Shown: positions 1 through 64,000 of the stretch, in pieces | Numbering within the stretch: the stretch's first letter is position 1 | Layout of the letters: each line of letters begins with the position of its first letter | From: a bacterium | GTDB taxonomy: Bacteria > Margulisbacteria > Marinamargulisbacteria > GCA-2716485 > JAYNIM01 | DNA: 64,000 bases | Direction: 5' to 3' | Assembly: GCA_038109055.1 (NCBI GenBank) | Contig: JAYNIM010000001.1 | Span: 427,365-491,364 of the forward strand | Notes under the pieces: generated by a model | Seen by the model: only the letters and a program-made list of their open reading frames with translations | The model's database searches: none | What the model was told of the DNA's origin: nothing | Position numbers and translations under genes: made by a program

Positions 1-621
1 TGTTATGGCTTGTTCTGAAAAACATTGATCAAAAAACTTTGGAATGACTGCAGCGTATTGTGATTTTGGGTCTTGGCGGGGTCCAAACACGTTAAAATAA
101 CGAAACCCAATTGTTTCTAGGCCGTATATCGTCTGATACATCTTTGCATATTGTTCATTTACTGCCTTACTTAACCCATAGGGGGATTTTGGGTTTAGTG
201 GCATTGTTTCAACTTTGGGTAACGTGGGTGTATCACCATATACGGATGAAGAAGAGGCATAAACAAAACGTTTGACGCCATTTAATCTGGCTCCTTCCAA
301 TAAATTTATGGTTCCGCCCACATTGTTTTCAACATATAATTGGGGTTCTTTAATGGATCGAGGTACGGAACCTAAGGCTGCTTGATGATTGATTCCATCG
401 ATATTTTTACATATCTGCCTACAAAAAGCTTTATCCCGGATATCCCCCTCTATAAAAGTAAAATTTTTGGCCTGTTCATGGGTGTTTAAATAGTCAATTG
501 TTTCTTGTTTACCAGTACTAAAATTATCTATTCCTACAACTGCATATCCTAAGGTTAGTAATTGATCTACGATATGTGAGGCGATAAATCCTGCTACACC
601 TGTAACGAGTATTTTTTTCAT
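1..621 (-). CDS. NAD-dependent epimerase/dehydratase, WbpP/TviC-like UDP-GlcNAc(A) 4-epimerase (partial, runs off left edge)
   Basis: Manual translation from ATG at 621: MKKILVTGVAGFIASH...HQAALGSVPRSI...YASSSSVYG...SPYGLSK...FRYFNVFGPRQDPKSQYAAVIPKF; GxxGxxA and YxxxK motifs. Confidence 0.88.
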   Translation of the reverse strand, partial: MKKILVTGVAGFIASHIVDQLLTLGYAVVGIDNFSTGKQETIDYLNTHEQAKNFTFIEGDIRDKAFCRQICKNIDGINHQAALGSVPRSIKEPQLYVENNVGGTINLLEGARLNGVKRFVYASSSSVYGDTPTLPKVETMPLNPKSPYGLSKAVNEQYAKMYQTIYGLETIGFRYFNVFGPRQDPKSQYAAVIPKFFDQCFSEQAIT

Positions 622-729
622 ATGGCTACAGTTTATCTAAACTTGTCTTCAAAAACAATTATGCTTCTATTAATTTTGTTAGTTTATTTAGTAAAATGCT
701 TTATCCCCCTAAATACAGCTTCTAGTGAT

Positions 730-1356
730 CAGGATTTCATAACCCCTGTCACAGCTATACCTTCCTTGCTCATCTTTTGAGCTTGGGTATAGACAAACAC
801 TTGTCTTTTGCAATCTGCTATTATAATTGTTTTTTCTGGATATTTATTTTTTAATTTTAGGCTATATTCCAAACAAACCTCCGCGTAAAGTGTCACGATT
901 ATCAGTGATTTAGGTATTTATAGAATCTTAATAATCACCTCTTGTTCACTTTTTGTGTTGCATAGCTTTTGTAATTTGAGGATTTTTTTATATTAGGCTC
1001 TTCCTTAGTCATTCTGTTTATTTTCTACAAAAGAACTTTATTTACCAGTTTAGAAAACTCTTTTTTCTTTGGCTTTGTTTATTGATATATTGTGCTTTCT
1101 TACTCTGCTAATTCTCTATTTTTTTAAGAGTTCCTTAGCTGGGATAGCGTTTACCCCTTTAATTTGATAGTTTCGTCTGATTTTTGTTCAGTCCCTTTCA
1201 TAAAAGAAACTTCTTTCATTACCCCCTTATGATCATCTTATTTATCTTTTAGGTATTTTCTGTGGATAGATACACAAACATAGCGCCTAAATAACCCACA
1301 TGAATATTAATTTTAAATGTATCATTGTAATTTAAATCAATCACAAAAACTTTCAT
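730..1356 (-). pseudogene. Probable decayed gene remnant of unknown family
   Basis: ATG at 1356 overlaps the upstream stop (ATGA) and reads MKVFVIDLNY... but stops at 1249; further short protein-like fragments downstream (e.g. LKLKNKYPEKTIIIAD). Confidence 0.35.
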
Positions 1357-2912
1357 TGTTGAGACCTCCGTCCAAATAAAAATAACTCAACACCATTAAT
1401 TCCTCTATGTCCTCTAAAACTTAAATTTATATATTCTTTTAAAGATATTAAAGAGTCAAAGCAAAGTATGTGTTTTTTAAAATTTAAATATCCCTTAACA
1501 ACTACTAAAATATCTATTGACTTTAGTTTTTTTCTAATAAAACAAAGACTATTTCTAAGACATTTTTTTAATAATGTTTGATTCATTGAGACTTTCAGCG
1601 CTAAATTTGTGTCTAACTGATTAACATAAGTATCATAATGCAATTTATTTTTACGAAATTTCATCGGTAGTCTTTTAAAATATTCCATCAATTCTTTATC
1701 CCATAAAGGACAAATCCATTCATACCCAAAAAATTCATACACGCGACACGAATTCACAATAAACTTGGCTTGACGTTCTTGCCAATTCCAACAGCTCAAT
1801 AAGGAAGAGTTGTCACCGCGATCTGAAGTTTCAGCCAAATTATTTTGAATTTTTTGCAGATACATACTTTTTTTATTTCTGCTTAATTTAAACAATAAAT
1901 AATGCTTTTTAATAATCCTTGCAATAATTTTGTCCTTATCTAATTGCTTCAATGAATACTCTATTTGACTTAAATGACCACCAGCTAAAAAATCACCCGT
2001 ATGTCCAGGCACAAATATTGAATCTTTTTCTATTAGTCTTTTTTCTTTTAATTGATGAACTGCAAAATAATCTTGAATATGTGGTAATGACACAGCTCGA
2101 TGTGAAAATTGATAATAAAACATCATATCTTTAGTACTATAAAGTCGTTTTACTATAGGTTTATAATCAACAAATACCCATTTAAACCGTAAATAATCGG
2201 CTACTTTTTTAGAAATTACTGTCTCGGAATTATTTAAAGGGCCGTATGAAAAACAACATACATTAGTATAATTTAACTTTTTTAATTTTAGAGCAATCAA
2301 TCTAGAATCATAGCCACCACTTAAAGGTATTACCAATTGTCGGCCTTTCGCATAAGCAACTAATCGTTTTATTGCATTTGTTACACAACTATCTAATTTA
2401 GCTCTTGCCTCTAGTTCAGAGTAATTCACAAAATCTTGATGTAAGTATTGATAATAGGTACTTAATTGACACAGTTTGTCTTTAATATATACATATTGAC
2501 CAGCCTGACATTGAAAAATATTTTCATATATTGTTTCATTACCAGTAACATATCCTGTTGCAAAAAATTCATGCTTTGAAACTTGATCTTTTTTAAGAGT
2601 ATAAGATTTTTTTAAAAAATCTGGATTATCACCTATCCACTGATATTTTTCAGAAAAAAATAATGGATGTGATCGAATTGAATCAACCGCAGCATATATT
2701 CTGCCTTGATCTTTAATAACAACTGAAAAAAAACCGTTTGCACCTTTAAGTCTTTCTTCAAAATCTTCTTTATTTTTTATATCTATGAAATAATCTACTA
2801 ACTTTTCTTTTTCATATAGGTCATTTTTAGAATCAAATAAAAATCCTTTGGCCCAAATATCTTTTGAATGGTACCAATTGAAACCATTATTAATTGTTAA
2901 ATCAATTTTCAT
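1353..2912 (-). CDS. Asparagine synthase-family amidotransferase/amide ligase lacking the N-terminal catalytic Cys
   Basis: PLSGGYDSR PP-loop, PGHTGDFLAG, ERQAKFI motifs; no N-terminal Cys-Gly-Ile. Confidence 0.8.
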   Translation of the reverse strand: MKIDLTINNGFNWYHSKDIWAKGFLFDSKNDLYEKEKLVDYFIDIKNKEDFEERLKGANGFFSVVIKDQGRIYAAVDSIRSHPLFFSEKYQWIGDNPDFLKKSYTLKKDQVSKHEFFATGYVTGNETIYENIFQCQAGQYVYIKDKLCQLSTYYQYLHQDFVNYSELEARAKLDSCVTNAIKRLVAYAKGRQLVIPLSGGYDSRLIALKLKKLNYTNVCCFSYGPLNNSETVISKKVADYLRFKWVFVDYKPIVKRLYSTKDMMFYYQFSHRAVSLPHIQDYFAVHQLKEKRLIEKDSIFVPGHTGDFLAGGHLSQIEYSLKQLDKDKIIARIIKKHYLLFKLSRNKKSMYLQKIQNNLAETSDRGDNSSLLSCWNWQERQAKFIVNSCRVYEFFGYEWICPLWDKELMEYFKRLPMKFRKNKLHYDTYVNQLDTNLALKVSMNQTLLKKCLRNSLCFIRKKLKSIDILVVVKGYLNFKKHILCFDSLISLKEYINLSFRGHRGINGVELFLFGRRSQQ

Positions 2913-4086
2913 AATCTTTTAAAACGTCATTATATACAGATTCAATTTGGTTAAAAACAATATCATAACTAAAATTTTTAATTGCAAATTTTCGTATTTT
3001 TATAGAATCAAAATGCCCTCTTGTTTGTATTGCTTTTATTAACCCTTTTTCAAGTTCATCGATACTATCTGGCCCAACTATAATTCCTGTATCAGAAGTA
3101 ACGATATCTTCACTAACAACAGATGTAGTTAGAACAGGAACCCCCATTGCCATCGCTTCACAAGAAACGTTGGGATGGCCCTCAGCTAAACTAGCTAAAA
3201 CCAAAAAACTGGATTGTTCAAGCTCTTGCTTAACTTGATAATGAGACTGGGCCCCTAAAAAAATCACATTATGTTTTAGTGAATAAAATGAAACAAGTTT
3301 TTCCAACGCTTTACGATCTTGTCCGTCTCCAATAATTGTTAATAAAGTATCTGGATACATTTTGATGATTCTTGAAAATGCGTGAATCAATAAATGTACA
3401 CCTTTTACAGGTGTTAATCCGGCGACTAGTAAAAAACGCCGTTCTAATGCCGGCTTTTTTTTAAAACTTGGTTTAAAAAAATCAATATCAACAATGTTAG
3501 GAATAACTTTAAATTTTGTATTTGATTTAGGTAAATATGATTTTAACTTTGGCTCCATCACCTTACTCAAAGGCAAAATATAATCTGTATTTTCTAATCC
3601 ATATTTTAGTAGAGAATCATACCAGGGTTGGAATAAAGACTTCGCAAATTTAGTTTGGTCGGTGAATCTACCACGATGCTCCGATAAAACGTATGGAATG
3701 TTATAGCGCCCTTTTACTTTTCTTCCCACAATACTCCCCCAGATAGCACTGTGAACATGCATCAAATCAGGCTTACCTTTTTCATTAATATAGCGTTTGA
3801 CCAACTTCATCATTAATATTACCCATAGCTTTTGTTGTAAACGCGCTAACTTTGGCAATGACCAAGCATGCATTCTTATTACAAATAATCCATTTTCATT
3901 GTTAGCCGTGACTTTAAAAAAAGACGTAAACAGTGATTTTACATTTAAATTTCGTACTGAACGCTGCTCAACATAAACTATCCCAACTTTCCACCCCCGA
4001 CTCTTCATTTCCTCCCATCTTTTTCTAAAAAATGAACCGCCGTCATATGGAGGATACCAAGATGGAATAACTAAAATATGCTTCAT
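2902..4086 (-). CDS. Glycosyltransferase family 4
   Basis: LVIPSWYP, KGVHLLI, EGHPNVSCEAMAMGVPV (EX7E); start MKHILV at 4086 gives ATGA overlap with upstream gene. Confidence 0.9.
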   Translation of the reverse strand: MKHILVIPSWYPPYDGGSFFRKRWEEMKSRGWKVGIVYVEQRSVRNLNVKSLFTSFFKVTANNENGLFVIRMHAWSLPKLARLQQKLWVILMMKLVKRYINEKGKPDLMHVHSAIWGSIVGRKVKGRYNIPYVLSEHRGRFTDQTKFAKSLFQPWYDSLLKYGLENTDYILPLSKVMEPKLKSYLPKSNTKFKVIPNIVDIDFFKPSFKKKPALERRFLLVAGLTPVKGVHLLIHAFSRIIKMYPDTLLTIIGDGQDRKALEKLVSFYSLKHNVIFLGAQSHYQVKQELEQSSFLVLASLAEGHPNVSCEAMAMGVPVLTTSVVSEDIVTSDTGIIVGPDSIDELEKGLIKAIQTRGHFDSIKIRKFAIKNFSYDIVFNQIESVYNDVLKDYEN

Positions 4087-5981
4087 TTCATCCACTTATC
4101 AAGCCACATACTCAACATCAATACATGCCACATTTTTGTTGCGGAAAGCAAAGTTGGTTTATGTTTAAATTTTTGATATTGTAATTGTATAGCTTGGTTA
4201 TTAAAAATATCATATTTTTTTAATGTATTACCAAGAATATAATAGTCAAGTTGCTCCGACAATTCACCATTTAACCAAGTGTCTAAAGGAACCCCAAAGC
4301 CTTTTTTTGTTTGAATCATAAAATGTTGAGGAATATAATCATGGACAATATCTTTTAAAATGTATTTAGTTGTTCGATTATGAAGTTTAAAGTTTGATGG
4401 CAACTGAGCTACAAATTCAACAATTCGGTGATCCATTAGTGGCTCTCTACTTTCTAAGGATGTCGACATTGCAGCTCTGTCAACTTTTTGCAAAATATCA
4501 TCGGTTAATCCAATTTTAAAGTCAATGGCTAAAAATTTGTTTATTGCATCGTTTGAGTTATTTAGTTTATCAAACTGGTGGTAATTGGTCTCATAATGAT
4601 CAATATCTTTTTGTAAAAAAATATCTTCTATCTCATTTGGCATAAATATTGATGGTTCTAATTTAAATTCATATAACTCATCTAGAGTTTTAATTTGAGT
4701 TAATGATTGAAGTCTTGAAATACGTTCAGAAATTAACCCCAATTTCGAAATTCCATTAATTCCTACTTTTGTCAAACTAGGTGCTAGTTTATTTAAATAG
4801 AAAATAGACTTAAATAAGTTTAGTCGCTTTGTATAACGATTTATATATCCGCAAAAAATTTCATCTCCACCATCAGCTGATAATGCAACTTTCACATATT
4901 TTTTTGCTAGCCGACTCACAAGAATTGTTGGAACTGCTGAAGAGTCTGCAAATGGTTCATCATATATCGTTGCTAATTCTGGTAAAATAGCTAACGCTTC
5001 TTTTTCTGAGCATATTTGTTGATGGTGATTCGTGCCTAAATACTCAGCAATTCTTTGTGCATCCGCAGTCTCATCCGTTTCTCTATTAAACCCTATAGTA
5101 AACGTATTAATCTTTTGTGATGCGTTAGATTGCAGTAACGCTGCAACTAAAGAGCTATCGTAACCTGAACTCAAGAATATCCCCACTGGTACATCTGATA
5201 TCATTCGAAGGTTACAAGCTTCTATCAATTTAGTCTTTAGTATCGATTTAGCTTCATCATAACTAATGTCTAATTTTGGCTTGTTATAAAAATCAAATGA
5301 ATCCCAATATTTTGTATATTCAGTTTGTTTTGTTTTTAAATTTATTTTAAGAAAATGCCCAGGTTCAATTTTAAAGCAATTTTTAAACACTGTATAAGGG
5401 GCAGGAATAAATGAATATTTGAAATATAATGCAAGTGCCGATAAATCAAGCTCTTTTTGAAATATCGGAGCTCTCATTAGCGCCTTTAGTTCAGAACCAA
5501 ATAAATAGGTACCTCCTTGATTTGAGTAAAAAAAAGGTTTAACTCCTGATCGATCTCGACAAAAATACACTTCTTGTTTTGATTCATCCAGGATTACAAA
5601 AGAAAACATGCCTACAAAACGATGTAAACAATTAATTCCCCATTTGATATATGCGTTGAGAAGTACTTCTGAGTCAGAATTAGAATTGAATTTAAACCCT
5701 AATTTTTCTAATTCTGTTCGAATTTCTTTAAAGTTATAAATTTCTCCATTGTAGACAGCTGTCACATTTGCATCTGCATTACTTATTGGTTGATGGCCAT
5801 TTTTGGATAAATCCAAAATTGATAATCGTTTATGGCCCAAACCAATTGTTATGTTTTCAAATGTTTTAAAATAATGTCCGGTATCATCTGGACCACGATG
5901 ATGCAAAGTTTCAGTCATAGAAATTAATGATGACTTATCTAACCTATTTGAAAAATCTATAAAACCTATTATGCCACACAT
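4083..5981 (-). CDS. asnB: Asparagine synthase (glutamine-hydrolysing) family amidotransferase, polysaccharide-locus type
   Basis: MCGI N-terminus, HRGPDD, RLSILDL, NGEIYNF, SSGYDSS, SADGGDE; GAGG RBS upstream. Confidence 0.9.
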   Translation of the reverse strand: MCGIIGFIDFSNRLDKSSLISMTETLHHRGPDDTGHYFKTFENITIGLGHKRLSILDLSKNGHQPISNADANVTAVYNGEIYNFKEIRTELEKLGFKFNSNSDSEVLLNAYIKWGINCLHRFVGMFSFVILDESKQEVYFCRDRSGVKPFFYSNQGGTYLFGSELKALMRAPIFQKELDLSALALYFKYSFIPAPYTVFKNCFKIEPGHFLKINLKTKQTEYTKYWDSFDFYNKPKLDISYDEAKSILKTKLIEACNLRMISDVPVGIFLSSGYDSSLVAALLQSNASQKINTFTIGFNRETDETADAQRIAEYLGTNHHQQICSEKEALAILPELATIYDEPFADSSAVPTILVSRLAKKYVKVALSADGGDEIFCGYINRYTKRLNLFKSIFYLNKLAPSLTKVGINGISKLGLISERISRLQSLTQIKTLDELYEFKLEPSIFMPNEIEDIFLQKDIDHYETNYHQFDKLNNSNDAINKFLAIDFKIGLTDDILQKVDRAAMSTSLESREPLMDHRIVEFVAQLPSNFKLHNRTTKYILKDIVHDYIPQHFMIQTKKGFGVPLDTWLNGELSEQLDYYILGNTLKKYDIFNNQAIQLQYQKFKHKPTLLSATKMWHVLMLSMWLDKWMK

Positions 5982-6299
5982 TAGTTATTACCTCTTAAAC
6001 ATCTTAAAGAGTAACATTAGTATGTTTTAATTTTATAGAGATGAAAAGGATCTTTTTTTAATTCTTTAGGTAATCTAATAAGCAATTCTAATTGATTTAG
6101 GTTAACAACAAGTCCCAGTCTAACTAAAAATCTGTTTATTTTAATGAATTTTAACGTATTTAAATAGAAAGAATTTAGCACAGCGCCAATTTACCATACC
6201 TCTTTATTAATGTCTAAATCAACAGCCCTATAAACCCGTCGTTATTGTTCACAGATCCTTGTTTAACGCTGGGCAAATATCACAAAACCTCTATATTTT

Positions 6300-7607
6300 T
6301 TACTCCATTTTTTCACTACATATTTTCTGAAGCGTTTGCTCAAATATTTGTTTATATCCCTTACACTCACTGATTGGATGTGCAAACTCTTGTAATTTAT
6401 TAGAATAATCCATGTATTTTTTACTATGACCTTGAAGAATATCTGACAGAGCGATTCTCATTGATTCCTTACTGTTACAAATATTTGGATAATCATCTAA
6501 TAATAAATGTTTTAAATGTGGATTTTTAAGTGTTTGATTTATGTGCAATGTATCTGGCCAATTATTATCAAAACTAAATTTAATTTGTATAATTGGGGTC
6601 TTCGTAAATGATGCTTCAAGCACAATGGTTGAACTAAAGTTAATGACACACAATGCATGTGATAATTGATTCTTTTTCTTTACCAAATCATCTTCAGTCA
6701 ATTTATAAGGATCCCATTTACTTGGAATGGGGTCTAGTTTTATACCTGATTCAACTAAATTAGTATACCAATTCATATCAATAATAAAGGGATATGGACG
6801 CACAATTAATTCTACTGATGAGTCAATTGTATTCAACATATTTTTTATTCCTAGAATGTTTATCACTTCCTGTTCAACATGCTCTCTTATTCCATGAGCA
6901 CAGACGTATAGAACATACTTTTGTTTTTTGTACTCATCTATATCTCTACTTTTATTTTCAATTAAATAATCAAATTGAAGAGGGCCTACAATATGAATTT
7001 TTGATTCCGATATCATATGATATTTTTTTAAATCATTTTTATTTTCTTTATTCCACACAAAATAATAATCAGCTCCTTTAATAGATTCGTTATCCTTCAT
7101 AGGATTATCCCAACTATATATCCAATTAATAATTTTCAATTTTCTTCGTCTTGCTTCATGCACAATGAAATATGATTTAATTGATATTGGAGAATATAAA
7201 AAATAAGAATAATTATTTAAAAAATCATACTCTTTATATGTAAATGGATATACCCATTTATAAATTTGTGCAACAGAACAATTAAAAAAAATCATTTTCT
7301 GATAATATTTTTTAATAAATAGCATTATTTTCATGATTAAATTAGTGTTGTAGAATTGCCTTTTATTTCTATACAATCTATTGTTTGTGTTTAACGGCTT
7401 AACTAATAGACATTTTAGTAACCCTCTAAATATTCGTCTTTTCTGTTTTGGTTTAATTAAAAATGTTTTAAGAATTTTGTGATATCGTTCATATGTTCTT
7501 TGATCATGTGTCACAATCGTTAAATCAACATTATTTTTCAGATGATCTATTAACTGTGCTTTCTCAAGCCGATTTCCGTCATCAATAAAATATAACACCT
7601 TAGTCAT
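6300..7607 (-). CDS. Hypothetical GT-B-like protein, candidate sialyl/nonulosonate transferase
   Basis: YSWDN, FVWN, IVGPLQFD, VRPYP, SSTIVLEA motifs resemble TagF-like/GT-B proteins; 8-nt overlap with neuA. Confidence 0.5.
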   Translation of the reverse strand: MTKVLYFIDDGNRLEKAQLIDHLKNNVDLTIVTHDQRTYERYHKILKTFLIKPKQKRRIFRGLLKCLLVKPLNTNNRLYRNKRQFYNTNLIMKIMLFIKKYYQKMIFFNCSVAQIYKWVYPFTYKEYDFLNNYSYFLYSPISIKSYFIVHEARRRKLKIINWIYSWDNPMKDNESIKGADYYFVWNKENKNDLKKYHMISESKIHIVGPLQFDYLIENKSRDIDEYKKQKYVLYVCAHGIREHVEQEVINILGIKNMLNTIDSSVELIVRPYPFIIDMNWYTNLVESGIKLDPIPSKWDPYKLTEDDLVKKKNQLSHALCVINFSSTIVLEASFTKTPIIQIKFSFDNNWPDTLHINQTLKNPHLKHLLLDDYPNICNSKESMRIALSDILQGHSKKYMDYSNKLQEFAHPISECKGYKQIFEQTLQKICSEKME

Positions 7608-8271
7608 TTTGTGCTATCAGTGCTTCTGCTATATAAAAATCGTCTTCTTCATCAATATCGAGACTATCTATTTTTGACATTTCATAGCCGATTATTTTCC
7701 CCCCAAAGATGGCGTAGTTTAATTGCTCTCGTTTTGTTATATAGATAGCCGCACCGTTTCGTGCCAAATAATTAGGTTTATCTTGACGTCTAAGTTTATA
7801 ATTTTGAACACAATTTACAATATAAGAACCTTCTACTTTCATCATAGCCTCTGGAACCATATTGTGAGGAACTTTAACTACCGACACTAAGCTATCTGCG
7901 TGTTCATCTTTTTCGAATAAAGAAATCGCTGCATTGATATGTTTATATGTACGTAATGGTGACGTAGGTTGTAGAGTGATGATCGCATTATATTGTTCTG
8001 CATATTGCCCCAAGGCATGTTGTATTACTGGTAAGGTTGGCGTATCATCTTTTGCCAATTCTGATGGACGCATAATGACTGAAACACCCAAGCTTTCTGC
8101 AATGCTGGCTATTTCTTTATCATCAGTAGATACGACCACCTCATTAATTATTGATTGCTGTGCCGCCTCAATGGTGTACTGTATTAATGGCTTTCCATTC
8201 AATAACTTTCTGTTTTTATATTTGATCCCCTTTGATCCGCCTCTGGCAGGAATTATGGCTAAATACTTCAT
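7600..8271 (-). CDS. neuA: CMP-N-acylneuraminate synthetase
   Basis: IIPARGGSKGIKYKN, VSTDD, LQPTSPLR, RRQD, NGAAIY, SLDIDEEDDF. Confidence 0.92.
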   Translation of the reverse strand: MKYLAIIPARGGSKGIKYKNRKLLNGKPLIQYTIEAAQQSIINEVVVSTDDKEIASIAESLGVSVIMRPSELAKDDTPTLPVIQHALGQYAEQYNAIITLQPTSPLRTYKHINAAISLFEKDEHADSLVSVVKVPHNMVPEAMMKVEGSYIVNCVQNYKLRRQDKPNYLARNGAAIYITKREQLNYAIFGGKIIGYEMSKIDSLDIDEEDDFYIAEALIAQND

Positions 8272-9423
8272 TTAATACGTAATGGTTTTTTGAATACTTA
8301 CAGAATCAGTTGCTAAAATAGTCGCAATTTTTGTTCCAGCGCTTCCATCCCCGTACAATGGACTTGATTTGTATTTTCCATGTTCCATTTGTTTAAGTAT
8401 GGCATCTTTAATTTGCTGCTTATCATACGTCACATCCATCACATTATCAGATCGATCTCTTTGGTTTTGTCGTGTTCCAATATTTACTACTGGGGTTCCA
8501 ATAAAGGCCCCTTCTCTAACACCAGAGCTACTATTTCCAACCAAACACTGCGTTTGATTCATTAAATGAATGTAGGTTGCCGTTGGTAAATTTTTAAATA
8601 CTTGCAGCCATGTTGGTTTGTGGGTTTCTCTAAATGATCGAATACCTTTTGAAATATCATCACTACCCGCATCTGCATTTGGCCATAAAAGTATCGTTGG
8701 TATTTTTATATCATTGAGTGCATTCAAGGTTTCTTCAATTTGGCGACGATTATCACCAAACTCTGTTGTAACGGGATGTTGAGATACAAGTAAGAAAGGC
8801 TGATTAAAATCAATACCCATCCCTACTCCTTTGTAACCTTTGAACAACTCATTTAAATCGCCTTTATTTTTTAACTCGATTCGAATTAAATCCATTCGTG
8901 GACACCCCACGTTATACACATGCTTTGGATCCTCTCCCATCTTTATAATACGTTTTTTTGCCTCTTCATTAGCTGGAAAATGATAATGAGCAAACTTTGT
9001 TATAGCATGACGAATACTTTCATCTATAGTACCAGTGACTTCCCCTCCCATGGTATGCGCAACCGCAATATTCATGTAAGCGGCTGCAATCGTGACAGCC
9101 ATTACTTCAAATCGATCGCCTACAACAACGACCACATCCGGTTTTAAATTATTAAAGATCATCGACATTTCTATCATGCCTAGACCTGTTGATTTTGCCA
9201 TAGTTGTTGGATTCTCTCCTTCAACTAGGTTATGAAAGGTAAAATCTGGTTTAAAGCCATCTTCTCGTATTAATTGATCCACATTCCCAAAACGTTCTAA
9301 GATTGCAGATGCCCCAGTAACCACCTGAAGTGTTAACTTAGGATGTTTTTTTATGGCTCTCATGACAGACTTAATACTACTGTAGTTAGCTCTTGAACCA
9401 ACAAAAACACATATTTTTTTCAT
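8272..9423 (-). CDS. neuC: UDP-N-acetylglucosamine 2-epimerase (hydrolysing)
   Basis: GSRANYS, GDRFE, HTMGGEVTGTIDESIRHAITK, GNSSSG, GTRQ. Confidence 0.92.
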   Translation of the reverse strand: MKKICVFVGSRANYSSIKSVMRAIKKHPKLTLQVVTGASAILERFGNVDQLIREDGFKPDFTFHNLVEGENPTTMAKSTGLGMIEMSMIFNNLKPDVVVVVGDRFEVMAVTIAAAYMNIAVAHTMGGEVTGTIDESIRHAITKFAHYHFPANEEAKKRIIKMGEDPKHVYNVGCPRMDLIRIELKNKGDLNELFKGYKGVGMGIDFNQPFLLVSQHPVTTEFGDNRRQIEETLNALNDIKIPTILLWPNADAGSDDISKGIRSFRETHKPTWLQVFKNLPTATYIHLMNQTQCLVGNSSSGVREGAFIGTPVVNIGTRQNQRDRSDNVMDVTYDKQQIKDAILKQMEHGKYKSSPLYGDGSAGTKIATILATDSVSIQKTITY

Positions 9424-9444
9424 TTAATTAGTGTATACAAATTA

Positions 9445-11298
9445 TTAAGTCGCGTCTATTTTGAAGCTAATTTCTGAAATAATTTGTTTTTTTTGAACAT
9501 CCGTCAAGCCATGCTTATTCATTGCAGTTTCAAGAGACTCTGAATGAGCGAGCTCACAGCTATGACAATATAAACCAAAACGATTTAAAACTTTAACCGA
9601 ATCACACCCATATGTTCTTATTATTTCTTCTACTGAAGTGTTTAAGAGTACACCCCCCTCCTTTAAATTTTTATCTGATTTTTTATAATAAGGAGCTTGC
9701 AATAATCGCCAAAAGCCAACTTTATATTCATCGTTTTCTCTAAAAAAACGACACCAATATCCAACAAATGCTTCATCCCATGACAACTTCTCATCTAAAA
9801 TTAGATTAAATATGCAAATTGGAATGTTAATTTGTATGTGCAAATCTTCTAATTGCACCGGCCCTAAATATCGAAGCTTACAATCTTTGATTTCTATATA
9901 TAAGGTTTTTAATGTCTCATAGTCCATATTTGTCAAATTAAATCTAATAGTAGTATTTTCACAAAACTTAATTTGAGGACAATTATTTAAATCTAAAAAA
10001 TACTTCCTGGACACTTCCTCATTAAACACATTATTTCTCTTAAAAAGCTTATTAAATTCACGACTATTAAACTCTTTAATTGCAAACTTTTTCAGAATAT
10101 CTTTGTTATAAATTTCTTTTGACAGTTTTTTCTTTCTCTTTATTTTTAATTTTTCAACATTCCACTCATCACCTGGAAACCAGTCAATTACTTTAAAGGA
10201 CTCCTTATTTAGTCTCTCTTTAATATCAAATATATTGTTTCTTATGATTTTCTCTAGAAATTCAATGTGAGTTGGATGACAAAATGTTATATGACTCGCA
10301 AAAGGAACAAAATATTTTGCGCCATATATATCCATTGCATGCCTAATTTGTTCAATACGTCCATTATTTGAATCTACCATAAATTGATGAGCATCTTTAT
10401 TTGAAACACTATTCCAAGTTAAGGGGTACCCCGAGGCTCCAAAAGAAAAAGTGGATGAAACAACATCAACTGGAAATACTTTATTCACTAAATTTTGATT
10501 AATCCCGGCATCGTTTAAATTTAGCCATTTAAAACTACCAAATTGAAAAAGTATTATACTATCATTCCAAACGCCCTTTGGCTCGAAAAAGGTCACTTCA
10601 AGATCTGACTCTATAGACATTTTTTTCCCAAAACTTGGAATCAAAATATGTTTAAATCCTAATTTTTCCAAACTATTTTGCATACGTTGATTTGGAAAAT
10701 CAGGAATTAATATAGGAATATTTTTATTAATCTTTTTTAACGTAGGAATATGAAAGTGATCAGAATGTTCATGTGTAATTATTATATAATCAACAACAAT
10801 TTCTTCTGGAAGTATAGTATTTTTAGGGTATTGATACCATGATCCCAAAAATGCCGGGCCACTTAACCAAGGGTCTGTCATAATTTTTGTCCCTTTATAA
10901 TTAAACTCTATGCACGCATGTGAATGAAGTACACAATTTAAACCTGACACCCAGTGATCCGATTTTTTTTTAATATCATTTTTTCTAATTAAGTCAGTAT
11001 TTTTAACAAAAAGCTCATTCCCTTCCTTTAAAATAGGAACATTTCTTAACTCTTGATTTTCAATATTTTTTGACTTTCCTGTATGCTTATCAAATTTCCA
11101 AAAATGTACTGGACATACTAAACAATCATCATTCAATACAACTTTTCCACCCATATGCGGACATTGATTAGATAAAAGTTGAAAGCCACGCTCTTCTGAG
11201 TAAACTAAAAAATAATTTTCTTTGTAAATTTTAATATTTAAAGGACACTGTTCTTTAATTTCTGTATTAGCAATTTTAATTTTTTCGAATTGCGTCAT
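9445..11298 (-). CDS. CMP-N-acetylneuraminate hydroxylase (CMAH) homolog: Rieske + metallo-beta-lactamase fold + C-terminal CxxC (DUF1858-like) domain
   Basis: Rieske CPH...CPVH; SHAC...DPWLSGPAFLGSW; THEHSDH; GASGYPLTW; PFAS...HP; SWDEAFVGY...FW, all colinear with animal CMAH as I recall it; tail GLYCHSCELAHSESL. Confidence 0.85.
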   Translation of the reverse strand: MTQFEKIKIANTEIKEQCPLNIKIYKENYFLVYSEERGFQLLSNQCPHMGGKVVLNDDCLVCPVHFWKFDKHTGKSKNIENQELRNVPILKEGNELFVKNTDLIRKNDIKKKSDHWVSGLNCVLHSHACIEFNYKGTKIMTDPWLSGPAFLGSWYQYPKNTILPEEIVVDYIIITHEHSDHFHIPTLKKINKNIPILIPDFPNQRMQNSLEKLGFKHILIPSFGKKMSIESDLEVTFFEPKGVWNDSIILFQFGSFKWLNLNDAGINQNLVNKVFPVDVVSSTFSFGASGYPLTWNSVSNKDAHQFMVDSNNGRIEQIRHAMDIYGAKYFVPFASHITFCHPTHIEFLEKIIRNNIFDIKERLNKESFKVIDWFPGDEWNVEKLKIKRKKKLSKEIYNKDILKKFAIKEFNSREFNKLFKRNNVFNEEVSRKYFLDLNNCPQIKFCENTTIRFNLTNMDYETLKTLYIEIKDCKLRYLGPVQLEDLHIQINIPICIFNLILDEKLSWDEAFVGYWCRFFRENDEYKVGFWRLLQAPYYKKSDKNLKEGGVLLNTSVEEIIRTYGCDSVKVLNRFGLYCHSCELAHSESLETAMNKHGLTDVQKKQIISEISFKIDAT

Positions 11299-12274
11299 TT
11301 TTTTTGTAATTACAGGTAAGTTTTATTCCAATTAAATCTTGATATTCTTTTGCACTCAAACCGTCCATTGGCTTCTTAAATGTCAAATCTTCCTCTTTAA
11401 TAACCGTACCTTTAGGTAAATCTCTTGCGGCTACAATCATTTTCTCAAAGGTTTTTTTCATTTCTACTAAATCTTTTGCCTTTTGATCTTTATCAACGTC
11501 ATGAGTCAAGGCTTTCTCTACCTCTCTAATGGCAACAACCAATGATTTAAATTCATCTGGTTCTGAAGAAAACTGAGCATCGCTTCCATACATTTTTTTA
11601 GACAATGTAAAGTGTTTTTCTATAACAGTTGCACCTTTGCATACAGCTGCTATAGGAATTGCATTTCCACGTGTATGATCAGAATAGCCTATGTTGTGCA
11701 TAGGATATTTTTTTCTTAAGTCATCTAAGATATTCAACCCTGCATTTTTAGGCAAACACGGATAATCTGACGTACATTGAAGAATGGTTAAATCAGCACA
11801 ACCATGTTTTGTTAGATAATTTACTGCTTCGTCAATTTCTTTATAGGTACTCATACCTGATGATAATAAAACTGCTTTTTTTGTTTGTGCTATTTTTTTA
11901 AGCATGGGTAAGTTTGTCACTTCACCAGAGGCTATTTTATATGTTTTTACTTTTATTGCTTCTAGTAGGGCAACGGCTTCATTAGAGAAAGGCGAAGCTA
12001 AAAATTCTAGTTCACAGTCTTTTTCGGCGTATTCTTTTAGTTTGCGCCAATTTTCTTGTGTAAAAGAGGTTCGTTCAAAGTACTCTCTACGGGTTTCGTC
12101 TTTAAAATACGGTGGGTTTGGAGCTGAGTCTAAACTTTCAGCATCAAAAATATGTATTTGAAACTTTACTGCATCGACACCACATTCTGAAGCGGATTTG
12201 ATAAACTGCTTCGCTAAGCCTAGTGATCCTTCATGTGTGTTGCCTATTTCGGCGATAATTTTTACTACTGACAT
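11276..12274 (-). CDS. neuB: N-acetylneuraminate (nonulosonate) synthase
   Basis: IIAEIGNTHEG, DAVKFQ, KIASGE, QCTSDYP, GYSDHT, IEKHFT, C-terminal SAF/AFP-like domain. Confidence 0.92.
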   Translation of the reverse strand: MSVVKIIAEIGNTHEGSLGLAKQFIKSASECGVDAVKFQIHIFDAESLDSAPNPPYFKDETRREYFERTSFTQENWRKLKEYAEKDCELEFLASPFSNEAVALLEAIKVKTYKIASGEVTNLPMLKKIAQTKKAVLLSSGMSTYKEIDEAVNYLTKHGCADLTILQCTSDYPCLPKNAGLNILDDLRKKYPMHNIGYSDHTRGNAIPIAAVCKGATVIEKHFTLSKKMYGSDAQFSSEPDEFKSLVVAIREVEKALTHDVDKDQKAKDLVEMKKTFEKMIVAARDLPKGTVIKEEDLTFKKPMDGLSAKEYQDLIGIKLTCNYKKNDAIRKN

Positions 12275-12360
12275 TTAATATTTTTTATATTGTATGTAAC
12301 GTTGAATTGCTGCAAAATTAGTTTGCTTAGTAAAACATATTTTGTTATTTTTTACTATGT

Positions 12361-14022
12361 ATGTCTATCATAAAAAAGATATTGAAAAGATTCAAAAATA
12401 AAATTCATAAAAAAAGAGTCGTTCCAAAATTAAATCTCATAAACGATTACGCTCATAAAGAATATTATAATCAATATTATTCAAAAAATGCAGAAACTAC
12501 CAAAATTTTAAAAAAACTTAGTTCCGAATATAAGGCTAAGCCTCTTGACAGTAATCTTAAAATTCTATCTCTCATCGCTGTACCCGGAAATTTTACTCAG
12601 ATATATTATCAACAATTTATAGCTTATGCATTAGCATTAAGAGATTGTAATATTTCTCACTTAACTTGTTCTGGCTCTGAAAACCAATGTGCGAGTGGCA
12701 GAATACTACAGCCCTCTCAATCATGTTCAGATTGTTTAAAATATGGTCAAAATTTTCTTGATAACGTTGTTAACAATAACCAAATCAAATCTTATGCCGA
12801 CTTCAACCTTGATACTACTTTAACTTCAGAATTTGAAAAAATAGGGACATTATCTTTTGAAGAACTTAGAAAATATACTTATAAAAATATTATGTTTGGA
12901 AAATATATTGAAGAGGCTCTTAATGGTTATTTTCTAAATTGTCACCTCTCTCAAAATCCTATAGTAATACAAAAATTCAAAGAAATGTTAATTTATGATT
13001 TAACCGCATATAATGCTTTTATTAAATACCATCATCAGGAAACCTTTGATCGAGTCATTATGTGTGGTGGAGTTGGGCCTGGTTATAGTGGAATTTTAAA
13101 TGCGTGTAAACAAAGCAATATCCCTTGTTTAACTTGGGAAGTTTGGGAGGGAAACACATTAAATTCAGTTGTATGGACCAAAAACGATATTGCCTCTAAT
13201 TTTAAAGTTTTTAACAACAAAAAAGAATTAGATAATTATAGTATTGACCATACAAAGCAAAAAATGTGTACTGATTATTTAATGGAAAGAGTTAAGGGTA
13301 GTAAAAACACGCTATCTTATAATAACCAAAATACAACTTTAGAAAATGTAATTTCATCAAAATTTGGTAATATTTTTAATAAACCGTTCACCCTTCTTCT
13401 GACCACTGTTCCTTGGGATGCTAATTGTTTTAGAAAAGATCATCTATTTAAATCTCAATATTATTGGATATTAGAAACTATTAAATTTTTTAAAGAAAAA
13501 CCAGAGGAAACATTAGTTATACGTGCACATCCTGCAGAATCACATAAATCAGTTAACCCTTATCGATATACACAAGAAACGATACTTTCCTTTCTAAGGC
13601 AGCATATAGATGTACTCCCTGAAAATATTATTTTTATTGATTCCAATGATGATGTTAGTACTTACGCTCTTTTTCCTTATACTAAAGTGGCATTAATTTT
13701 TGCAACTACAACTATTTATGAACTTATCTATAATAATATTCCGGTTATATGTGCATCAAAAACTCATCATATAAATATGGGTATAAGCATAGACCCAAAA
13801 AACAAAAAAGAGTATTTCAATTTACTTGATAATATAGATTCTTTAAAAGTGACCGATGAACAAAAATCCCGTTCACTTAAATATGCTTATAAGTACTTAT
13901 TTGAACGAATGATTCCTTATTCACAAATATTAAATACACGCTGTCTAGATGATTTAAAGACTGGCTCGAATATTCATCTTGATAAAATTTGTAGAGATAT
14001 TATCGTTGCTAATAATACCTGA
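12361..14022 (+). CDS. Capsule polysaccharide biosynthesis protein (KpsS/Capsule_synth-like GT-B) with N-terminal 4-Cys motif
   Basis: VPWDA, IRAHPAE, TTTIYE...PVI motifs; C-x6-C-x11-C-x2-C near the N-terminus; divergent from neuB. Confidence 0.6.
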   Translation: MSIIKKILKRFKNKIHKKRVVPKLNLINDYAHKEYYNQYYSKNAETTKILKKLSSEYKAKPLDSNLKILSLIAVPGNFTQIYYQQFIAYALALRDCNISHLTCSGSENQCASGRILQPSQSCSDCLKYGQNFLDNVVNNNQIKSYADFNLDTTLTSEFEKIGTLSFEELRKYTYKNIMFGKYIEEALNGYFLNCHLSQNPIVIQKFKEMLIYDLTAYNAFIKYHHQETFDRVIMCGGVGPGYSGILNACKQSNIPCLTWEVWEGNTLNSVVWTKNDIASNFKVFNNKKELDNYSIDHTKQKMCTDYLMERVKGSKNTLSYNNQNTTLENVISSKFGNIFNKPFTLLLTTVPWDANCFRKDHLFKSQYYWILETIKFFKEKPEETLVIRAHPAESHKSVNPYRYTQETILSFLRQHIDVLPENIIFIDSNDDVSTYALFPYTKVALIFATTTIYELIYNNIPVICASKTHHINMGISIDPKNKKEYFNLLDNIDSLKVTDEQKSRSLKYAYKYLFERMIPYSQILNTRCLDDLKTGSNIHLDKICRDIIVANNT

Positions 14023-14202
14023 AAGCCTTAAATGTTTTACGATATATTTCATCCCCTTTTTAATTCTAAGCTTTGATCTATCAAGTTACACTAGCAATAT
14101 CTATAAACGCTTATTTATTATTAATTCTGGTATATTATAGGTGAAATATACATTATATAATAGACATATCATCCAAGTTTAAAAATCATTTTTTAATTGA
14201 TA

Positions 14203-16131
14203 TTAACACTTTTTATGTTTTTCCTTTAGTTTCCTTTTATGTTTCACAAATACTATCAAATTTACAAGATTAATAAACTGAGAAGTCTCATTTTCATTTA
14301 ATTTTTTCTTTTGTCTTAACTCGCTAACTTTTAGTATATATGCCTTGATGGCTGGCGTTGATACGTGACTTAAAATAAATTCAAGTTCACTATGACACTG
14401 ATCCCATAGTTTCTGATTTAATTTCAAAAACTTGCTCGAAAAATTTGGTTTTTTTGTTTTATTTTTATTTTTATTTCGTATTGTTTTAATTAATTTATAA
14501 AATGCTGGAAAAAAGGCTAGTCCCCGTATCAACGTTTTCTTTATATTTTGTATTATATAATGAGTATATGTATAGCCAGATTTTTTTGCAGCTTTTTTAA
14601 GGTAATATGTATACGATTTTGGAAGAACCTCATTCACATATTGAAAATAATATTGCTTTGGACTGAAGGCTTCTGTAATTGATACAATAAAATCACTAAA
14701 ATAGTGATGTAATAAATTGTTGTTAATAGCCAAATAAAATGTGTTTTTAAATACAGAGCTGTATGAAGAAAGTTGAAGTTCAGTATTATAATTATATATA
14801 AAATAACGATGTATCCTCAATAAATGATTAAAATAATTGATGTCTTTTTTCTTAATGGTTGAACCTTCAATCTTTTTAAGATCATCTACTGATAATATAT
14901 GCTTAAATAAGCTATTAATATTTTTATCATGAGCATGTTCGATTCCATCACATCTTCCATAATGTTTCTTAAATAACGTATAAGGAAACTGTTGTGCATT
15001 TTTAAGTTCATAAAACACTGATCCATATAAAAATGTAAAAAAGGGACTCATTTTTTTGAACTTAAAAAATACTTTATTTTGAAGAAACCTTTGTAAATTA
15101 CATAAAAAGAAATTTGTAAATATGATATTTTTGAGACAATATTTAAAATATGCTCGATACATACTAATTCCCTTGTTTACAGATGATCCCGTGCAATGAA
15201 TCATATATGAACCATCACAGTTCTCACCTGTTACAAATAACGCACTGTCCTTTTTTGATGTAAGATAATAACAATTTTTTTCAAGTGGAAGGGGCTCAAT
15301 ATACTGAGAGTACATATCATATAACTTATCTTCAGTCATATTTTTAATTTTTGTCTGATCTATATAAGTTAATGGAATATTAAGTACTTTTGTCAGTAAA
15401 TACGTTATATTATTTTGATACCTAGAATTTTTAAACGTGTAAGCTAACATATTTGCCCCTGCTTTGTGAAAAGCTACTAGCATCAAAACAGAGTCAATTC
15501 CTCCAGATAACAATATATTTATTGGGGTGTCTTTTTTTGCCTGAGTTATTAACTGTGCTGTTACATCAAGTCTTTTTTTAAATTCATTATATGACTTTTT
15601 ACCATGTTGACACTCCTTCGGCATTTTTTTGATATATGGGTTTTGCCTTATATGCAAACCCTTTGAAATAATACATTCCATACCTCCTGGAACATTGAAT
15701 ATGTTATTAAACAAGGATGTAAATGGTAAATGTGGAATATCAGAACATACACTTTGATAAACTAAATACTCATTTAGTTCTATTATTTTATTTCTGGAAA
15801 TCAGATTATTGATATTTATATCAATATACAATTTTCCGTCGTTTTTATAATAATAAAAACCAGGCGTTGCTGTCGCATTAATGATGCGTATCTCTGAATC
15901 TTTCTTAATGATCAAATAATACTGTCCAACCGTATGCTGAATAAATGATAATAATCGTGAGTGACATGTATGATTTTCTAATATCCAACTGTAACTCTCA
16001 TCACTACTTTTTATACACTTTTCATAATATGCCCCATATAATTCTCCTATTAGGATAATAGATCCATCCTGTCTTATATTTTTACTTGAATCAACAGATA
16101 ATTTTAAATTAGATTCTATACAAACTTTCAT
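14203..16131 (-). CDS. Divergent asparagine synthase-like protein (PP-loop adenylating domain)
   Basis: LLSGGIDS and TGENCDG motifs; no N-terminal Cys-Gly-Ile. Confidence 0.6.
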   Translation of the reverse strand: MKVCIESNLKLSVDSSKNIRQDGSIILIGELYGAYYEKCIKSSDESYSWILENHTCHSRLLSFIQHTVGQYYLIIKKDSEIRIINATATPGFYYYKNDGKLYIDININNLISRNKIIELNEYLVYQSVCSDIPHLPFTSLFNNIFNVPGGMECIISKGLHIRQNPYIKKMPKECQHGKKSYNEFKKRLDVTAQLITQAKKDTPINILLSGGIDSVLMLVAFHKAGANMLAYTFKNSRYQNNITYLLTKVLNIPLTYIDQTKIKNMTEDKLYDMYSQYIEPLPLEKNCYYLTSKKDSALFVTGENCDGSYMIHCTGSSVNKGISMYRAYFKYCLKNIIFTNFFLCNLQRFLQNKVFFKFKKMSPFFTFLYGSVFYELKNAQQFPYTLFKKHYGRCDGIEHAHDKNINSLFKHILSVDDLKKIEGSTIKKKDINYFNHLLRIHRYFIYNYNTELQLSSYSSVFKNTFYLAINNNLLHHYFSDFIVSITEAFSPKQYYFQYVNEVLPKSYTYYLKKAAKKSGYTYTHYIIQNIKKTLIRGLAFFPAFYKLIKTIRNKNKNKTKKPNFSSKFLKLNQKLWDQCHSELEFILSHVSTPAIKAYILKVSELRQKKKLNENETSQFINLVNLIVFVKHKRKLKEKHKKC

Positions 16132-16132
16132 T

Positions 16133-17563
16133 TTATCTTCCTATCAAAATATTCTTTTTAACTAATTTTTCTTTTAACTTTGGTAAGAGGCGTGTTACTT
16201 GACTAACATGAATACTTAACACTAACGTAAGACAACATAAGATACCATCTAATTTGAAAGTATATATCTGACTCAAAAGAATGCATACTGCAAACATACA
16301 TATGTAGGGTAGAGATATAAACTCAATAAATACGGGCAAGTTCAATAACTTTCGCTTTATAATACCCATTATTCCCGTAACAATAGTCACTGAGCCTAGT
16401 GATAATACGCCTCCAACTAATCCAAATTTTGGAATAAGTAAAATAGAAAGCCCCATGCAAGTGCAGCCTGATACAATCGAAGATAGTAAAAAATATTTTG
16501 TGCATTTATGATATAATATTCCTGTGAAAACTCCGCTTAATCCTGCATCAGCTAAAATAAAACAACTTAGATATAATATAATCCTATATGCATCTGTATA
16601 AACTCCGTTAGATAGCCATGTTATGAATGATTCCCCAATAAAATAAAAACATATACACCCACAAAATACTACGTAAAACCAAGCAAAAAACATCTGTCTA
16701 AATTTCGAGAAATCTTTATTACCTTTACTTAATGCCTGAAGTAATTTTGGAGAATAAACTTTAGAAAAATGCCCCTCTACAGTGGCAAACATACTATATA
16801 ATCGTAATGCCCAATTATATAATGCGAACATTTGAATAGTGTACAACCCGCTAATAACAAATTTGTCAATTTTTGTTCGTGTTAGATTAAACAAAGCCCG
16901 CAAGGTTAAAGGATAACCGATTTTAATTGTTTCGATATAAAAGTATTTTTTAAATGATACCGTTAGATATGGAGTTAAAATAAATAATTTAATTGCGTTT
17001 ATGATAGAACACGTAATCGATGATCCAATAATTACAAATTTAACATTTTGTGTATACACAATAAGACCAACGTATATTATTGTTGTCAAAAATATTTCGA
17101 ATAGTTTAATTTTAGAAAACAAAACTGCTTTCTCAGTTAAAACAATCCAATTTGAAAATACTGGTGTAATACGATTCATAACCACCATCAAAGCCATCCA
17201 AGGAAAAAGTACTATAATAATTGGAGCTGAATCACTAGCCATTAATGTAAATACCCATTTATAAAATGGAAACATAACAATAATAGACCCAATAGCCATG
17301 ACTGCCCCTATAAATAACAACGTAAATAATAGTTGTTTTTGTTCATCTTTTTTTAAATCAAACCATAAACTACCTATTACATACCCAACACCATATTCAC
17401 ATAATACAGTAAAGGGAACTTGACATAAATTAAATAGAGCAATTAAACCAAACTCCTCTAACCCAAAATAACGTGTTGTAATTGGCAACGTGATAAATGG
17501 CAATGCATTTATAATAATTTCAGGAAACATGTATAAGCTAAAATTCTTAACAAACTTTTTCAT
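16133..17563 (-). CDS. wzx: Wzx-type oligosaccharide flippase
   Basis: Multi-TM 476 aa; LPFITLPITTRYFGLEEFG, DKFVI, LLIPKFGLVGG patterns. Confidence 0.82.
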   Translation of the reverse strand: MKKFVKNFSLYMFPEIIINALPFITLPITTRYFGLEEFGLIALFNLCQVPFTVLCEYGVGYVIGSLWFDLKKDEQKQLLFTLLFIGAVMAIGSIIVMFPFYKWVFTLMASDSAPIIIVLFPWMALMVVMNRITPVFSNWIVLTEKAVLFSKIKLFEIFLTTIIYVGLIVYTQNVKFVIIGSSITCSIINAIKLFILTPYLTVSFKKYFYIETIKIGYPLTLRALFNLTRTKIDKFVISGLYTIQMFALYNWALRLYSMFATVEGHFSKVYSPKLLQALSKGNKDFSKFRQMFFAWFYVVFCGCICFYFIGESFITWLSNGVYTDAYRIILYLSCFILADAGLSGVFTGILYHKCTKYFLLSSIVSGCTCMGLSILLIPKFGLVGGVLSLGSVTIVTGIMGIIKRKLLNLPVFIEFISLPYICMFAVCILLSQIYTFKLDGILCCLTLVLSIHVSQVTRLLPKLKEKLVKKNILIGR

Positions 17564-18029
17564 GCTAATATTTTCCTTTTGATCAATACACGGTTACACA
17601 TTCACAAATAATACCTTTATAGTTTGATCAAATCAAATAAAACTCCGCTAATAACTATTATTGAGAGAATTTCCACAATCAAATAAATGCCTTATTCTTT
17701 CTTTAATTGTATGAGTATAACAATAGCTACCATATTTTCTAAAGCCATTTTTCTTAAAATTAGCTGATATTCCAATATGCTGTCCTATTAAAGGTTCTAA
17801 ATATTTGGAGCTGGTCCATTGGTCTTCTATAGTAAATCTTCCTCTGTAAAAACTGCTAATGATAGCATGCCAGATAAGGATTGTAACTTCTGCAAACTAA
17901 ATTTATATAAAGATATATGATCGCTTTTAAATTTTGGTTTATAGATCTAAACTCTATTAGATATATACGAATCTTTTAATTTTCATACGGGTTAATAATG
18001 CAAGACTTCTCTTCTATTAGATATGTTTT

Positions 18030-18701
18030 CTAAGAAACATAATCCCCATTATAATTAATCATTGCAACACTTCTGATACTCTTAACTTTGGCAAGCCTAT
18101 CTATTATTGATGTATCATTTCGTTTTTGTCTCATTTCTAATATCAGTTCTATTTCGTCATTTGTACGTATTTTTGATTTAATATTTAATTTTTTTAAACT
18201 CGCTAAAGCCTCGTCAATTTCAGCATTGTTTTTATTAGGATAATTTATAACTAATAGATAAGGTAAGCGTCTTAAAATCTTAATCTTAGTTATTGCAAAC
18301 AGTAAGCCGCCTATAACAAGACTGCCAATAATGGAAACCTTATATAAACCAACGCCGTTTGCCATGCCTATACTAATAGCCCAAAACATAAATACAGTGT
18401 CTAAAGAGTCTTTGATGGCTGTACGAAAACGAACAATCGATAACGCGCCAACCATTCCCAGAGAAAGTAAAAAGTTGGTGCTTATAGCCATAATAATTAA
18501 AGACGTAATGACAGCCACCATTATTAATGAAAGGTTGAAGCTCTTGGTATACAACACTCCTTGATACGTTTGTCTATAAATTGCGTATATAAACAAGGAA
18601 ATAATGACCGTTATAGTTAGTGATAAGGCTATATCCATGATAGTAAGATTAGTTGACAATGCAGAAGCAGAACTTTTAAAAGTTGATAATATTTCGTCCA
18701 T
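18030..18701 (-). CDS. DUF4956 membrane protein
   Basis: SLGMVGALSIVRFRTAIKD signature; start MDEIL at 18701 (TAATG overlap, GGAGG RBS). Confidence 0.85.
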   Translation of the reverse strand: MDEILSTFKSSASALSTNLTIMDIALSLTITVIISLFIYAIYRQTYQGVLYTKSFNLSLIMVAVITSLIIMAISTNFLLSLGMVGALSIVRFRTAIKDSLDTVFMFWAISIGMANGVGLYKVSIIGSLVIGGLLFAITKIKILRRLPYLLVINYPNKNNAEIDEALASLKKLNIKSKIRTNDEIELILEMRQKRNDTSIIDRLAKVKSIRSVAMINYNGDYVS

Positions 18702-19423
18702 TACTGATCCTCCCAAGGATTTTCTTTATAAAACTTTCTACAGATTGCATATTTTGAAATTGCTGAACGTGCACAATGTGAGCCGTCTAAAGCTTGCTTA
18801 ATAAATGCTGGTAAAAATTTTTCATATTTTACTTCCATAATAACTAAATGTTGATCGCAGGCACTGATAGTAAATGATTTTTTATCAAAAAGATCCTCAT
18901 TAGAGTAGCTAAGTTTTAAATTCTTGTCAAATGTCACCCTTACATTTCCCTGTTTAAATACATACGCTTCTCGCACATAATCTGTGATAATAACTGGTTT
19001 TAATAGCTGTGTTTTTTGAATGATTAAGAACTCATTCAGAAGTTCTTTTTTATCTGAAAGTTTCTTATTACTATGGTTAGAATTAACTAATAGGGATTCG
19101 TATTGCTTTCGATCTATTGATTGTGCCTGTTTAAAAATAAACTGATTATGCTTCCCTTTTTTTTCAAGTTTTATCACTGCATCGCTATGGTTGTATATTC
19201 TAATACGATATTTGTATCGATCTAGTACTCCCGATAGTTTTTCAAACAGCGCGGAGTTGTACATGTCATCAAAATAAAGACTTCTTAAATGATAATTACC
19301 ATCTTTGTCAGCATGCTGATCAGGTCTCATTAATAACTTTATACGTTGCTTTAAACAATGATATTGGTAATGACTAATAAAATATTTAACCTCATGCCTA
19401 AAAGTAACTTTTTTTTTAGTCAT
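18701..19423 (-). CDS. VTC (polyphosphate polymerase) domain protein, CYTH/TTM fold
   Basis: RHEVKY, RSLYFD, RYKYRIRIY, LEKK, YVREAY, RVTFD, MEVKY, SKY motifs. Confidence 0.88.
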   Translation of the reverse strand: MTKKKVTFRHEVKYFISHYQYHCLKQRIKLLMRPDQHADKDGNYHLRSLYFDDMYNSALFEKLSGVLDRYKYRIRIYNHSDAVIKLEKKGKHNQFIFKQAQSIDRKQYESLLVNSNHSNKKLSDKKELLNEFLIIQKTQLLKPVIITDYVREAYVFKQGNVRVTFDKNLKLSYSNEDLFDKKSFTISACDQHLVIMEVKYEKFLPAFIKQALDGSHCARSAISKYAICRKFYKENPWEDQ

Positions 19424-22133
19424 ACGCCATCCAGTTTAAATTTAGAAGCTTATCGATATCTTTAGCTGCCATAATTTGCTTATTGACCTTATTATCAGCT
19501 AACACAAATACTTTAGCTCCATTTTTTATACTGTGCTTCTGCTTAAGATCGTCACGGCTAATTCCGTACAATTTTGGCACGCCAAAAAAGTACTTTTTAA
19601 GATACATCTCTATTCCAATGGTATTATTCCTAAAAATATTTTTTTCGATGATCGTTTGAGAATTATCTTTAATTGTAATAGCGGATCTATTATTATCAAA
19701 TATGTTTTTTGATACGTATACTTTAGAACTTTCACCCACAGACATTCCCTTATCTAAAAATCCAGATATATAACAGTCTTTTACAATGATCTCCGCACCG
19801 CTAAGATCAAGCCCATCACCGTTAGGTTTTTGATTCGGAATTTTGGTTCCGGTGAATTTAAAGGTTGTATTGCTAACATGTCCATGTGACACATCTAAGT
19901 CTAGCTGATCAGCACTATTATCTAAAAAAGTATTATTTTTTAAATTTATTTTAGCATATTTTATATTTACCCCATCATCAGCAAAATTATGATGAATATT
20001 ACTGTGTTGAATACTGACATATTTATGTGAATATAATGATAGTGCCCCGCTTAAAAACTTTCCATTTACGGTTGCTTCACTCCCTCCAGAAATATCTAAA
20101 TAAGAAATTTCGCATTGGGTGGAATGTCTATCCCCTACCATTGCAACGACCCCAAAAGGATCTTTTCCTTGTTGATTTTGAATAACAATTGGGCTTTCTT
20201 TTGTTCCTCGTAGTTGTGTATTACCCTGAAATAATAGTGAGACACTAGGTCCCAAGGTGATGGTAACGCCTTCTTCTAGGGCTACTGCCACACCATGTGG
20301 AAAAACAATGGTTTTGGTTATTAGGTATGATCCTTTTTTGATCAAAATTTGTTTGTATCCTAATTTCACCATTGATAATTCTGGCGTATTTTTCATAAAA
20401 GATGTTATGTCAGTTACACGATGCTCTTTGCTTGAAAATCCAACTTCCTGACCAACATATGTGTGAATATTATTATCTTTGACTGGATGATTTGTGAGTG
20501 TATTTTTAAAGGTAATGGTTGTATTTTTCAACTTATATCCTTTTGGAAGGTCTAAAATCTCATACTTATATCGTCTTTTTTCAATATCTAGTTCTTCAGT
20601 CAACCCTAATTGATACAAGTGTGTGCTGAAAAATGAACTTAAATCTTGTGTTTTAGATTTTATTGGAAATCGGATAGTGCTTATTTTTTTTGTTTGCAGG
20701 TCTTTAATTCGTACTCTCCTTAGAGGTTGATTGCCCTCTAAAATAAAAGCGGTATTTTGAATTGCTGCGTTGCTATCTGGAACAATTTCTAGTCTTAGTT
20801 TGTTATTGTCTGGCCAAATATTTACATACATCATTGTGTAATTTAGGTAATGTTTTAATTTTGAAATATTATTTAAGATAATAGATTTTTCCTTATCTGC
20901 TTGTTTCTTATAATATTGTTCTTTTGGATCAATAGTTATCAGTGGAACAAACTCATTATAAACATTGTCAACAGTTTCTCGAATAAATGTCTCATCTTTT
21001 AAAAATTCAGCAATATATTTATTCCTTAAATTTCGATATGTATCAGACTCTATTAACTTTTTAAAAATAATATTGTTATCGTATTTATTTTTAAACATGT
21101 TATATCTATTGCCATAACTATACAGTTTCTTTTCAAAATTTGCTGCATAATTGTCGTATATTAATTCGTTCGCAGCTTCTATTCTAAGAAATGGAAAAAA
21201 TTTGCTGTTAGATGTGTTATATAAAAGCCGCATATTATCGCCGGAAAAAACATGTGAATTGCCATAAAATGTACGTAACGCATCTAACTTAGCGGTAAGA
21301 GGAATGTCCATGTGTACTGAAAGACTTTCATATGATGGCTGAGTGTACAACTGCCTATATCTCTCGAGTTGCCCCACTTGTTTTCCCGAAAAGTTCCTAA
21401 GTAAGGTATTTGAAAGTTCATTAATAAACGGAGTAATGTGTGTCTCATTATATTGATGTCCCCATGATTCTTTTGATTTGATTAAATCAACACCAGCCAT
21501 ATTGTTTTTCTCTAATAATGTTTTAGATAATTTTTCTTCTACTAAATAAAGGCCTTGATTAATCCCGTTAATCTTCAACTGACATAAAAATATATCGATA
21601 TCCCAACCAATAAAGTGTTTTAAAATTCGATAATTCACCAGTGTTGATAAGGGTAGTTGAGTGGGGATAATAAAAGAAAATCGTTTCATTTTTTTATGAT
21701 ACTGATCTTTTCTTAGTTTGATTGCATAGGATTTCTTTTCATCTAAATAATGGGAGCCATGCAATTTTATTTTTGCCTTTATCTCCTTTTCGTTAATATA
21801 TATCTTACATTTTTGATAGCTATTTTCACTGTTGTTGTGATTATCAATGTATATTCGATGAAAGGGATTTTTATTGTATTTATTTGCTGCAAGAGTAATT
21901 GTATCCTTCATATTGGCATAAGCCTTTTTAGGAAGTTTAATTGAATAAGTTGGAATTGATGTTAACTTATATTTTAAAATAAATGTTCTTAGTTCTGTTG
22001 ATATAAATCTATATAGTTGGATTGGAGGAGCGCCTTTCACGTGACAGATACTTATTACAAGTACAGAAAAGAAGGTCATTCCAGATATCAATAAAATATA
22101 TCCTATTAGAAATATCTTTTTGAATTTATTCAT
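19416..22133 (-). CDS. CotH-kinase family protein with C-terminal right-handed beta-helix
   Basis: N-terminal hydrophobic anchor; KIKLHG, KKSYAIK, INGINQGLYLVEE, H...DNMRLLYN; C-terminal DDGVN/DQLDLD/GDGLDLSG/DKGMSVGE repeats. Confidence 0.75.
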   Translation of the reverse strand: MNKFKKIFLIGYILLISGMTFFSVLVISICHVKGAPPIQLYRFISTELRTFILKYKLTSIPTYSIKLPKKAYANMKDTITLAANKYNKNPFHRIYIDNHNNSENSYQKCKIYINEKEIKAKIKLHGSHYLDEKKSYAIKLRKDQYHKKMKRFSFIIPTQLPLSTLVNYRILKHFIGWDIDIFLCQLKINGINQGLYLVEEKLSKTLLEKNNMAGVDLIKSKESWGHQYNETHITPFINELSNTLLRNFSGKQVGQLERYRQLYTQPSYESLSVHMDIPLTAKLDALRTFYGNSHVFSGDNMRLLYNTSNSKFFPFLRIEAANELIYDNYAANFEKKLYSYGNRYNMFKNKYDNNIIFKKLIESDTYRNLRNKYIAEFLKDETFIRETVDNVYNEFVPLITIDPKEQYYKKQADKEKSIILNNISKLKHYLNYTMMYVNIWPDNNKLRLEIVPDSNAAIQNTAFILEGNQPLRRVRIKDLQTKKISTIRFPIKSKTQDLSSFFSTHLYQLGLTEELDIEKRRYKYEILDLPKGYKLKNTTITFKNTLTNHPVKDNNIHTYVGQEVGFSSKEHRVTDITSFMKNTPELSMVKLGYKQILIKKGSYLITKTIVFPHGVAVALEEGVTITLGPSVSLLFQGNTQLRGTKESPIVIQNQQGKDPFGVVAMVGDRHSTQCEISYLDISGGSEATVNGKFLSGALSLYSHKYVSIQHSNIHHNFADDGVNIKYAKINLKNNTFLDNSADQLDLDVSHGHVSNTTFKFTGTKIPNQKPNGDGLDLSGAEIIVKDCYISGFLDKGMSVGESSKVYVSKNIFDNNRSAITIKDNSQTIIEKNIFRNNTIGIEMYLKKYFFGVPKLYGISRDDLKQKHSIKNGAKVFVLADNKVNKQIMAAKDIDKLLNLNWMAYD

Positions 22134-22385
22134 TTATTTTCTATTCCTTTTATTTTTTTAGAGATGTACAGAACTCTTTGCACTTTAATACATCTTAATT
22201 TTTAATTGTCTGTTTTTTTATTTTATTTGTCTAGCTATTCTTTGAATACTTAGTTAAGAAAGCTGACCATACAAAATCAAGCTATTTTTTTAGAGTATGT
22301 ATTAGGCACTCTTCCTTTATATAATTTATTCCAACTTAAAATCGATAGCAAAGCATATCTTAAGTAACCAATCCATGATCTGAAT

Positions 22386-22520
22386 TTATTGTAGACATCA
22401 ATCATCTATAATAATACTCTGATCTATTATGAACTTTTAACCTTCTGATAACAAAAATTAAACACTACTCAATAAATCTTCCGAATTTAACATTCCTTTA
22501 CGATTACAATTTTTTCTAAA
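22386..22520 (-). pseudogene. Relic C-terminus of a PtmA-like SDR (paralog of 24590..25342)
   Basis: Reads FRKNCNRKGMLNSEDLLSSV*FLLSEG*KFIIDQSIIIDD*CLQ* versus intact YKSHCNYKGMLNPEDLFSSILFLLSDNSKYITGQNIIIDDGWSV. Confidence 0.85.
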
Positions 22521-22544
22521 TATATATCTGAAGTTCATGTACGT

Positions 22545-22854
22545 GCATCAATTGTATTTGAAATATAGTTGGGCATTATATTGTGCTGCATTAGAGACAA
22601 CCATAATATTAATGAGCTTCTTTTACCAACTCTTCTAGTGACACTTTGTTAACCCCATTTTACGAAGTTTTAGATCTTTAACATCTCTTAAGAACAAATA
22701 TTTTCTGTCATTCTCAAAATCAAGGTCTTGCTGCATCTCAAACTGCTTTAATTATCCCGTTATAAACTAATACGCTTTTTAGGGGAATACTTCGCAACAA
22801 TATATTTTACAGATACTTTCCCAAACAAGCTATTATCCCAGTGATTAAAATTGT
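22545..22854 (-). pseudogene. Relic N-terminus of a PseB/FlaA1-like UDP-GlcNAc 4,6-dehydratase
   Basis: Frameshifted fragments TILITG..., AKYSPKK, RD, KQFEMQQ...RDVKD, AAQYN occur in PseB order. Confidence 0.65.
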
Positions 22855-22873
22855 AAAATCAATATGAATAACG

Positions 22874-24218
22874 TTATCCTTTGATATTTTTTAGTATGAC
22901 TTGATTATATCTTTGTACAGTTTTCCCATCAAATACCTCATCCTTTGAAAGAAGGTTTTGATCATATTTAAAATCTGTTTCTTCAATTAATTTTTTACTG
23001 ATAACATTTTCTAACTTATTTTTCACTTTAACTATTTCAATATTTTCTATGCGCATATACATGTCTGAATTTAAATTATAAAAATCTACAATGATACTGG
23101 GAATGCCATAATAAATAGCCCATGTAACTGTAGAAGAAAATGTGCCAATAAATAAATCAGAGATACATAATGTGCTAGCTAAATCTTCTATCAAAATTTT
23201 GCACTTATATTTCTTTTCTAGAAATACATATTCTTTTTTTATTCATTTTTGGATGTAATGATAACAGTATATTTTGCCCAGACTGTACTAATTTATCAAC
23301 AAGAAAATGAATTTCTTCCCAATGTTTTTTTTCTGATAATATATGATGCTCTTTTAGTTGTGGCAAAGAGCAAATAATCACTTTTTTTTCATTATTTATA
23401 TTATATTTATTTCTTAATTTTTCTTTATTTGATTTATTATTGCTATAAAAAAGAGTATCATTCATTACATCCCCAACAATTACTAGCTTATCTTTATTTA
23501 CTTTGTTTCTTTTATATCTTTCCGCAGTATCTCGATGATCAACACACACCACATCTAAAAGTCCCCCACCAATATACCAAGGAAAGGTTGATAATGTGCT
23601 AAACCATTTAAGTGCTAAAAATTGAGACGGTTTATAAAAATTGTAATATGCATTTTGAAAAAACCAGAATCTATCAGGGCATTTAAAAAATAGATAGTGA
23701 AAAATTATTGGACTATACCATTTTTTTTTGTATATATACGAACTTTTAGTACAACTATCTGCATCTGAATAAGCCATGTATGGAGATAGTGTTTTTATCT
23801 GAAGACTTTTAGCTATTTTAATCACAACTTGTTCTATATTGGTATGACGGTCACCATTTAAAAAAATTAAATGAAATTTTTCTTCTTTTATTTTTGGATA
23901 TAAATATAAATATTGTTTATTTAAGTTCTTAAGTTCAAAAAAGGCATCAATCCATAAGCTAATTGAAAAGAATATTCTTCTTATAATTTTCACTATCAGG
24001 CTAAATCTTACAAATCTAATGCATCTATAGACAATTGTTGATGGATATTCTACATTACCTATAATAATTTTTTACTTAGAAAACTTATGTGTACTATCTT
24101 CTAACAAAATTGTAAATTTTAACCTTGGATTTATTTTTTCTAGGTTTCTTATAAAAGATATTTGCGCATCAAATCGTTGTGGCATATTCCCTACCACAAG
24201 TATTTTTATTTGCTTCAT
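22874..24218 (-). pseudogene. Disrupted paralog of the 27004..28341 putative nonulosonate transferase
   Basis: ATG at 24218; in-frame TAA at 24072-24074; +1 frameshift in an A7 run (T7 at 23234-23240); shares LNGDRH, PWYIG, LPQL, SLHPKM with the intact copy. Confidence 0.88.
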
Positions 24219-24230
24219 GTTTACATGGGT

Positions 24231-24389
24231 CTAATCATCTAGTCCATCTTTATTTACGGTATGCCTAAGTTTAAATTCGCCTTTACTATCTCTCCCCCAT
24301 ATATGAGGAGATCTAAATTTATCACAAAGCTCCATAAACTATTTTGGCTCTATTTCTAAATAATCCATAATTTCTTTGAAATATATACG
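24231..24389 (-). pseudogene. Relic C-terminus of an N-acetyl-sugar amidotransferase (paralog of 28431..29711)
   Basis: RIYFKEIMDYLEIEPK*FMELCDKFRSPHIWGRDSKGEFKLRHTVNKDGLDD* versus intact RYFNEFLEY...LCDTFRSPHLW...KLRHTVNKDGVDD. Confidence 0.88.
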
Positions 24390-24589
24390 TATTTCTTTGT
24401 TTTAATCATTGTTGAGAATACTTTATTCGAAAGGAGGCAAAAAACCTATTACGTAAATACTTTTCTCATTACAGTAGTATAAAATATTTTTTAAATCTTG
24501 AACGGGCGAAACTAAAAAAATATATTGAGCAAATTATTGTTATAAAGATTATATATTCAATTGAATTAAATAACATATGTTAGTTTTAT

Positions 24590-25342
24590 CTAAACACTCC
24601 AGCCATCATCTATAATAATATTTTGACCAGTAATATATTTAGAATTATCTGATAATAAAAATAATATACTACTAAATAAATCTTCTGGATTTAACATTCC
24701 TTTATAATTACAGTGACTTTTGTATTTATTTAAAAAACTTTCTGGCTGTTTATCTAAAACACCTCCTGGACTAATTCCATTAACTTGAATATTTTTTCCT
24801 TTATAATACTTTGCTAAGTACTTTACAACTGCGTTTATCCCTGATTTTATTGCACTATATTCTATTGGAGATGTCATCTCTGTTCCTTCGTATATATCAA
24901 ACTTTGGAGTAAAGGTTCCATAAATTGACGAAAAATGTATTAAGTTACCTGAGCCCTTTTTCTCGAAATAGGTAAGTATCTGTTGTGAGAATAAAATAGC
25001 GCTACCTAATTGACCATATAAGTCTGTCTTTAGAGACTCTTCCTCTAATTCCTCAAAACGTACTCCCCACGTTTTTGACCTTGGATATGCACAGTGTATA
25101 GCTGCATCAATCTTTCCAAAGTGAGAATCTGCTTTTTCAATACTTACCGCTATATCTTTTTTTTTTGTGATATCAGTTTTGACAAATAAAGAATTACTAC
25201 CCATATCTTTTTCCATTTGCATACCAACATTTGTATTCATATCACATAAAATAAGTTTCGCTTTTTGTTTAGATAAAAACTCTGAAATGCTTTTTCCTAT
25301 TAAACCAGCTGCTCCTGTCACTAAAATAACTTTATCTTTCAT
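24590..25342 (-). CDS. SDR oxidoreductase, PtmA/ElaC-like
   Basis: TGAAGLIG, CAYPR, SSIYG, EYSAIK, SPGG, GQNIIIDDG; probable start MKDKV at 25342. Confidence 0.85.
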   Translation of the reverse strand: MKDKVILVTGAAGLIGKSISEFLSKQKAKLILCDMNTNVGMQMEKDMGSNSLFVKTDITKKKDIAVSIEKADSHFGKIDAAIHCAYPRSKTWGVRFEELEEESLKTDLYGQLGSAILFSQQILTYFEKKGSGNLIHFSSIYGTFTPKFDIYEGTEMTSPIEYSAIKSGINAVVKYLAKYYKGKNIQVNGISPGGVLDKQPESFLNKYKSHCNYKGMLNPEDLFSSILFLLSDNSKYITGQNIIIDDGWSV

Positions 25343-26033
25343 TGAAATTTGTTCTCCTGTTATATAAAAATGCAGCGATATCAAAATCTAAAGGCGTATC
25401 AATATCGATAGCACGCTCCTCTGGGATTTCTACATACTTTACTTCGCCATCAAAGATACTTTTTTTATTTAAAATTGATTGAACATGAGCCGCATAGGCC
25501 ACCGTTGTTATATTAAATGCCTTGGGTGCATCTTGCCGTCTAACTACTGTATCTTCACTATCTAACATCAATTTTACATTATCATTTATTTTTTGAACCA
25601 TATTGAAATAAGGGGAATGATTTGTATTTGTAATCGTAATGACAAAATCTGTAGTATTATCTAAACACTCGATTGTTTTTTGAATATCATTTTTATTTCG
25701 TAATGGAGATGTTGTTGGTAAAGAAATAAATCTATCGAAATTATCATTGCATTCTTGTAAATACAAAATAGCATGCCTCCAAGCGTCATACTCAGATGCA
25801 GTATCAGTCGCTAAGTCTTGCGGTCTTTTAATGACGTCAGCTGAATACTGTTTAGCAATTTTCTCTATTTCGTCATCATCGGTAGAAACAAATACTTTTT
25901 TAATTTCACTCATGTTCTGTGCTAAAAGAATTGAATAGGCAATTAGTGGCTTTCCATTAAATAATTTAATATTTTTTCGAGGGATACCTTTTGATCCACC
26001 TCTAGCAAAGATAAATGCGTAATTCTTACTCAT
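25332..26033 (-). CDS. CMP-legionaminate-type acylneuraminate cytidylyltransferase (LegF/PtmB-like)
   Basis: FARGGSKGIPRKN, VSTDD, TSPLR, RRQD, DIDT. Confidence 0.88.
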   Translation of the reverse strand: MSKNYAFIFARGGSKGIPRKNIKLFNGKPLIAYSILLAQNMSEIKKVFVSTDDDEIEKIAKQYSADVIKRPQDLATDTASEYDAWRHAILYLQECNDNFDRFISLPTTSPLRNKNDIQKTIECLDNTTDFVITITNTNHSPYFNMVQKINDNVKLMLDSEDTVVRRQDAPKAFNITTVAYAAHVQSILNKKSIFDGEVKYVEIPEERAIDIDTPLDFDIAAFLYNRRTNFNER

Positions 26034-26991
26034 AGGTTTGATTTTTACACAAAGATATCATTCTTAGTATGTTAATACCATCATCAATAGTCACTTTTGG
26101 AATTTCTACTCCTTCTACACACTTTATAAAATGTTTAAACTGTTTCAAAAAGATATCATTTCTTTCATAATTATTTGCCTTAATTGTCACTACTTTATTA
26201 TTTTCTTCAAACGTTATTTCCTTTTTTAACAAATTACAATGTAACTCTCCATTAATAGTAACAACTCTACATAATCGTTTACTTTCTTTTCTACAAAAGT
26301 CTATATTAATTTGTATAGGATACCCCTCTTTTGATTGAGCTAGTATCACTGCATGATCCTCAACATTGATATTTAATGTATTTGAATTTCTTGTAATTGC
26401 TGAAATAATTTCAGTTAAATCAAATATCCATTTTGCATAATGTAGTTCATGACTTAACTCTAATAATACGCCACCTCCAAGCTCTTTTTTGGCTGATACA
26501 GTATTTGTATAATCTTGATCGGGCCTCCAATCAGGTAGGTATGACCCACATTCAATATGTACACTCAATATATCCCCATATACTTTAGAATCAATTAATT
26601 GTTTTAATTTCATCAAATTTGGATCATAACGGAGTGTATATCCTACCAGTAAAACTAACTTAGAGTCATATGCAATTTTTTTTAAAGCCTTTATTTGTGT
26701 AGAATCTGCACACGCTAATGGCTTTTCAATTAATAAGTGAATGCCCTCTTTAGCCAATTGTATTGCTTGATCTATATGAAATGATGCTGGTGAAGCAATA
26801 ATAGCTGCTTGTATATCTAAAGTAATAGCTTCCTCAATGGTTCTAACTAAAATAACGTTTTTTGTTGTATACTCAATTTTTTTCTTTGAACTAACAATGA
26901 CGACTTCGATATATGGAAAGTATTGACTGATAACATCAAAGTGCCTTTTACCTATACTGCCTAAGCCAATAATTCCAATTTTTTTAATCAT
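26026..26991 (-). CDS. Gfo/Idh/MocA oxidoreductase, PtmF/ElaA-like
   Basis: GLGSIGKRH, EKP, YLPDWRP, GGGVLLELSHE. Confidence 0.85.
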   Translation of the reverse strand: MIKKIGIIGLGSIGKRHFDVISQYFPYIEVVIVSSKKKIEYTTKNVILVRTIEEAITLDIQAAIIASPASFHIDQAIQLAKEGIHLLIEKPLACADSTQIKALKKIAYDSKLVLLVGYTLRYDPNLMKLKQLIDSKVYGDILSVHIECGSYLPDWRPDQDYTNTVSAKKELGGGVLLELSHELHYAKWIFDLTEIISAITRNSNTLNINVEDHAVILAQSKEGYPIQINIDFCRKESKRLCRVVTINGELHCNLLKKEITFEENNKVVTIKANNYERNDIFLKQFKHFIKCVEGVEIPKVTIDDGINILRMISLCKNQTYE

Positions 26992-27003
26992 GATTAATAA
27001 TAA

Positions 27004-28341
27004 TTATGTTTTTAAATTTTCTAGCAAATCAGAATATCTTTGAATTACCTTACCGTCAAAAACTTTATCTTTAGATAATTTCATCCAATCACTTTTAAAA
27101 TCTTTTTTAATATTAAGATTTTTTTTAATTTCATCCAAAAGTTTATTTTTATTTTTAGAAAAAGTAATATTGTCTAAACTATTAAACCAAGCACCATATA
27201 AATTATAATAGTCTAAAATAATACTATTTATTCCTAAATAAAAAGGCCATATCATAGTGGATGAATTAATTGAAAGAAATAAATCTGCTATTGGCAAACT
27301 CTCAGCTAAGCTTTCTTTCAGAATAATGCATTTATATTTTTTTTCTAAAAACCTATATTCTTCAAATTGCATTTTGGGATGTAATGATAATAAGACAGAT
27401 TCTTTGCTCTTACAGCATGTATCCACTAAAAAATTGATCTCTTCCCAATGCTCCTTTTTGGATAGTGTTTTCTGTTCTAGTAACTGAGGTAATGCACACA
27501 TAATAATTTTATTTTTAGGATTTAAATCATATTTATCAATATAGTGTTGTTTTATATTATTTTTTGATGATTCATAAAGAATTTGATGGTTAATATCACC
27601 TATTATTTTCAATTTCTCTTCAGGTACTCTATTTTCTTTATATCGATTAAATGTCATTAAACTATCAATACACACAACATCTACTAATCCATTTCCTATG
27701 TACCAAGGATACTTGCTTAAAACACCGAACCATTTTAATGCTAAAAAGATATTAGGTGTATAATAAAAATATTTTTTACTTTGGTATGTAAAAACGTGAT
27801 CTTTATAAAGAAAGAACAATAATTTAACAATTAATGGGCTATAAAACTTTAGTTGAAGTAAATACGAATTTGATATTAAACTTACATCGTCTGAAAGACA
27901 ATAATAAGGGCAGATACTTTTGATATTTAATTTTTTAGCAATTTTTAATATTACAGCTTCCGTGTTTCCGTGTCTGTCTCCGTTTAAAATAATAGCGTCA
28001 AACCTTTCTTTTTTAAATCTTACTAACAACCAATGATAATATTTTTTAAGTTCATGATATAAAAATATAGCTTCAATTAATACGCTTACAGAATAGAAAG
28101 TTCTTCTAATTAATCTTAACAAAAATGTTTGTCTTATTTCAGTAAAAAAAAAATTAAAAAACCAATTATTTCTTAATTTTTCCAATAAAATAACTTTATA
28201 TGGCATTACATCTTTAATCATAGATTCAGAGTCTATTAAAAAATAAAAATCCAAATTTTTATTATAGCTAGACAGCATTTTAACCAAATCTAACTGAACT
28301 CTTGTTCTTTGTTTCATACTGCTGTGGACTAATATTTTCAT
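27004..28341 (-). CDS. Hypothetical GT-B-like protein, candidate legionaminate transferase
   Basis: Located within the Leg operon; GDRH, IIGD, LHPK, SST motifs. Confidence 0.5.
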   Translation of the reverse strand: MKILVHSSMKQRTRVQLDLVKMLSSYNKNLDFYFLIDSESMIKDVMPYKVILLEKLRNNWFFNFFFTEIRQTFLLRLIRRTFYSVSVLIEAIFLYHELKKYYHWLLVRFKKERFDAIILNGDRHGNTEAVILKIAKKLNIKSICPYYCLSDDVSLISNSYLLQLKFYSPLIVKLLFFLYKDHVFTYQSKKYFYYTPNIFLALKWFGVLSKYPWYIGNGLVDVVCIDSLMTFNRYKENRVPEEKLKIIGDINHQILYESSKNNIKQHYIDKYDLNPKNKIIMCALPQLLEQKTLSKKEHWEEINFLVDTCCKSKESVLLSLHPKMQFEEYRFLEKKYKCIILKESLAESLPIADLFLSINSSTMIWPFYLGINSIILDYYNLYGAWFNSLDNITFSKNKNKLLDEIKKNLNIKKDFKSDWMKLSKDKVFDGKVIQRYSDLLENLKT

Positions 28342-28430
28342 AATTAAACTCTATACTTTTTTATAAAACTTAATATGTAAATTTCACGACAATATTTTAC
28401 TAATTGATAATATTTTAAAAAATCTTTAAT

Positions 28431-29711
28431 TTAAGTATTAAATTTATCATCTACACCATCTTTATTTACCGTATGACGTAACTTCCAACCAGAGCTCTCT
28501 TTTTTCCACAAGTGAGGAGACCTAAAAGTATCACATAAGTCATGAAACTCTTCAGTATTCATACTTATATACTCTAAAAACTCATTAAAATATCTCTGAG
28601 GTAATTCTCCATCAAACTTTTTAATTAAAGCACGGCCTTCTTCAGGTGTTATTTTTTGATTACGACACTCTTGAGCTGAGTCTTGCATCGCTCTTCCCAT
28701 ACCAAATTTAATATAAGATGTGTAATAAAAATAACCATCTATTTTGTCGTCAAGACTATTATACTTTGAATATGTGCCCTCAGTACGAACAGGATTTGCT
28801 TTAAAATCTATTTTATCTACTGAGAAATAATAACACTCTTGTGGGTCCCACTTTAGATAATATCCTAAATAATGAACATCTATTTTCTTTTTCTCTTCAA
28901 TTTCACTACTCAATGGTGTGTAAGCAAGTAAGTCATTTTTCTCTACCTTGTATTTCTTAATTAACTCTTCACCAGATACTCCACCAAAAAACAATTTTTC
29001 TGGATCAGTTTCATTTTTCTCAAAACCATGCCCCGCATCATTAAATGTTCTCTCACCTGCTGTTTTAGACTTTGTTATATTTCCATACTCACCTGGCATT
29101 TCACCGTAAAAAGCGAGAGGAATATTAAATTGAGCGCACATTTTCTTTACATATGTTTTTTGCCCCATAATAAAAGGTTGAAAAGGATGTAACATATTTA
29201 TCGTTGCCAAACGCGTTAATAAGCGGTGTGTTTTTCCATTTGGTGTAAACAAGAAATTATCAAAACCGCCTTTATGAATCCAATTCTGAAAATTATTCCA
29301 CCCTACTTCTGTATATAAATGAGGTGACCATGTAACGGTAAGTGGATGCATATTATATTTATATTTCAGCATCCAAGCAGCATATACACTATCCTTGCCT
29401 CCACTTCCAGGAACAATACAATCATAAGAACCATCTTTAGATCTGTATTTATTACATAAAGCGTTTAGCTCTTCTTCGCGTTCTTTCCAATCAATATCTT
29501 TATGTTGTTTTTCTTTATGTAAACACGCAGAGCACCTTCCCTCTTCATTAAAAGGGATTGTTTTTTTCTGAGAAGACTTATTATGTAAAAACTCATTTGT
29601 AGAATTTGGACGTTGATTTGTCATATTGCAACTTGAACAAAATAAAACCTTTCTGGGTAACCCATACTTAACTTCAAGATCATTTTGATTTAGTACTAAT
29701 TTTTTATTCAT
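28431..29711 (-). CDS. N-acetyl-sugar amidotransferase (WbuX/PtmG/PseA family)
   Basis: CSSC...CSAC, SGGKDS PP-loop, HPLTVTW, YGE, KFGMGRA; adjacent to hisH/hisF paralogs; start could also be 29723. Confidence 0.85.
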   Translation of the reverse strand: MNKKLVLNQNDLEVKYGLPRKVLFCSSCNMTNQRPNSTNEFLHNKSSQKKTIPFNEEGRCSACLHKEKQHKDIDWKEREEELNALCNKYRSKDGSYDCIVPGSGGKDSVYAAWMLKYKYNMHPLTVTWSPHLYTEVGWNNFQNWIHKGGFDNFLFTPNGKTHRLLTRLATINMLHPFQPFIMGQKTYVKKMCAQFNIPLAFYGEMPGEYGNITKSKTAGERTFNDAGHGFEKNETDPEKLFFGGVSGEELIKKYKVEKNDLLAYTPLSSEIEEKKKIDVHYLGYYLKWDPQECYYFSVDKIDFKANPVRTEGTYSKYNSLDDKIDGYFYYTSYIKFGMGRAMQDSAQECRNQKITPEEGRALIKKFDGELPQRYFNEFLEYISMNTEEFHDLCDTFRSPHLWKKESSGWKLRHTVNKDGVDDKFNT

Positions 29712-30348
29712 TTTTTTCTCCAAACTTTATAAAATTCTCAACTATCTGAATCCCAACCTTTGCACTTTTTTCAGGGTGAAACTGACAACCATATACATTT
29801 TTATTTCTAATAACAGAAGCAAACATATGATTATGGTAACTTGTATTTGCAATTACTTGATTTTGGTTATATAGGTCACAAAAAAAGGAATGAACAAAAT
29901 AAACCTCATCTCCTACTAAATTATCTAGTATATTACCTTCCCATTCAACTCTATTCTTAAGTAAGCGATTCCATCCAATATGTGGCACTTTTTTATCATA
30001 CATGTTATCTTTTTTTTCAAATTTTAATGGTTTAACTACCCCAGAAAATAATGAAAGGCCTTTTGTTTCACCAAATTCCAAACTTTTATCTAACAGCAAT
30101 TGCATCCCTAAACAAATTCCTAATATAGGTACTCCTTTATTTGCTAAGTCTTTTAAGACTATATCTAAACCTCTTTCTTTTAGACCCTTCATACCATCAA
30201 TGAAAGCGCCAACTCCTGGCAAAATAACATGAGAATACTTGGTCATATCAGTAGCTGTATTAATAACTTCATAGTCTAAAGATAAAAAAGACAAAACATT
30301 TTCAATGCTTTTCATATTACTTAACCCGTAATCTATTATTGCTATCAT
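29704..30348 (-). CDS. HisH-like glutamine amidotransferase (WbuY-type, glycan locus)
   Basis: IDYG, LPGVGAF, GICLGMQ, YFVHS, QFHPEKS. Confidence 0.88.
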   Translation of the reverse strand: MIAIIDYGLSNMKSIENVLSFLSLDYEVINTATDMTKYSHVILPGVGAFIDGMKGLKERGLDIVLKDLANKGVPILGICLGMQLLLDKSLEFGETKGLSLFSGVVKPLKFEKKDNMYDKKVPHIGWNRLLKNRVEWEGNILDNLVGDEVYFVHSFFCDLYNQNQVIANTSYHNHMFASVIRNKNVYGCQFHPEKSAKVGIQIVENFIKFGEKNE

Positions 30349-30350
30349 AA

Positions 30351-31103
30351 TTACTCCGTCTCCATAGATGCTTTCAAATCAGCTATTGATGAAATATTGT
30401 AGTGAAAAATCGAAGCACAAGCTACCGCACTAATTGGAAATTTTTTATAAAGAGAAGAAACATGATCAACTGAACCAGCTCCACCACAGGCAATAACAGG
30501 AATAGGAACTTTTGATGCAATTTTTTCTACTAAATCTTCTTCAAACCCTTTTTTGGTTCCCTCTCTATCAATAGATGTAATTAAAAGTTCTCCCGCACCC
30601 AAATCAACAACTTCTTTTGCCCAATTGATTGCATCTAAATTTGTAGACTCTCTTCCTGTATCTACATAACTCTCCCAAGAGTCACCTTTTTTTTTGGCGT
30701 CAATAGAAACAACAATACATTGGCTTCCAAAACGATTTGCAGCTTCAGATATTAAGTTTGGATTTCGAACAGCTGCAGTATTTATAGCTACTTTATCAGC
30801 ACCTAACCTTAAGACCTTTTCAATATCACCTAAATTTCTCAAGCCTCCACCCACTGTTAAAGGAACAAATAGTTTTTTTGCAACTTTTTCTACGATTAGA
30901 TCAAGACTATTTCTTTCATAAAGACTAGCCACAGCGTCCATAAAAATAATTTCATCTGCACCTTCATTGTAATATTTTTGTGTTAACTCAGTTGGATTAC
31001 CAACTACACGTAAACCTTCGAGATGAATCCCTTTTATAACCGTATCATTTTTAATATCTAATCTAGGTATAATTCTAAAATTTTTAAGTCGTTTGGTAAT
31101 CAT
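30351..31103 (-). CDS. HisF-like cyclase-fold protein (WbuZ-type, glycan locus)
   Basis: IPRLDIK, KGIHLEGLR, VGGG, GAGELLITSIDREGT. Confidence 0.88.
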   Translation of the reverse strand: MITKRLKNFRIIPRLDIKNDTVIKGIHLEGLRVVGNPTELTQKYYNEGADEIIFMDAVASLYERNSLDLIVEKVAKKLFVPLTVGGGLRNLGDIEKVLRLGADKVAINTAAVRNPNLISEAANRFGSQCIVVSIDAKKKGDSWESYVDTGRESTNLDAINWAKEVVDLGAGELLITSIDREGTKKGFEEDLVEKIASKVPIPVIACGGAGSVDHVSSLYKKFPISAVACASIFHYNISSIADLKASMETE

Positions 31104-32229
31104 AAAACTCTTTATTTGCCATTTTAATCATTTCTATTTCAGATAATTTTTCAATAATACGCTTGCTTGCTCCACCTTTACCAAAAGGAAAATCTTTTTT
31201 AATATTTTTATTCTCAACTTGACTTATCTTTTGGATTATTTCCTCGTCATCAAAACTGCATGATAATATAGAGTCTAATTGCAATCGTCCAGTTTGTCTA
31301 TTTCCAATATTTATTGTTGGAATACCCATCATGGGAGCTTCTGTCATGCCACTTGATGAATTACCTAACATGCAAAAAGCATTTTTTAATAAGGATATAT
31401 AACGTTTAAAACCTAAAGATTCAACAATCACACATCTTCTATGTTCTAAGTTCAAAAATTCTCTAACTTTATTTCGAATAATCATATTACCAGGATCTGA
31501 ATTTGGCATTGTAAAAATAACTTTGTATTCAGGTAATTTTTTTAACGCATTTAGCACGCTTTCTATTTGCTTTTCAACTAACACAACGCTTGAAGTTTCC
31601 GGATGAAGCGTACAAATTATAAACTCTTTGGGATAAAGCGACAGCCCAAGTTGTTTAGAAAGCTCATCCAACCTCTCTAATTTCAATTTATTAATTACAT
31701 CAACTACTGGCGCACCAAAATTAAAAACTGTATTTGGATGTTCTCCCATTCTTATTAGACGTTCTTTGTAAAACTGGGTTACGGGAAAGTGTAAGGATGC
31801 CATTTTTGAAATAGAGTGTCTAAACCCTTCATCTAATGCCCCTTTAGTGACTTCTCCACCATGAATATGTGCTATAGGGATGTTTAGTGTATATGCAGTA
31901 ATTGCAAGAGCTAATATCTCATATCTATCGCCAAGCAACAGTAACATATCAGGCCTTAGTTCTTGTAAGACAGCAGTGAATTTAACAATACATCTCGCTA
32001 TTATATTGGGCAATAATTCATCTTCAACGAGTTCTAATGGAATTTGATGATGAACCAAAGTATTATCCGACAGAATTTCTTGTATAGTATAGCCATACTC
32101 CTTCTCCAAATGTGTTCCTGTTACTAATAGTTCAAATCTATTACCTGAATTTTCTGCTTCATTTATTACTTCCTTAAGTAATCCATAGTCAGCTCTTGTA
32201 CTAGTAACAATAATAACTTTATTTGACAT
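31084..32229 (-). CDS. legG: Hydrolysing NDP-diacylamino-sugar 2-epimerase (LegG/NeuC family)
   Basis: TRADYGLL, TGTHL, GDRYE, HIHGGE, GNSSSG; probable start MSNKV at 32229. Confidence 0.85.
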   Translation of the reverse strand: MSNKVIIVTSTRADYGLLKEVINEAENSGNRFELLVTGTHLEKEYGYTIQEILSDNTLVHHQIPLELVEDELLPNIIARCIVKFTAVLQELRPDMLLLLGDRYEILALAITAYTLNIPIAHIHGGEVTKGALDEGFRHSISKMASLHFPVTQFYKERLIRMGEHPNTVFNFGAPVVDVINKLKLERLDELSKQLGLSLYPKEFIICTLHPETSSVVLVEKQIESVLNALKKLPEYKVIFTMPNSDPGNMIIRNKVREFLNLEHRRCVIVESLGFKRYISLLKNAFCMLGNSSSGMTEAPMMGIPTINIGNRQTGRLQLDSILSCSFDDEEIIQKISQVENKNIKKDFPFGKGGASKRIIEKLSEIEMIKMANKEFYDYQTT

Positions 32230-33316
32230 CTTTTGCATTGATTCGCTTAACATATTCATTATATTCATCAATTTGTCCTAAGTCTGTCCATGAATTTTCT
32301 GAAATCGGAAAACTTTTTACACTATTCTTTTCTAGAATTACACGTTCTATTAAACTAGTCATATCAAAATATTGATCTTTTGGTATAAAATCCAGCACTT
32401 TTTTATTTAAAACATAAAAGCCTATATTTACTAATAAATCTATCTCTGGTTTTTCAGAAATTTTTTTTACTATTCCACTTTTTTTAATATCAACTACACC
32501 ATATGGAATTTTAAAATGTTTTAAAGATGAAACACTTGTAATTAGATTATTCTCTGATTCATGAAAATCAACAAGTTCCTTAATGTTAAAATCAGTAAAT
32601 ATATCACAGTTAGTCACTATGAATGTATCTGACAGTTTATTTGTAATCAAATTAAGAGAACCAGCTGTGCCCAAAGGTTTATTTTCTTGAAAAAATATTG
32701 AATTTTTATTAAATGTGTCAGTTTGAAAAAATGATCTTATTAAATCTGCCTTATAATTAAGCGATACAAAAAATTGATCGCACCCATATGTATAAAGCTT
32801 ATTCATAATATGTTTAATCATTGGTTTCCTATTAATAGGAATTAATGGCTTTGGAATAATATCAGTATAAGGCGCCATTCTAGTTCCCTTACCACCAGCC
32901 ATAATAACAGCTGGACATAACTTAGAATGTTTTTCTTGAAATATAGAATCTTTAAAACAATCATCCCAAAAAATACAATCTACAACTTCTTTGTCTTTGT
33001 TTAAAACGGGCACCCCTTCTAACCTTTGATTTATAAGAACTTTTTTAACTTCGTGCATTGATGATTCGTCTATCTTATTTAAATGAAGATTATGAACTTT
33101 TGGATTTTTATTCATAATCCTTACTATTTTTTCATCTAATGTTTTGCCGTCCAATAGTTCTCGTCTAATATCTCCGTCAGTAACTACACCAACTAACTTT
33201 TTCTTATTCATGACAAGAATCATTTTTTTTCCTGCCTTATCCATGATTCTCCAAGCAGATTTAATACTATTTGTTTCTTCGCAAAATAAATCTTTCAATC
33301 TTCTGTGGTTTTTCAT
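32219..33316 (-). CDS. CBS-domain sugar-1-phosphate nucleotidyltransferase (PtmE/LegX-like)
   Basis: TDGDIRR CBS region; MAGGKGTRM, PKPL, PLGTAGSL, NCD, IPYGV. Confidence 0.88.
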   Translation of the reverse strand: MKNHRRLKDLFCEETNSIKSAWRIMDKAGKKMILVMNKKKLVGVVTDGDIRRELLDGKTLDEKIVRIMNKNPKVHNLHLNKIDESSMHEVKKVLINQRLEGVPVLNKDKEVVDCIFWDDCFKDSIFQEKHSKLCPAVIMAGGKGTRMAPYTDIIPKPLIPINRKPMIKHIMNKLYTYGCDQFFVSLNYKADLIRSFFQTDTFNKNSIFFQENKPLGTAGSLNLITNKLSDTFIVTNCDIFTDFNIKELVDFHESENNLITSVSSLKHFKIPYGVVDIKKSGIVKKISEKPEIDLLVNIGFYVLNKKVLDFIPKDQYFDMTSLIERVILEKNSVKSFPISENSWTDLGQIDEYNEYVKRINAKDVK

Positions 33317-34332
33317 GATATTTCAGGATTAATTAATTGATCTTCTTCATAAAACTTATCTGCTTTAATTCCAATTACTTTATCCCATTGCATTGGACTA
33401 AGCCCTGTTCCTGGTCGTTTACATATTAAATTATCTTCAGTAAACACTTCTCCTTTCTTAATGCGTCTTTTTGCCACAATACTTTTACGAACAATATTAA
33501 TATTTTTAAGTTCAGATTTAGCTGGCTGCTTCACCCCGTTACCCATAGCCTTTTCAACTTCTCTTATAGCCTTGACCATCTGTTCTAATTCATCAGGCTC
33601 CAGAGATGCTTGATGATCTGGACCTGGTAATGTTTTATCAAGTGTAAAGTGTTTTTCAATAATAGTTGCACCCATGGCTACGGCTGCTATTGGCACTGTG
33701 ATTCCTGATGTATGATCTGAATATCCGACAGGCAACCCAAACTCTTTTTTTAAGGTTTCTATGGCCTTTAAATTAACATCTTCAAATGGACAGGGATATT
33801 CGCTTGTGCAGTGAAGTAATGATAAATGTGATCGATCAAGCCCTGATTTAAACAAAAAATTTATGGCAAATTCAATTTCTTTCAGTGTGCACATTCCGGT
33901 AGAAAGTATCGTCTTTTTATTTAATTGACCTATTTTTCTTAAATAAGGTATATGCGTAATCTCTCCAGATGGTATTTTACATATTGGAAGTTTTAATTGA
34001 TTTAAATAGTCAATACTCTCACAGTCAAACGGTGATGATAAAAATAAAATATCTTTTTGCTTGCAATAGTCGATTAATTCAAGATGCATGTCATGAGTTA
34101 ATTCTAACTTCAATAACATATCAAATTGACTTTCTGAAGAAGACGTTTTTTGGTTTTGATAAGCTGCTTTTTGTGCGTCTAATGACGCTAATGTCTCCGC
34201 TTTAAATGTTTGGAATTTTATCGCATCTACCTCTGCTATGACTGCTAAATCAATGAGTTTTTTTGCTAATGATACGTCACTATTATGGTTTACACCTGCT
34301 TCAGCGATGATAAATGTGCGTTTATTACTCAA
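33313..34332 (-). CDS. legI: Legionaminic acid synthase (NeuB family)
   Basis: IAEAGVNHN, KFQTF, HCTSEYP, GYSDHT, GPDHQASLEP, KRPGTG. Confidence 0.88.
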   Translation of the reverse strand: MSNKRTFIIAEAGVNHNSDVSLAKKLIDLAVIAEVDAIKFQTFKAETLASLDAQKAAYQNQKTSSSESQFDMLLKLELTHDMHLELIDYCKQKDILFLSSPFDCESIDYLNQLKLPICKIPSGEITHIPYLRKIGQLNKKTILSTGMCTLKEIEFAINFLFKSGLDRSHLSLLHCTSEYPCPFEDVNLKAIETLKKEFGLPVGYSDHTSGITVPIAAVAMGATIIEKHFTLDKTLPGPDHQASLEPDELEQMVKAIREVEKAMGNGVKQPAKSELKNINIVRKSIVAKRRIKKGEVFTEDNLICKRPGTGLSPMQWDKVIGIKADKFYEEDQLINPEIS

Positions 34333-35215
34333 ACCTATCTCCTACTTTAAATTTAGCATCGTAAGAGTAGTCTACTATGTTTATGAATGTATCTTTTGTT
34401 TTGACTAAAAAACTATTGCTATCTTTATATAAAATTGTTCCTGGTACACCAATATATGATTTTGCCCCTTTTACTTCTATTGCTTTATTAATTTTCATTT
34501 CCTTACTCTTTAAGAAAGCTCTAGCTTCAGGACCTGGTCTGCATATCGCCCTGATAAAATTAAAAAGTTGTCTACTAGACTGATTCCAATTAATTTTTTC
34601 GTCTCCAATAATTCTTGCTGAACAATAAAAGCCAATGGGATCAATGTCATTCTGCTTTAATCTTGGAACAGGTCCTGATTTAAAAAATTCTAAGGTTTCA
34701 TAAAGTGCAATAGCACATTCTTTATGTGCGACTCTTAATAAAGAGCTGTAATCATCCTGATCCGTAATTTCAAATGTTTTCTGTAATATTATATCACCAG
34801 TATCTACCCCCTCATCCATATAATGGACCGTTATTCCAAACTCCATCTCATCATTTATAAGTGCCCAATTTAAAATATTTCTTCCCCTGTAGTAGGGGAG
34901 TTTACCGGCATGACAATTAATTGTTTTTAAACGAGGTAAATTAATAATTTGATTTTTAAAAATTTGATTAAACGACATTGATACATACAAATCACAATTA
35001 TACCCTTTAATTACTGAAATAAACTCTTGCGAATTTATATCTTGATGCTTTAAATACGCTATATTGTATTGTTCTGAATATTTTTTTAACGTTTCATCTT
35101 TAGTATCATATCTAACACATATAAATTTTATGTTTAAATACTTATCTTTTATAATTTTCTCAAATGCCCGATGGCTCCAAGGTCCATCAGCAAAATAGCC
35201 TATATTTATTAACAT
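34325..35215 (-). CDS. Sugar N-formyltransferase (Fmt-like)
   Basis: INCHAGKLPYYRG, GITVHYMDEGVDTGDI; lies between legC and legI. Confidence 0.82.
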   Translation of the reverse strand: MLINIGYFADGPWSHRAFEKIIKDKYLNIKFICVRYDTKDETLKKYSEQYNIAYLKHQDINSQEFISVIKGYNCDLYVSMSFNQIFKNQIINLPRLKTINCHAGKLPYYRGRNILNWALINDEMEFGITVHYMDEGVDTGDIILQKTFEITDQDDYSSLLRVAHKECAIALYETLEFFKSGPVPRLKQNDIDPIGFYCSARIIGDEKINWNQSSRQLFNFIRAICRPGPEARAFLKSKEMKINKAIEVKGAKSYIGVPGTILYKDSNSFLVKTKDTFINIVDYSYDAKFKVGDRFE

Positions 35216-36369
35216 AAAACAACTGAGCTGGGTATATTAACCAATTTTAAAGCAAAATCTTTTGAATTCATTAATTCACTTTTGTAACAATCACTAAACA
35301 TCTCCAACTGACACATCAACTCCCAACACGGCCTTGTCATTACACCTTGTTTATTTGTCATCTCTAAAAAGATATCACGACTTTCCTGATCATTAAACAA
35401 TACTGTTTGTAGCCAATAATTAGACCTCGTATTATCTGGTTCTTGCACACATTTTATATCAAGGTCATCAAACAACGCTTGGTATGTTTTTGCTAGTTCA
35501 CGTTTTATATTAATTAATTGATCTAGGTGTTCCATTTGAGCACAGCCTAATGCGGCATTAATATTAGGCATCCGATAATTATAGCCTATTTCATCATGAA
35601 CATAATCCCATTGATGAGGTACTTTTGCAGTGGTTGTTAAATGTTTGGCTCGTTTTGCTAAATACTCATCATCCGTCACAATCATCCCTCCCCCACCTGT
35701 GGTAACTATTTTGTTGCCATTAAAACTAAATACACCCAGCTTACCAAACGTGCCTGTATGTTTATTTTTATATAAACTCCCTAAAGACTCGGCAGAATCC
35801 TCTACGACCGGTATATCAAATTGGTCACAAACATCGACTATTTTATCTATCTCTACTGGATGGCCAAAGGTATGCATGGGCACACAGGCTTTGATGATTT
35901 TATTGGTATGGATATTTAGTAAGCCTTGGGCTGTTTTTTTTGTTGATGATTTTAAAAAAATTTCGAGTTTTTCTGGGCACATCCCTAATGTGTGTTGAGA
36001 AATATCTATAAACACTGGGTCTGCGCCACAATATTTTATGGCATTACAGGTAGCAACAAAGGTTAGAGGCTGTGTAATTACTTCTGTATTTTCTTCTACT
36101 CCGGCTAACAATAAAGCGATATGTAAAGCAGCAGTCCCATTCACCGTTGCAATCGCAAACTTAACACCTGTATAGCTTGCTATCATGTGCTCAAACTGAT
36201 CGACATACTTCCCTACTGATGAAACAAACGTTGAGTCAATGCAATCAGCTAAGTATTTTTTTTCATTTCCATTAAAACTTGGTTCATGCAATGGGATAAA
36301 ATCTTTATTTGGAAACTGATCCCGTATAAAATCAATAATCACCTGACACTGATCTAGAAAACTAGACAT
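35209..36369 (-). CDS. legC: LegC-family PLP aminotransferase
   Basis: IPLHEP, STFVSSVG, SFNGNKIVTTGGGG, GYNYRMPN; probable start MSSFL at 36369. Confidence 0.9.
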   Translation of the reverse strand: MSSFLDQCQVIIDFIRDQFPNKDFIPLHEPSFNGNEKKYLADCIDSTFVSSVGKYVDQFEHMIASYTGVKFAIATVNGTAALHIALLLAGVEENTEVITQPLTFVATCNAIKYCGADPVFIDISQHTLGMCPEKLEIFLKSSTKKTAQGLLNIHTNKIIKACVPMHTFGHPVEIDKIVDVCDQFDIPVVEDSAESLGSLYKNKHTGTFGKLGVFSFNGNKIVTTGGGGMIVTDDEYLAKRAKHLTTTAKVPHQWDYVHDEIGYNYRMPNINAALGCAQMEHLDQLINIKRELAKTYQALFDDLDIKCVQEPDNTRSNYWLQTVLFNDQESRDIFLEMTNKQGVMTRPCWELMCQLEMFSDCYKSELMNSKDFALKLVNIPSSVVLC

Positions 36370-37348
36370 TGTATATATGTGACTTATAAGAAGCTCTATT
36401 TGAATCAACTTTAAACCATTCAATGGTTTCTTTTAATCCATCAATTAACGATATTGAGGGTGCCCAGTTTAAAAGCTGTTTACATTTTTCCGCTGAGCCT
36501 AACAATTGATTCACTTCACTTTTTTCAGGTCGTAACCTTTCTTCCTTTGAAATAACTTTTGCCTTAGGATTTATTTCATTAATTATTAATTGAGCTAAAT
36601 CACCTATAGAAATATCATTTTGAGTTGCTATATTCACGTCTTTTCCCAGTGTTTTTCTGGTTTGAGAAATTCTAAAAAAACCTTCTATCGTATCCTTAAC
36701 ATAAACTAAATCACGAGTTGGACTAATAGCCCCTAATTCTATTACTTCTTTCCCGTCTAAAAGTTGTGTGATAATTGTTGGGATAACGGCTCTGGCTGAC
36801 TGGCGAGGCCCATAAGTATTGAAAGGTCTAACAATGGTTACAGGTAAATCAAAACTACGATAAAACGACTCTGTCATACAATCTGCGGCGATTTTAGTCG
36901 CTGAATAAGGAGACTGAGGTTGTCTAGGATGCGTTTCGGAAATAGGCGTTTCAAGTGCTGTACCGTATACTTCAGATGTTGATGTAACCAACACACGTTC
37001 AGTGCCTAATTCCCTGGCTGTTTGAAGGATATTTAATGTACCTTTCACATTCGTATCTACATAAGAATCTGGTGAATGATAACTAAAAGGTATGCCAATT
37101 AACGCAGCTAAATGATACACAATATCCATTCCTTTCAGGGCTTCTTTAACCCCATTTGGATCTCGAATATCTCCTGAAAAAGTTTCGATGTTATCTAACT
37201 GATTTTTATCAAGTTTATCAAGCCAGCCCCAAGAATTAAATGAATTGTAAAAAACAAACGCACGAACAACAAAGCCTTTCTCTAAGAGATGTTCAACCAA
37301 GTGAGACCCTATAAATCCGTCTGCTCCTGTAACTAATACTTTTTTCAT
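36362..37348 (-). CDS. legB: LegB-family NDP-GlcNAc 4,6-dehydratase
   Basis: TGADGFIGSHL, YNSFNSWGWL, ALIGIPFSY, STSEVYG, SPYSATK, RPEKSEV. Confidence 0.9.
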   Translation of the reverse strand: MKKVLVTGADGFIGSHLVEHLLEKGFVVRAFVFYNSFNSWGWLDKLDKNQLDNIETFSGDIRDPNGVKEALKGMDIVYHLAALIGIPFSYHSPDSYVDTNVKGTLNILQTARELGTERVLVTSTSEVYGTALETPISETHPRQPQSPYSATKIAADCMTESFYRSFDLPVTIVRPFNTYGPRQSARAVIPTIITQLLDGKEVIELGAISPTRDLVYVKDTIEGFFRISQTRKTLGKDVNIATQNDISIGDLAQLIINEINPKAKVISKEERLRPEKSEVNQLLGSAEKCKQLLNWAPSISLIDGLKETIEWFKVDSNRASYKSHIYNV

Positions 37349-37425
37349 TTTTGTACCTCTATAAAACCTTCTTGTTTCAACTTGTATTAAGTTACACTAA
37401 TAAGTCCTTATTGTGAAGAAATGAT

Positions 37426-38622
37426 TCAATTAATATAGCTAGTCCTATCTATCAGATTAATTACATACTCTGCCAATGCAAACGCGCAGGTAAATGCAGG
37501 ACTCACTGCGTTTAAGATATGTGTCGTATTTTTTTTACACTCTACAATAAAATCCATCTCCAACTTTTTTGTTTGCTTATTAAACAGCTGTGCACGAATC
37601 CCTGGAGGACTTAGCTCGAAACTTTTGGAATCAAAATGAGCTAGTTTTAATGCCTCGTTGATCAGATACGGCTTCCAATATTTTGGGAACTCTTGTTTAG
37701 CGATTGTTCTAAACTGGGAATAATTATGTATAAACATTGATGTTTCTAAACGCATAATTTCTATGGCCTCTTTAAGATTAAAGTGGCTTAATCCGCTATA
37801 GTGCTCTCTCCAAAAGGCAGGAATAGCTGTCGGCCCTATCTTAATTTTCCCTTCTGCTGTTTTGGTAAAATGAACCCCTAAAAATGGATTCAAAAGATTT
37901 GGAACAGGATAAATATTGGTGTTCAGTCTTTGTTCACCCTTATACGTTAAATAAATCCCTTTAAAAGGGATCATTGTGTACTGATGTCCTACATCACACA
38001 TATGAGCGATTTTATCGGCAAACATACCCGCACAATTAATCAGTCTTTTAAAGCAATACGTCTCTTTTTGAGAGATTACTTGATCGTCTTTTATCTCTCT
38101 AACTTTATTCCCTGTTTTTATCTCAACCCCTTGCTTCGCTAGTAATTCTTTTAAATGCAGACATACTTTCACAGGGTTTACCGCCGCTGTATTAGGCGAA
38201 TACAAGGCTTTTTGTACTGTTTTCATACGAGGTTCAATCTCCTTTGCTTCTGCTTCATCAACTAAACGAACATCAACACCATTTTTTAAGCCTCTATCAT
38301 ATAAAGTCTTTAATGTTGCAACATCGGCTGTGTTCGTTGCCACAACGAGCTTCCCATCATTGGCAATAGAAATATTTTGTGATTGGCAAAATGCCTTCAT
38401 TGCAGCATTTCCCTGCACACAAAAACGCGCTTTTAGACTATTATCTGTATAATAAAAACCAGCGTGGAGAATACCACTATTCCTACCACTGGCATGCATG
38501 GCAACTTCAGCTTCTTTTTCTAGGATAACTATTTTTGAATCTGGGTATTTTTTTTTTAGCTCATACGCTATCGTCAAGCCGATAATACCTGCTCCAACGA
38601 TTAAATAATCATACTTAGTCAT
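37426..38622 (-). CDS. lhgO: L-2-hydroxyglutarate oxidase-like FAD-dependent oxidoreductase
   Basis: GAGIIG, HASGRNSGILHAGFYY, PFKG, YPVP, PFLGVHFT, GIRAQ, NAVSPAFT. Confidence 0.8.
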   Translation of the reverse strand: MTKYDYLIVGAGIIGLTIAYELKKKYPDSKIVILEKEAEVAMHASGRNSGILHAGFYYTDNSLKARFCVQGNAAMKAFCQSQNISIANDGKLVVATNTADVATLKTLYDRGLKNGVDVRLVDEAEAKEIEPRMKTVQKALYSPNTAAVNPVKVCLHLKELLAKQGVEIKTGNKVREIKDDQVISQKETYCFKRLINCAGMFADKIAHMCDVGHQYTMIPFKGIYLTYKGEQRLNTNIYPVPNLLNPFLGVHFTKTAEGKIKIGPTAIPAFWREHYSGLSHFNLKEAIEIMRLETSMFIHNYSQFRTIAKQEFPKYWKPYLINEALKLAHFDSKSFELSPPGIRAQLFNKQTKKLEMDFIVECKKNTTHILNAVSPAFTCAFALAEYVINLIDRTSYIN

Positions 38623-38801
38623 TGCTTGATTTTACAATTTATAAATTTTACTAAATTTACAACTGATATTTCTCTAAATTATCATATTTCATCACTGATG
38701 AGAATTTTAAATCATGACAAATTTCACTAGCGCGTGACCCACCTTCGTGTTATTTTTTTGTGCTTAGATAGTAGAGTTGCTCTTTTTTAGTTATACTTAA
38801 A

Positions 38802-39662
38802 ATGATGATAACTTCAATCTTAACGTTACTAAGACCTCATCACTATATAAAGAATTCATTTATATTTCTTCCTCTTTTTTTTGGATTAAAAGTATTTGAG
38901 CTTCATCTTATCTATCAACTGTTGCTTTCTTTTATTGGTTTTTCATCAATCGCAAGTGCTGTATATATTTTTAACGATACACTGGATATAAAGTTAGATC
39001 AAAATCATCCTATTAAAAAATATCGTCCCTTGGCTTCAGGTTCTGTTCCTCTTAAATTGGCTTTTTTCTTGGCAACTCTTCTTTTACTTTTTGGGTTTAG
39101 TATTGCAATTTTCCAACAAATCGCTTTCATTTTTCTTTTTTATGTGCTGCTTAATATTGTCTATTCGCTCAAACTTAAACATATTCCTATTATTGATGTG
39201 TTTATTATTGCAATAGGATTTGTCATTCGTTTATTCATTGGCGCAACTGTCACTAGCGTTGAATTATCGATATGGATTGTCATTATGACATTTTTACTTG
39301 CACTTTTTTTAGCTTTCTCTAAACGAAAATGTGACTTAGTTAGTTTAAAAGGAACCTCCAATGCCCGACCTGTTCTTGTATCATACAATCACGAATTTTT
39401 AAGTACTTGCATGGCTATTATGGCCTCTGTGGTCATTGTATCTTATATCATGTACACAACCTCTTCCTCAGTTCTTGCTAGTACAAATTCTGACTATGTT
39501 TATTTCACTAGTATTTTTGTATTATTTGGGATTTTAAGATACCTTAGCATCACTTATTTTGAAAAAACTACAGATAACCCAACTAAGATTCTCCTACATG
39601 ATATATGGTTACAGCTTAGTATTATTGGATGGCTGATTAGTTTTGCAGTTATGTTATATTAA
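38802..39662 (+). CDS. UbiA-family polyprenyl-phosphate phosphoribosyltransferase (DPPR synthase-like)
   Basis: RPHHYIKN, YIFND..D...D..HP.K..RPLASG, YSLKLKH, KRK; multi-TM. Confidence 0.88.
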   Translation: MMITSILTLLRPHHYIKNSFIFLPLFFGLKVFELHLIYQLLLSFIGFSSIASAVYIFNDTLDIKLDQNHPIKKYRPLASGSVPLKLAFFLATLLLLFGFSIAIFQQIAFIFLFYVLLNIVYSLKLKHIPIIDVFIIAIGFVIRLFIGATVTSVELSIWIVIMTFLLALFLAFSKRKCDLVSLKGTSNARPVLVSYNHEFLSTCMAIMASVVIVSYIMYTTSSSVLASTNSDYVYFTSIFVLFGILRYLSITYFEKTTDNPTKILLHDIWLQLSIIGWLISFAVMLY

Positions 39663-40996
39663 TGGACACGATATCTAACTGGGGAAATACCCCTAAAATC
39701 CGTGCGTCATTAATTCCCTTTCATCAATTCGATCAACTTAGAGAAGTGATTCATCATACTCAACATGTCATTCCTAGAGGTATGGGTCGTTGTTATGGAG
39801 ACAGCTCCCTCAACGCCACCATTATTTCAACAACAGAATTTAATCAAATTACAACATTTGATTCACAAAGGGGTGTCATCATTTGCCAATCAGGGGTTAC
39901 GCTTGACACTATTTTAAAAAAAATCATTCCTGCAGGATGGTTTTTGCCTGTAACTCCTGGTACTAAATATGTAACATTAGGCGGAGCTGTTGCTGCAAAT
40001 GTTCATGGAAAGAATCATCATGTTCATGGCTCGTTATCACAGCACATCTTGTATTTTGATCTCTTGATGTCAGATGGAAAGATCGTGAGATGTTCAAAAA
40101 ATGACCTTTCTGATTTATTTTATATGACCTGTGGAGGTATGGGCCTAACAGGCGTTATTATCAACATAGCTATGCAGCTGATCCCTATTAAGTCTTCCTA
40201 TATTCGACAAAAAACAGTTCGTGCAAAGAATCTTGATGCCATTATGACCCTTTTTGACTCTCATCATCATTGGACGTATTCTGTCGCATGGATTGATTGC
40301 TTAGCAAAGGGCTCATCTCTTGGACGATCCATCCTCATGCTTGGGGAACATGCTCATGAAAATGAGCTGACAGAGTTACACTCTGAACCGCTATTAACAT
40401 ACTCCTGTAAACGTAAAAAAAGGATTCCTTTTTTTCTACCTAACGGTTTCTTAAACACTTGGACTGTTCGGCTGTTTAATACAGTATACTTTCATATGAG
40501 TCCTAAATCAGACGCTACGAAAATTGTTGATTATGATTCTTTCTTTTATCCTTTGGATCATATTCATGATTGGAATAAATGCTACGGGAAACAAGGCTTT
40601 ACCCAATATCAATGTGTATTTCCATTGAATACTAGTAGAGACGGTCTTAGAAAAATATTGGAGAGGATATCTCAATCTGGCCAAGGATCATTTTTGGCAG
40701 TATTAAAACGATTTGGAAATGAATCCCTACCAGGATTATCTTTTCCAATGGAAGGGTATACACTTGCTCTTGACTTCCCAATGACACCTAAAACATGTCT
40801 TCTAATGGATAAATTAGATACTATCGTCAACACATATAATGGTCGCTTATACTTGGCTAAAGACTCTAGAATGAGTGCCGATTTTTTTAAATCCACCTAT
40901 AAAGATTTTGATCAGTTTGTTTCACTTAAAAAGAATATCGATGCTAGAAAGCTCTTTGAATCTCTGCAATCGAGACGATTACATATCAACTCCTGA
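39662..40996 (+). CDS. DprE1-like FAD-binding oxidase
   Basis: RGMGRCYGD, PVTPGTKYVTLGGAVAANVHGKNHH, YSVAWID, FFYPLD, GYTLALD, YLAKD. Confidence 0.9.
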   Translation: MDTISNWGNTPKIRASLIPFHQFDQLREVIHHTQHVIPRGMGRCYGDSSLNATIISTTEFNQITTFDSQRGVIICQSGVTLDTILKKIIPAGWFLPVTPGTKYVTLGGAVAANVHGKNHHVHGSLSQHILYFDLLMSDGKIVRCSKNDLSDLFYMTCGGMGLTGVIINIAMQLIPIKSSYIRQKTVRAKNLDAIMTLFDSHHHWTYSVAWIDCLAKGSSLGRSILMLGEHAHENELTELHSEPLLTYSCKRKKRIPFFLPNGFLNTWTVRLFNTVYFHMSPKSDATKIVDYDSFFYPLDHIHDWNKCYGKQGFTQYQCVFPLNTSRDGLRKILERISQSGQGSFLAVLKRFGNESLPGLSFPMEGYTLALDFPMTPKTCLLMDKLDTIVNTYNGRLYLAKDSRMSADFFKSTYKDFDQFVSLKKNIDARKLFESLQSRRLHINS

Positions 40997-41105
40997 GTAT
41001 ACGTGAAATGCGGTTATCACATCGCAATTTATGATTTTTTTTTCAGTAAGACTCTGATTATTAAATTTTGCTTTATATTCTGACTATATGCCATAATCAG
41101 AAATC

Positions 41106-41840
41106 ATGAAATCAGTGTTAATATTGGGTTCTACGTCAGATATTGGGCATGCACTTTCTCAGACATATTTGCAAAATGGATACTCTGTTATTCTTGCAGC
41201 TAGGAATAAAACCAGATTGGAACAGCAAAGAAAGACTTTTAAGACATATTTTCCAGAGCACGCTATTCATACTGTTTTATTTGACGGATGCACGTTTGAT
41301 TCTCATGAAGCGACTTATACTAAACTAAGCCCAAAACCTGATGGTGTTATTACAGTAATGGGGTATTTAGGCGAGCAAAAAGTCTCCGAATTATCATTCA
41401 AAGAAACCCAAGCCGTCATTAACTCTAACTATCTGGGAAATATCTCTATATTGAATATTATCGCAAATGATTTTGAAAAAAGGGGGCATGGATTTATTGT
41501 GGGAGTCAGTTCCGTAGCGGCTGATCGAGGCCGAAAAAGTAATTATATCTATGGTTCAGCAAAAGCTGGATTTACGGCCTATTTAAGTGGTTTACGAAAT
41601 CGATTGTATGTCTCGAATGTTCATGTATTGACTGTACACCCAGGTTTTGTAGACACTAAAATGACACAGCATCTATCGTTACCCCGTCACTTAACTACTA
41701 CACCTAATCATGTTGCAGAAGCTATTTATAACGCTCAAGCTAGTAAAAGAAATGTATTGTACGTCAAATGGACGTGGAAATATATTATGTTAATCATTAG
41801 AAACATACCTGAATTTTTATTTAAAAGACTTAGCTTATGA
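41106..41840 (+). CDS. DprE2-like SDR reductase
   Basis: GSTSDIG, SSVAADRGRKSNYIYGSAKAG, PGFVDTKMT. Confidence 0.88.
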   Translation: MKSVLILGSTSDIGHALSQTYLQNGYSVILAARNKTRLEQQRKTFKTYFPEHAIHTVLFDGCTFDSHEATYTKLSPKPDGVITVMGYLGEQKVSELSFKETQAVINSNYLGNISILNIIANDFEKRGHGFIVGVSSVAADRGRKSNYIYGSAKAGFTAYLSGLRNRLYVSNVHVLTVHPGFVDTKMTQHLSLPRHLTTTPNHVAEAIYNAQASKRNVLYVKWTWKYIMLIIRNIPEFLFKRLSL

Positions 41841-42038
41841 ATATGTTTCCAGCAAAATTTAATAAATTCATCGATCGTTTAAACTTTAACCTGATTCTTT
41901 ACTAGAGCTTTATAAAAAGCTATACGTTTATCATATACTAAATTGGATGACATAGATCTTATTATTTAAAAAGAAATTACCTTATTAGTTAATTTACTGT
42001 AGACCTAGAAAGATCATAATCGGCTTTTTCTTCACTTT

Positions 42039-43625
42039 TTAACGTTGCGCCGTAACTCGAATCGCGTCTACTTCTACTACCTTCCCCTCTTCCATACGAT
42101 ATTGCTTCCCACTCTTCGCACAAGTCAACAACTCTTCTTTGTCAAACTCCAGCTTTTTCCCACCTTCCGATACCCATCCCACAACGCGTGCAGGATTACC
42201 TACTACAAGTGCAAAATTGGGCACGTCTTTGGTAACAACAGCTCCTGCGCCCACCATACAAAAGCGACCCAAAGTAACCCCACATACAATAGTGGCATTA
42301 GCACCGATAGAAGCGCCTTCTTTAACCAGTGTTTTAACATAGTATTTTGACTCTGCCTGCGGATATTTACTTCTGGGCATATTAATATTAGTAAAGACCA
42401 TAGAGGGCCCACAAAACACGTAATCTTGAAGTTCAACTCCTTCGTACACTGAGACGTTGTTCTGAATCTTGCAGTGATTTCCTATTTTGACGTTTGTTCC
42501 AATATTTACATTTTGACCTAAAATGCAGTTTTTGCCGATCTCGGCATTTGCTAAAATATTGCTAAAATTCCAAATGGCTGTTCCCTTACCTATTTTGGCA
42601 GAGTCATGTACACAGACTGTTGAATGAATCTTTCGTTCAGTATTTACGTTGGTATTTTTGATACTACTTTTATTCTCTAAGGTATCTTGTGCTTGTTCGA
42701 GTACCTCTAAAACATCCACTCCTTTTCTGCCAGAAATCACCTCATTTTTTTCTTTTCCACGAATACAGTCGATAAAATGTTGTAATTCAGCTTCCAACGG
42801 TTGTTTTTCTTCGTAAGAAAGTACTTCTGTGGCTCCTTCACGTTTGACTGGTTCTCCTTGTACCCAATCGATACCTTTTTCGTAAAAAAGCAACTCTTTT
42901 TTAGGGGTACTATCTTCATACACAAACATCCCCTTATCCCCAATAACAACCAATCGATGTTCTTTAAATGGATGTAACCAGCTTACGAAGCTATGCGCCA
43001 CGATATTATCGGGGTATTTTAGGCAGGTAATGGTTGTATCATGAATCCCTGGTTGTAAAAATGCGCCCCCTCTACTCTCAATGTCTTCTGGCTTTTTGTC
43101 GGTAAAATATTGAAAAATTGACAGATCATGTGGCGCAAAGCTCCATAGGCTATTCTCCTCTTTTCTCACCGTCCCTAAATTTAAACGGTTGCTATACATG
43201 TATTGTAATTTTCCGATCCGCCCTTCTAGCATCTCTTTTTTAATTTTTTGAATCGCCGGATGAAATAAAAGCAAATGCCCTGTCATTAACACCTGTTTTT
43301 TGCTGTCTGCTAGCGCACACAATTCTTTTGCTTCCTGGCTATTTAAGGTAATAGGCTTTTCGACTAAGACTGGTTTTGATGCAGTTAAGCAGGTTTTTGC
43401 AATCGTATAATGATGTTCTGCTGGTACTGCAACCACATACGCATCATAATCAAGAGCCCCTTCCTCCTCTATATGATTAAAAACATTGCAATCTGGATAA
43501 TCTGATTGAATTTTTTCTATGTTTTTTCTGCTATTGTCTATCACTGCAGCTAAACTACCCATTGAAGACAATGTTTTTATATGATTTCTCCCCCAACGTC
43601 CTGCACCAATGACTGCTATTTTCAT
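42039..43625 (-). CDS. Fused Gfo/Idh/MocA dehydrogenase (WbpB-like) and hexapeptide N-acetyltransferase (WbpD-like)
   Basis: N-half GAGRWG, EKP, WSFAPHD; C-half QNNVSVYEGV, FCGPSMVFTN, GASIGANATIVCG, GNPAR in one ORF. Confidence 0.85.
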   Translation of the reverse strand: MKIAVIGAGRWGRNHIKTLSSMGSLAAVIDNSRKNIEKIQSDYPDCNVFNHIEEEGALDYDAYVVAVPAEHHYTIAKTCLTASKPVLVEKPITLNSQEAKELCALADSKKQVLMTGHLLLFHPAIQKIKKEMLEGRIGKLQYMYSNRLNLGTVRKEENSLWSFAPHDLSIFQYFTDKKPEDIESRGGAFLQPGIHDTTITCLKYPDNIVAHSFVSWLHPFKEHRLVVIGDKGMFVYEDSTPKKELLFYEKGIDWVQGEPVKREGATEVLSYEEKQPLEAELQHFIDCIRGKEKNEVISGRKGVDVLEVLEQAQDTLENKSSIKNTNVNTERKIHSTVCVHDSAKIGKGTAIWNFSNILANAEIGKNCILGQNVNIGTNVKIGNHCKIQNNVSVYEGVELQDYVFCGPSMVFTNINMPRSKYPQAESKYYVKTLVKEGASIGANATIVCGVTLGRFCMVGAGAVVTKDVPNFALVVGNPARVVGWVSEGGKKLEFDKEELLTCAKSGKQYRMEEGKVVEVDAIRVTAQR

Positions 43626-43653
43626 GCCTTATATCCTACAGGCTTTAATTTTG

Positions 43654-44268
43654 TTAGGCAATTATTTTGGCTAATGTCTTTATAATTAACCTCATATCTA
43701 CTCGGAATGAAAGTTCTCTTTTGTATCGTTTGCTTAACTTAATTTTTTGGGGAAGTACCTCAGTGATGTAGCCCTGTTCTTTATCCTTGAACGTAGCTAG
43801 AATGGCTTCTTCGTCTACATACTCTAATGTTGCAAAATCTGTGATTCCAGGCTTAATTTCTAGTATTTCTTCATACTCCTTTTTAAATTTCTCTATGTAT
43901 TTTTTAACTTCAGGACGGGGACCTACTATCGCCATGTCTCCCTTTACTACATTCATGAGTTGAGGCAACTCATCCAGCTTAATACGCCTTAATAGCGTCC
44001 CCATCTTTGTTAATCGTGGATCATTTTTGTGTGTAATTAACGCCCCCATTTGGTCCGCATTAATTTTCATGCTACGAAATTTTAACATCGTAAAGGGTTT
44101 ATTCTCTTTACCTATTCGTTCTTGTGTATAAAATATGGGTCCTTTCGAGTCTAGTTTAATTAAAATAGCGACTATTACAAATAGCGGTGTTAAAAAGGCA
44201 AGTGCCAAGGTGGCTAAAAAAAAATCAATACAGGGCTTTAGGCTATGCTGATACAGTTTCTTTGACAT
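43654..44268 (-). CDS. Initiating sugar-phosphate transferase (PglC/WcaJ catalytic domain)
   Basis: KFRSM, DPRLT, LDELPQLMNV, GPRPE, PGIT. Confidence 0.9.
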   Translation of the reverse strand: MSKKLYQHSLKPCIDFFLATLALAFLTPLFVIVAILIKLDSKGPIFYTQERIGKENKPFTMLKFRSMKINADQMGALITHKNDPRLTKMGTLLRRIKLDELPQLMNVVKGDMAIVGPRPEVKKYIEKFKKEYEEILEIKPGITDFATLEYVDEEAILATFKDKEQGYITEVLPQKIKLSKRYKRELSFRVDMRLIIKTLAKIIA

Positions 44269-45373
44269 GGCTTTTAACCGTTTGGATAATGTAATCTTGA
44301 TCCTTTTGGCTTAATCCTGGCCATATCGGCAATGACAGGGAATGTTGGTAGTTTTTTTCAGCTACCGGATAGGCTCTCTTGTCCCATTTGAACTTTTCTT
44401 GATAATAATGATGATGATAAATAGGAATAAAATGGACCGCATAACCAATATTATTTTTCTCTAGTTTTTGGATCAATCCATCACGGTCTTGAATTTTAAT
44501 CACAAATAAATGCCACGAAGAGCGACAATTTTTTGGTACCTCTAAATATTGAATAGGCAAGGTCTCAAAGGCCTTGATGTAACGAAGAGCTAATTCCCTT
44601 CGCATTTGATTCATCCAATCTAATTTTTTAAGTTGTACTAAACCTAATGCTGCATTCATATCTGTCATATTGTATTTAAAGCCCATATCTAATACCTCGT
44701 AATGCCAGCTCCCTTTATTTGAATAACGTCGCCAGGCTTCTCGACTCATGCCATGTAAGCGACTGACCATCATTTTGTCCGCCCATTTTTTATTGTTGGT
44801 ACAAATCATCCCTCCTTCACCCGTAGTCATGGTTTTGGTCGCGTAAAAAGAAAAGACCGTAATGTCACCAATACTGCCAATTTTTTGATTTTCATAACTT
44901 GATGGTAAGGCATGCGCAGCATCTTCGATAATTAATAGTTTATGTTTTTTTGCTATCGCTTTTAGTGCGGTCATATCACAGGGAATCCCTGCAAAATGAA
45001 CCGGCATAATCGCTTTTGTTTTAGGGGTAATAAGTGCTTCAATTTTTGAGACATCTATTGTTTGTGTATTTGCGTTAATATCACATAAAACAGGTTTAGC
45101 GTGCAAGTAGGCGACCACTTCAGCTGTAGCCACAAAGGTTGTGGTTGGTAAAATCACTTCATCGTCAGGTTGTAGATTAATGGCTTTAAGTGCTAGATGT
45201 AAACCTGCTGTTGCAGAATTTACAGACACCGTATATTTACAGCCTATATAATTTTTAAAACTTTTTTCAAAATCAATGGTTATAGGTCCCATGGTTAACC
45301 ATCCTGAACGCAGCGTTTCGCTAACGACCTTTATCTCTTCTTCAGTAATGTGAGGTTTATGAAATTTGATCAT
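44243..45373 (-). CDS. DegT/DnrJ/EryC1/StrS aminotransferase
   Basis: NSATAGLHLAL, EDAAHA, FSFYATKTMTTGEGG, GFKYNM. Confidence 0.9.
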   Translation of the reverse strand: MIKFHKPHITEEEIKVVSETLRSGWLTMGPITIDFEKSFKNYIGCKYTVSVNSATAGLHLALKAINLQPDDEVILPTTTFVATAEVVAYLHAKPVLCDINANTQTIDVSKIEALITPKTKAIMPVHFAGIPCDMTALKAIAKKHKLLIIEDAAHALPSSYENQKIGSIGDITVFSFYATKTMTTGEGGMICTNNKKWADKMMVSRLHGMSREAWRRYSNKGSWHYEVLDMGFKYNMTDMNAALGLVQLKKLDWMNQMRRELALRYIKAFETLPIQYLEVPKNCRSSWHLFVIKIQDRDGLIQKLEKNNIGYAVHFIPIYHHHYYQEKFKWDKRAYPVAEKNYQHSLSLPIWPGLSQKDQDYIIQTVKSHVKETVSA

Positions 45374-45416
45374 TATTATTATTTTAAAGTTTATTGATTA
45401 ATACTTAAAGAGACAA

Positions 45417-45963
45417 ATGAAAATAACAACAATTTACTTTTTAGTTGTTTCATTTCTTATTTATTTTTGTGATAATTTAATTTATAAAATCTTTAAGCAA
45501 AACATCAAATCTTCATTTTTTTTCATTTATATTTGTCACTTTGTTAATCATTACTTCTATGCTTATTTGGCAATCCTATAAACGATATGATGTCAATAAA
45601 GTTCCTCAAGATTGTTTTAAATATCTTAAAATATGTCAGTTTGACTCACTTATTCCAGATAAAAATGGTTCTAAAAATCCGTTTACTTACAGAATTTTAG
45701 TTCCATTTATTGTAAAATCTGTACATTGGTTACCTCCATACCCTGGAATTATTAACTCTGATCTATCTTTTACACAAAAACATTTTTTCTTTCATTTTAA
45801 ATGTGTTAATTATTTTTTTATTTTATTTTTCTTTTCACAAACTTTGGGATTAGGTTCAGGTAATGGAGGACGGATCATTTCTTTTGCTTATATTATTATT
45901 CTCCATTATATTGCATTTTTATATTCAATGTATGAAAATTTATTTATTAAAGAAAACTCTTGA
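45417..45963 (+). pseudogene. Truncated, frameshifted membrane-protein gene (possible GT-C relic)
   Basis: ATG at 45417 joins the 45541 ORF if the T8 run at 45516-45523 loses one T; hydrophobic; contains PFTYRILVP. Confidence 0.45.
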
Positions 45964-46040
45964 TTGTATCTTTACAGTCAGACTATCTTTTTTTAATCTT
46001 TCATAATATTTTTGTTTAATTTAGACTATACATTGTAGTG

Positions 46041-46961
46041 ATGAAAATATGCACAATCCTTCTTCCTGTTTATAATGAAAATGACAACCTTCCTAGTTTG
46101 TTAGAACTTATTAAGTGTCAGTTTAATAAAATACCACTGTGGTCATATTCTGTGCTCATTGTAAATGATGGGAGTGATATGACTACCAAATCTTTAATTC
46201 AAGATCTTTCATCTTCACATGAAAATATCAGTTCCATTCATTTTATTCGAAACTTTGGCCACCAGGCTGCTTTGCAGGCAGGTATCTTACATGCTAAAGG
46301 TGATGCCATTGTTATGATGGACTCTGACTTGCAACACTGCCCCTCTTATATCCCCAAAATGCTCCAATACTTTGACGAAGGTTACGAATATGTACAAATG
46401 GTAAGAAATGAATCCACAACTGGCATTAAGGGTTTTTTATCTAAAAATTTTTATCGCATCTTTAATCAAATTTCAGATATTAAACTTATTCCCAACGCTC
46501 CTGATTTTCGTTTAATTTCACCTCGTGTCCAATCATTGTTCAACTCTATTCAACATAAACAAAAAGTTCTTCGAGTGATTCCATCACTTTTTAACATTGA
46601 ATTCAAATGTATTGCTTATAAAGAACTGGATCGTTTTGCTGGTTCCAGCAAGTATAACACAATCAAATCAGCTCGTTTTGCAATGAATATTTTGTTTAAT
46701 TTTAGTACGTTACCCCTTAATGTTATTTTTCTTTTTGGTGTCAGTTTGGCACTACTAAGTTTTTTTGCAGGAGCAACATCCATACTATTGAAAATTATTT
46801 TTGGGCCTCTTATTGTTCCAGGATATACAGATATAATTTGTAGCATCCTTTTTTTAAGTGGCACTATCTTAGGATCTGTTGGAATTATTGGCCGTTATTT
46901 AATTGTTATCATAAAAGAACTCCATGGCTACCCTACGTATATTATTGATGAAGATGCATAA
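46041..46961 (+). CDS. GT2 polyprenyl-phosphate glycosyltransferase (GtrB/ArnC-like)
   Basis: PVYNE, VNDGS, RNFGHQAAL, MDSDLQH, DFRL, two C-terminal TM helices. Confidence 0.9.
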   Translation: MKICTILLPVYNENDNLPSLLELIKCQFNKIPLWSYSVLIVNDGSDMTTKSLIQDLSSSHENISSIHFIRNFGHQAALQAGILHAKGDAIVMMDSDLQHCPSYIPKMLQYFDEGYEYVQMVRNESTTGIKGFLSKNFYRIFNQISDIKLIPNAPDFRLISPRVQSLFNSIQHKQKVLRVIPSLFNIEFKCIAYKELDRFAGSSKYNTIKSARFAMNILFNFSTLPLNVIFLFGVSLALLSFFAGATSILLKIIFGPLIVPGYTDIICSILFLSGTILGSVGIIGRYLIVIIKELHGYPTYIIDEDA

Positions 46962-47724
46962 AATAAAGTCATTGATTTCAATTACTGCAGATGATTATGG
47001 CTTACATCCGTCTATAAATAAGGCAATTATTTCTTGTGCTAAACAAGAGGCTCTTCAACGTATTTCTGTATGTGCTAACGGATCTTATATCGATTGGGAC
47101 TGCCTAAAAACGCTTCAAACAAACGGCCTGCACATTGGTGCTCATATCACACTTGTGGGTGAAAAATGGCATACTCGGCCCTATTTCTTTACGTCATGGC
47201 GCTCCTTTATTTTCCGATTATTTTTTTCCCCTTCTACATTTATTGAAAAACTTCAAAAAGAAATTCAATGGCAACTGGATCAATTCACTTGCCATGGGCT
47301 TAAAATCAACCACATTGATAGTCATCAACATGTGCATGTTTTGCCAAAACTTTGGCCTATTTTTTATAGATTAGCACTACGCAATCATATCCCAGCGATT
47401 CGTATTCCCTATGTACCCTCTTTTGCTTCCTTGAAACTTTCTTTTTCTCATCTTTTCTTGCAAGTTCTATCATTGTATCGTAAACGAACTTGCGCATTAG
47501 CTCATACCCCTTGTCTTGGTATTGCACATAGTGGTCGAAATACAGCTAAAACCTTTTCACGTGAATGTCGACATGTGACTCAACAAACAGAATTTATCCT
47601 GCATCCTGGAGATGACAATAGGGCCTTAAATGAACATTATCCTTCTTGGAGATTTGATTGGGAAGGAGAACTGTCTCTCATACATTATTGTCTATCTTTA
47701 CCTTTTGCTAAATCTTTTTTATAG
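46954..47724 (+). CDS. YdjC/ChbG/HpnK-family carbohydrate deacetylase
   Basis: ITADDYG, GAHITL, HIDSHQHVH, HPG; probable start MHKIK at 46954. Confidence 0.88.
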   Translation: MHKIKSLISITADDYGLHPSINKAIISCAKQEALQRISVCANGSYIDWDCLKTLQTNGLHIGAHITLVGEKWHTRPYFFTSWRSFIFRLFFSPSTFIEKLQKEIQWQLDQFTCHGLKINHIDSHQHVHVLPKLWPIFYRLALRNHIPAIRIPYVPSFASLKLSFSHLFLQVLSLYRKRTCALAHTPCLGIAHSGRNTAKTFSRECRHVTQQTEFILHPGDDNRALNEHYPSWRFDWEGELSLIHYCLSLPFAKSFL

Positions 47725-48390
47725 TCTCTAGTATATATACAAGTCTTTTCTTGTTTTCCTTTTTTTTTCTTTTTTCCCCAACTTTAGGTCTCGAATCTAG
47801 CCATGCTGCTCGTATCGTTTTGTTTTCTTATATTGTTATGCTGCCTTGTATCACCTTCATTTATTCTCTACTTAAATATATCTTTTTATAAATGCTGAAT
47901 AGATTTTCTATTCAAATTTCATGCAAGCTAGTGCTGTCTTTTTCGCATTCTATGCATGAGTCGTGACTTTCATATCTCTTAACTCAGTGTTCTTCCTTTA
48001 TTACAAAAGAGAGTCGAATTCTTGATTATGGTTGTAGTAGCGATTTTCTGTCTTACTTACTTCATAAAAATCATACTTGTAATGGTTCTTTTGTTTTAGT
48101 TGATAGGTATGAACTATCGCTTTTTCTAACGGATTTTTATTTAATATGTTATTTATTTATGTTTCACGGCTTTTTAAATGTAGCCACTTTCATTTGAATC
48201 ACCTATCGGATTATACTGGAGCCAGCAGTTTAGCTGTATCTAAATCTCTTTATTTGGCTTCGTTTTATCCCAACTTTTTTATACCCAAACAGTGATTTTC
48301 TGTTGTATTAGATAATAGCTAACGATTCTCTCTAATAACGTTTACTATCATTATTCATGGACTTTCTCTTATGACATGTGTTTATCAATA

Positions 48391-49146
48391 TCAACGTTTT
48401 AATTTGACTAAACACAGCACCTTCAGAAAGGCTAACCCATTCACAACCTTTCTTGGCAAGAAACTTATTATCTTTTTACGTATTTTATATGGCATTGTTG
48501 AAAAATCTTTTATGTTACTACCTGATGACACTTTATATTTTTCTAGTTGTAAGGTTACTTTTTTATTTACAGATTTATGAATGTATAACAGTATATTATT
48601 TCTATAATAATACTCCACTCTTTTGTCATTAATAATGTACGGGCGAATACAGTCATACGCTTCGAAGTTATGTTTTTGAAACAACTCAAACCAATAACTC
48701 AATGGTTGTTCGTTAATATGATGCGTGCCTCCTTGACCAGGCACTGCTGCTGAAAAAAGAACCACCTTTCCATGCCTAATTATATTTTGAATAAAAATAG
48801 CTGCAGATTCTAAGGGCAAATGTTCTGCTACTTCTAATGATTGAACAAGATCAAATTGTTTATTCAATACGATTTCTTTTGATAAATCATGTGTTACATA
48901 TGCGTCTGGATCTATCATTAATGTATCGTTCAAGGCTCTGGCATTATCTATTCCTACAACTTCTTTCACGCCTCTTTTCTCCCAATTCTTAAGCCAAACA
49001 CCCGTCCCACAACCAATATCTAATACAGACCTTAACTCACATCCATTCATTTTTTTAATTAAAAGATCTTCTACGACTTCTGCGGATTTATTGCTATACG
49101 TGTTGATTCTTTTGAAAAATGTTTCGCTATATCTTTCTTTTTTCAT
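48391..49146 (-). CDS. Class I SAM-dependent methyltransferase
   Basis: VLDIGCGTG, SLEVAEHL, SAAVPGQGGTHHINEQ. Confidence 0.88.
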   Translation of the reverse strand: MKKERYSETFFKRINTYSNKSAEVVEDLLIKKMNGCELRSVLDIGCGTGVWLKNWEKRGVKEVVGIDNARALNDTLMIDPDAYVTHDLSKEIVLNKQFDLVQSLEVAEHLPLESAAIFIQNIIRHGKVVLFSAAVPGQGGTHHINEQPLSYWFELFQKHNFEAYDCIRPYIINDKRVEYYYRNNILLYIHKSVNKKVTLQLEKYKVSSGSNIKDFSTMPYKIRKKIISFLPRKVVNGLAFLKVLCLVKLKR

Positions 49147-49162
49147 TGGTCATTATGGTATC

Positions 49163-50665
49163 ATGTTTTTTGTGAATTTTTTTCTTTTATTATTTTTTAA
49201 TATCCTTTACCTTTCACTTTATTTTTTAAGACTTGATTCCATTCCAATGATTGCTATAGACGAAGGTTGGAACGCTGTTCATGCTTATGATCAGTGGGGA
49301 AAAAATCCTTTCCCTCTTCATTCAACCCTTATTTCTCAGATTTTCCCTCTTTATTACATACTACTTGCTTTTAGTTTTTTATTTTTTGATATCTCTCTTT
49401 TTACAGTTAGATCTATTGCTATTTTAATTGGTCTTGTTGGCTTTAATGGGTTCTTTTTTCTCTTGTCACGCTTCATATCATCTAAGCGCCTTCTTTCAAT
49501 TGGAATGATTCTGTTTCTATTTCATAATGTCTTTATTGTTACGTTTCGTTGGGGTCGATTGGAATTTTTAGTCACAACTCTGATGATTTGGTCTGTTTAT
49601 TTTTTAGTCAAAGCTATACAATCCAAACACTATTATCATCTCTTTTTTACGGGCTTACTGGTGGGGTTAATGGTCTTTACACACCCCTTCGCTACAGCGT
49701 TTGTTCTTTCAATACTCCTCGTTTTGTGGAGATTCCCTATAAACACACGAAAAAGTTATCTCTATTTCGTTGGTGGTGGAGGTATTGTTTTATTTCTTAT
49801 GGTGCTTAAAGGATTCACCTGGGATCTTATTTTTATACAAAATCATTTTTTCTCAATTATGTTTGAACGCACCTCTTTTCATAAAGCTACCCCCTCCTTG
49901 TTTTATCAATTCTATGATTTTTTTCGTGCTTACTGTCTTGGCCTTAAGCGCGTATATATTTTATTTTTTGAAATTGGCATTATTATTTTTTCGTTCTTTC
50001 GATATCGAAAGGATCCTCTACTTTCTAATTTGTCCCTTATTTCTTTTTTCACCTTTATCCAGTTTCTCCTTATCTTACACCCCTTTCGTGCTCGATATAT
50101 GGGAATTGTAATTGTAATATCTATTTTACTAGCTGTTGTTGGTCTTCTAAAGGAAAAAGTTTTACTAAAAAAATTTTTATTCGTTTTTGTATTTCTTTAT
50201 TTTTCAAATAATCTTATGGGCGATTTATATTTTCTATATATTCATAAAAACAACACTCCTTATTCTATTATTACTAAGGAACTAACAACCGAGATACCTT
50301 TAGGCTCCAAAATTGTGGCGCCTGTTCAATTTTGGCTTGCTTTACATGAGTATTATACGATCACGGAAATACATGATGCGATATCGATCAATCAACAAAA
50401 GCCCTCCCTTTCTGTCTACCTCAATAACAGTGACTATTTTATCTATAGTCCTTACTTCCTGGTTAATATATCACCTACATCAGGGACTATTCCAGTACGT
50501 GTTGATTTATCACAAGATCATTTTAACCTTGGTCTTAAAAAAGCCACACAAAATCCTCAATGGACGCTGCATAAAACTATTGATGCAATCCCCTATGACA
50601 AAATCTTTATCTATAAACGAGTAGTCCCTATCAGTGATCCTAGGTCTTCTAAGGGTGCCAAATAA
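49163..50665 (+). CDS. ArnT/PMT-like GT-C membrane glycosyltransferase
   Basis: First-loop acidic IDE motif, PLYY, R.E, THP motifs; many TM segments and a soluble tail; probable start MFFVN at 49163. Confidence 0.72.
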   Translation: MFFVNFFLLLFFNILYLSLYFLRLDSIPMIAIDEGWNAVHAYDQWGKNPFPLHSTLISQIFPLYYILLAFSFLFFDISLFTVRSIAILIGLVGFNGFFFLLSRFISSKRLLSIGMILFLFHNVFIVTFRWGRLEFLVTTLMIWSVYFLVKAIQSKHYYHLFFTGLLVGLMVFTHPFATAFVLSILLVLWRFPINTRKSYLYFVGGGGIVLFLMVLKGFTWDLIFIQNHFFSIMFERTSFHKATPSLFYQFYDFFRAYCLGLKRVYILFFEIGIIIFSFFRYRKDPLLSNLSLISFFTFIQFLLILHPFRARYMGIVIVISILLAVVGLLKEKVLLKKFLFVFVFLYFSNNLMGDLYFLYIHKNNTPYSIITKELTTEIPLGSKIVAPVQFWLALHEYYTITEIHDAISINQQKPSLSVYLNNSDYFIYSPYFLVNISPTSGTIPVRVDLSQDHFNLGLKKATQNPQWTLHKTIDAIPYDKIFIYKRVVPISDPRSSKGAK

Positions 50666-50690
50666 ATATAAATACGCTATAGTTTAGCTT

Positions 50691-52589
50691 ATGAAGTCGT
50701 TACTTAACGTCCTTTTCAGTATTTCTACGAAACTAAAAATTAGTATCCTTGTTTGTCTTGATTTTATCTTTAATAGTTTTTCTTTTTTTCTTTCATTTAC
50801 CTTGTTACAAGGGCTATTTTTATTTTCTTCATTCCAGCATTTTTTGATTATTATGGCGTTATCTGCTCTTATTAAATCTTCATTTTATGCGTATTTTAGG
50901 GTGTATCATTTTTTATGGCGTTATGCATCGGTTAAAGAATTTTTATCTTTGCTTAAAAGTTCGTTACTTAGTTCGTTAGTACTTGGATGTTTTTTATTAG
51001 CTTGGTCTAAAGGTGCTGTTCCTGTACCTGTCCTACTTTTAGATTTTTTTATCACGCTCTCTTTAACTGGTTATTTGCGCGTTTTTATGCGTCTAATTCG
51101 AGATTTTAATCGTAAATGGGGTAGCAAAACAAAGCGTAAACGTGTCTTGATTCTTGGTGCAGGTGAGATTGGAAGTCGTATCGCCAGAGAAATTACTCAA
51201 TTTTATCTTAATGATTATGATATTATTGGTTTTTTAGATGATGATCCTAATAAACTGAAACAGCTTATTTATCACAAAAAAATCTTGGGCACTCTGAATG
51301 ATCTAGAATCTGTATGTCAAACTTTTTTGCCTAACGAACTTATTATTGCCTTACCCTCTATTTCTAGGTCTCGTTTCCAAGAAGTTGTTCACTCCTGTCA
51401 ATCTACAGGCGTTGCATTTCGTTCTACACCGGGACTATCGGCCCTAATTGAAAGCAAAGGGATTACAAATCAATTAAAAGAAGTTGAACTTGATGACCTT
51501 TTGTTACGTTCAGAAATCAAGATGGATCTTGAGCATACACGTTCTTTTTATTCTGGAAAGCGAATTTTAGTGACAGGGGCTGCAGGTTCTATTGGTTCTG
51601 AAATTTGTAGACAGCTTTATAAGTATCTTAATTGTGATATTATTTTACTTGATCATAATGAAAATGCATTATTTGAACTTACTCAAGAGTTGTCCTCCAA
51701 ACCTAATAAGACCATCTCTTTTATTGTTGCAGACATAAAAGATCGTGCGCGATTAGAACATATTTTCAAAATATATCAACCTCACATTTTGTTGCACGCT
51801 GCGGCCCATAAACATGTCCCCTTGATGGAACAGCATCCCTATGAAGCTATCCAAAACAATATTTTAGGTACTCAACATTTGATTGAACTTAGTATACAAT
51901 TTAAGCTCTCACATTTTTTACTCATCTCCACAGACAAAGCTGTACGTCCCAGTAGCTGCATGGGAGCCTCAAAGCGTGCCTGTGAAATGCTTTTACAAAT
52001 TTATTCTGAACATAACAGTGTTTGTAAGTTTTTTGCTGTACGTTTTGGGAATGTTTTAGGATCTAATGGTAGTGTTATCCCATTATTTAAAAAGCAAATC
52101 AAACATGGTGGCCCCCTAACAGTAACGTCTCCTGAAATGACTCGTTATTTTATGACAATTCCAGAAGCTGTCTCATTGGTATTACAAACCGGACCTATTG
52201 CCAAAGGGAGAGATATTTTTATTCTTGATATGGGAAAACCTGTCAAGATTATTGATTTGGCCAAACAAATCATTTCACTTTCTGGATTGATTTTAGATAA
52301 AGATATTGAAATAAAAATTATAGGTCCACGTCCTGGAGAAAAACTGCATGAAGAACTATATTTTGATTCTAAACTTTGTAAGAAAACTGTCATTTCTAAA
52401 ATTTTTGTTAAGCAACATTTTCCTTTTGATTTAGACTTAGCACAGACTTCTATTCAGCAACTTATCACACAGCCTGTCTCTACGTCATCTCTTGCCTTAA
52501 AGCAACAGTTATTTGATATTGTTAATCATTGTACTCCCTTAGCTAAAACTGGCTTTCTTTCTTCTATACAATTAAAAACTGATGCTTGA
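50691..52589 (+). CDS. Membrane-bound NDP-sugar 4,6-dehydratase (PglF/CapD/WbpM family)
   Basis: Four N-terminal TMs; GAGEIG, TGAAGSIGSE, AAHKHVP, STDKAV, RFGNVLGS, RPGEKL. Confidence 0.92.
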   Translation: MKSLLNVLFSISTKLKISILVCLDFIFNSFSFFLSFTLLQGLFLFSSFQHFLIIMALSALIKSSFYAYFRVYHFLWRYASVKEFLSLLKSSLLSSLVLGCFLLAWSKGAVPVPVLLLDFFITLSLTGYLRVFMRLIRDFNRKWGSKTKRKRVLILGAGEIGSRIAREITQFYLNDYDIIGFLDDDPNKLKQLIYHKKILGTLNDLESVCQTFLPNELIIALPSISRSRFQEVVHSCQSTGVAFRSTPGLSALIESKGITNQLKEVELDDLLLRSEIKMDLEHTRSFYSGKRILVTGAAGSIGSEICRQLYKYLNCDIILLDHNENALFELTQELSSKPNKTISFIVADIKDRARLEHIFKIYQPHILLHAAAHKHVPLMEQHPYEAIQNNILGTQHLIELSIQFKLSHFLLISTDKAVRPSSCMGASKRACEMLLQIYSEHNSVCKFFAVRFGNVLGSNGSVIPLFKKQIKHGGPLTVTSPEMTRYFMTIPEAVSLVLQTGPIAKGRDIFILDMGKPVKIIDLAKQIISLSGLILDKDIEIKIIGPRPGEKLHEELYFDSKLCKKTVISKIFVKQHFPFDLDLAQTSIQQLITQPVSTSSLALKQQLFDIVNHCTPLAKTGFLSSIQLKTDA

Positions 52590-52640
52590 CGTTGTCGTAA
52601 TTTTCTAGTCGATACTTTATTTTTTTGCTATACTTTTTCT

Positions 52641-53780
52641 GTGCATAATACAGTTAAAGATATTACAAGTGTTCCTTTATTAGATTTAAATACAGAGTAT
52701 GAGCCAATAGCTGATCAAGTTCTATCTGCTATTAAGACTGTTTATGAACATAAGCAGTTTATTAATGGGCCTGAAGTTTATGAGTTAGAACACGCTATCG
52801 CTTCGTATTGTGGGAGCCGTCATGCGGTGGGCTGCTCTTCTGGCACAGATGCCTTGCTACTATCTTTGATGTCTTTGGGGATTGGCAGCGGAGATGAGGT
52901 TATTACTACAACGTTTTCATTTTTTGCTACGGCTGGTTCTATTGCCAGAACAGGGGCTACCCCTGTTTTTGTTGATGTCAATCCACAAACTTTTAATATT
53001 GATCCTTCATTAATTGAAGCTAAAATCACCTCTAAAACCAAGGCGATTATGCCTGTTCATCTTTTTGGTCAAATGGCAGATATGGACCCTATCATGGCTA
53101 TTGCAAAAAAACATCATCTTTTTGTTATTGAGGATGCCGCTCAGGCCATTGGTGCTTCTTATACAAATGCTGATGGAGTCACAAAAAAAGCGGGTACAGT
53201 CGGAGATATTGGTTGCTTTTCTTTTTTTCCTAGTAAAAATTTGGGTTGTATGGGTGATGGGGGTATTGTGACATGTCATGATGATAGCTTAGCTGAGCAG
53301 CTAAATGTGATTAAAAATCATGGCTCTAAACCCAAATATTACCACTCTTTTGTTGGGGGTAATTTTAGGTTAGATACCCTACAGGCTGCGGTTTTAAATG
53401 TAAAATTACCTTATCTTAATGATCATCATAAAAAAAGACAGGAAAATGCCCTTTTTTATAATTCTCAACTTTCAGACTTACAGATACCCTTTGTCTTGGA
53501 CACACATTCTTCTATTTATAACCAATATACGCTCAATCTCTCAAACCGTGATAAGGTTATTTCTTCCTTAAATGATGCAAATATTGGGTCTTGTATTTAT
53601 TATCCTGTTCCTTTACATCTCCAACAATGCTTTGCTCACTTAGGGTATAAAAAAGGAGACTGCCCTATTGCTGAAACACTTTGCGATAACGTATTATCTA
53701 TCCCTATTTTTTCAGGTTTAACTACAGAGCATTTGGATTATGTTGTCACCCACTTGCGTGAGGCTATTAGCACGCATTAA
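52641..53780 (+). CDS. DegT-family aminotransferase, WbpE-like
   Basis: SSGTDAL, EDAAQAIGA, SFFPSKNLGCMGDGG, NFRLDTLQAA, YYPVPLH. Confidence 0.88.
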   Translation: MHNTVKDITSVPLLDLNTEYEPIADQVLSAIKTVYEHKQFINGPEVYELEHAIASYCGSRHAVGCSSGTDALLLSLMSLGIGSGDEVITTTFSFFATAGSIARTGATPVFVDVNPQTFNIDPSLIEAKITSKTKAIMPVHLFGQMADMDPIMAIAKKHHLFVIEDAAQAIGASYTNADGVTKKAGTVGDIGCFSFFPSKNLGCMGDGGIVTCHDDSLAEQLNVIKNHGSKPKYYHSFVGGNFRLDTLQAAVLNVKLPYLNDHHKKRQENALFYNSQLSDLQIPFVLDTHSSIYNQYTLNLSNRDKVISSLNDANIGSCIYYPVPLHLQQCFAHLGYKKGDCPIAETLCDNVLSIPIFSGLTTEHLDYVVTHLREAISTH

Positions 53781-53804
53781 TTTAGCCGTTATAGGCTAGT
53801 AGTT

Positions 53805-54788
53805 ATGTATATTTTGGGCATTGAAAGTTCCTGTGACGAAACTGCGGTGGCTGTTGTAAAAGATGGTAATCAGGTACTAAGTAATTGTGTCTATTCCCAA
53901 ATAAACGCCCATAAAACCAAGGGAGGGGTGGTTCCTGACCTTGCTTCTCGCCTTCACTGTAAACATATCAACCCTCTTATCGAAAAAAGTTTACATGATG
54001 CAAATCTTGAATGGTCTAACCTTGATGCAATTGCTGTTACTCAAGGTCCTGGTTTAGAAGCCTCTCTTTTGGTCGGTATTTCTGCAGCTAAAACATTGGC
54101 TCACTGCTGTCAGTTACCGTTAATCCCTGTCAATCATTTACATGGTCATATATATGCTCACTTTTTAAGTGTAACTCCGCCCAGCTTCCCGTTTATTACC
54201 TTGTTGGTATCTGGAGGAAATACTCTTTTGTGTCTTGTAAAAAACCATTATGATTTTGACTTAATTGGCGCTACTCGTGATGATGCCGCTGGTGAAGCTT
54301 TTGATAAAATTGGGCGTTATTTAGGACTGGGCTACCCTGCAGGTCCTAAAATTGAACGACTTGCAAACCATGCCTCTGACCTCAAAATCCCTTTTCCTAA
54401 ACCTATGCTTCATGATGGTCTGGATTTCAGTTTTTCTGGCTTAAAAACAGCGGTTATGACCTATATTGATCAAAACCCTGATGTTGCTAAAGAAGATATT
54501 TGTTCGAATGTACAAAGTACAATTATAGAACTTTTATTTCATAAAAGTCTGAGTGCTTGTAAACAGTATGATTGCTTTAATTTGGCAATTACTGGGGGTG
54601 TCGCGGCTAATCAAACATTGTCTACTTATTTTAGCGATCACTGCAAAACTGAAGGGTTATCCTTTTTTGGCCTTCCTCGAAATTTATGTACAGATAATGC
54701 TGCTATGATTGCAACTGCTGCTTATTATAAAGCTACCTTTACAACATTTAACTCAAGCTGTGAAGTAAATCCTAGTTTGACACTATGA
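53805..54788 (+). CDS. tsaD: tRNA N6-threonylcarbamoyltransferase
   Basis: GIESSCDET, GGVVP, HLHGH, DDAAGEAFDK, FSFSGLKT, CTDNAAMI. Confidence 0.95.
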   Translation: MYILGIESSCDETAVAVVKDGNQVLSNCVYSQINAHKTKGGVVPDLASRLHCKHINPLIEKSLHDANLEWSNLDAIAVTQGPGLEASLLVGISAAKTLAHCCQLPLIPVNHLHGHIYAHFLSVTPPSFPFITLLVSGGNTLLCLVKNHYDFDLIGATRDDAAGEAFDKIGRYLGLGYPAGPKIERLANHASDLKIPFPKPMLHDGLDFSFSGLKTAVMTYIDQNPDVAKEDICSNVQSTIIELLFHKSLSACKQYDCFNLAITGGVAANQTLSTYFSDHCKTEGLSFFGLPRNLCTDNAAMIATAAYYKATFTTFNSSCEVNPSLTL

Positions 54789-56119
54789 ACATTAATTTAA
54801 AGGTTAATCTTGCGCAAAAACTAACATTATCTCAGTCTTTACACCCTTCTCTTCTTCAAAAATTTAAAATACTTCAATACTCTTACCATGATTTGCAACG
54901 TAGTATTGAAGAAAGTTGTCAGGATAATATTATGTTGGATATCACTGATAACTATATTCCAATAAAAAGTAGTCAACTTTCATATTCTAACCATGATGAA
55001 GATGTTCGTTCTCTGGCTATTTCTGATTTAGAACCTGTATCATTAGAGGATTATTTACTCAAACAAGTCAAACTTATTGGGCTTCCTTTATCTGATTTTC
55101 GTGTGATTTCTTTTTTAATCCATTCGCTAGATGAACGTGGTTATTTTACTGATTTTTCTGCTATTGAGAAGAAGGCTCTTGATCGATTTTCACTTTCAAA
55201 ACGCAAATTATTATCTTTGTTAAAAATTTTACAGAATCTAGAACCCGATGGCGTAGGGGCTAGATCGTTATCTGAATGTTTGGCTCTTCAAGTTGAGCAT
55301 TATAACTTTGAGGATCCCTCATTAAAAAAGCCTATCTTGGCTGTTGTTAAACATCATTTACAGGCTATTTCTGAGAAAAAGTTTAAATCCGTTGCTATAT
55401 CATTATCGCTTCCTGAAAATGGCATTATCGCTATTGCTGATTTTATCAAGCAAAACTTGGACCCTAGTCCCTGTTCGAAATTCATTCAATCTCATACAAG
55501 CTATATACGACCGTCATTTAAAGTAGAATTAAGTAATAATCAATTAAAACTGCTTAATTTAGAAACTAGCTCCGGGCCTACTCTTTCCCTTTCTTCTCGT
55601 TATCAACACCTGTTAAATGAGGCCAAAGGAGATGCTTCTGCAACCGTATTTCTTACTCAACAACTGAAGAAAGCCAAGGAACTTATTTCTGCGATCAATC
55701 ATCGCGAAGATCACTTAAACAAACTAGTCAAAACCTTACTTTCTAAACAAGAGGCTGCTTTTCGACATGGCCTAGCGTATTTAACACCTTTATCTCAAAA
55801 ATCCTTATCTCAGGAGCTCTCATTATCTCCGTCTATGATATCCCGAACCTTAAGTCAAAAATATGTTGAGACTCCATTTGGACTTTTATCTTTAAGACAA
55901 TTTTGTCCCCGTAATTATTTTGGATTTACAAAAGAACGCTTTTTGCAAGTTATCAAACATGTCCTTGAAGAATTTCCTAGAGCAAGTGATCAACAAATTT
56001 CGCGCACCTTGATAGAAAGAGGTATCTCAATCGCACGTCGTACAATTGCTAAATATCGCCATGAATTAGCGATCCCTGCTCGTTTTATGGCAGTTCCTCG
56101 TTCATCATCATCGCTATGA
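54785..56119 (+). CDS. rpoN: RNA polymerase sigma-54 factor
   Basis: LDERGY, EPDGVGARSLSECLALQ, S.ISR...KY, SDQQI, RpoN box ARRTIAKYR. Confidence 0.9.
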   Translation: MNINLKVNLAQKLTLSQSLHPSLLQKFKILQYSYHDLQRSIEESCQDNIMLDITDNYIPIKSSQLSYSNHDEDVRSLAISDLEPVSLEDYLLKQVKLIGLPLSDFRVISFLIHSLDERGYFTDFSAIEKKALDRFSLSKRKLLSLLKILQNLEPDGVGARSLSECLALQVEHYNFEDPSLKKPILAVVKHHLQAISEKKFKSVAISLSLPENGIIAIADFIKQNLDPSPCSKFIQSHTSYIRPSFKVELSNNQLKLLNLETSSGPTLSLSSRYQHLLNEAKGDASATVFLTQQLKKAKELISAINHREDHLNKLVKTLLSKQEAAFRHGLAYLTPLSQKSLSQELSLSPSMISRTLSQKYVETPFGLLSLRQFCPRNYFGFTKERFLQVIKHVLEEFPRASDQQISRTLIERGISIARRTIAKYRHELAIPARFMAVPRSSSSL

Positions 56120-56155
56120 CTTCATAATCTAGTATGCGTTAACTTTTATGTCGCT

Positions 56156-56872
56156 TTATGTTCTTTCAAATATATCTGTCATACTTTCCAGATATGCTAA
56201 ATCTTGTGGCCAGGTACATTTGATATTTTGTCTTTCACCTTGCACAACATGTACCTTAATTCCAGCCTTTTCAACGAGCTGTGCCTCATCACTTAATAAG
56301 CTTAACTCTCTATTAGATCCCGCTTTTTTATAACAATCCTTCAATAAGGAACTATCAAAACACTGTGGTGTTTGAATAGCACATAGTTGATCTCTATTGA
56401 CGGTATTGAGGACTAACTTTTCTTTATTAACTTGTTTGATGGTATCTACCACAGAAATACCTGGAATGACTGCTTGATGCGTATCTGAGGCCTGTAATAT
56501 TCGTTCGATTAAGACCAATGATATCGCTGGTCTAGCTGCATCATGTATCATGATTTTATCACAGGATTCACCTGCCTTCTCAACAGCCTTTTGAACGGAT
56601 AAAAAACGGGTTTTATCTCCTAATATAACCTGAGTTTTTGGTACCTGAGCTGTTGTTTTTATCATACTTGTTAAATATGTTTTTATCTCTTTCTCATTGT
56701 GCTCATTACAGGTGATGATTATTTTTGTAATTAGCTGAGGATACTTAACAGATAATTTATAAAATACAGTCAGACTATGTGCAAATAACGGTTTTCCTTT
56801 CAACATGACCATGGCTTTGTCCTGACCAAAGCGCTGTCCGGTTCCAGCAGCCGTAATGACGACTGCAATCAT
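56156..56872 (-). CDS. ispD: 2-C-methyl-D-erythritol 4-phosphate cytidylyltransferase
   Basis: AAGTGQRF, HDAARP, DTIK, QTPQ, NIK; start MIAVV at 56872 (ATGA overlap with trpA). Confidence 0.88.
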   Translation of the reverse strand: MIAVVITAAGTGQRFGQDKAMVMLKGKPLFAHSLTVFYKLSVKYPQLITKIIITCNEHNEKEIKTYLTSMIKTTAQVPKTQVILGDKTRFLSVQKAVEKAGESCDKIMIHDAARPAISLVLIERILQASDTHQAVIPGISVVDTIKQVNKEKLVLNTVNRDQLCAIQTPQCFDSSLLKDCYKKAGSNRELSLLSDEAQLVEKAGIKVHVVQGERQNIKCTWPQDLAYLESMTDIFERT

Positions 56873-57648
56873 GGTTGTAAGTTCAAGAGTTCGTTTCTTA
56901 GTGCACGCAATTGTGTTTGTGGACACTGCTTGTTTTGAGCTAAAAACCGCACAAAATAAGACCCGACTATGGCGGCATCTGCTATCTGACAAACCTCTTG
57001 AACCTGCTGTTTACTACTAATCCCAAACCCTATTGCTACAGGTATATCCTTTATTGCTTTTATAGCAGCTACCTGTGTAGCTAAGGTATCTGATAACGTT
57101 GCTTGCTCGCCAGTCACACCTACCCTAGACATGAGATACACAAAGCCCGTGCTTGCTTCTACGATTTGTTTTAATCTCTCTTTGCTACATAAAGGAGAGA
57201 CTAAAAAAATAAGATCTACGCTATTTTTCTTTGCTGCCTTAATATAGCGATCTGCTGTGTCTGGATTTAGATCTGGCACTATAAGACCTGCTAAGTGATG
57301 GGCATTTGCAGCTTCAAAAAAGGCCTCTATTCCATAGCGAAAAACTAAATTTGCTGCTGCCATAAATATCAAGGGAACGTCGCTAGATGTTGCTAATTTT
57401 GATACCAGTCTAAGTGCCATGTCTACACTCATATCTGGGGCCTCCTCTAGTGCTCGATGATGTGAGGCTTGAATGATAGGTCCATCCGCAATTGGATCAG
57501 AAAAAGGGAGGCCAATTTCTATGGCACTTACATCAGCGTTTATGGCTTCTTGAATAATGTGTTCTGTTTGTTCAAGTGATGGATCCCCGCAAGTAAAATA
57601 TGGAATCAACCCTTGTTTTTCTTTTAATCGTTGTTCTAGTTTAGACAT
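56869..57648 (-). CDS. trpA: Tryptophan synthase alpha subunit
   Basis: [33 protein letters not shown]. Confidence 0.95.
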
Positions 57649-58807
57649 GGGACGCAGTAATTGACCTTAAGTCTTTATCTCCTCTACCGGATAAATTAAT
57701 CACGATTAGGTTATTTTTAAGTTCAGTTTTGAAAAGATAAGCAAAAGCATGCGCTGTTTCTAAAGCGGGTATAATCCCTTCTAATTGAGATAATTCTTTG
57801 CAAGCTGCCACGGCTTCCTTATCAGTTATTGCTGCTACTTTTATACGTTTCGTATCATATAACTGACACAATTCAGGACCGACCCCTGGATAATCTAAAC
57901 CCGCTGAAATTGAATGAGCTATTTGGATCTGACCAGTTTTGCTTTGCAGTATTTTATTTAATGACCCATGCAAAATACCTTTAATTCCTTTAGATAATGA
58001 TGCTGCATGTGCGTTAGAGTCTAAGCCTTCTCCAGCTGCTTCGACCGCAATTAAGTCTATCTCCTTATGCGGGATAAAGGGGTAAAAGATTCCCATTGCG
58101 TTTGATCCACCACCAACACAGGCAATAATTTTATCTGGCAAACGTCCTTCATAGGCGCGTATTTGCTCGATTGTTTCATCCCCAATAATGCGTTGAAAAT
58201 CTCTTACTATGGTTGGGAATGGATGTGGGCCCAATACTGACCCCATACAATAATGACTCGTTTCTACATGCTCAATCCAATAGCGCATAGCCTCGGTTGT
58301 CGCTTCTTTTAATGTTTCTGAACCGAACTCTACTTTTCTTACATCAGCGCCTAATAATTGCATACGTTGTACGTTAAGTGCTTGCCGTTTGTAATCTACT
58401 GCCCCCATAAATATGATCGCCTTCACCCCTAAGTTTGCTGCGGCTGTGGCAGTTGCTACGCCGTGTTGCCCTGCCCCTGTTTCTGCTATAATGTATTTTT
58501 TACCTAGTTCTTTTGCTAATAATACTTGTCCCACCGTATTGTTTATTTTATGGGCGCCTGTATGTGCTAGGTCTTCTCGTTTAAGATAGACTGACGCCTG
58601 GTATTTTTCGCTTAAATTTTTAGCTTTATACAGAGGGGTTGGCCTTCCTACAAAATCACTCAAATATTTTTTTAGCTCTTGTTGAAATTTAGGCTCTTTC
58701 TTTTTCTTGTTATAAGCCGCTTCAATGTCATTTAATGCTGACACTAAGGTATCAGGTACAAAGGCGCCTCCATATGGACCGAAATACCCCTTGTTTTTAT
58801 CTGTCAT
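57641..58807 (-). CDS. trpB: Tryptophan synthase beta subunit
   Basis: [50 protein letters not shown]. Confidence 0.97.
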
Positions 58808-59589
58808 AATAAGGACTTAATTTCATCTATATGTGTTTTTGTATGTTCGTAGCCTAGTTCAATAAGTCTCTTACCCCGTCTAACATTAAAAGACGTAAAA
58901 CGCTCCGTAACAGGGTATAAAACTATATCGGCTTCTTTAGCTAAATAGCTTGAAATACTATTAAGTAAAATATCTAAACCTCGATCTACTAATGTTGCGA
59001 CATTATGTGGTAGGGTTTTAATCGTAATTTTGGGAATAACATCTACCCCTATGACAATATCTGCCCCCATCTCTTTTACAACATTACAAGGTAAATTAAA
59101 GGCTGCACCACCATCAAAATAATAAACCCCATTAATTTCTGTTGGTTCATAAATTCCGGGAAAAGAAGTACTTGCTCTTACTGCAAGTCCAATTTCTAAT
59201 TCTGGATCCGTTAATTTTACCCCTTTACCCGTTAAAATATCAGTGACTAAGATACTTATGGGTATTTTAAAATCTTTTATTCTTTTCTTACCAATATATT
59301 TTTCTAGTAGTTCTTGAATTGGTTTTGATGATACGAGACTTCTCCGTGATAGTTTGAACCTAGAAAAATTACTCCAAGTAAGATTACTGCCTATTTCCAC
59401 TATTTTATCGATATCAATACCTGCACCGTATAATGACGCAACAACAGATCCTGCACTTGTAGCAGCGATATAATCAATTGGTATTTTATGTTCTAATAAT
59501 GCTTTAATGACACCTACATGCGCGATTCCTCTTGCAGCGCCACCCCCAAGTGCGACCCCTACAGTTTTCCTTTTTTTATTAGCTGTCAT
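58804..59589 (-). CDS. Patatin-like phospholipase (RssA/NTE family)
   Basis: [17 protein letters not shown] nucleophile elbow, DGG. Confidence 0.9.
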
Positions 59590-59600
59590 TTCAACTAGTG

Positions 59601-60899
59601 TTAGTTAACTAATTTACGTTCTCTGTCTTCCTCTGTCCCTTCTTGAGACTCTTTTTGATTTTCTCGCTTTATTTGCTTAATACTTAAACCAATTTTCTGT
59701 TCATCTGGTATCATTTTAATAATTTTTGCCTCTAAAACATCATCTTCTTTGGCAAAAGATTGAATATCTTGAATATGATCTTGGCTCAACTCAGAAATAT
59801 GGATCAATCCTTCTAAATGTTCTTCCAGTTCTACAAATATCCCAAAGTTTACGATACGTGTTACTTTTACTTGGACAACCTGTCCTAACTCATATTTCTG
59901 AGCAGCCTCCACCCAAGGGTCAGGTTGTAACTGCTTTACACCTAAGGAAATTCTGCCTGTTGTTTTGTTAACCCCTAAAATAAATACATCTAACTCTTCC
60001 CCAATATTTACTAGTTCAGAGGGATGATTAATACGTGACCAAGACAATTCAGAAATATGTACTAATCCTTCGATACCTCCTACATCAACAAAGACACCAA
60101 AATCTTTAATACTTGTCACTTTTCCTACTCGAATTTGTCCCATTTCAAAAGAGTCTAAGTCAACGGCTACTTTTTCTACCGTAGTATTTTCAGCTTGTTT
60201 GTGAGAGAAAATTATTTTTCTTCTTTTTCTATCTGCTTGTAAAGGTATTACCCTTAATGTTTTATTTTTAAAATCTCCCAGCTCTTGCTCTGCGTCTAAT
60301 TGTACCTGTGACGCAGGAATAAACCCTTTAATTTCCTCGTAGGAAGCAACCAATCCGCCTTTAACGCTAGAATTAACGATAATTTCTACAGTAGTTCGAT
60401 GTTTCATTGCGTCTAATAATGTTTCCCAATTTTCTTCGTATAACGCTTTTTTTCTTGAAAGCATTGTGCAGCCTTCTTTATTTTCTAATTTTTCAATGTA
60501 TACGCTCAACTCTTCACCAGGCATTAATTTTTTTGCTAATGACTGCCCAACTTCACTCATGGGTACAAATCCTTCAGACTTATAATTTATATCTAAGAAT
60601 ATTCCACTTTTTTCAATTTTTGTAATTACCCCTTTGATGATATCTCCTTCTTGATAATCAATAACGGTTTGTTCAATTTGTTGTTCAAATAAATTTTCTT
60701 TCGCTATTTTCTCTTTGACTATATCTGTTTTGACTTGTTTTTTAGGTTTTGTTTTTGTTTCTTTTTCTGTACTAGTTTCATCTAAATTAAGACTTTTTTC
60801 AAACTCAGATACCGCTCCTATTTTGGTTGGTTTAAACTCTTCCTTTTGGACAAAATCAAATGTTTCGTCTTCCTGTATTTGCTTGTTATCTTTGTCCAT
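59601..60899 (-). CDS. rpsA: 30S ribosomal protein S1 (four-S1-domain form)
   Basis: KSEGF, GFIPASQ, FGVFVD.GG.EGLVHISELSW, EGLIHISEL; GGAG RBS. Confidence 0.92.
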   Translation of the reverse strand: MDKDNKQIQEDETFDFVQKEEFKPTKIGAVSEFEKSLNLDETSTEKETKTKPKKQVKTDIVKEKIAKENLFEQQIEQTVIDYQEGDIIKGVITKIEKSGIFLDINYKSEGFVPMSEVGQSLAKKLMPGEELSVYIEKLENKEGCTMLSRKKALYEENWETLLDAMKHRTTVEIIVNSSVKGGLVASYEEIKGFIPASQVQLDAEQELGDFKNKTLRVIPLQADRKRRKIIFSHKQAENTTVEKVAVDLDSFEMGQIRVGKVTSIKDFGVFVDVGGIEGLVHISELSWSRINHPSELVNIGEELDVFILGVNKTTGRISLGVKQLQPDPWVEAAQKYELGQVVQVKVTRIVNFGIFVELEEHLEGLIHISELSQDHIQDIQSFAKEDDVLEAKIIKMIPDEQKIGLSIKQIKRENQKESQEGTEEDRERKLVN

Positions 60900-61021
60900 T
60901 TTATGCTCCTATAAGATCCATTAAAATCCTAAAAAAATCTTTTAATCTCATATATTAACATTTTTTTTATTAGTTGCCTACAATGTAGTGTATTTAGATT
61001 TCTTGATTGTTGAAACAATCT

Positions 61022-61762
61022 CTATCTATGCGTTTTTATATCATTATAAGTTTTTATTTCATTATAATTCCTAAGTATATCTTCTATGTACTTTTTTGTT
61101 TTAGGGTCTACGCCTGTCTTTTTTACCCCAGTAAACCCTTTGTAGTAAGATGCCAATGCCATATATATATTTTCTTTATTATCTGTTCCCTTTTTATTTG
61201 TTTGTATATTCTTATCTTTTATCTGCCATTTCTGTATCATTTTACTTAAATATGTGACTGTCCCTTTTACATTTTGCTTTATATTAAATGAATTATTAAT
61301 ATCTAAATCTTTCTTATTAAAATCTTTAATTTGCCCCAAACCTTTTGCACCTGTCTTACTAATTGCATTTCGGTTAAAACTAGATTCTCGAGCAATAAGT
61401 GCAGCTGACATTTTTGGATCTATTCCCGACTTTTTGCTATATCTTGTTATGTATAATGCGATTAATTTAGCTTCTTCTTTGTCTTTTAATTTATATTTTT
61501 TATAGATGTAATTGTAAATTGCATTATAATCTTGCTGTTCTTTTCTATTACTAAATTTTATATTTTTTGTTAACTCTGCTTCTTTTTTTGCATGATACCC
61601 CTGTCTTTGCTGTTCATTAATGTAGCTTAATTTCCTATGTTTAAATGTTTCTACTTGTCCTTTTTTTTGTTTTTTAGACTCCTTTGTCCCTGCTACTTTT
61701 CCACTTTGATTGATGATTAATACAAATGAAAGTGCTACAATGGGGATAACAAATCCGCTCAT
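61022..61762 (-). CDS. Lytic transglycosylase (SLT domain) with N-terminal anchor
   Basis: ARESSFN, AISKTGAKGLGQI, ALASY, TKKYI. Confidence 0.82.
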   Translation of the reverse strand: MSGFVIPIVALSFVLIINQSGKVAGTKESKKQKKGQVETFKHRKLSYINEQQRQGYHAKKEAELTKNIKFSNRKEQQDYNAIYNYIYKKYKLKDKEEAKLIALYITRYSKKSGIDPKMSAALIARESSFNRNAISKTGAKGLGQIKDFNKKDLDINNSFNIKQNVKGTVTYLSKMIQKWQIKDKNIQTNKKGTDNKENIYMALASYYKGFTGVKKTGVDPKTKKYIEDILRNYNEIKTYNDIKTHR

Positions 61763-63456
61763 GTTTCTTGCAGTACTCTCATTATTTCTTTTTGATCCCC
61801 ATGTTTTTTGATTGATGTTTCACGGTAGCAGTATTCAAATGTTTGCTTTTCTAGGAACCCCTTCCCCACAATAATTTGCAATGGAATCCCAATCAAGTCT
61901 GCATCTTTAAATTTCACACCTGCTGATATATGTCGATCATCGATTAATATATCCATCTTTTTTTCTATGCATATTTTATATAATTCCTCTGCTGCCTGAC
62001 ATAAGGTTTCATTTTTCATGGAAGTAATAATAATGACTGCTTGAAAGGGTGCTATCGCTTTGGGCCAGATGATGCCTTTTTCGTCGTGAGATTGTTCAAT
62101 TGCAGCAGCTACAGTTCTCCCGATACCTATACCGTAGCACCCCATCTGTACCGGCTGTTGTTTTGCCTCTTTATCTAAAAAGCTTGCGTGTAATTTTTGA
62201 GCATATATACTGCCTAATTTAAATATATGACCGACTTCAATACCACGATGAAACGTCAATGTACTCTCTTTTTTGAAGGGAGAGTTTTCTCCTTCCACAG
62301 GAAAACGTAAATCTGCATAGTGCTGAATATTTAATTGTTCCCGTGTGATGTTTGTATAATGATACTCCTTTTCGTTAGCACCTATGAGCATTTTGGTCAT
62401 TGTTTTAATAGAGAAATCAGCAATTAAAGGAATATTTTGTGGAAATTTATACGGACCTAAATAACCACAGTCTAACCCAACTATATTTTTAATTTCTTTG
62501 TCTGTTGCTAAACGAAGATGCGTGGCTTTCAAGAATTTTTTTAGTTTGATCTCATTGATTTGATGATCACCTCTTACTAAGACTGCCTTTGCTTGTTCAT
62601 CACTCATGTATACCAGTAATTTTACGCACTCATTTGCTGCATATTGTAATTTTTTACTCAGCTCTTCGATGCTTGTTATACCAGGCGTGTGATGTTTCGT
62701 TACTTTTATATTTTTATCGCTTATTGCTGTTTGAGGTTCAGGAAAAGAAAATGCTTCACGATTACAACTTATGTTGCTTGCTTTACACGTTACAATGGCA
62801 TCTTCCCCATTTTTTGCCAATACCATAAATTCTGCGGAGTCTGATCCGCCTATAGTACCGGAATCTGCTGTCACGACCGAAAATTTAAGCTGACATCTCT
62901 TAAATATCTTTTCGTAGATATCTCTCATTTTTTCATAATATCTATTTAAATCCTCTTTACTCTCATGAAAACTATAGGCATCTTTCATCACAAACTCCCG
63001 TCCCCGCATTAAGCCGAAACGAGGCCTCACTTCATCTCTAAATTTAGTGGTAATTTGATACAAACATAGCGGTAATTGTTTGTAGGATTTTAGGTTCTGA
63101 GCAATCAAATCAGTGACGACTTCTTCATGTGTTGGACCCAAGCAATACTCGTTTTCCTGTCTGTCTTTAAATCTTAAAAGTTCCTTACCATATTTATCCC
63201 AACGTTCTGACTTCTTCCAAAGGCTTGAGGGACATACCATTGGCATCATGAGTTCTTGTGCGTTGCCTTTGCTTAACTCTTCACGCACAATTTGTTCAAC
63301 CTTTTTGCATACCTTAAGTCCTAAGGGCAATAAGGTATAAATTCCCGATGCAAGCTTTTTAATAAACCCAGCTCTTTGAAGAAGTTGGTGACTTATAACG
63401 TCAGCGTCTTTTGGTACTTCTTTAAGGGTTGGACAAAATAAGTTTGAAAATCTCAT
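61759..63456 (-). CDS. proS: Proline--tRNA ligase (bacterial type with editing domain)
   Basis: LGPTHEE, KFRDEVRPRFGLMRGREF, IEVGHIFKLG, MGCYGIG; probable start MRFS at 63456. Confidence 0.97.
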   Translation of the reverse strand: MRFSNLFCPTLKEVPKDADVISHQLLQRAGFIKKLASGIYTLLPLGLKVCKKVEQIVREELSKGNAQELMMPMVCPSSLWKKSERWDKYGKELLRFKDRQENEYCLGPTHEEVVTDLIAQNLKSYKQLPLCLYQITTKFRDEVRPRFGLMRGREFVMKDAYSFHESKEDLNRYYEKMRDIYEKIFKRCQLKFSVVTADSGTIGGSDSAEFMVLAKNGEDAIVTCKASNISCNREAFSFPEPQTAISDKNIKVTKHHTPGITSIEELSKKLQYAANECVKLLVYMSDEQAKAVLVRGDHQINEIKLKKFLKATHLRLATDKEIKNIVGLDCGYLGPYKFPQNIPLIADFSIKTMTKMLIGANEKEYHYTNITREQLNIQHYADLRFPVEGENSPFKKESTLTFHRGIEVGHIFKLGSIYAQKLHASFLDKEAKQQPVQMGCYGIGIGRTVAAAIEQSHDEKGIIWPKAIAPFQAVIIITSMKNETLCQAAEELYKICIEKKMDILIDDRHISAGVKFKDADLIGIPLQIIVGKGFLEKQTFEYCYRETSIKKHGDQKEIMRVLQET

Positions 63457-63543
63457 GATATTCAAATTCTAGCAAATTGTTGTCGAATTTTCGATTGTCC
63501 GTCACAATATAGAATTATATTATGTTGTTAAGTAGTTTCTTTT

Positions 63544-64000
63544 ATGTCTCTTAAAGTTTCACGTGGTACTCAAGATTTCCTCCCTAGGTCCTGCAAAAAG
63601 TTAGACTTCATACTTAGAAAGGCAAGAGCCGTTTTTGAACACTATGCCTTTCAAGAAATTTCAACACCTATTTTTGAAAATACGGCTGTATTTATGCAAG
63701 GTATTGGTGAAGATACAGATATTATCCAAAAAGAAATGTATACCTTCCAAGACAAAGGACAGCGTTCGCTTACCTTGAGACCTGAAGGTACGGCAGCTGT
63801 TGTCCGAGCCTGCATTGAACATCGTTTATTGACTTCTTCCCAAAAATTGTTTTATGTAGGTCCTTTTTTTCGTTATGAACGCCCACAAGCAGGTCGTTAT
63901 CGGCAGTTTCATCAGATTGGTGCTGAATATCTGGGAGAGTCAAGTCCCTATGCAGATGCTGAACTTATTATTTTGGCTTATCGTTTATTTTCTTCCTTAG
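63544..64000 (+). CDS. hisS: Histidine--tRNA ligase (partial, runs off right edge)
   Basis: Manual translation MSLKVSRGTQDF...TPIFE...KEMYTFQDKGQRSLTLRPEGTA...FRYERPQAGRYRQFHQIGAE. Confidence 0.95.
   Translation, partial: MSLKVSRGTQDFLPRSCKKLDFILRKARAVFEHYAFQEISTPIFENTAVFMQGIGEDTDIIQKEMYTFQDKGQRSLTLRPEGTAAVVRACIEHRLLTSSQKLFYVGPFFRYERPQAGRYRQFHQIGAEYLGESSPYADAELIILAYRLFSSL

Follow-up and report, generated by a model that had tools for sequence, protein, structure and literature searches.

A CMAH/NamH-family oxygenase encoded within a bacterial nonulosonate operon: a candidate route to N-glycolylneuraminic acid

In the 64,000-nucleotide stretch of DNA analysed here (the window), an operon for nonulosonate synthesis encloses a gene whose 617-residue product is, judged from its sequence, a full-length homologue of animal CMP-Neu5Ac hydroxylase (CMAH, EC 1.14.18.2) and a member of the CMAH/NamH oxygenase family. 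Taking operon and protein together, the most likely reaction would be the conversion of CMP-Neu5Ac to CMP-Neu5Gc, an assignment that we hold with about even confidence; that the product would be an N-glycolyl sugar of some kind is considerably more secure. Both characterised members of the family, CMAH and NamH, convert an N-acetyl to an N-glycolyl group on a nucleotide sugar (PMC2722178, PMC4819959, PMC6481270). We lean slightly towards the wider view that free-living bacteria make Neu5Gc de novo through mobile Rieske–metallo-β-lactamase (MBL)–CxxC oxygenases able to join Neu or Leg operons. N-glycolyl nonulosonates would then have arisen long ago in microbes, not in deuterostomes, and would also belong to sialylation cassettes of bacteria and giant viruses.

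According to a 2010 paper, synthesis of Neu5Gc had not been demonstrated for any microbe and the N-glycolyl step was restricted to deuterostomes (PMC2916132), and a 2017 paper calls N-glycolyl nonulosonates not yet described in bacteria (PMC5378307). Our literature search found no characterised bacterial CMP-sialic-acid hydroxylase. The earlier note, which knew of no characterised bacterial pathway, nevertheless needs correction, because a bacterial N-glycolylating enzyme of this family exists: NamH, acting on UDP-MurNAc (PMC2722178, PMC6481270). If true, synthesis of Neu5Gc by this operon would upset the view that microbes do not make this sugar, and would bear on the origin of animal CMAH, on where a human xeno-antigen may come from in the environment and on the use of Neu5Gc as a marker exclusive to animals; a soluble bacterial enzyme for structural work and enzymatic Neu5Gc synthesis would also become available. 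This is tempered by the distance of the 617-residue protein from the animal enzymes and by the prokaryotic and algal CMAH homologues in print since 2015-2017 (Simakov 2015, PMC4729200; Peri 2017, PMC5767959), the latter paper reporting hits in 2 green algae and 60 prokaryotes. In the passages on them, the prokaryotic hits come without gene context, subclades or a function; the supplements to both papers may list members of the clade described here.

Layout of the operon and the proposed route

All five genes lie on the minus strand, in the order neuB (11276-12274), for a 332-residue nonulosonate synthase with a SAF domain; the CMAH/NamH-family oxygenase gene (9445-11298), whose product has Rieske and Lactamase_B domains; neuC (8272-9423), for a 383-residue hydrolysing UDP-GlcNAc 2-epimerase of the GNE-like type; neuA (7600-8271), for a 223-residue CMP-nonulosonate synthetase; and a GT-B-like gene (6300-7607), for a 435-residue candidate nonulosonate transferase of unclassified family. 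The junctions that follow from these coordinates are, in the same order, a 23-nt overlap, a 21-nt gap, a 0-nt gap and an 8-nt overlap, exactly the tight coupling claimed earlier; translational coupling links the hydroxylase gene to neuB, and 21 nt separate it from the GNE-like neuC. Searches of open reading frames and families found no 4,6-dehydratase or aminotransferase within the operon, and scans for promoters (38 vs 35.5) and terminators (3 vs 2.5) stayed at chance level. Contigs of run X1 tile positions 5500-13000 with zero differences, an agreement that is not independent, since X1 is possibly the window's own source and the pieces overlap by <31 bases. An assembly artefact was rejected because the same gene order occurs in loci L075 and L094.

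According to the proposed route, NeuC would cleave UDP-GlcNAc to ManNAc, NeuB would condense ManNAc with PEP, and NeuA would complete the path to CMP-Neu5Ac. The 617-residue protein would hydroxylate the N-acetyl methyl group of CMP-Neu5Ac with O2, the Rieske cluster relaying electrons to a di-iron site, rich in carboxylates, within the MBL fold (predicted residues H127, D142, H176, H178, D180, H181, D246 and D263), and the 435-residue protein would transfer Neu5Gc onto a surface glycan. With its hydrolysing epimerase, its synthase and its cytidylyltransferase, all coupled to a gene of transferase-like type, the operon resembles the bacterial NeuC-NeuB-NeuA pathway to Neu5Ac, from which it differs in the oxygenase gene between neuB and neuC, the divergent type of NeuB and a transferase-like gene that matches no named sialyltransferase family.

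Oxygenase and likely substrate supply stand side by side, and a relative, G041, offers a natural minus-hydroxylase control. It carries neuB, neuC and neuA, matching at 76%, 87% and 68%, with a 50-nt gap at the hydroxylase position; comparison of its 12.7-kb contig with the window proteins found no dehydratase or aminotransferase, and one epimerase-like reading frame lies downstream. The hydroxylase gene is an optional insert in a neuB-neuC-neuA module, as expected of a tailoring enzyme.

Gene context of the relatives and the sugar of the operon

The 617-residue protein belongs to a prokaryotic clade marked by a C-terminal DUF1858-like domain (see below). Genes for neuA, neuB or neuC occur at 15 of 39 loci of this clade, and at 13 of the 22 with at least 3 kb of flank, compared with 0 of 38 chance loci; as these were pattern matches without a hydroxylase gene and had not been drawn at random from glycan clusters, the enrichment is relative to background and not to other genes of glycosylation. 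When the members were clustered at 60% identity, seven of eleven clusters were neu-linked, two of them through a neu gene 5-7 kb off, and four showed none. L075 repeats the order neuB-hydroxylase-neuC (hydroxylase 41% identical), L094 reads hydroxylase-neuC-x-neuA, and in L022 and L092 the hydroxylase is accompanied by NanE, by NeuB and by a sialyltransferase of family GT29. The neuABC linkage that the earlier note wished to see surveyed is therefore common, but Leg clusters and neu-free loci occur as well. Complete Leg clusters hold clade members in L002/L033 (LegB and LegC above cut-off) and L076, and the NeuB of the L002/L033 cluster is the only one found in its genome, G061. Because of these contexts, the substrate cannot be read from homology.

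The operon NeuC, an Epimerase_2 protein, scores 409 bits on the hydrolysing NeuC model TIGR03568 (cut-off 236). It matches human GNE (4zht, 260 bits) better than diacetylbacillosamine epimerase (232 bits), whereas the copy in the Leg cluster of the same genome shows the reverse (165 vs 258). These scores place the operon NeuC with the UDP-GlcNAc (GNE-like) epimerases and not with the bacillosamine ones, which upholds the NeuC part of the CMP-Neu5Ac route assigned earlier. NeuA belongs to CTP_transf_3 (PF02348, E 1.7e-28), falls short of PseF (141 < 206) and has CMP-Neu5Ac synthetase 6ifd as its best PDB match (133 bits). The naming of neuB stood at the level of family (PF03102, E 1.8e-77, plus the SAF domain) but not of subtype: the protein is below the cut-offs of both TIGR03569 (345.8 < 399.65) and PseI (253 < 340), its PDB matches are PseI at 168.6 bits and Neisseria SiaC at 165-166 bits, and in the tree it groups with the NeuB of L184, L075 and L152, a clade with no characterised member in the dataset, apart from the LegI and PseI of its own genome. 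It has the Q-x-H of SiaC, not seen in PseI 8h2c or two LegI rows, a motif of uncalibrated diagnostic value. A Leg cluster lies 12-25 kb from the operon and a full Pse cluster on contig C4, each pathway with its own synthase. The GNE-like NeuC and these separate pathways favour Neu5Ac as the operon sugar.

The same N-acetyl to N-glycolyl chemistry might instead act on another nonulosonate, be it a non-Neu product of this NeuB or the CMP-legionaminic or CMP-pseudaminic acid of the other clusters; we consider this unlikely, though it is the foremost of the alternatives. The relatives within complete Leg clusters, the Leg and Pse clusters in the same genome and the NeuB below both cut-offs speak for it, as does a 350-Da, possibly N-glycolyl Leg in Tannerella forsythia UB4, presented with its structure unsolved and no hydroxylase named (PMC5378307). 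The gene, however, is coupled to neuB and a GNE-like neuC outside the Leg and Pse clusters, in an operon without the dehydratase and aminotransferase that Leg or Pse would require. Conversion to CMP-Neu5Gc, as the earlier note had proposed, draws on the CMAH homology, the frequent neu linkage and the type of NeuC, and is weakened by the Leg and neu-free contexts and by the NeuB scores.

Architecture and family placement of the 617-residue protein

The protein comprises a Rieske domain (residues ~11-100), an MBL fold (~116-390) and a CMAH-like C-terminal domain to ~540. It aligns with rodent CMAH at 117 identities in 531 columns (22%, E 9e-26) and with the CMAH-proximal alignment at a probability of 100 over 512 columns. 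The motif-by-motif likeness to the animal enzyme described earlier proved real: CPH..CPVH, HAC..DPWLSGPAF, HEHSDH and WDE..G..R..FW all align to rodent CMAH, and GASGYPLTW corresponds to its GASGFPMTF. The predicted metal ligands are intact. In an alignment of animals and three prokaryote-rich clades, C46, H48, C62, H65, H127, D142, H176, H178, D180, H181, D246 and D263 are invariant (48/48 rows); all 52 aligned members keep the Rieske ligands unchanged, these ligands are identical between animals and the DUF1858 clade, and the MBL ligands are identical across animals, this clade and NamH. D246 is kept in all three groups and absent from four outgroup rows of other MBL proteins. A misannotated UlaG hydrolase was rejected given the Rieske domain and the full-length collinearity with CMAH; consistent with this outcome of the CMAH-versus-UlaG check suggested earlier, two further domains are present and the four other-MBL rows branch apart.

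An AlphaFold2 model (mean pLDDT 86) places the MBL fold near UlaG-type proteins, NAPE-PLD, CmlA and FrsH (Z 19-21 over 209-240 residues, rmsd 2.5-4.8), and its Rieske part reached Z 11.3 over 100 residues (rmsd 3.4). PDB sequence and structure searches returned no CMAH or NamH structure; the best sequence matches were the di-iron β-hydroxylases CmlA and FrsH (E 8e-6, residues 126-206), which share the MBL fold (Z 19-20, ~240 residues, rmsd 4.8), the match being limited to that domain. CmlA and FrsH act on carrier-bound amino acids and are not known to have a Rieske domain. That hydrolases and these C-H β-hydroxylases tie in Z among the closest solved folds would suit another regiochemistry, in which the enzyme attacks CMP-ulosonates, Kdo-like ones included, at a carbon of the ring or the side chain, or is a hydrolase or deacylase that retains its Rieske domain. 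In the same direction, one cluster of relatives (L067, L097 and four kin) is embedded in gap-pgk-tpi next to kdtA without a visible neu gene, and Kdo has no N-acetyl group. We find this rather improbable: a genome with such a relative, G062, has neuB elsewhere, a hydrolase would not need invariant Rieske ligands, and both characterised relatives of full architecture attack the N-acetyl methyl group.

In all three trees the protein falls in the separate DUF1858 clade (97-99 SH-aLRT) and outside the CMAH-proximal clade (95-100 SH-aLRT), which unites animal, algal and giant-virus sequences with proximal ones from prokaryotes. The homology to CMAH noted earlier holds in full-length collinearity and in the N-terminal Rieske domain, but does not extend to membership of the clade that contains the animal enzyme. 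Other prokaryotic and giant-virus homologues are much nearer to animal CMAH, and on the animal profile the protein ranks 149 of 274 among non-animal-search proteins; the trees and this rank reject it as the closest bacterial sister of animal CMAH. Compared with the animal enzyme, it shares the Rieske-MBL-C-terminal order, all predicted metal ligands, ~510 collinear residues and the GASG[FY]P and WD..G..R..FW motifs; it differs in its 22% identity, its clade, an extra C-terminal CxxC domain and a gene encoded in an operon beside its own supply pathway.

In unrooted trees the DUF1858 clade lies between CMAH and mycobacterial NamH, and its sister group depends on the root: CMAH-proximal at 92 SH-aLRT (midpoint) or NamH at 90 (outgroup, by a quick tree method), with a third tree favouring neither (AU p 0.56). 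NamH (the Rv3818-type UDP-MurNAc hydroxylase) shares the MBL ligand set and performs O2-dependent N-acetyl to N-glycolyl conversion on a nucleotide sugar in a bacterium (PMC2722178). Its substrate is a peptidoglycan precursor; in three plasmid-borne NamH-type proteins, assigned by PF25451 alone, the Rieske domain is C-terminal and no neu genes lie near. A NamH orthologue was rejected by domain order, as the Rieske domain comes first (residues 11-83), as in CMAH, and not last as in the NamH order MBL - SCP2_Rv3818 - Rieske. PF25451 gave no match at E 0.01, the animal profile scores 121 bits vs 81 for the NamH profile, and the C-terminal motif reads WDE..G.W..R against WDD..G.Q..R in animals and differs in NamH.

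These data also bear on a NamH-like early action on UDP-GlcNAc or ManNAc, by which the N-glycolyl group would be carried through NeuC, NeuB and NeuA to the same end product, Neu5Gc. The UDP-sugar substrate of NamH (PMC2722178), trees in which the clade shows no clear preference for CMAH over NamH, and the position of the gene directly before neuC would fit; we judge it improbable in view of the CMAH-like domain order and C-terminal motif and of neuA as the nearest partner in several loci (L021, L022, L047, L057, L071 and L102), and hydroxylated bulk UDP-GlcNAc would presumably alter peptidoglycan and lipid A precursors.

Electron supply, candidate transferase and distribution

Residues 553-598 form a DUF1858/TIGR03980-like CxxC domain that scores below curated cut-offs. 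Its G[LMF]xCxxC motif occurs in 120 of 120 clade members and in 0 of 119 animal-search matches. The earlier note, made from sequence alone, had overlooked this domain; no paper on DUF1858 was among those listed by our literature search. Murine CMAH is stimulated by cytochrome b5 and its reductase (PMC4819959), whereas cytochrome b5 (PF00173) was not found in the 93%-complete host genome by a search whose control was detected in 1 of 14. Speculatively, the fused CxxC domain might replace cytochrome b5 as redox partner or serve in metal loading. The genome's single NAD_binding_1 match is presumably a respiratory NqrF-type subunit. A heme-copper oxidase in the host makes O2 plausibly available. 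The host is an aquatic bacterium. A recently acquired passenger gene, inactive for want of an electron donor, would agree with the missing cytochrome b5, the respiratory look of that match and a full-length gene in just 1 of 146 genomes searched in the phylum, but is very improbable given an intact reading frame with all ligands, intact relatives at 81% and 63% identity and a NamH functional in bacteria.

For the 435-residue protein, the position of its gene and a GT-B-like signal suggest a nonulosonate transferase, as proposed earlier. That signal consists of weak matches (Epimerase_2, E 2e-4; TIGR04396, 27 bits against a cut-off of 125), and no sialyltransferase family was matched: no Pfam family passed its cut-off in 10 of 10 members of the protein's family, and the PDB gave no match. 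A single-sequence structure model (pLDDT 33.5) was too low for fold comparison. The family is small, with 11 unnamed homologues and no relatives among viral sequences; distant relatives adjoin neuA or the hydroxylase gene in L152 and L054.

Around G061 and around G063, 301 genomes each were searched without a further clade member of full length; what appeared were shorter relatives of <200 bits. Phage records held no match to the hydroxylase. Plasmids carried NamH-type and Rieske-less relatives only. A scan of genome contigs gave at least two true clade members among the 16 loci listed. In viral contigs the alignment search, unlike two DNA patterns, found the animal-proximal clade. Culturable carriers of a listed homologue include Brevibacillus parabrevis, Alkalicoccobacillus murimartini, Salinibacter ruber, a Paenibacillus sp. 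and a Lysinibacillus sp. Among the 120 homologues listed, 31 bear the automatic JGI name 'CMP-N-acetylneuraminate monooxygenase'.

The neu operon and its host genome

The five-gene unit described in the earlier note was confirmed and lies entirely on the minus strand; its junctions are, in order, an overlap of 23 nt, a gap of 21 nt, direct abutment (0 nt) and an overlap of 8 nt. Family scans found NeuB and SAF domains in the neuB product (11276–12274), a hydrolysing NeuC scoring over the curated cut-off (8272–9423) and a cytidylyltransferase-family neuA product (7600–8271). The 617-aa protein encoded at 9445–11298 carries the Rieske and metallo-beta-lactamase (MBL) domains claimed for it, together with a weak C-terminal DUF1858/TIGR03980 domain that had been overlooked. 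For the 435-aa product of the last gene (6300–7607), a search gave 11 matches, which make up a small family without a name and with only a weak GT-B-like signal; the family alignment contains a nearly invariant DDG and an invariant S-T, resembling motifs of bacterial sialyltransferases.

The genome to which the window belongs (contig C1) is 1.8 Mb in size, 93% complete and encodes a heme-copper oxidase. Most of the stretch is present in three estuary metagenome runs of a single study, and it may derive from one of these runs. Large proteins without a Pfam or NCBIfam match are encoded beside neuB at 12361–14022 (plus strand, transcribed divergently from neuB) and 14203–16131 (minus strand). The locus also holds several asparagine-synthase-like genes, with 1353–2912 and 4083–5981 among them, and consecutive DUF4956, VTC-domain and 905-aa beta-helix protein genes (18030–22133) occur within the glycan region.

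Relationship of the 617-aa protein to CMAH and NamH

The claimed homology of the 617-aa protein to animal CMP-Neu5Ac hydroxylase (CMAH) was upheld. A eukaryote-like match used as bait retrieved 119 further proteins, most of them named animal CMAH; Apodemus CMAH aligned with the window protein over residues 30–534 (117/531 identities, E 9e-26), and profile–profile comparison of the window's clade with the CMAH-proximal clade gave a probability of 100 over 512 columns. The structure model is confident (pLDDT 86), and Atlas entries at 0.95–0.96 included CMAH-named bacterial and chordate clusters as well as a "putative UDP-MurNAc hydroxylase" cluster, which led us to NamH. This actinobacterial, O2-dependent maker of UDP-N-glycolylmuramic acid (PMC2722178) has been termed a distant CMAH homologue (PMC6481270). 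Three NamH-type proteins from plasmid records combine PF25451 with a C-terminal Rieske domain, whereas the Rieske domain is N-terminal in both the window protein and animal CMAH.

Trees were built on the MBL and C-terminal region common to the family, the first from 63 of 82 aligned rows (19 were left out for speed) and two more, including outgroups, from subsets of 43 and 40 rows. Three groups emerged. One unites animal CMAH with sequences from an alga and giant viruses and with two groups rich in prokaryotes, the second is the window's clade, and the third places NamH together with proteins that lack the Rieske domain. The window's clade (support 97–99) was never nested in the CMAH-proximal clade (95–100) in any of the three trees; its sister group varied with root placement, and an AU test did not reject grouping it with CMAH (p 0.56). 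On a profile of 18 animal sequences the window protein scored 121 bits (rank 149/274), against 290–640 for the proximal group, and on a three-sequence NamH profile 81 bits. A C-terminal G[LMF]xCxxC motif was present in 120/120 clade members and 0/119 animal-search matches. Judged by trees, profile scores and motif distribution, the protein belongs to the CMAH/NamH family in its broad sense and falls outside the narrow animal-type clade. We speculate that the CxxC domain may replace cytochrome b5 as redox partner or assist metal loading.

The genome's second family copy, a Rieske-less 476-aa protein (L019:10789-12219, equal to G000:C2:138789-140219), is isolated among housekeeping genes. Rieske-less forms retain the MBL ligands and elsewhere recurrently adjoin glycan genes.

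Gene context and proposed reaction

A clade-specific DNA pattern retrieved at least 120 metagenome stretches (80 with flanks), to which genome and viral matches were added; 39 clade loci were kept once the window's own genome, a single locus without the Rieske domain, two duplicates and 18 loci shorter than 1.5 kb had been set aside. Among the matches listed, neuA/B/C-type genes occurred in 15/39 clade loci and in 13 of the 22 whose flanks reached 3 kb or more, compared with 0/38 pattern matches lacking the hydroxylase gene; 27 of the loci formed 11 clusters at 60% identity, 7 of them neu-linked, two only at 5–7 kb. L075 repeats the window's neuB-hydroxylase-neuC order and L094 reads hydroxylase-neuC-x-neuA. 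The hydroxylase joins NanE, NeuB and NeuA in L021:109-4736, and NanE, NeuB and a GT29 sialyltransferase in L022:4388-9743 and L092:5643-10333, with a short, SAF-less NeuB at all three; L021 and L022 are viral contigs. Other members of the clade lie in legionaminic-acid (Leg) clusters (inside a complete one in L002/L033, beside LegC and LegG in L076) or directly upstream of pgk. The latter six related loci (L067:6127-12432, L097:7784-13874, L034, L040, L052 and L059) place the hydroxylase within gap-pgk-tpi-secG where seen, with the gene between gap and pgk in L034, kdtA (Kdo-transferase gene) upstream in two and no neu gene in view at any. Both settings count against a single substrate for the clade.

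Among 146 genomes of the phylum that were searched, the full-length gene was found in 1, the window's own. The same neuC type recurs in one other, G041, where neuB (76%), a 50-nt gap, neuC (87%) and neuA (68%) are followed by a different gene. A Rhizobium plasmid likewise encodes these NeuB/NeuC/NeuA types, along with a protein distantly related to the 435-aa one; both modules lack the hydroxylase. By this distribution, the hydroxylase acts like an accessory gene with a tailoring role in the neu module.

The operon NeuC scored 260 bits against human UDP-GlcNAc 2-epimerase (GNE) and 232 against diacetylbacillosamine epimerase, whereas its counterpart from the Leg cluster of the window gave the reverse (165 and 258). 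The genome has three synthases (the operon NeuB, one in the Leg cluster and PseI in a PseB/C/G/I cluster on contig C4), and the operon contains neither a dehydratase nor an aminotransferase. The GNE-like NeuC, the separate Leg and pseudaminic-acid synthases and the missing dehydratase and aminotransferase favour ManNAc and Neu5Ac as the predicted operon sugars. The Leg cluster (24590–37348) encodes LegB and LegC over cut-off, a formyltransferase, synthase, PtmE-like protein, LegG, WbuX/HisH/HisF-like amidation proteins, a cytidylyltransferase and a PtmA-like SDR, a content that suggests N-formyl and acetamidino tailoring. The pseudaminic-acid core is complete (L181:8212-18260 on C4; PseB, PseC, PseG and PseI over cut-off), giving three nonulosonate pathways in 1.8 Mb.

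We put at about even the chance that the enzyme converts CMP-Neu5Ac, O2 and two electrons to CMP-Neu5Gc, with hydroxylation at a di-iron site in the MBL fold to which the Rieske cluster would feed electrons. Another N-glycolyl nonulosonate is the strongest competitor, though clearly less probable. The operon NeuB fell under both the NeuB and PseI cut-offs and matched PseI and SiaC about equally well; within the set analysed, its clade included no verified member. The closest solved relative of the neuA product is a CMP-Neu5Ac synthetase. Other chemistry is unlikely. Solved-structure matches, with no CMAH or NamH structure among them, were confined to the MBL and Rieske domains, hydrolases tying with the di-iron hydroxylases CmlA and FrsH; D246, invariant in the family, is absent from four unrelated MBL rows. 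Mouse CMAH is reported to be stimulated by cytochrome b5 (PMC4819959), whereas none was found in the window's genome. Slightly less likely still is hydroxylation of an earlier precursor, which would leave CMP-Neu5Gc as the end product. An inactive protein is very improbable: the four Rieske ligands and H127, D142, H176, H178, D180, H181, D246 and D263 are invariant in 48/48 rows (animals and three prokaryote-rich groups), and the gene encodes a real, intact, uncharacterised variant of a known enzyme family.

Prior reports and viral cassettes

Simakov et al. (PMC4729200) described prokaryotic CMAH homologues, and Peri et al. (PMC5767959) listed them for 60 prokaryotes; these may include members of the window's clade or its context. 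The JGI auto-name "CMP-N-acetylneuraminate monooxygenase" appears on 31 of 120 homologues listed. The accessible text of PMC2916132 states that Neu5Gc synthesis has been shown for no microbe, that of PMC5378307 describes a possible N-glycolyl Leg of unsolved structure in Tannerella, and that of PMC8208679 and PMC8157484 mentions no bacterial hydroxylase. The literature searched, which covered few subscription papers, yielded no characterised bacterial CMP-nonulosonate hydroxylase. The operon context allows the old negative claim about microbial Neu5Gc synthesis to be tested directly.

Animal-proximal CMAH genes also lie amid glycosyltransferases near an NCLDV major capsid gene (L168:781-11629, also L166, L167 and L169-L172; L173:8265-11611); the sequence in view at L166–L173 includes neither neuA nor neuB. 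Two large viral contigs carry compact sialylation cassettes, of a kind for which nothing was found in the literature searched, with CMAH in the branch closest to animals. As sources of Neu5Gc, these cassettes may be stronger candidates than the operon in the window, and they have a bearing on how animal CMAH originated: L175:3051-13025 encodes GT29, a NeuA-NeuB-NeuC triple fusion, CMAH and a nucleotide-sugar transporter, and L174:7923-13388, from a giant-virus MAG, encodes NeuC, a weakly GT29-like protein, CMAH and a NeuA-NeuB fusion.

What the first reader, a model, noticed from the sequence alone, without database searches (positions are those of the whole stretch)
9445..9660. Extra C-terminal CxxC domain on the CMAH homolog may replace cytochrome b5 as redox partner
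Seen: after the region matching the CMAH C-terminus there are about 65 extra residues (SVEEIIRTYGCDSVKVLNRFGLYCHSCELAHSESLETAMNKHGL) resembling the DUF1858 / hybrid-cluster-protein-associated redox disulfide domain. Established: animal CMAH needs cytochrome b5 and b5 reductase. No such gene or ferredoxin reductase is in this window. Inference: the fused domain is a built-in electron-transfer or metal-loading module, which would be a distinct architecture for this enzyme family.
Basis: partly seen in the sequence, partly recalled or inferred. Interest (0 to 1): 0.7.

Follow-up and report, generated by a model that had tools for sequence, protein, structure and literature searches.

The report
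Bacterial CMAH with fused cysteine domain
This bacterium carries, among its sialic-acid genes, a distant relative of the animal enzyme that makes the sugar Neu5Gc, with an extra small domain whose two cysteines are kept across the whole lineage and likely pass electrons into the enzyme where animals use cytochrome b5, although neither the sugar product nor the relay has been tested.

Summary
ORF 9445-11298 (-), 617 aa, is a Rieske + metallo-beta-lactamase-fold CMAH relative in the order neuB-cmah-neuC-neuA, ending in a DUF1858/TIGR03980-type domain (below both curated cut-offs, but fold-matched). Cys578, Cys581 and His596 are invariant in 120 of 120 top homologues. The fusion is not special to this genome: it marks a deep microbial branch (61 of 64 tree rows), 21-25% identical to animal CMAH, including marine phage contigs with neuA/neuB/nanE. 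New here: the domain's model matches the N-terminal domain of YtfE (Z 8.8, 1.7 A), whose Cys pair relays thiol electrons to a di-iron site; and another CMAH carries cytochrome b5 plus b5 reductase fused at the same C-terminal place. Best reading: an electron-entry module that likely takes b5's place but cannot replace the reductase. Docking and substrate are untested; some relatives sit in legionaminate or gap-pgk contexts. The scan noted this architecture before in an archaeon (e1-2523705). New variant of a known kind; interest 0.56.

The parts
9445..11298 (-). CMAH-like gene, 617 aa (P0001): Rieske, MBL-fold di-metal domain, C-terminal alpha/beta domain, DUF1858 domain
   Evidence: (AlphaFold2 pLDDT 89.9, pTM 0.89)
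11050..11268 (-). Rieske [2Fe-2S] domain, residues 11-83; ligands C46, H48, C62, H65
   Evidence: PF00355 40.8 bits over cut-off; ligands invariant in all four groups compared, animals included
10144..10947 (-). Metallo-beta-lactamase-fold domain, residues about 118-385; H176, H178, D180, H181, D246, D263, H127; predicted di-iron site
   Evidence: (CmlA, FrsH di-iron hydroxylases best sequence hits in PDB)
9679..10026 (-). C-terminal alpha/beta domain of CMAH (residues about 425-540; 'SCP2-like' is a recalled label, no call gave it), shared with animal CMAH up to residue 534
9448..9663 (-). Fused DUF1858/TIGR03980 (ScdA_N-fold) domain, residues 546-617, after a low-confidence linker (539-545)
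9556..9567 (-). CxxC, Cys578 (9565-9567) and Cys581 (9556-9558)
   Evidence: 120 of 120; 61 of 61 domain-bearing tree rows with CxxC...H; coordinates
9511..9513 (-). Invariant His596 of the DUF1858 domain, possible metal ligand (inferred)
11276..12274 (-). neuB-like nonulosonate synthase, overlaps the start of the CMAH-like gene by 23 bases
   Evidence: PF03102; TIGR03569 345.8 bits, under its cut-off 399.65; distinct from the window's legionaminate-type neuB
8272..9423 (-). neuC, hydrolysing UDP-GlcNAc 2-epimerase, 21 bases downstream
   Evidence: TIGR03568 409 bits, over cut-off
7600..8271 (-). neuA-like CMP-nonulosonate synthetase
   Evidence: PF02348 100 bits
6300..7607 (-). 435-aa protein overlapping neuA, candidate nonulosonate transferase (inferred from position and a weak GT-B-type match only)
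   Evidence: PF02350 E 2e-4, under cut-off; no NCBIfam family at 1e-10

Best explanation
The gene encodes a CMAH-family protein (Rieske cluster plus predicted di-iron MBL site) that likely hydroxylates the N-acetyl group of a CMP-activated nonulosonate, here likely CMP-Neu5Ac made by the flanking neuB, neuC and neuA, and its fused C-terminal CxxC...H domain likely serves as the electron-entry module at the step where animals use cytochrome b5. Shown: domain order, invariant metal ligands shared with animal CMAH, invariant CxxC...H, ScdA_N/DUF1858 fold of the model, operon position, no b5 in the genome. Inferred: O2-dependent hydroxylation (host has COX1); substrate; that the Cys pair cycles as dithiol/disulfide recharged by the host thioredoxin system (committed reading; an iron-bound form using His596 is the close variant) and hands two electrons per turnover to the Rieske/di-iron centres. 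It cannot replace b5 reductase: NAD(P)H electrons must still come from a separate flavoprotein.
For: Rieske ligands and H176/H178/D180/H181/D246/D263 are the top residue (95-100%) in 61 domain-bearing, 27 clade-II, 22 other and 12 animal sequences. CxxC...H invariant: 120 of 120; intact in 73 of 78 loci, of which 75 were fetched with core-only patterns, the other 5 being cut, frameshifted or chimeric. Domain model matches 2K5E (Z 9.4), YtfE 5FNN residues 2-60 (Z 8.8, rmsd 1.7 A, 59 aligned), 2K53 (Z 8.4), 2FI0 (Z 6.4); next row Z 4.4. In YtfE the Cys30/Cys31 pair lies within 10 A of the di-iron site and is needed for thiol-driven reduction (PMC9052748, passages). DUF1858 occurs as a CxxU selenoprotein (PMC9312934, table passage). 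P0275/P0395, two records 91% alike, carry Cyt-b5, FAD_binding_6 and NAD_binding_1 right after the CMAH core. A second bacterial clade has a different short C-terminal CxxC in 13 of 27 rows and in 4 of 4 GTDB loci. No b5, ferredoxin, thioredoxin or reductase found beside the gene (215 of 265 neighbour ORF groups scanned; tblastn of 7 redox queries over 78 loci, 588 kb, no hit). 24 of 76 loci, and 18 of 36 of 6 kb or more, hold neuA/B/C-like genes. Own genome has thioredoxin, TrxR and COX1.
Against: No direct test of docking; the linker is low-confidence and covariation gave no usable contact. A dithiol gives two electrons while the fully conserved Rieske cluster takes one, and the invariant His points to metal binding. 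YtfE uses adjacent Cys-Cys, not CxxC, and PF04405 was not matched by any of 58 tails. 14 of 27 clade-II rows and all non-fused clade-III rows have no C-terminal CxxC yet presumably work, and b5 is absent from those genomes too (0 of 4), so a trans ferredoxin could do the job; the own genome has one, plus a CxxC-less TrxR-like flavoprotein. Only 21-25% identity to animal CMAH and a separate branch. 18 of 76 loci lie in a gap-pgk-tpi context without neu genes nearby, 6 lie with a PtmE-type gene as in legionaminate clusters. Three rows inside the branch lack the domain (one looks frameshifted; two end soon after the core, truncation not checked).
Confidence: 0.43

Rival explanations
1. The domain binds iron or an Fe-S cluster through C578, C581 and H596 and loads or repairs the Rieske and di-iron centres; turnover electrons come in trans from a ferredoxin to the Rieske cluster.
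For: Invariant His with CxxC, also in 2K53 and 2K5E. DUF1858 is fused to Fe-S_biosyn (38% of one Atlas cluster) and to hybrid-cluster protein, and to SufT (PMC4982691, passage). Own genome has a free Fer2 protein and a CxxC-less TrxR-like flavoprotein.
Against: Animal and clade-III CMAHs assemble the same centres without it; selenocysteine substitution is more usual at catalytic redox thiols (own knowledge); the same position is taken by true redox partners in P0275.
Confidence: 0.27
2. The domain is a redox switch, lid or dimerisation part that gates activity or guards the di-iron site; it is not on the electron path.
For: YtfE's homologous domain also gates a channel to the di-iron site and forms intermolecular disulfides; its Cys pair was dispensable with methyl viologen or safranin O as donors (PMC9052748, passages). 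Flexible linker.
Against: Strict conservation over a deep branch, phage-borne copies included.
Confidence: 0.15
3. This branch is not a sialic-acid hydroxylase: it hydroxylates another nucleotide sugar or acyl group (for example CMP-legionaminate from the window's second cluster), or acts as an MBL hydrolase; the domain's role is then open.
For: Branch separate from animal CMAH with many clade-specific residues near the active site; 6 loci with PtmE-type genes, 18 of 76 in gap-pgk context, 9 of 36 long loci with neither; window neuB under the TIGR03569 cut-off and about equally close to SiaC and PseI structures; the window has a full leg cluster at 24.6-37.3 kb.
Against: Here the gene is wedged between neuB and neuC with no dehydratase or aminotransferase in that block; phage-like loci pair it with nanE, neuB, neuA and GT29 sialyltransferases (8 of 76 loci); all Rieske ligands kept, which a hydrolase would not need.
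Confidence: 0.15

Closest known systems
Animal CMP-N-acetylneuraminate hydroxylase (CMAH, EC 1.14.18.2)
   Same: Rieske + MBL + C-terminal domain in the same order; all Rieske and predicted di-metal ligands shared; full-length alignment E 2e-25; sialic-acid gene context
   Different: 21-25% identity, separate branch (SH 100); extra DUF1858 domain; host has no cytochrome b5, whereas murine CMAH is stimulated by NADH, b5 and b5 reductase (PMC4819959, passage)
DUF1858 / TIGR03980 hybrid-cluster-protein-associated redox disulfide domain (PDB 2K53, 2K5E, 2FI0)
   Same: GxxCxxC...E...HG motif, four-helix fold
   Different: Under curated cut-offs; C-terminal on an oxygenase rather than alone or on Hcp, Fe-S_biosyn, SufT or DrpB; family function itself untested in the papers seen
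YtfE/RIC N-terminal ScdA_N (DUF542) domain
   Same: Same fold (Z 8.8, 1.7 A over 59 residues); Cys pair on a small domain fused to a di-iron enzyme
   Different: CxxC plus His here, adjacent Cys-Cys there; 10% identity; partner is an MBL/Rieske oxygenase, not a hemerythrin; distance to metal unknown here
CMAH-cytochrome b5-b5 reductase fusion (P0275, P0395; unnamed environmental records)
   Same: CMAH core with a redox module fused at the same C-terminal position
   Different: Animal-side branch; heme and flavin modules make it potentially self-sufficient, unlike the DUF1858 form
CmlA / FrsH MBL-fold di-iron hydroxylases
   Same: Best PDB sequence hits to the MBL domain (E 8e-6, 6e-4); HxHxDH site
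   Different: No Rieske or DUF1858 domain; act on carrier-bound amino acids (own knowledge)

Membership tests
CMAH (EC 1.14.18.2) | N-terminal Rieske domain with CxH...CxxH ligands | tested here: met
CMAH (EC 1.14.18.2) | MBL-fold domain with HxHxDH and two further Asp, as in animal CMAH | tested here: met
CMAH (EC 1.14.18.2) | Homology over the whole length of animal CMAH, C-terminal domain included | tested here: met
   residues 30-534 align, 21-25% identity, E 2e-25 to 2e-34
CMAH (EC 1.14.18.2) | Groups with the animal/algal CMAH branch (orthology) | tested here: not met
   FastTree on the core without the tail, 125 rows: separate side of a branch with SH 100, midpoint root only. Filed as a distant family member, not an orthologue
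CMAH (EC 1.14.18.2) | Converts CMP-Neu5Ac to CMP-Neu5Gc with O2 | not testable with these tools
   context only
CMAH (EC 1.14.18.2) | Uses cytochrome b5 as electron donor | tested here: inconclusive
   no PF00173 match in the 93%-complete genome; biochemistry untested
DUF1858 / TIGR03980 | Score over the curated cut-off | tested here: not met
   24.5 vs 32.2 and 38 vs 44.95 bits; 58 of 58 sister tails match both models at E<=0.1, best 2e-11 and 3e-15
DUF1858 / TIGR03980 | CxxC and HG motif | tested here: met
DUF1858 / TIGR03980 | Fold of 2K53/2K5E/2FI0 | tested here: met
   VIA Z 9.4, 8.4, 6.4; Foldseek prob 0.99, 0.93 with weak E-values
ScdA_N (YtfE N-terminal domain) | Shared fold | tested here: met
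   5FNN 2-60, Z 8.8, rmsd 1.7 A, 59 aligned
ScdA_N (YtfE N-terminal domain) | Sequence family match and adjacent Cys-Cys pair | tested here: not met
   no ScdA_N Pfam hit in 58 tails; NF009777 ScdA weak in 6 of 58, best E 0.019. Works-like claim only
ScdA_N (YtfE N-terminal domain) | Cys pair within about 10 A of the di-iron site | not testable with these tools
   model coordinates are not returned; the complex predictor was not available
Cytochrome b5 / b5 reductase | PF00173, PF00970 or PF00175 domain in the protein | tested here: not met
   none in P0001 at E<=0.1; present in P0275

The most novel reading that the evidence does not exclude
A widespread branch of bacteria and marine T4-like phages makes N-glycolyl sialic acids de novo with a cytochrome-b5-free CMAH wired to the thioredoxin system through a fused ScdA_N-fold Cys relay; some phage-like loci carry nanE, neuB, neuA, this hydroxylase and GT29 sialyltransferases together, a whole Neu5Gc sialylation kit. 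This would be a microbial Neu5Gc pathway not found in the papers searched, a function for DUF1858, and a soluble model for the unsolved CMAH mechanism.
Probability: 0.25. Interest if true: 0.87.

Novelty: new variant of a known kind. Interest (0 to 1): 0.56.

Why it matters
Neu5Gc synthesis is generally held to be confined to deuterostomes; prokaryotic CMAH homologues were listed as BLAST hits (60 in PMC5767959, passages) but not characterised in what I read, and a 2017 paper says the N-glycolyl modification had not been described in bacteria (PMC5378307, passage). No CMAH structure appears among PDB hits. A soluble bacterial CMAH with its own electron-entry domain, inside an operon that names its likely substrate, makes three open questions directly testable: whether microbes and phages make Neu5Gc, how CMAH's Rieske/di-iron chemistry is fed, and what DUF1858 does. 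The surprise is moderated because automatic pipelines already label many of these proteins CMP-N-acetylneuraminate monooxygenase and list PF08984 on them, and this scan saw the architecture before.

Tried and rejected
Complex prediction of core plus domain: tool not available, no result. IQ-TREE run did not finish; FastTree used, no clade test or outgroup root. Search for longer fusions (1081-3085 aa): 1 hit, fused to PMT_2, no reductase fusion; weak evidence. Cultured phages: no match; plasmids: 11 partial MBL matches only. P0275 not found in IMG/VR, so its origin is unknown. Fer2 absent from two phage fragments, 24% and 11% complete: uninformative. Atlas feature searches gave no usable hit. 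Promoter/terminator scan at chance level (39 vs 33.6+/-5.8). Own-genome DUF1858 search gave two weak hits under cut-off and missed the known domain, so it does not exclude other copies. Rejected: assembly artefact (close relatives share the tail); tail is a cytochrome b5 or flavin domain; C565 as a ligand (not conserved); the fusion being unique to this genome. Literature searches that found no paper on the fused form, phage CMAH or the b5 fusion: (open-access library only). The supplement of PMC5767959, which lists the 60 prokaryotic hits, could not be seen and may include members of this branch; two text supplement files of PMC4729200 held none of three terms, and its domain figure is not visible.

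Full report
Observation. The interval lies at the 3' end of a 617-codon ORF, 9445-11298 on the minus strand. Pfam gives Rieske (11-83), MBL families (126-213) and DUF1858 (553-598; 22.9 bits in the whole protein, 24.4 alone, cut-off 32.2); NCBIfam gives TIGR03980 (38 bits alone, cut-off 44.95). The quoted peptide is residues 555-598. Alignment to a squirrel CMAH runs from 30 to 534 at 21% identity, E 2e-25; the best of 12 animal CMAHs gives 24.7%, E 2e-34. AlphaFold2 with 119 sequences models the chain at pLDDT 89.9, pTM 0.89, with a poorly defined linker at 539-545 and a small helical tail domain.

Context. The gene sits in a tight minus-strand block: neuB (overlap 23 bases), the CMAH-like gene, neuC (TIGR03568 over cut-off), neuA, then a 435-aa candidate transferase, AsnB-like and GT4 genes. 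A separate legionaminate cluster (legB, legC over cut-off, second neuB and neuC, PtmE-type nucleotidyltransferase) lies at 24.6-37.3 kb. The block has no dehydratase or aminotransferase of its own, which fits a Neu5Ac route (inference); its neuB is under the TIGR03569 cut-off, scores about equally to SiaC and PseI structures and does not group with the leg-type neuB. The gene is 29.6% GC against 37.5% for the genome, and only the own genome of 146 in the phylum has a full-length match (one other has an MBL-only match), so the block was likely acquired.

Conservation. Of 312 homologues found, the best 120 were aligned: C578, C581, G575 and H596 are in 120 of 120; C565 is not conserved. Ranking by full-length score favours domain-bearing hits, so I checked loci fetched with core-only patterns: 75 metagenome loci plus L001, L110, L111. 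The motif is intact in 73 of 78; two are cut by contig ends and three are frameshifted or chimeric. A FastTree of the core without the tail (125 rows chosen; fragments and one frameshifted row left out) puts 64 rows, 61 with the domain, on one side of a branch with SH 100; the other side holds a bacterial clade of 27 rows, 13 with a different short C-terminal CxxC by pattern, and a clade of 34 rows holding algal, environmental and 12 animal sequences (midpoint root only). Rieske ligands and H127, H176, H178, D180, H181, D246, D263 are the top residue at 95-100% in every group; CxxC...H is in 61 of 61 domain-bearing rows. Named carriers include Brevibacillus, Paenibacillus, Salinibacter and Moorena.

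What the domain is. 58 of 58 tails match DUF1858 and TIGR03980; their profile hits 2K53 and 2K5E. The domain folded alone (pLDDT 85.4) matches 2K53 and 2K5E in Foldseek with high probability but weak E-values, and in the wide VIA search 2K5E (Z 9.4), YtfE 5FNN residues 2-60 (Z 8.8, 1.7 A, 59 aligned), 2K53 (8.4) and 2FI0 (6.4), with the next row at 4.4 (helical folds can reach middling Z by chance, but these four stand clear). In YtfE the Cys30/Cys31 pair of that domain lies within 10 A of the di-iron site and is required when thiol reductants supply electrons, but not with methyl viologen or safranin O (PMC9052748, passages). DUF1858 is listed with a CxxU selenoprotein form (PMC9312934, table passage), and is fused to Fe-S_biosyn and hybrid-cluster proteins in the Atlas, to SufT (PMC4982691, passage) and in DrpB (PMC6282519, passage).

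The redox-partner question. Murine CMAH is stimulated by NADH, b5 and b5 reductase (PMC4819959, passage). The own genome has no PF00173 match; its only PF00175 and PF00970 match is one 407-aa protein that reads as NqrF (label from my own knowledge). It does have COX1, thioredoxin, TrxR, a CxxC-less TrxR-like flavoprotein and a small [2Fe-2S] ferredoxin. No donor gene was found beside relatives: 57 of 74 recurring neighbour groups and 158 of 191 single ORFs were scanned with Pfam (ORFs under 70 aa not called), and seven redox queries found nothing in 78 loci. For it, P0275 (894 aa) and P0395 (895 aa, 91% alike) carry Cyt-b5 (592-662), FAD_binding_6 and NAD_binding_1 directly after the CMAH core: the family does fuse its redox partners at this place. 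Docking could not be tested; covariation was uninformative.

Substrate. Of 76 loci, 24 hold neuA/B/C-like genes (18 of the 36 of 6 kb or more), 8 hold GT29 sialyltransferases, 18 lie in a gap-pgk-tpi-secG context, and 9 of the 36 long loci show neither; 6 have a PtmE-type gene as in legionaminate clusters. Loci are partly redundant and not independent. Two IMG/VR contigs and two metagenome contigs place the gene near a T4-like helicase (phrog_19, E 3e-126); L111 carries nanE (over cut-off), neuB-like, neuA-like genes and, by inspection, a relative of the GT29 protein of L046.

Mechanism. Most likely: NADPH to TrxR/Trx to the C578/C581 pair, to the Rieske and di-iron centres, O2 activation, hydroxylation of the N-acetyl methyl of CMP-Neu5Ac. 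The first and last steps are inferred. I put about 0.75 on a CMP-nonulosonate hydroxylase and about 0.55 on an electron-entry role, 0.43 together; the two-electron/one-electron mismatch with the Rieske cluster and the invariant His keep a metal-bound or loading role close behind (0.27).

Known and new. Prokaryotic CMAH homologues are on record (PMC5767959 and PMC4729200, passages). N-glycolyl nonulosonates were only suspected in Tannerella (PMC5378307, passages); PMC8157484, PMC8208679 and PMC9558349 (passages) gave no microbial Neu5Gc pathway. Ten searches found no paper on the DUF1858-fused form. The scan's own notes hold the same architecture in an archaeon and three other bacterial CMAH-like genes (none by sequence). 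Verdict: real, lineage-wide, a new variant of a known enzyme family with a specific, testable mechanism; interest 0.56.

Noticed in passing
L110, L111, L049, L060 (and similar L032, L046, L056, L057, L059, L064, L073, L075): Marine phage or phage-like contigs carry the CMAH-DUF1858 gene with neuB, neuA, nanE and, in 8 of 76 loci, GT29 (eukaryote-type) sialyltransferases; four lie near a T4-like helicase. Looks like a phage-borne sialylation and hydroxylation kit.
   Followed up: partly
P0275, P0395 (unnamed ENA records): CMAH fused to cytochrome b5 and b5 reductase in one 894-aa chain, in the branch nearest animal CMAH; origin unknown (not in IMG/VR).
   Followed up: partly
L061:398-4488, L036, L045, L027, L042, L066: In a high-GC lineage the CMAH-DUF1858 gene sits between gap and pgk in the glycolytic operon, with no neu genes in these loci.
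   Followed up: partly
L002:7821-9608, L003:2752-4539, L004:7926-9584, L005:7295-9004; P0198, P0222 and others: A second bacterial CMAH clade ends in a short CxxC-helix tail that does not match the DUF1858 profile; neighbours in these four loci are not neu genes by inspection.
   Followed up: partly
window 24590-37348 (-): Complete legionaminate-type cluster (legB, legC, formyltransferase, neuB, PtmE-type, neuC, hisF/hisH and WbuX amidotransferase, neuA), so the window encodes two nonulosonate pathways.
   Followed up: partly
window 18030-22133 (-): DUF4956, VTC-domain and a 905-aa beta-helix protein inside the glycan cluster.
   Followed up: no
window 38802-41840 (+): UbiA, FAD_binding_4 oxidase and SDR trio resembling decaprenyl-phosphoryl-arabinose synthesis genes (recalled resemblance).
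   Followed up: no
window 12361-14022 (+): 553-aa gene divergent from neuB with no Pfam or NCBIfam match at E 0.1.
   Followed up: no
L023:1474-2904 (G000:C2): Second MBL protein of CMAH-like type without Rieske or DUF1858 domain (476 aa).
   Followed up: no
L104 (G000:C7:29157-30026) and L112 (G000:C10:20604-20804): CxxC-less TrxR-like flavoprotein and a small [2Fe-2S] ferredoxin: candidate trans electron donors.
   Followed up: partly
P0425: 1166-aa fusion of CMAH-DUF1858 with a PMT_2 membrane glycosyltransferase domain (one contig; could be real or an assembly join).
   Followed up: no

Follow-up and report, generated by a model that had tools for sequence, protein, structure and literature searches.

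A CotH-fold, VTC and DUF4956 gene trio in a bacterial nonulosonic-acid glycan locus: a tentative case for polyphosphate-fuelled envelope phosphorylation

Genes for CotH, polyphosphate polymerase and DUF4956 proteins, optionally with DUF4832, are given as accessory genes of Gram-positive pel loci in one report (bioRxiv 10.1101/768473). Another (PMC12345266) identifies the S. intermedius pel trio as SIR_1592-1594 and describes deletions of its members: no aggregation defect is reported there for loss of VTC, more Pel is made without DUF4956 and less without CotH, and Pel is produced in all cases. The same report states that the arrangement is not found outside Pel loci. A regulatory role of the trio was proposed by Whitfield et al. 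C. perfringens NELoc-2 also carries a VTC-membrane protein-CotH set (PMC2879425). The trio's prior publication was overlooked in an earlier note on the DNA described here. No measured activity of bacterial trio members was present in the literature found. The lipocone paper makes no mention of CotH or VTC, and a CotH fusion from a Zetaproteobacteria paper proved unrelated.

The component families are also described separately. Nine residues of Vtc4 bind metal and triphosphate (bioRxiv 2023.01.27.525886). TTM hydrolases are marked by four glutamates, and AtTTM3 presents an inactive TTM with a tunnel nearly identical to that of Vtc4 (both PMC4641920). A 2026 overview table still assigns VTC4 to eukaryotes alone (PMC13318637). 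In Bacillus CotH, whose residue roles are taken here from PMC7821199, Asp228 is an essential residue.

The window, a 64,000-nucleotide stretch of bacterial DNA, contains three contiguous minus-strand open reading frames of the same three families as the pel trio, likewise adjoining polysaccharide genes:

19416-22133, minus strand: 905-aa single-anchor protein with CotH-fold kinase-like domain, beta-rich linker and right-handed beta-helix (Pfam, profile, fold)
22035-22124, minus strand: hydrophobic anchor near the N terminus, residues about 4-33, preceded by a Lys-rich stretch; N-in, C-out orientation predicted (hydropathy, charge bias)
20844-21824, minus strand: modelled CotH/PKL-fold domain, residues about 104-430, with conserved G126, S135, K139, N189, E200, E208, H294 and N300
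21234-21254, minus strand: putative catalytic loop H294-x5-N300, with His at the position of the essential Asp228 of Bacillus CotH
21177-21185, minus strand: R317-I318-E319 at the WDxD (Asp251) site, the acid apparently displaced by one residue
19494-20417, minus strand: parallel beta-helix, residues about 573-880
18701-19423, minus strand: 240-aa soluble VTC/TTM protein with all Vtc4 catalytic residues
18030-18701, minus strand: 223-aa DUF4956 protein, 4-5 membrane helices and C-terminal ACT-like domain, MgtC-like
16133-17563, minus strand: wzx-like flippase (context), 467 nt downstream of the trio

The gene set itself is already known; what the locus contributes is a subtype whose kinase site is of the His and R-x-E kind, not a new system. 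Compared with the pel trio, as the accessible text presents it, the CotH protein is likewise predicted to be outside the cytoplasm (secreted in pel) and the DUF4956 protein shares the described MgtC membrane domain plus ACT. The present trio differs in its diderm host, its Wzx-type nonulosonic-acid glycan locus, its lack of an adjacent DUF4832 hydrolase and the fusion of CotH to a beta-helix, whereas CotH of Gram-positive pel loci carries FN3 (PMC12345266).

Coordinates of the reading frames bear out the earlier claim of a coupled trio: the 905-aa and 240-aa genes overlap by 8 nt and the 240-aa and 223-aa genes by 1 nt, the 223-aa gene having its ATG start at 18701, preceded by GGAGG. The VTC, DUF4956 and beta-helix assignments were likewise recovered by Pfam (VTC, E 1e-37; DUF4956, E 1.6e-9; Beta_helix, E 4.4e-13 over residues 721-844). 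The trio was said to lie just upstream of wzx, and the wzx-like gene indeed follows on the same strand without overlap; its Polysacc_synt match (Pfam, E 2.7e-6) falls slightly below the family cut-off. Two NeuB/NeuC sets, LegB/LegC and WbuXYZ are the other polysaccharide genes around the trio, which sits, by these gene assignments, in a nonulosonic-acid glycan locus. The flanking ORFs scanned gave no match to pel genes or DUF4832, and no sign of the identity of a phosphate acceptor was found in the locus. GC content of the trio (0.30-0.32; genome, 0.375) equals that of the glycan locus, so a separate recent insertion is not indicated. Promoter and terminator scans stayed near chance (42 vs 32.9 +/- 5.6 and 1 vs 2.2, respectively). 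Immediately upstream, the trio is flanked by a wbuX remnant and a gene copy with a frameshift. The host genome (93%-complete), in which PPK1, PPK2 and PPX were not found, holds a second, divergent trio, the two being only about 18-28% identical.

Members of the trio travel together, mostly in glycan loci. Of the 121 genomes of the phylum, eight hold VTC, and the same eight hold DUF4956, which was accompanied by VTC throughout the sampled genomes. The CotH/beta-helix protein is present in seven of these eight and missing from the remaining 113. Clustering of the trio is far beyond chance, because 30 of the 37 related loci with kinase and beta-helix hold both other genes; these 30 loci contradict the restriction to Pel loci stated in PMC12345266. 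A glycosyltransferase or nucleotide-sugar gene stands within the nearest two ORFs per side in 9 of 14 sampled loci (raw count), and the remaining 5 have no clear glycan neighbour. One relative (G046) carries VTC and DUF4956 without CotH match and without a surrounding glycan locus. Pairwise distances across 27 cassettes co-vary most strongly for VTC and DUF4956 (Spearman 0.79), compared with 0.25-0.49 for either of them against the outside protein. No consistently co-occurring regulator was seen among the neighbours scanned. Mutual exclusion of PPK1 and VTC was discarded as uninformative: PPK1 is missing from all 8 genomes with VTC, but merely 5 of the 121 phylum genomes have it.

In the VTC protein, K13, R73, R75, K89, Y149, R151, E197, S223 and K224, counterparts of Vtc4 K200, R264, R266, K281, Y359, R361, E426, S457 and K458, are each present in 32 of 32 aligned VTC proteins. 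Three of the four acidic-patch sites of TTM hydrolases, mapped by motif, are basic as in Vtc4 (R9, K98, K199), and the fourth Glu is retained (E11, 31/32). With its nine catalytic residues and three basic patch sites the protein looks like a polymerase, and we consider it probable that VTC makes polyphosphate, as the earlier note proposed, and is not just a triphosphatase. A VTC profile matched yeast VTC chains (E 1.6e-21); phmmer of the sequence alone against PDB gave nothing useful. The protein shares with the yeast VTC complex (PDB 3g3q, 8i6v, 7ytj) the TTM tunnel, the catalytic and most exit-side basic residues, and the pairing with a membrane protein. Unlike yeast VTC, it is a soluble, stand-alone domain without SPX or membrane helices of its own, has an MgtC-like partner, and conserves additional R69 and K71 besides E11.

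Export of the polymer by DUF4956, as claimed earlier, fared less well. The protein appears closer to MgtC and ACT than to Vtc1, which leaves polyphosphate export only a candidate role. Cut-offs of the MgtC families (PF02308, NF007431) are not reached by the protein: NF007431 is matched weakly (E 2.7e-6, 27 bits vs cut-off 214), and PF02308 is weakly matched by 9 of 33 DUF4956 relatives. The top Foldseek match of the ACT-like C-terminal domain is the MgtC C-terminal domain (E 0.009). Besides these sub-threshold matches, the pairing with VTC and an own invariant motif in the membrane domain (R91-F92-R93) set it apart from the MgtC/SapB family. No Vtc1-type chain appeared in the fold-search lists, which are filled by the ACT domain and barely cover the membrane part. 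Conserved basic residues are found at helix ends or in loops only, partly because of the positive-inside rule, and no conserved charge lies mid-helix. Complex prediction with two DUF4956 chains and VTC (score 0.01, mark 0.32, without controls) speaks neither for nor against interaction. DUF4956 is fairly likely to be the membrane partner of VTC; whether it is also the polyphosphate export route hangs nearly in the balance, tilting slightly towards no.

The 905-aa protein had been read as a CotH-family kinase with a beta-helix. The fold and the beta-helix stand, while the protein itself has no Pfam CotH (PF08757) match and phmmer against PDB found no sequence. The CotH assignment comes from its relatives and its model: PF08757 is matched by 5 of 12 aligned relatives, a 141-sequence profile of relatives matches B. 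cereus CotH 5jd9 (E 1.9e-28), and Foldseek of the AF2 model retrieves 5jda (E 1.7e-11, TM by target 0.71). On this model-based evidence the protein has a CotH/PKL fold. It shares with the Bacillus spore-coat kinase (5jd9/5jda) the fold, the catalytic-loop Asn and N-lobe motifs, and differs from it by His for Asp228, Ile for Asp251, the added anchor and beta-helix and the lack of spore context. Hydropathy reveals a single hydrophobic segment, N-terminal, and in 85 of 109 anchored relatives the net positive charge is greater ahead of the anchor; in a diderm cell this predicts the outward placement that had been assumed.

Position Asp228 is occupied by His294, with His in 125 of 141 relatives. 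That FPFLRIE (residues 313-319) replaces WDxD was confirmed by profile alignment; the exact Asp251 position is Ile, between Arg317 and conserved Glu319, and the acid looks, from sequence alignment, moved to Glu319, not lost. The R-x-E site marks a whole clade (68/141). H294, N300, K139 and E208, together with an acid at the Asp251 site, persist even in very distant members, despite about 22% mean identity, and because of this conservation the site is probably not dead. The earlier suspicion of atypical catalysis thus holds for a site that is atypical yet conserved; it missed the larger change, His at the Asp228 position. E200, kept in 110 of 141 relatives and replaced in 31, corresponds in the alignment to a strand-hinge Glu of CotH, a putative adenine contact.

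The best-conserved site of the protein is an Asp/Lys cluster in the beta-helix, with D720, D742, D745, D747, D773, D776, D794 and K795 invariant, as are S798, G800, E801, K822, K846 and K847. At least 97% conservation is reached by 26 of 308 positions of the beta-helix and 3 of 327 of the kinase domain, the former partly a product of how the sequence set was ranked. A kinase-only homolog search gave 5 proteins, too few for an unbiased control, so proteins picked by VTC/DUF4956 adjacency were used instead; the Asp/Lys set is intact in six of six. Structure comparison assigns the domain to the AlgG/AlgE/lyase type (Z 25.8, rmsd 3.1, 270 aligned). AlgG/AlgE epimerases, Pel9A and tailspikes share the right-handed beta-helix (Z 21-26, 8-17% identity), whereas a sequence-level match to beta-helix glycan enzymes is lacking: phmmer against PDB gave nothing useful, and an Atlas search retrieved only unnamed beta-helix and CotH/beta-helix clusters. 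In the relative L062 the beta-helix is encoded, with an anchor, by a gene of its own that lies between those for VTC and CotH. This invariant site had been overlooked in the earlier note.

A kinase fold facing outward requires a donor other than cytoplasmic ATP. We regard polyphosphate-fuelled envelope phosphorylation by the trio as plausible, with doubt somewhat outweighing confidence. The cytoplasmic VTC protein would make polyphosphate from ATP, and MgtC-like DUF4956 would anchor VTC and serve as the polymer's passage through the inner membrane. Phosphate from the polymer would then be placed on envelope glycan or protein by the predicted periplasmic CotH/beta-helix protein, a transfer step that is itself conceivable and similarly tentative. 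In it, the beta-helix Asp/Lys cluster may bind metal and polyanion (polyP or acidic glycan), and His294/Asn300/Glu319 of the kinase fold may perform the transfer, possibly via a phospho-His step. Retention of two divergent trios in a host where PPK1, PPK2 and PPX were not found favours this scheme, and so do the Vtc4-like residues of VTC, the shared distribution of the trio in the phylum, the nine loci with glycan neighbours, the AlgG/AlgE/lyase-type beta-helix and the sequence-level signs of VTC/DUF4956 co-variation, kinase-site persistence and the intact beta-helix set. Against it stand the nature of DUF4956 and the placement of its basic residues, the missing essential Asp228, E11 kept in VTC and the AtTTM3 precedent, as well as G046 and the five loci without glycan neighbour. 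A linear pathway is further opposed by the S. intermedius deletions.

A broader reading, in which bacteria and some archaea possess a split VTC-like third polyphosphate route, export-coupled via an MgtC-fold protein and powering ATP-independent envelope phosphotransferases (His-type kinase fold, possibly with phospho-His relay; beta-helix Asp/Lys cluster holding metal-polyphosphate), appears rather unlikely at present. The question bears on the energy source of phosphoryl chemistry beyond the cytoplasm, on the role of CotH in non-sporulating bacteria and on what MgtC-fold membrane domains conduct. With a bacterial VTC that is a stand-alone protein of 240 aa and has the Vtc4 site intact, the synthesis step is readily testable, and the host is a clean case, because PPK1, PPK2 and PPX were not found and two independent cassettes are kept.

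Other explanations share parts of this evidence. Polyphosphate could be made and exported as the product itself, the outside protein binding, trimming or tethering envelope metal-polyphosphate (charge, Ca/Mg store, matrix cross-linking); the beta-helix would then be the working site, and the kinase fold a module for binding or allostery. Concentration of conserved positions in the beta-helix, its separate anchored gene in L062 and loss of the canonical catalytic Asp fit this idea. Yet the ranking of the sequence set contributes to that conservation, kinase-site residues persist in very distant members, and Gram-positive pel cassettes (PMC12345266) carry CotH-FN3 with no beta-helix; we hold it to be unlikely. 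Slightly less likely still is a regulatory device without export, in which an extracytoplasmic sensor or pseudo-enzyme acts, via the MgtC-like/ACT protein, on a cytoplasmic TTM whose product (polyP or nucleotide) tunes glycan synthesis. An MgtC-like membrane domain joined to an ACT fold for ligand binding would suit such a device, as would the opposite Pel shifts of DUF4956 and CotH deletions with Pel still made, and the suggestion of Whitfield et al.; the fully conserved outside kinase-like site and the enzyme-like Asp/Lys site would be left unexplained, and no regulator recurs among the neighbours scanned.

Still weaker is the case for an ATP-dependent ecto-kinase to which DUF4956 supplies or recycles nucleotide, VTC being a triphosphatase or recycling enzyme. 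Bacillus CotH uses ATP, AMP is present in 5jda, E200 aligns with the strand-hinge Glu and VTC retains E11, but 31 of 141 relatives have another residue in place of E200, and VTC is basic at three of the four positions that are acidic in hydrolases and retains K224 (Vtc4 K458). Finally, the CotH domain in the window might have decayed to an inactive copy, with the cassette carried along in a hypervariable locus, as the missing Pfam CotH match, the alteration of both canonical Asp positions and the frameshifted copy and wbuX remnant upstream might suggest. This is very improbable: the same changes mark the whole R-x-E clade, none of the three frames is broken, and their coupling is tight.

The cassette comprises three minus-strand genes in the window, and a divergent second copy lies within a different glycan locus of the source genome (G000):

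18030-18701, minus strand: DUF4956 ORF, 223 aa (Pfam DUF4956, E 1.6e-9)
18701-19423, minus strand: VTC ORF, 240 aa (Pfam VTC, E 1e-37)
19416-22133, minus strand: CotH-fold/beta-helix ORF, 905 aa (ORF call; Pfam beta-helix only)
contig C4, 99686-104721: second trio (L006), in the order DUF4956, CotH/beta-helix, VTC

The ORF coordinates confirm the coupling described in the earlier note, neighbouring ORFs sharing 8 nt and 1 nt, and the Pfam scores bear out its naming of the VTC and DUF4956 genes. The trio was also placed just upstream of wzx; a wzx-like gene does follow, after a gap of 467 nt. Around the trio extends a long glycan locus, which holds two NeuB/NeuC/cytidylyltransferase sets as well as LegB/LegC, WbuXYZ and the wzx-like gene. 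Just upstream of the second trio lies a calcineurin-like phosphoesterase gene.

The trio belongs to a known gene set, described alongside pel operons in the accessible text of bioRxiv 10.1101/768473 and visible in a table of that of PMC2879425 (Clostridium perfringens NELoc-2). Although already published as a set, it is an easily testable system. Its recurrence, asserted earlier, holds: 30 of 48 loci from the genome scan carry the complete set of kinase, beta-helix, VTC and DUF4956. Seven have kinase and beta-helix without one or both partners (six of them on short or truncated contigs), one has beta-helix and VTC, and ten have the beta-helix only. Record titles assign these loci to Proteobacteria, Bacteroidota, Patescibacteria, Chloroflexota, Omnitrophota, Verrucomicrobia and archaea. 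Of 121 genomes from this phylum, 8 carry VTC and the same 8 carry DUF4956; as kin these carriers are not independent, yet they represent eight different families. CotH/beta-helix is present in seven of the eight and in no other genome. The eighth, G046, has the VTC/DUF4956 pair alone (L056, 4058-5472) and no CotH match anywhere in its genome; the pair's neighbours are PGA_cap, DUF4886 and amino-acid biosynthesis-like genes. Over 27 cassettes, two of them nearly identical, distance correlation is 0.79 between VTC and DUF4956 and 0.25-0.49 between the outside protein and those two, pointing to VTC and DUF4956 as the core and to an outside partner that is exchanged more readily. The proposed tie to polysaccharide loci stands in part: by raw count, a clear glycosyltransferase or nucleotide-sugar gene lies near the trio in 9 of 14 loci and is missing in 5, the survey covering 55 of 83 flanking ORFs (nearest two per side). 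One 9.6-kb contig (L030, 694-9080) carries two head-to-head trios with the VTC genes at the meeting point.

The 905-aa protein itself matches only the beta-helix in Pfam, with no CotH match, and the CotH part of its description as a CotH-family kinase with a beta-helix is upheld, as to fold, through relatives and structure. Pfam CotH is matched by 5 of 12 aligned family members, a 141-sequence family profile finds B. cereus CotH (E 1.9e-28), and the AF2 model (mean pLDDT 79) matches 5jda in Foldseek (E 1.7e-11). The single hydrophobic segment is N-terminal, and an anchor of this kind is present in 109 of the 136 relatives that begin with Met. Because net positive charge is higher before this anchor than after it in 85 of the 109 (12 opposite, 12 ties), the bulk of the protein is predicted to face outward.

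Many glycan-acting beta-helices resemble residues 573-880, AlgG most closely (Z 25.8, rmsd 3.1, 270 aligned, 13% identity); such a fold match alone shows no function. Positions conserved to at least 97% number 26 in the beta-helix versus 3 in the kinase domain, and seven Asp, one Glu and four Lys of the beta-helix are present in 141/141 sequences. Since the profile ranking this set is dominated by the beta-helix, six proteins chosen by adjacency to VTC/DUF4956 genes served as control: all six keep the twelve residues, and H294 and N300 are intact in the five that have a kinase domain. Eight of the ten beta-helix-only loci encode other, more distant beta-helix proteins, so parts of the Asp/Lys motif are found outside the trio too. 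In the relative G060 (L062, 1-3447) an anchored 480-aa gene of its own, lying between VTC and a CotH gene, encodes the beta-helix, and the invariant Asp/Lys set is intact.

The accessible text of PMC7821199 gives Bacillus CotH mutants D228Q and D251A as inactive. In the profile alignment His294 takes the place of Asp228 and Asn300 that of Asn233; His is found at 294 in 125 of 141 sequences and Asn at 300 in 139, and K139 (128), E208 (138) and S135 (133) are also kept. The earlier note had read FPFLRIE at the WDxD motif and held that catalysis may be atypical. The motif reading holds, and the change extends to the Asp228 position. Read without gaps, Ile318 occupies the Asp251 position, preceded by Arg317 and followed by Glu319. 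By our own motif classes, the 141 sequences divide at this site into R-x-E (68), aromatic-Asp (32), R-D (25), x-E (11) and other (5). On a FastTree tree the aromatic-Asp state switches 4 times, where shuffling gives a mean of 29; this shows that the classes are inherited subtypes and says no more than that; the second copy in the source genome is of the His, aromatic-Asp type. With Asp228 missing, the protein is not a canonical CotH kinase. Nearly all members keep an acid at or beside the metal-binding position, and the site therefore looks remodelled rather than dead. Literature searches, which covered only a minority of subscription papers, found no description of this His/beta-helix type in work on the trio or bacterial VTC, nor any biochemical study of a bacterial trio or VTC member.

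For the VTC protein, a 32-sequence profile against the PDB places Vtc4 first (E 1.6e-21), then Vtc2 and Vtc3. The nine Vtc4 residues that hold Mn2+ and triphosphate, according to the available part of bioRxiv 2023.01.27.525886, map to K13, R73, R75, K89, Y149, R151, E197, S223 and K224, all invariant (n=32); K224 corresponds to K458, which sets Vtc4 apart from inactive Vtc2/3. Where Vtc4 has basic residues, four glutamates are present in TTM hydrolases (PMC4641920, in part); mapped by motif, three of these positions are basic here (R9, K98, K199) and E11 remains. Together these residues favour a polymerase, as had been proposed. E11 calls for caution, and so does AtTTM3, which has a near-identical tunnel yet makes no polyP, as the same part of PMC4641920 states.

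We tentatively propose that VTC would synthesise polyP, that DUF4956 would hand it over and that the outside protein would transfer phosphoryl groups to the envelope; by inference, the trio would work like a split VTC system. PPK1, PPK2 and PPX were not found in the source genome (1.8 Mb, 93% complete), whose lpxA and two Omp85 genes mark the organism as a diderm. In the DUF4956 model (pLDDT 87), five helices, of which the third is short, make up the hydrophobic part; the alpha/beta domain at the C-terminus matches ACT folds and the C-terminal domain of MgtC, and weak hits to Pfam MgtC are seen for 9 of 33 relatives. Conserved basic residues (R91 and R93 invariant, K97 in 32/33, a further patch at 43-53) would all lie on the cytoplasmic face if the ACT domain is inside. 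Mid-helix positions carry no charge that is conserved across the 33 relatives, and the modelled monomer accordingly offers no evident polyP pore. Among the rival readings, regulation without export is unlikely; that polyP itself is the end product is rather unlikely.

An ATP-dependent ecto-kinase appears quite improbable, and decay very improbable. In the accessible text of PMC12345266, loss of DUF4956 or CotH in S. intermedius lowers aggregation in sputum medium by >50%, Pel is more abundant without DUF4956 and less without CotH, and no defect is reported for VTC deletion; its authors found no such arrangement beyond Pel loci.

Immediately upstream of the trio, 22874-24383 holds a broken paralog, in separate frames and 41-53% identical, of a 445-aa gene (27004-28341). 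Before this paralog stands a remnant of the wbuX 3' end (56% over 50 aa), and together they are what is left of an old segmental duplication or replacement. A 553-aa ORF on the opposite strand inside the glycan locus (12361-14022) has no match in Pfam or NCBIfam. Genes at 38802-41840 for a UbiA-family phosphoribosyltransferase, a DprE1-like oxidase and a DprE2-like reductase score under curated cut-offs and form a putative set of the lipid-linked arabinofuranose type, here in the genome of a diderm. Between neuB and neuC, 9445-11298 encodes a 617-aa fusion of Rieske, metallo-beta-lactamase-fold and hybrid-cluster redox-disulfide domains, which presumably resembles the architecture of CMP-sialic-acid hydroxylase and could be a nonulosonic acid hydroxylase.
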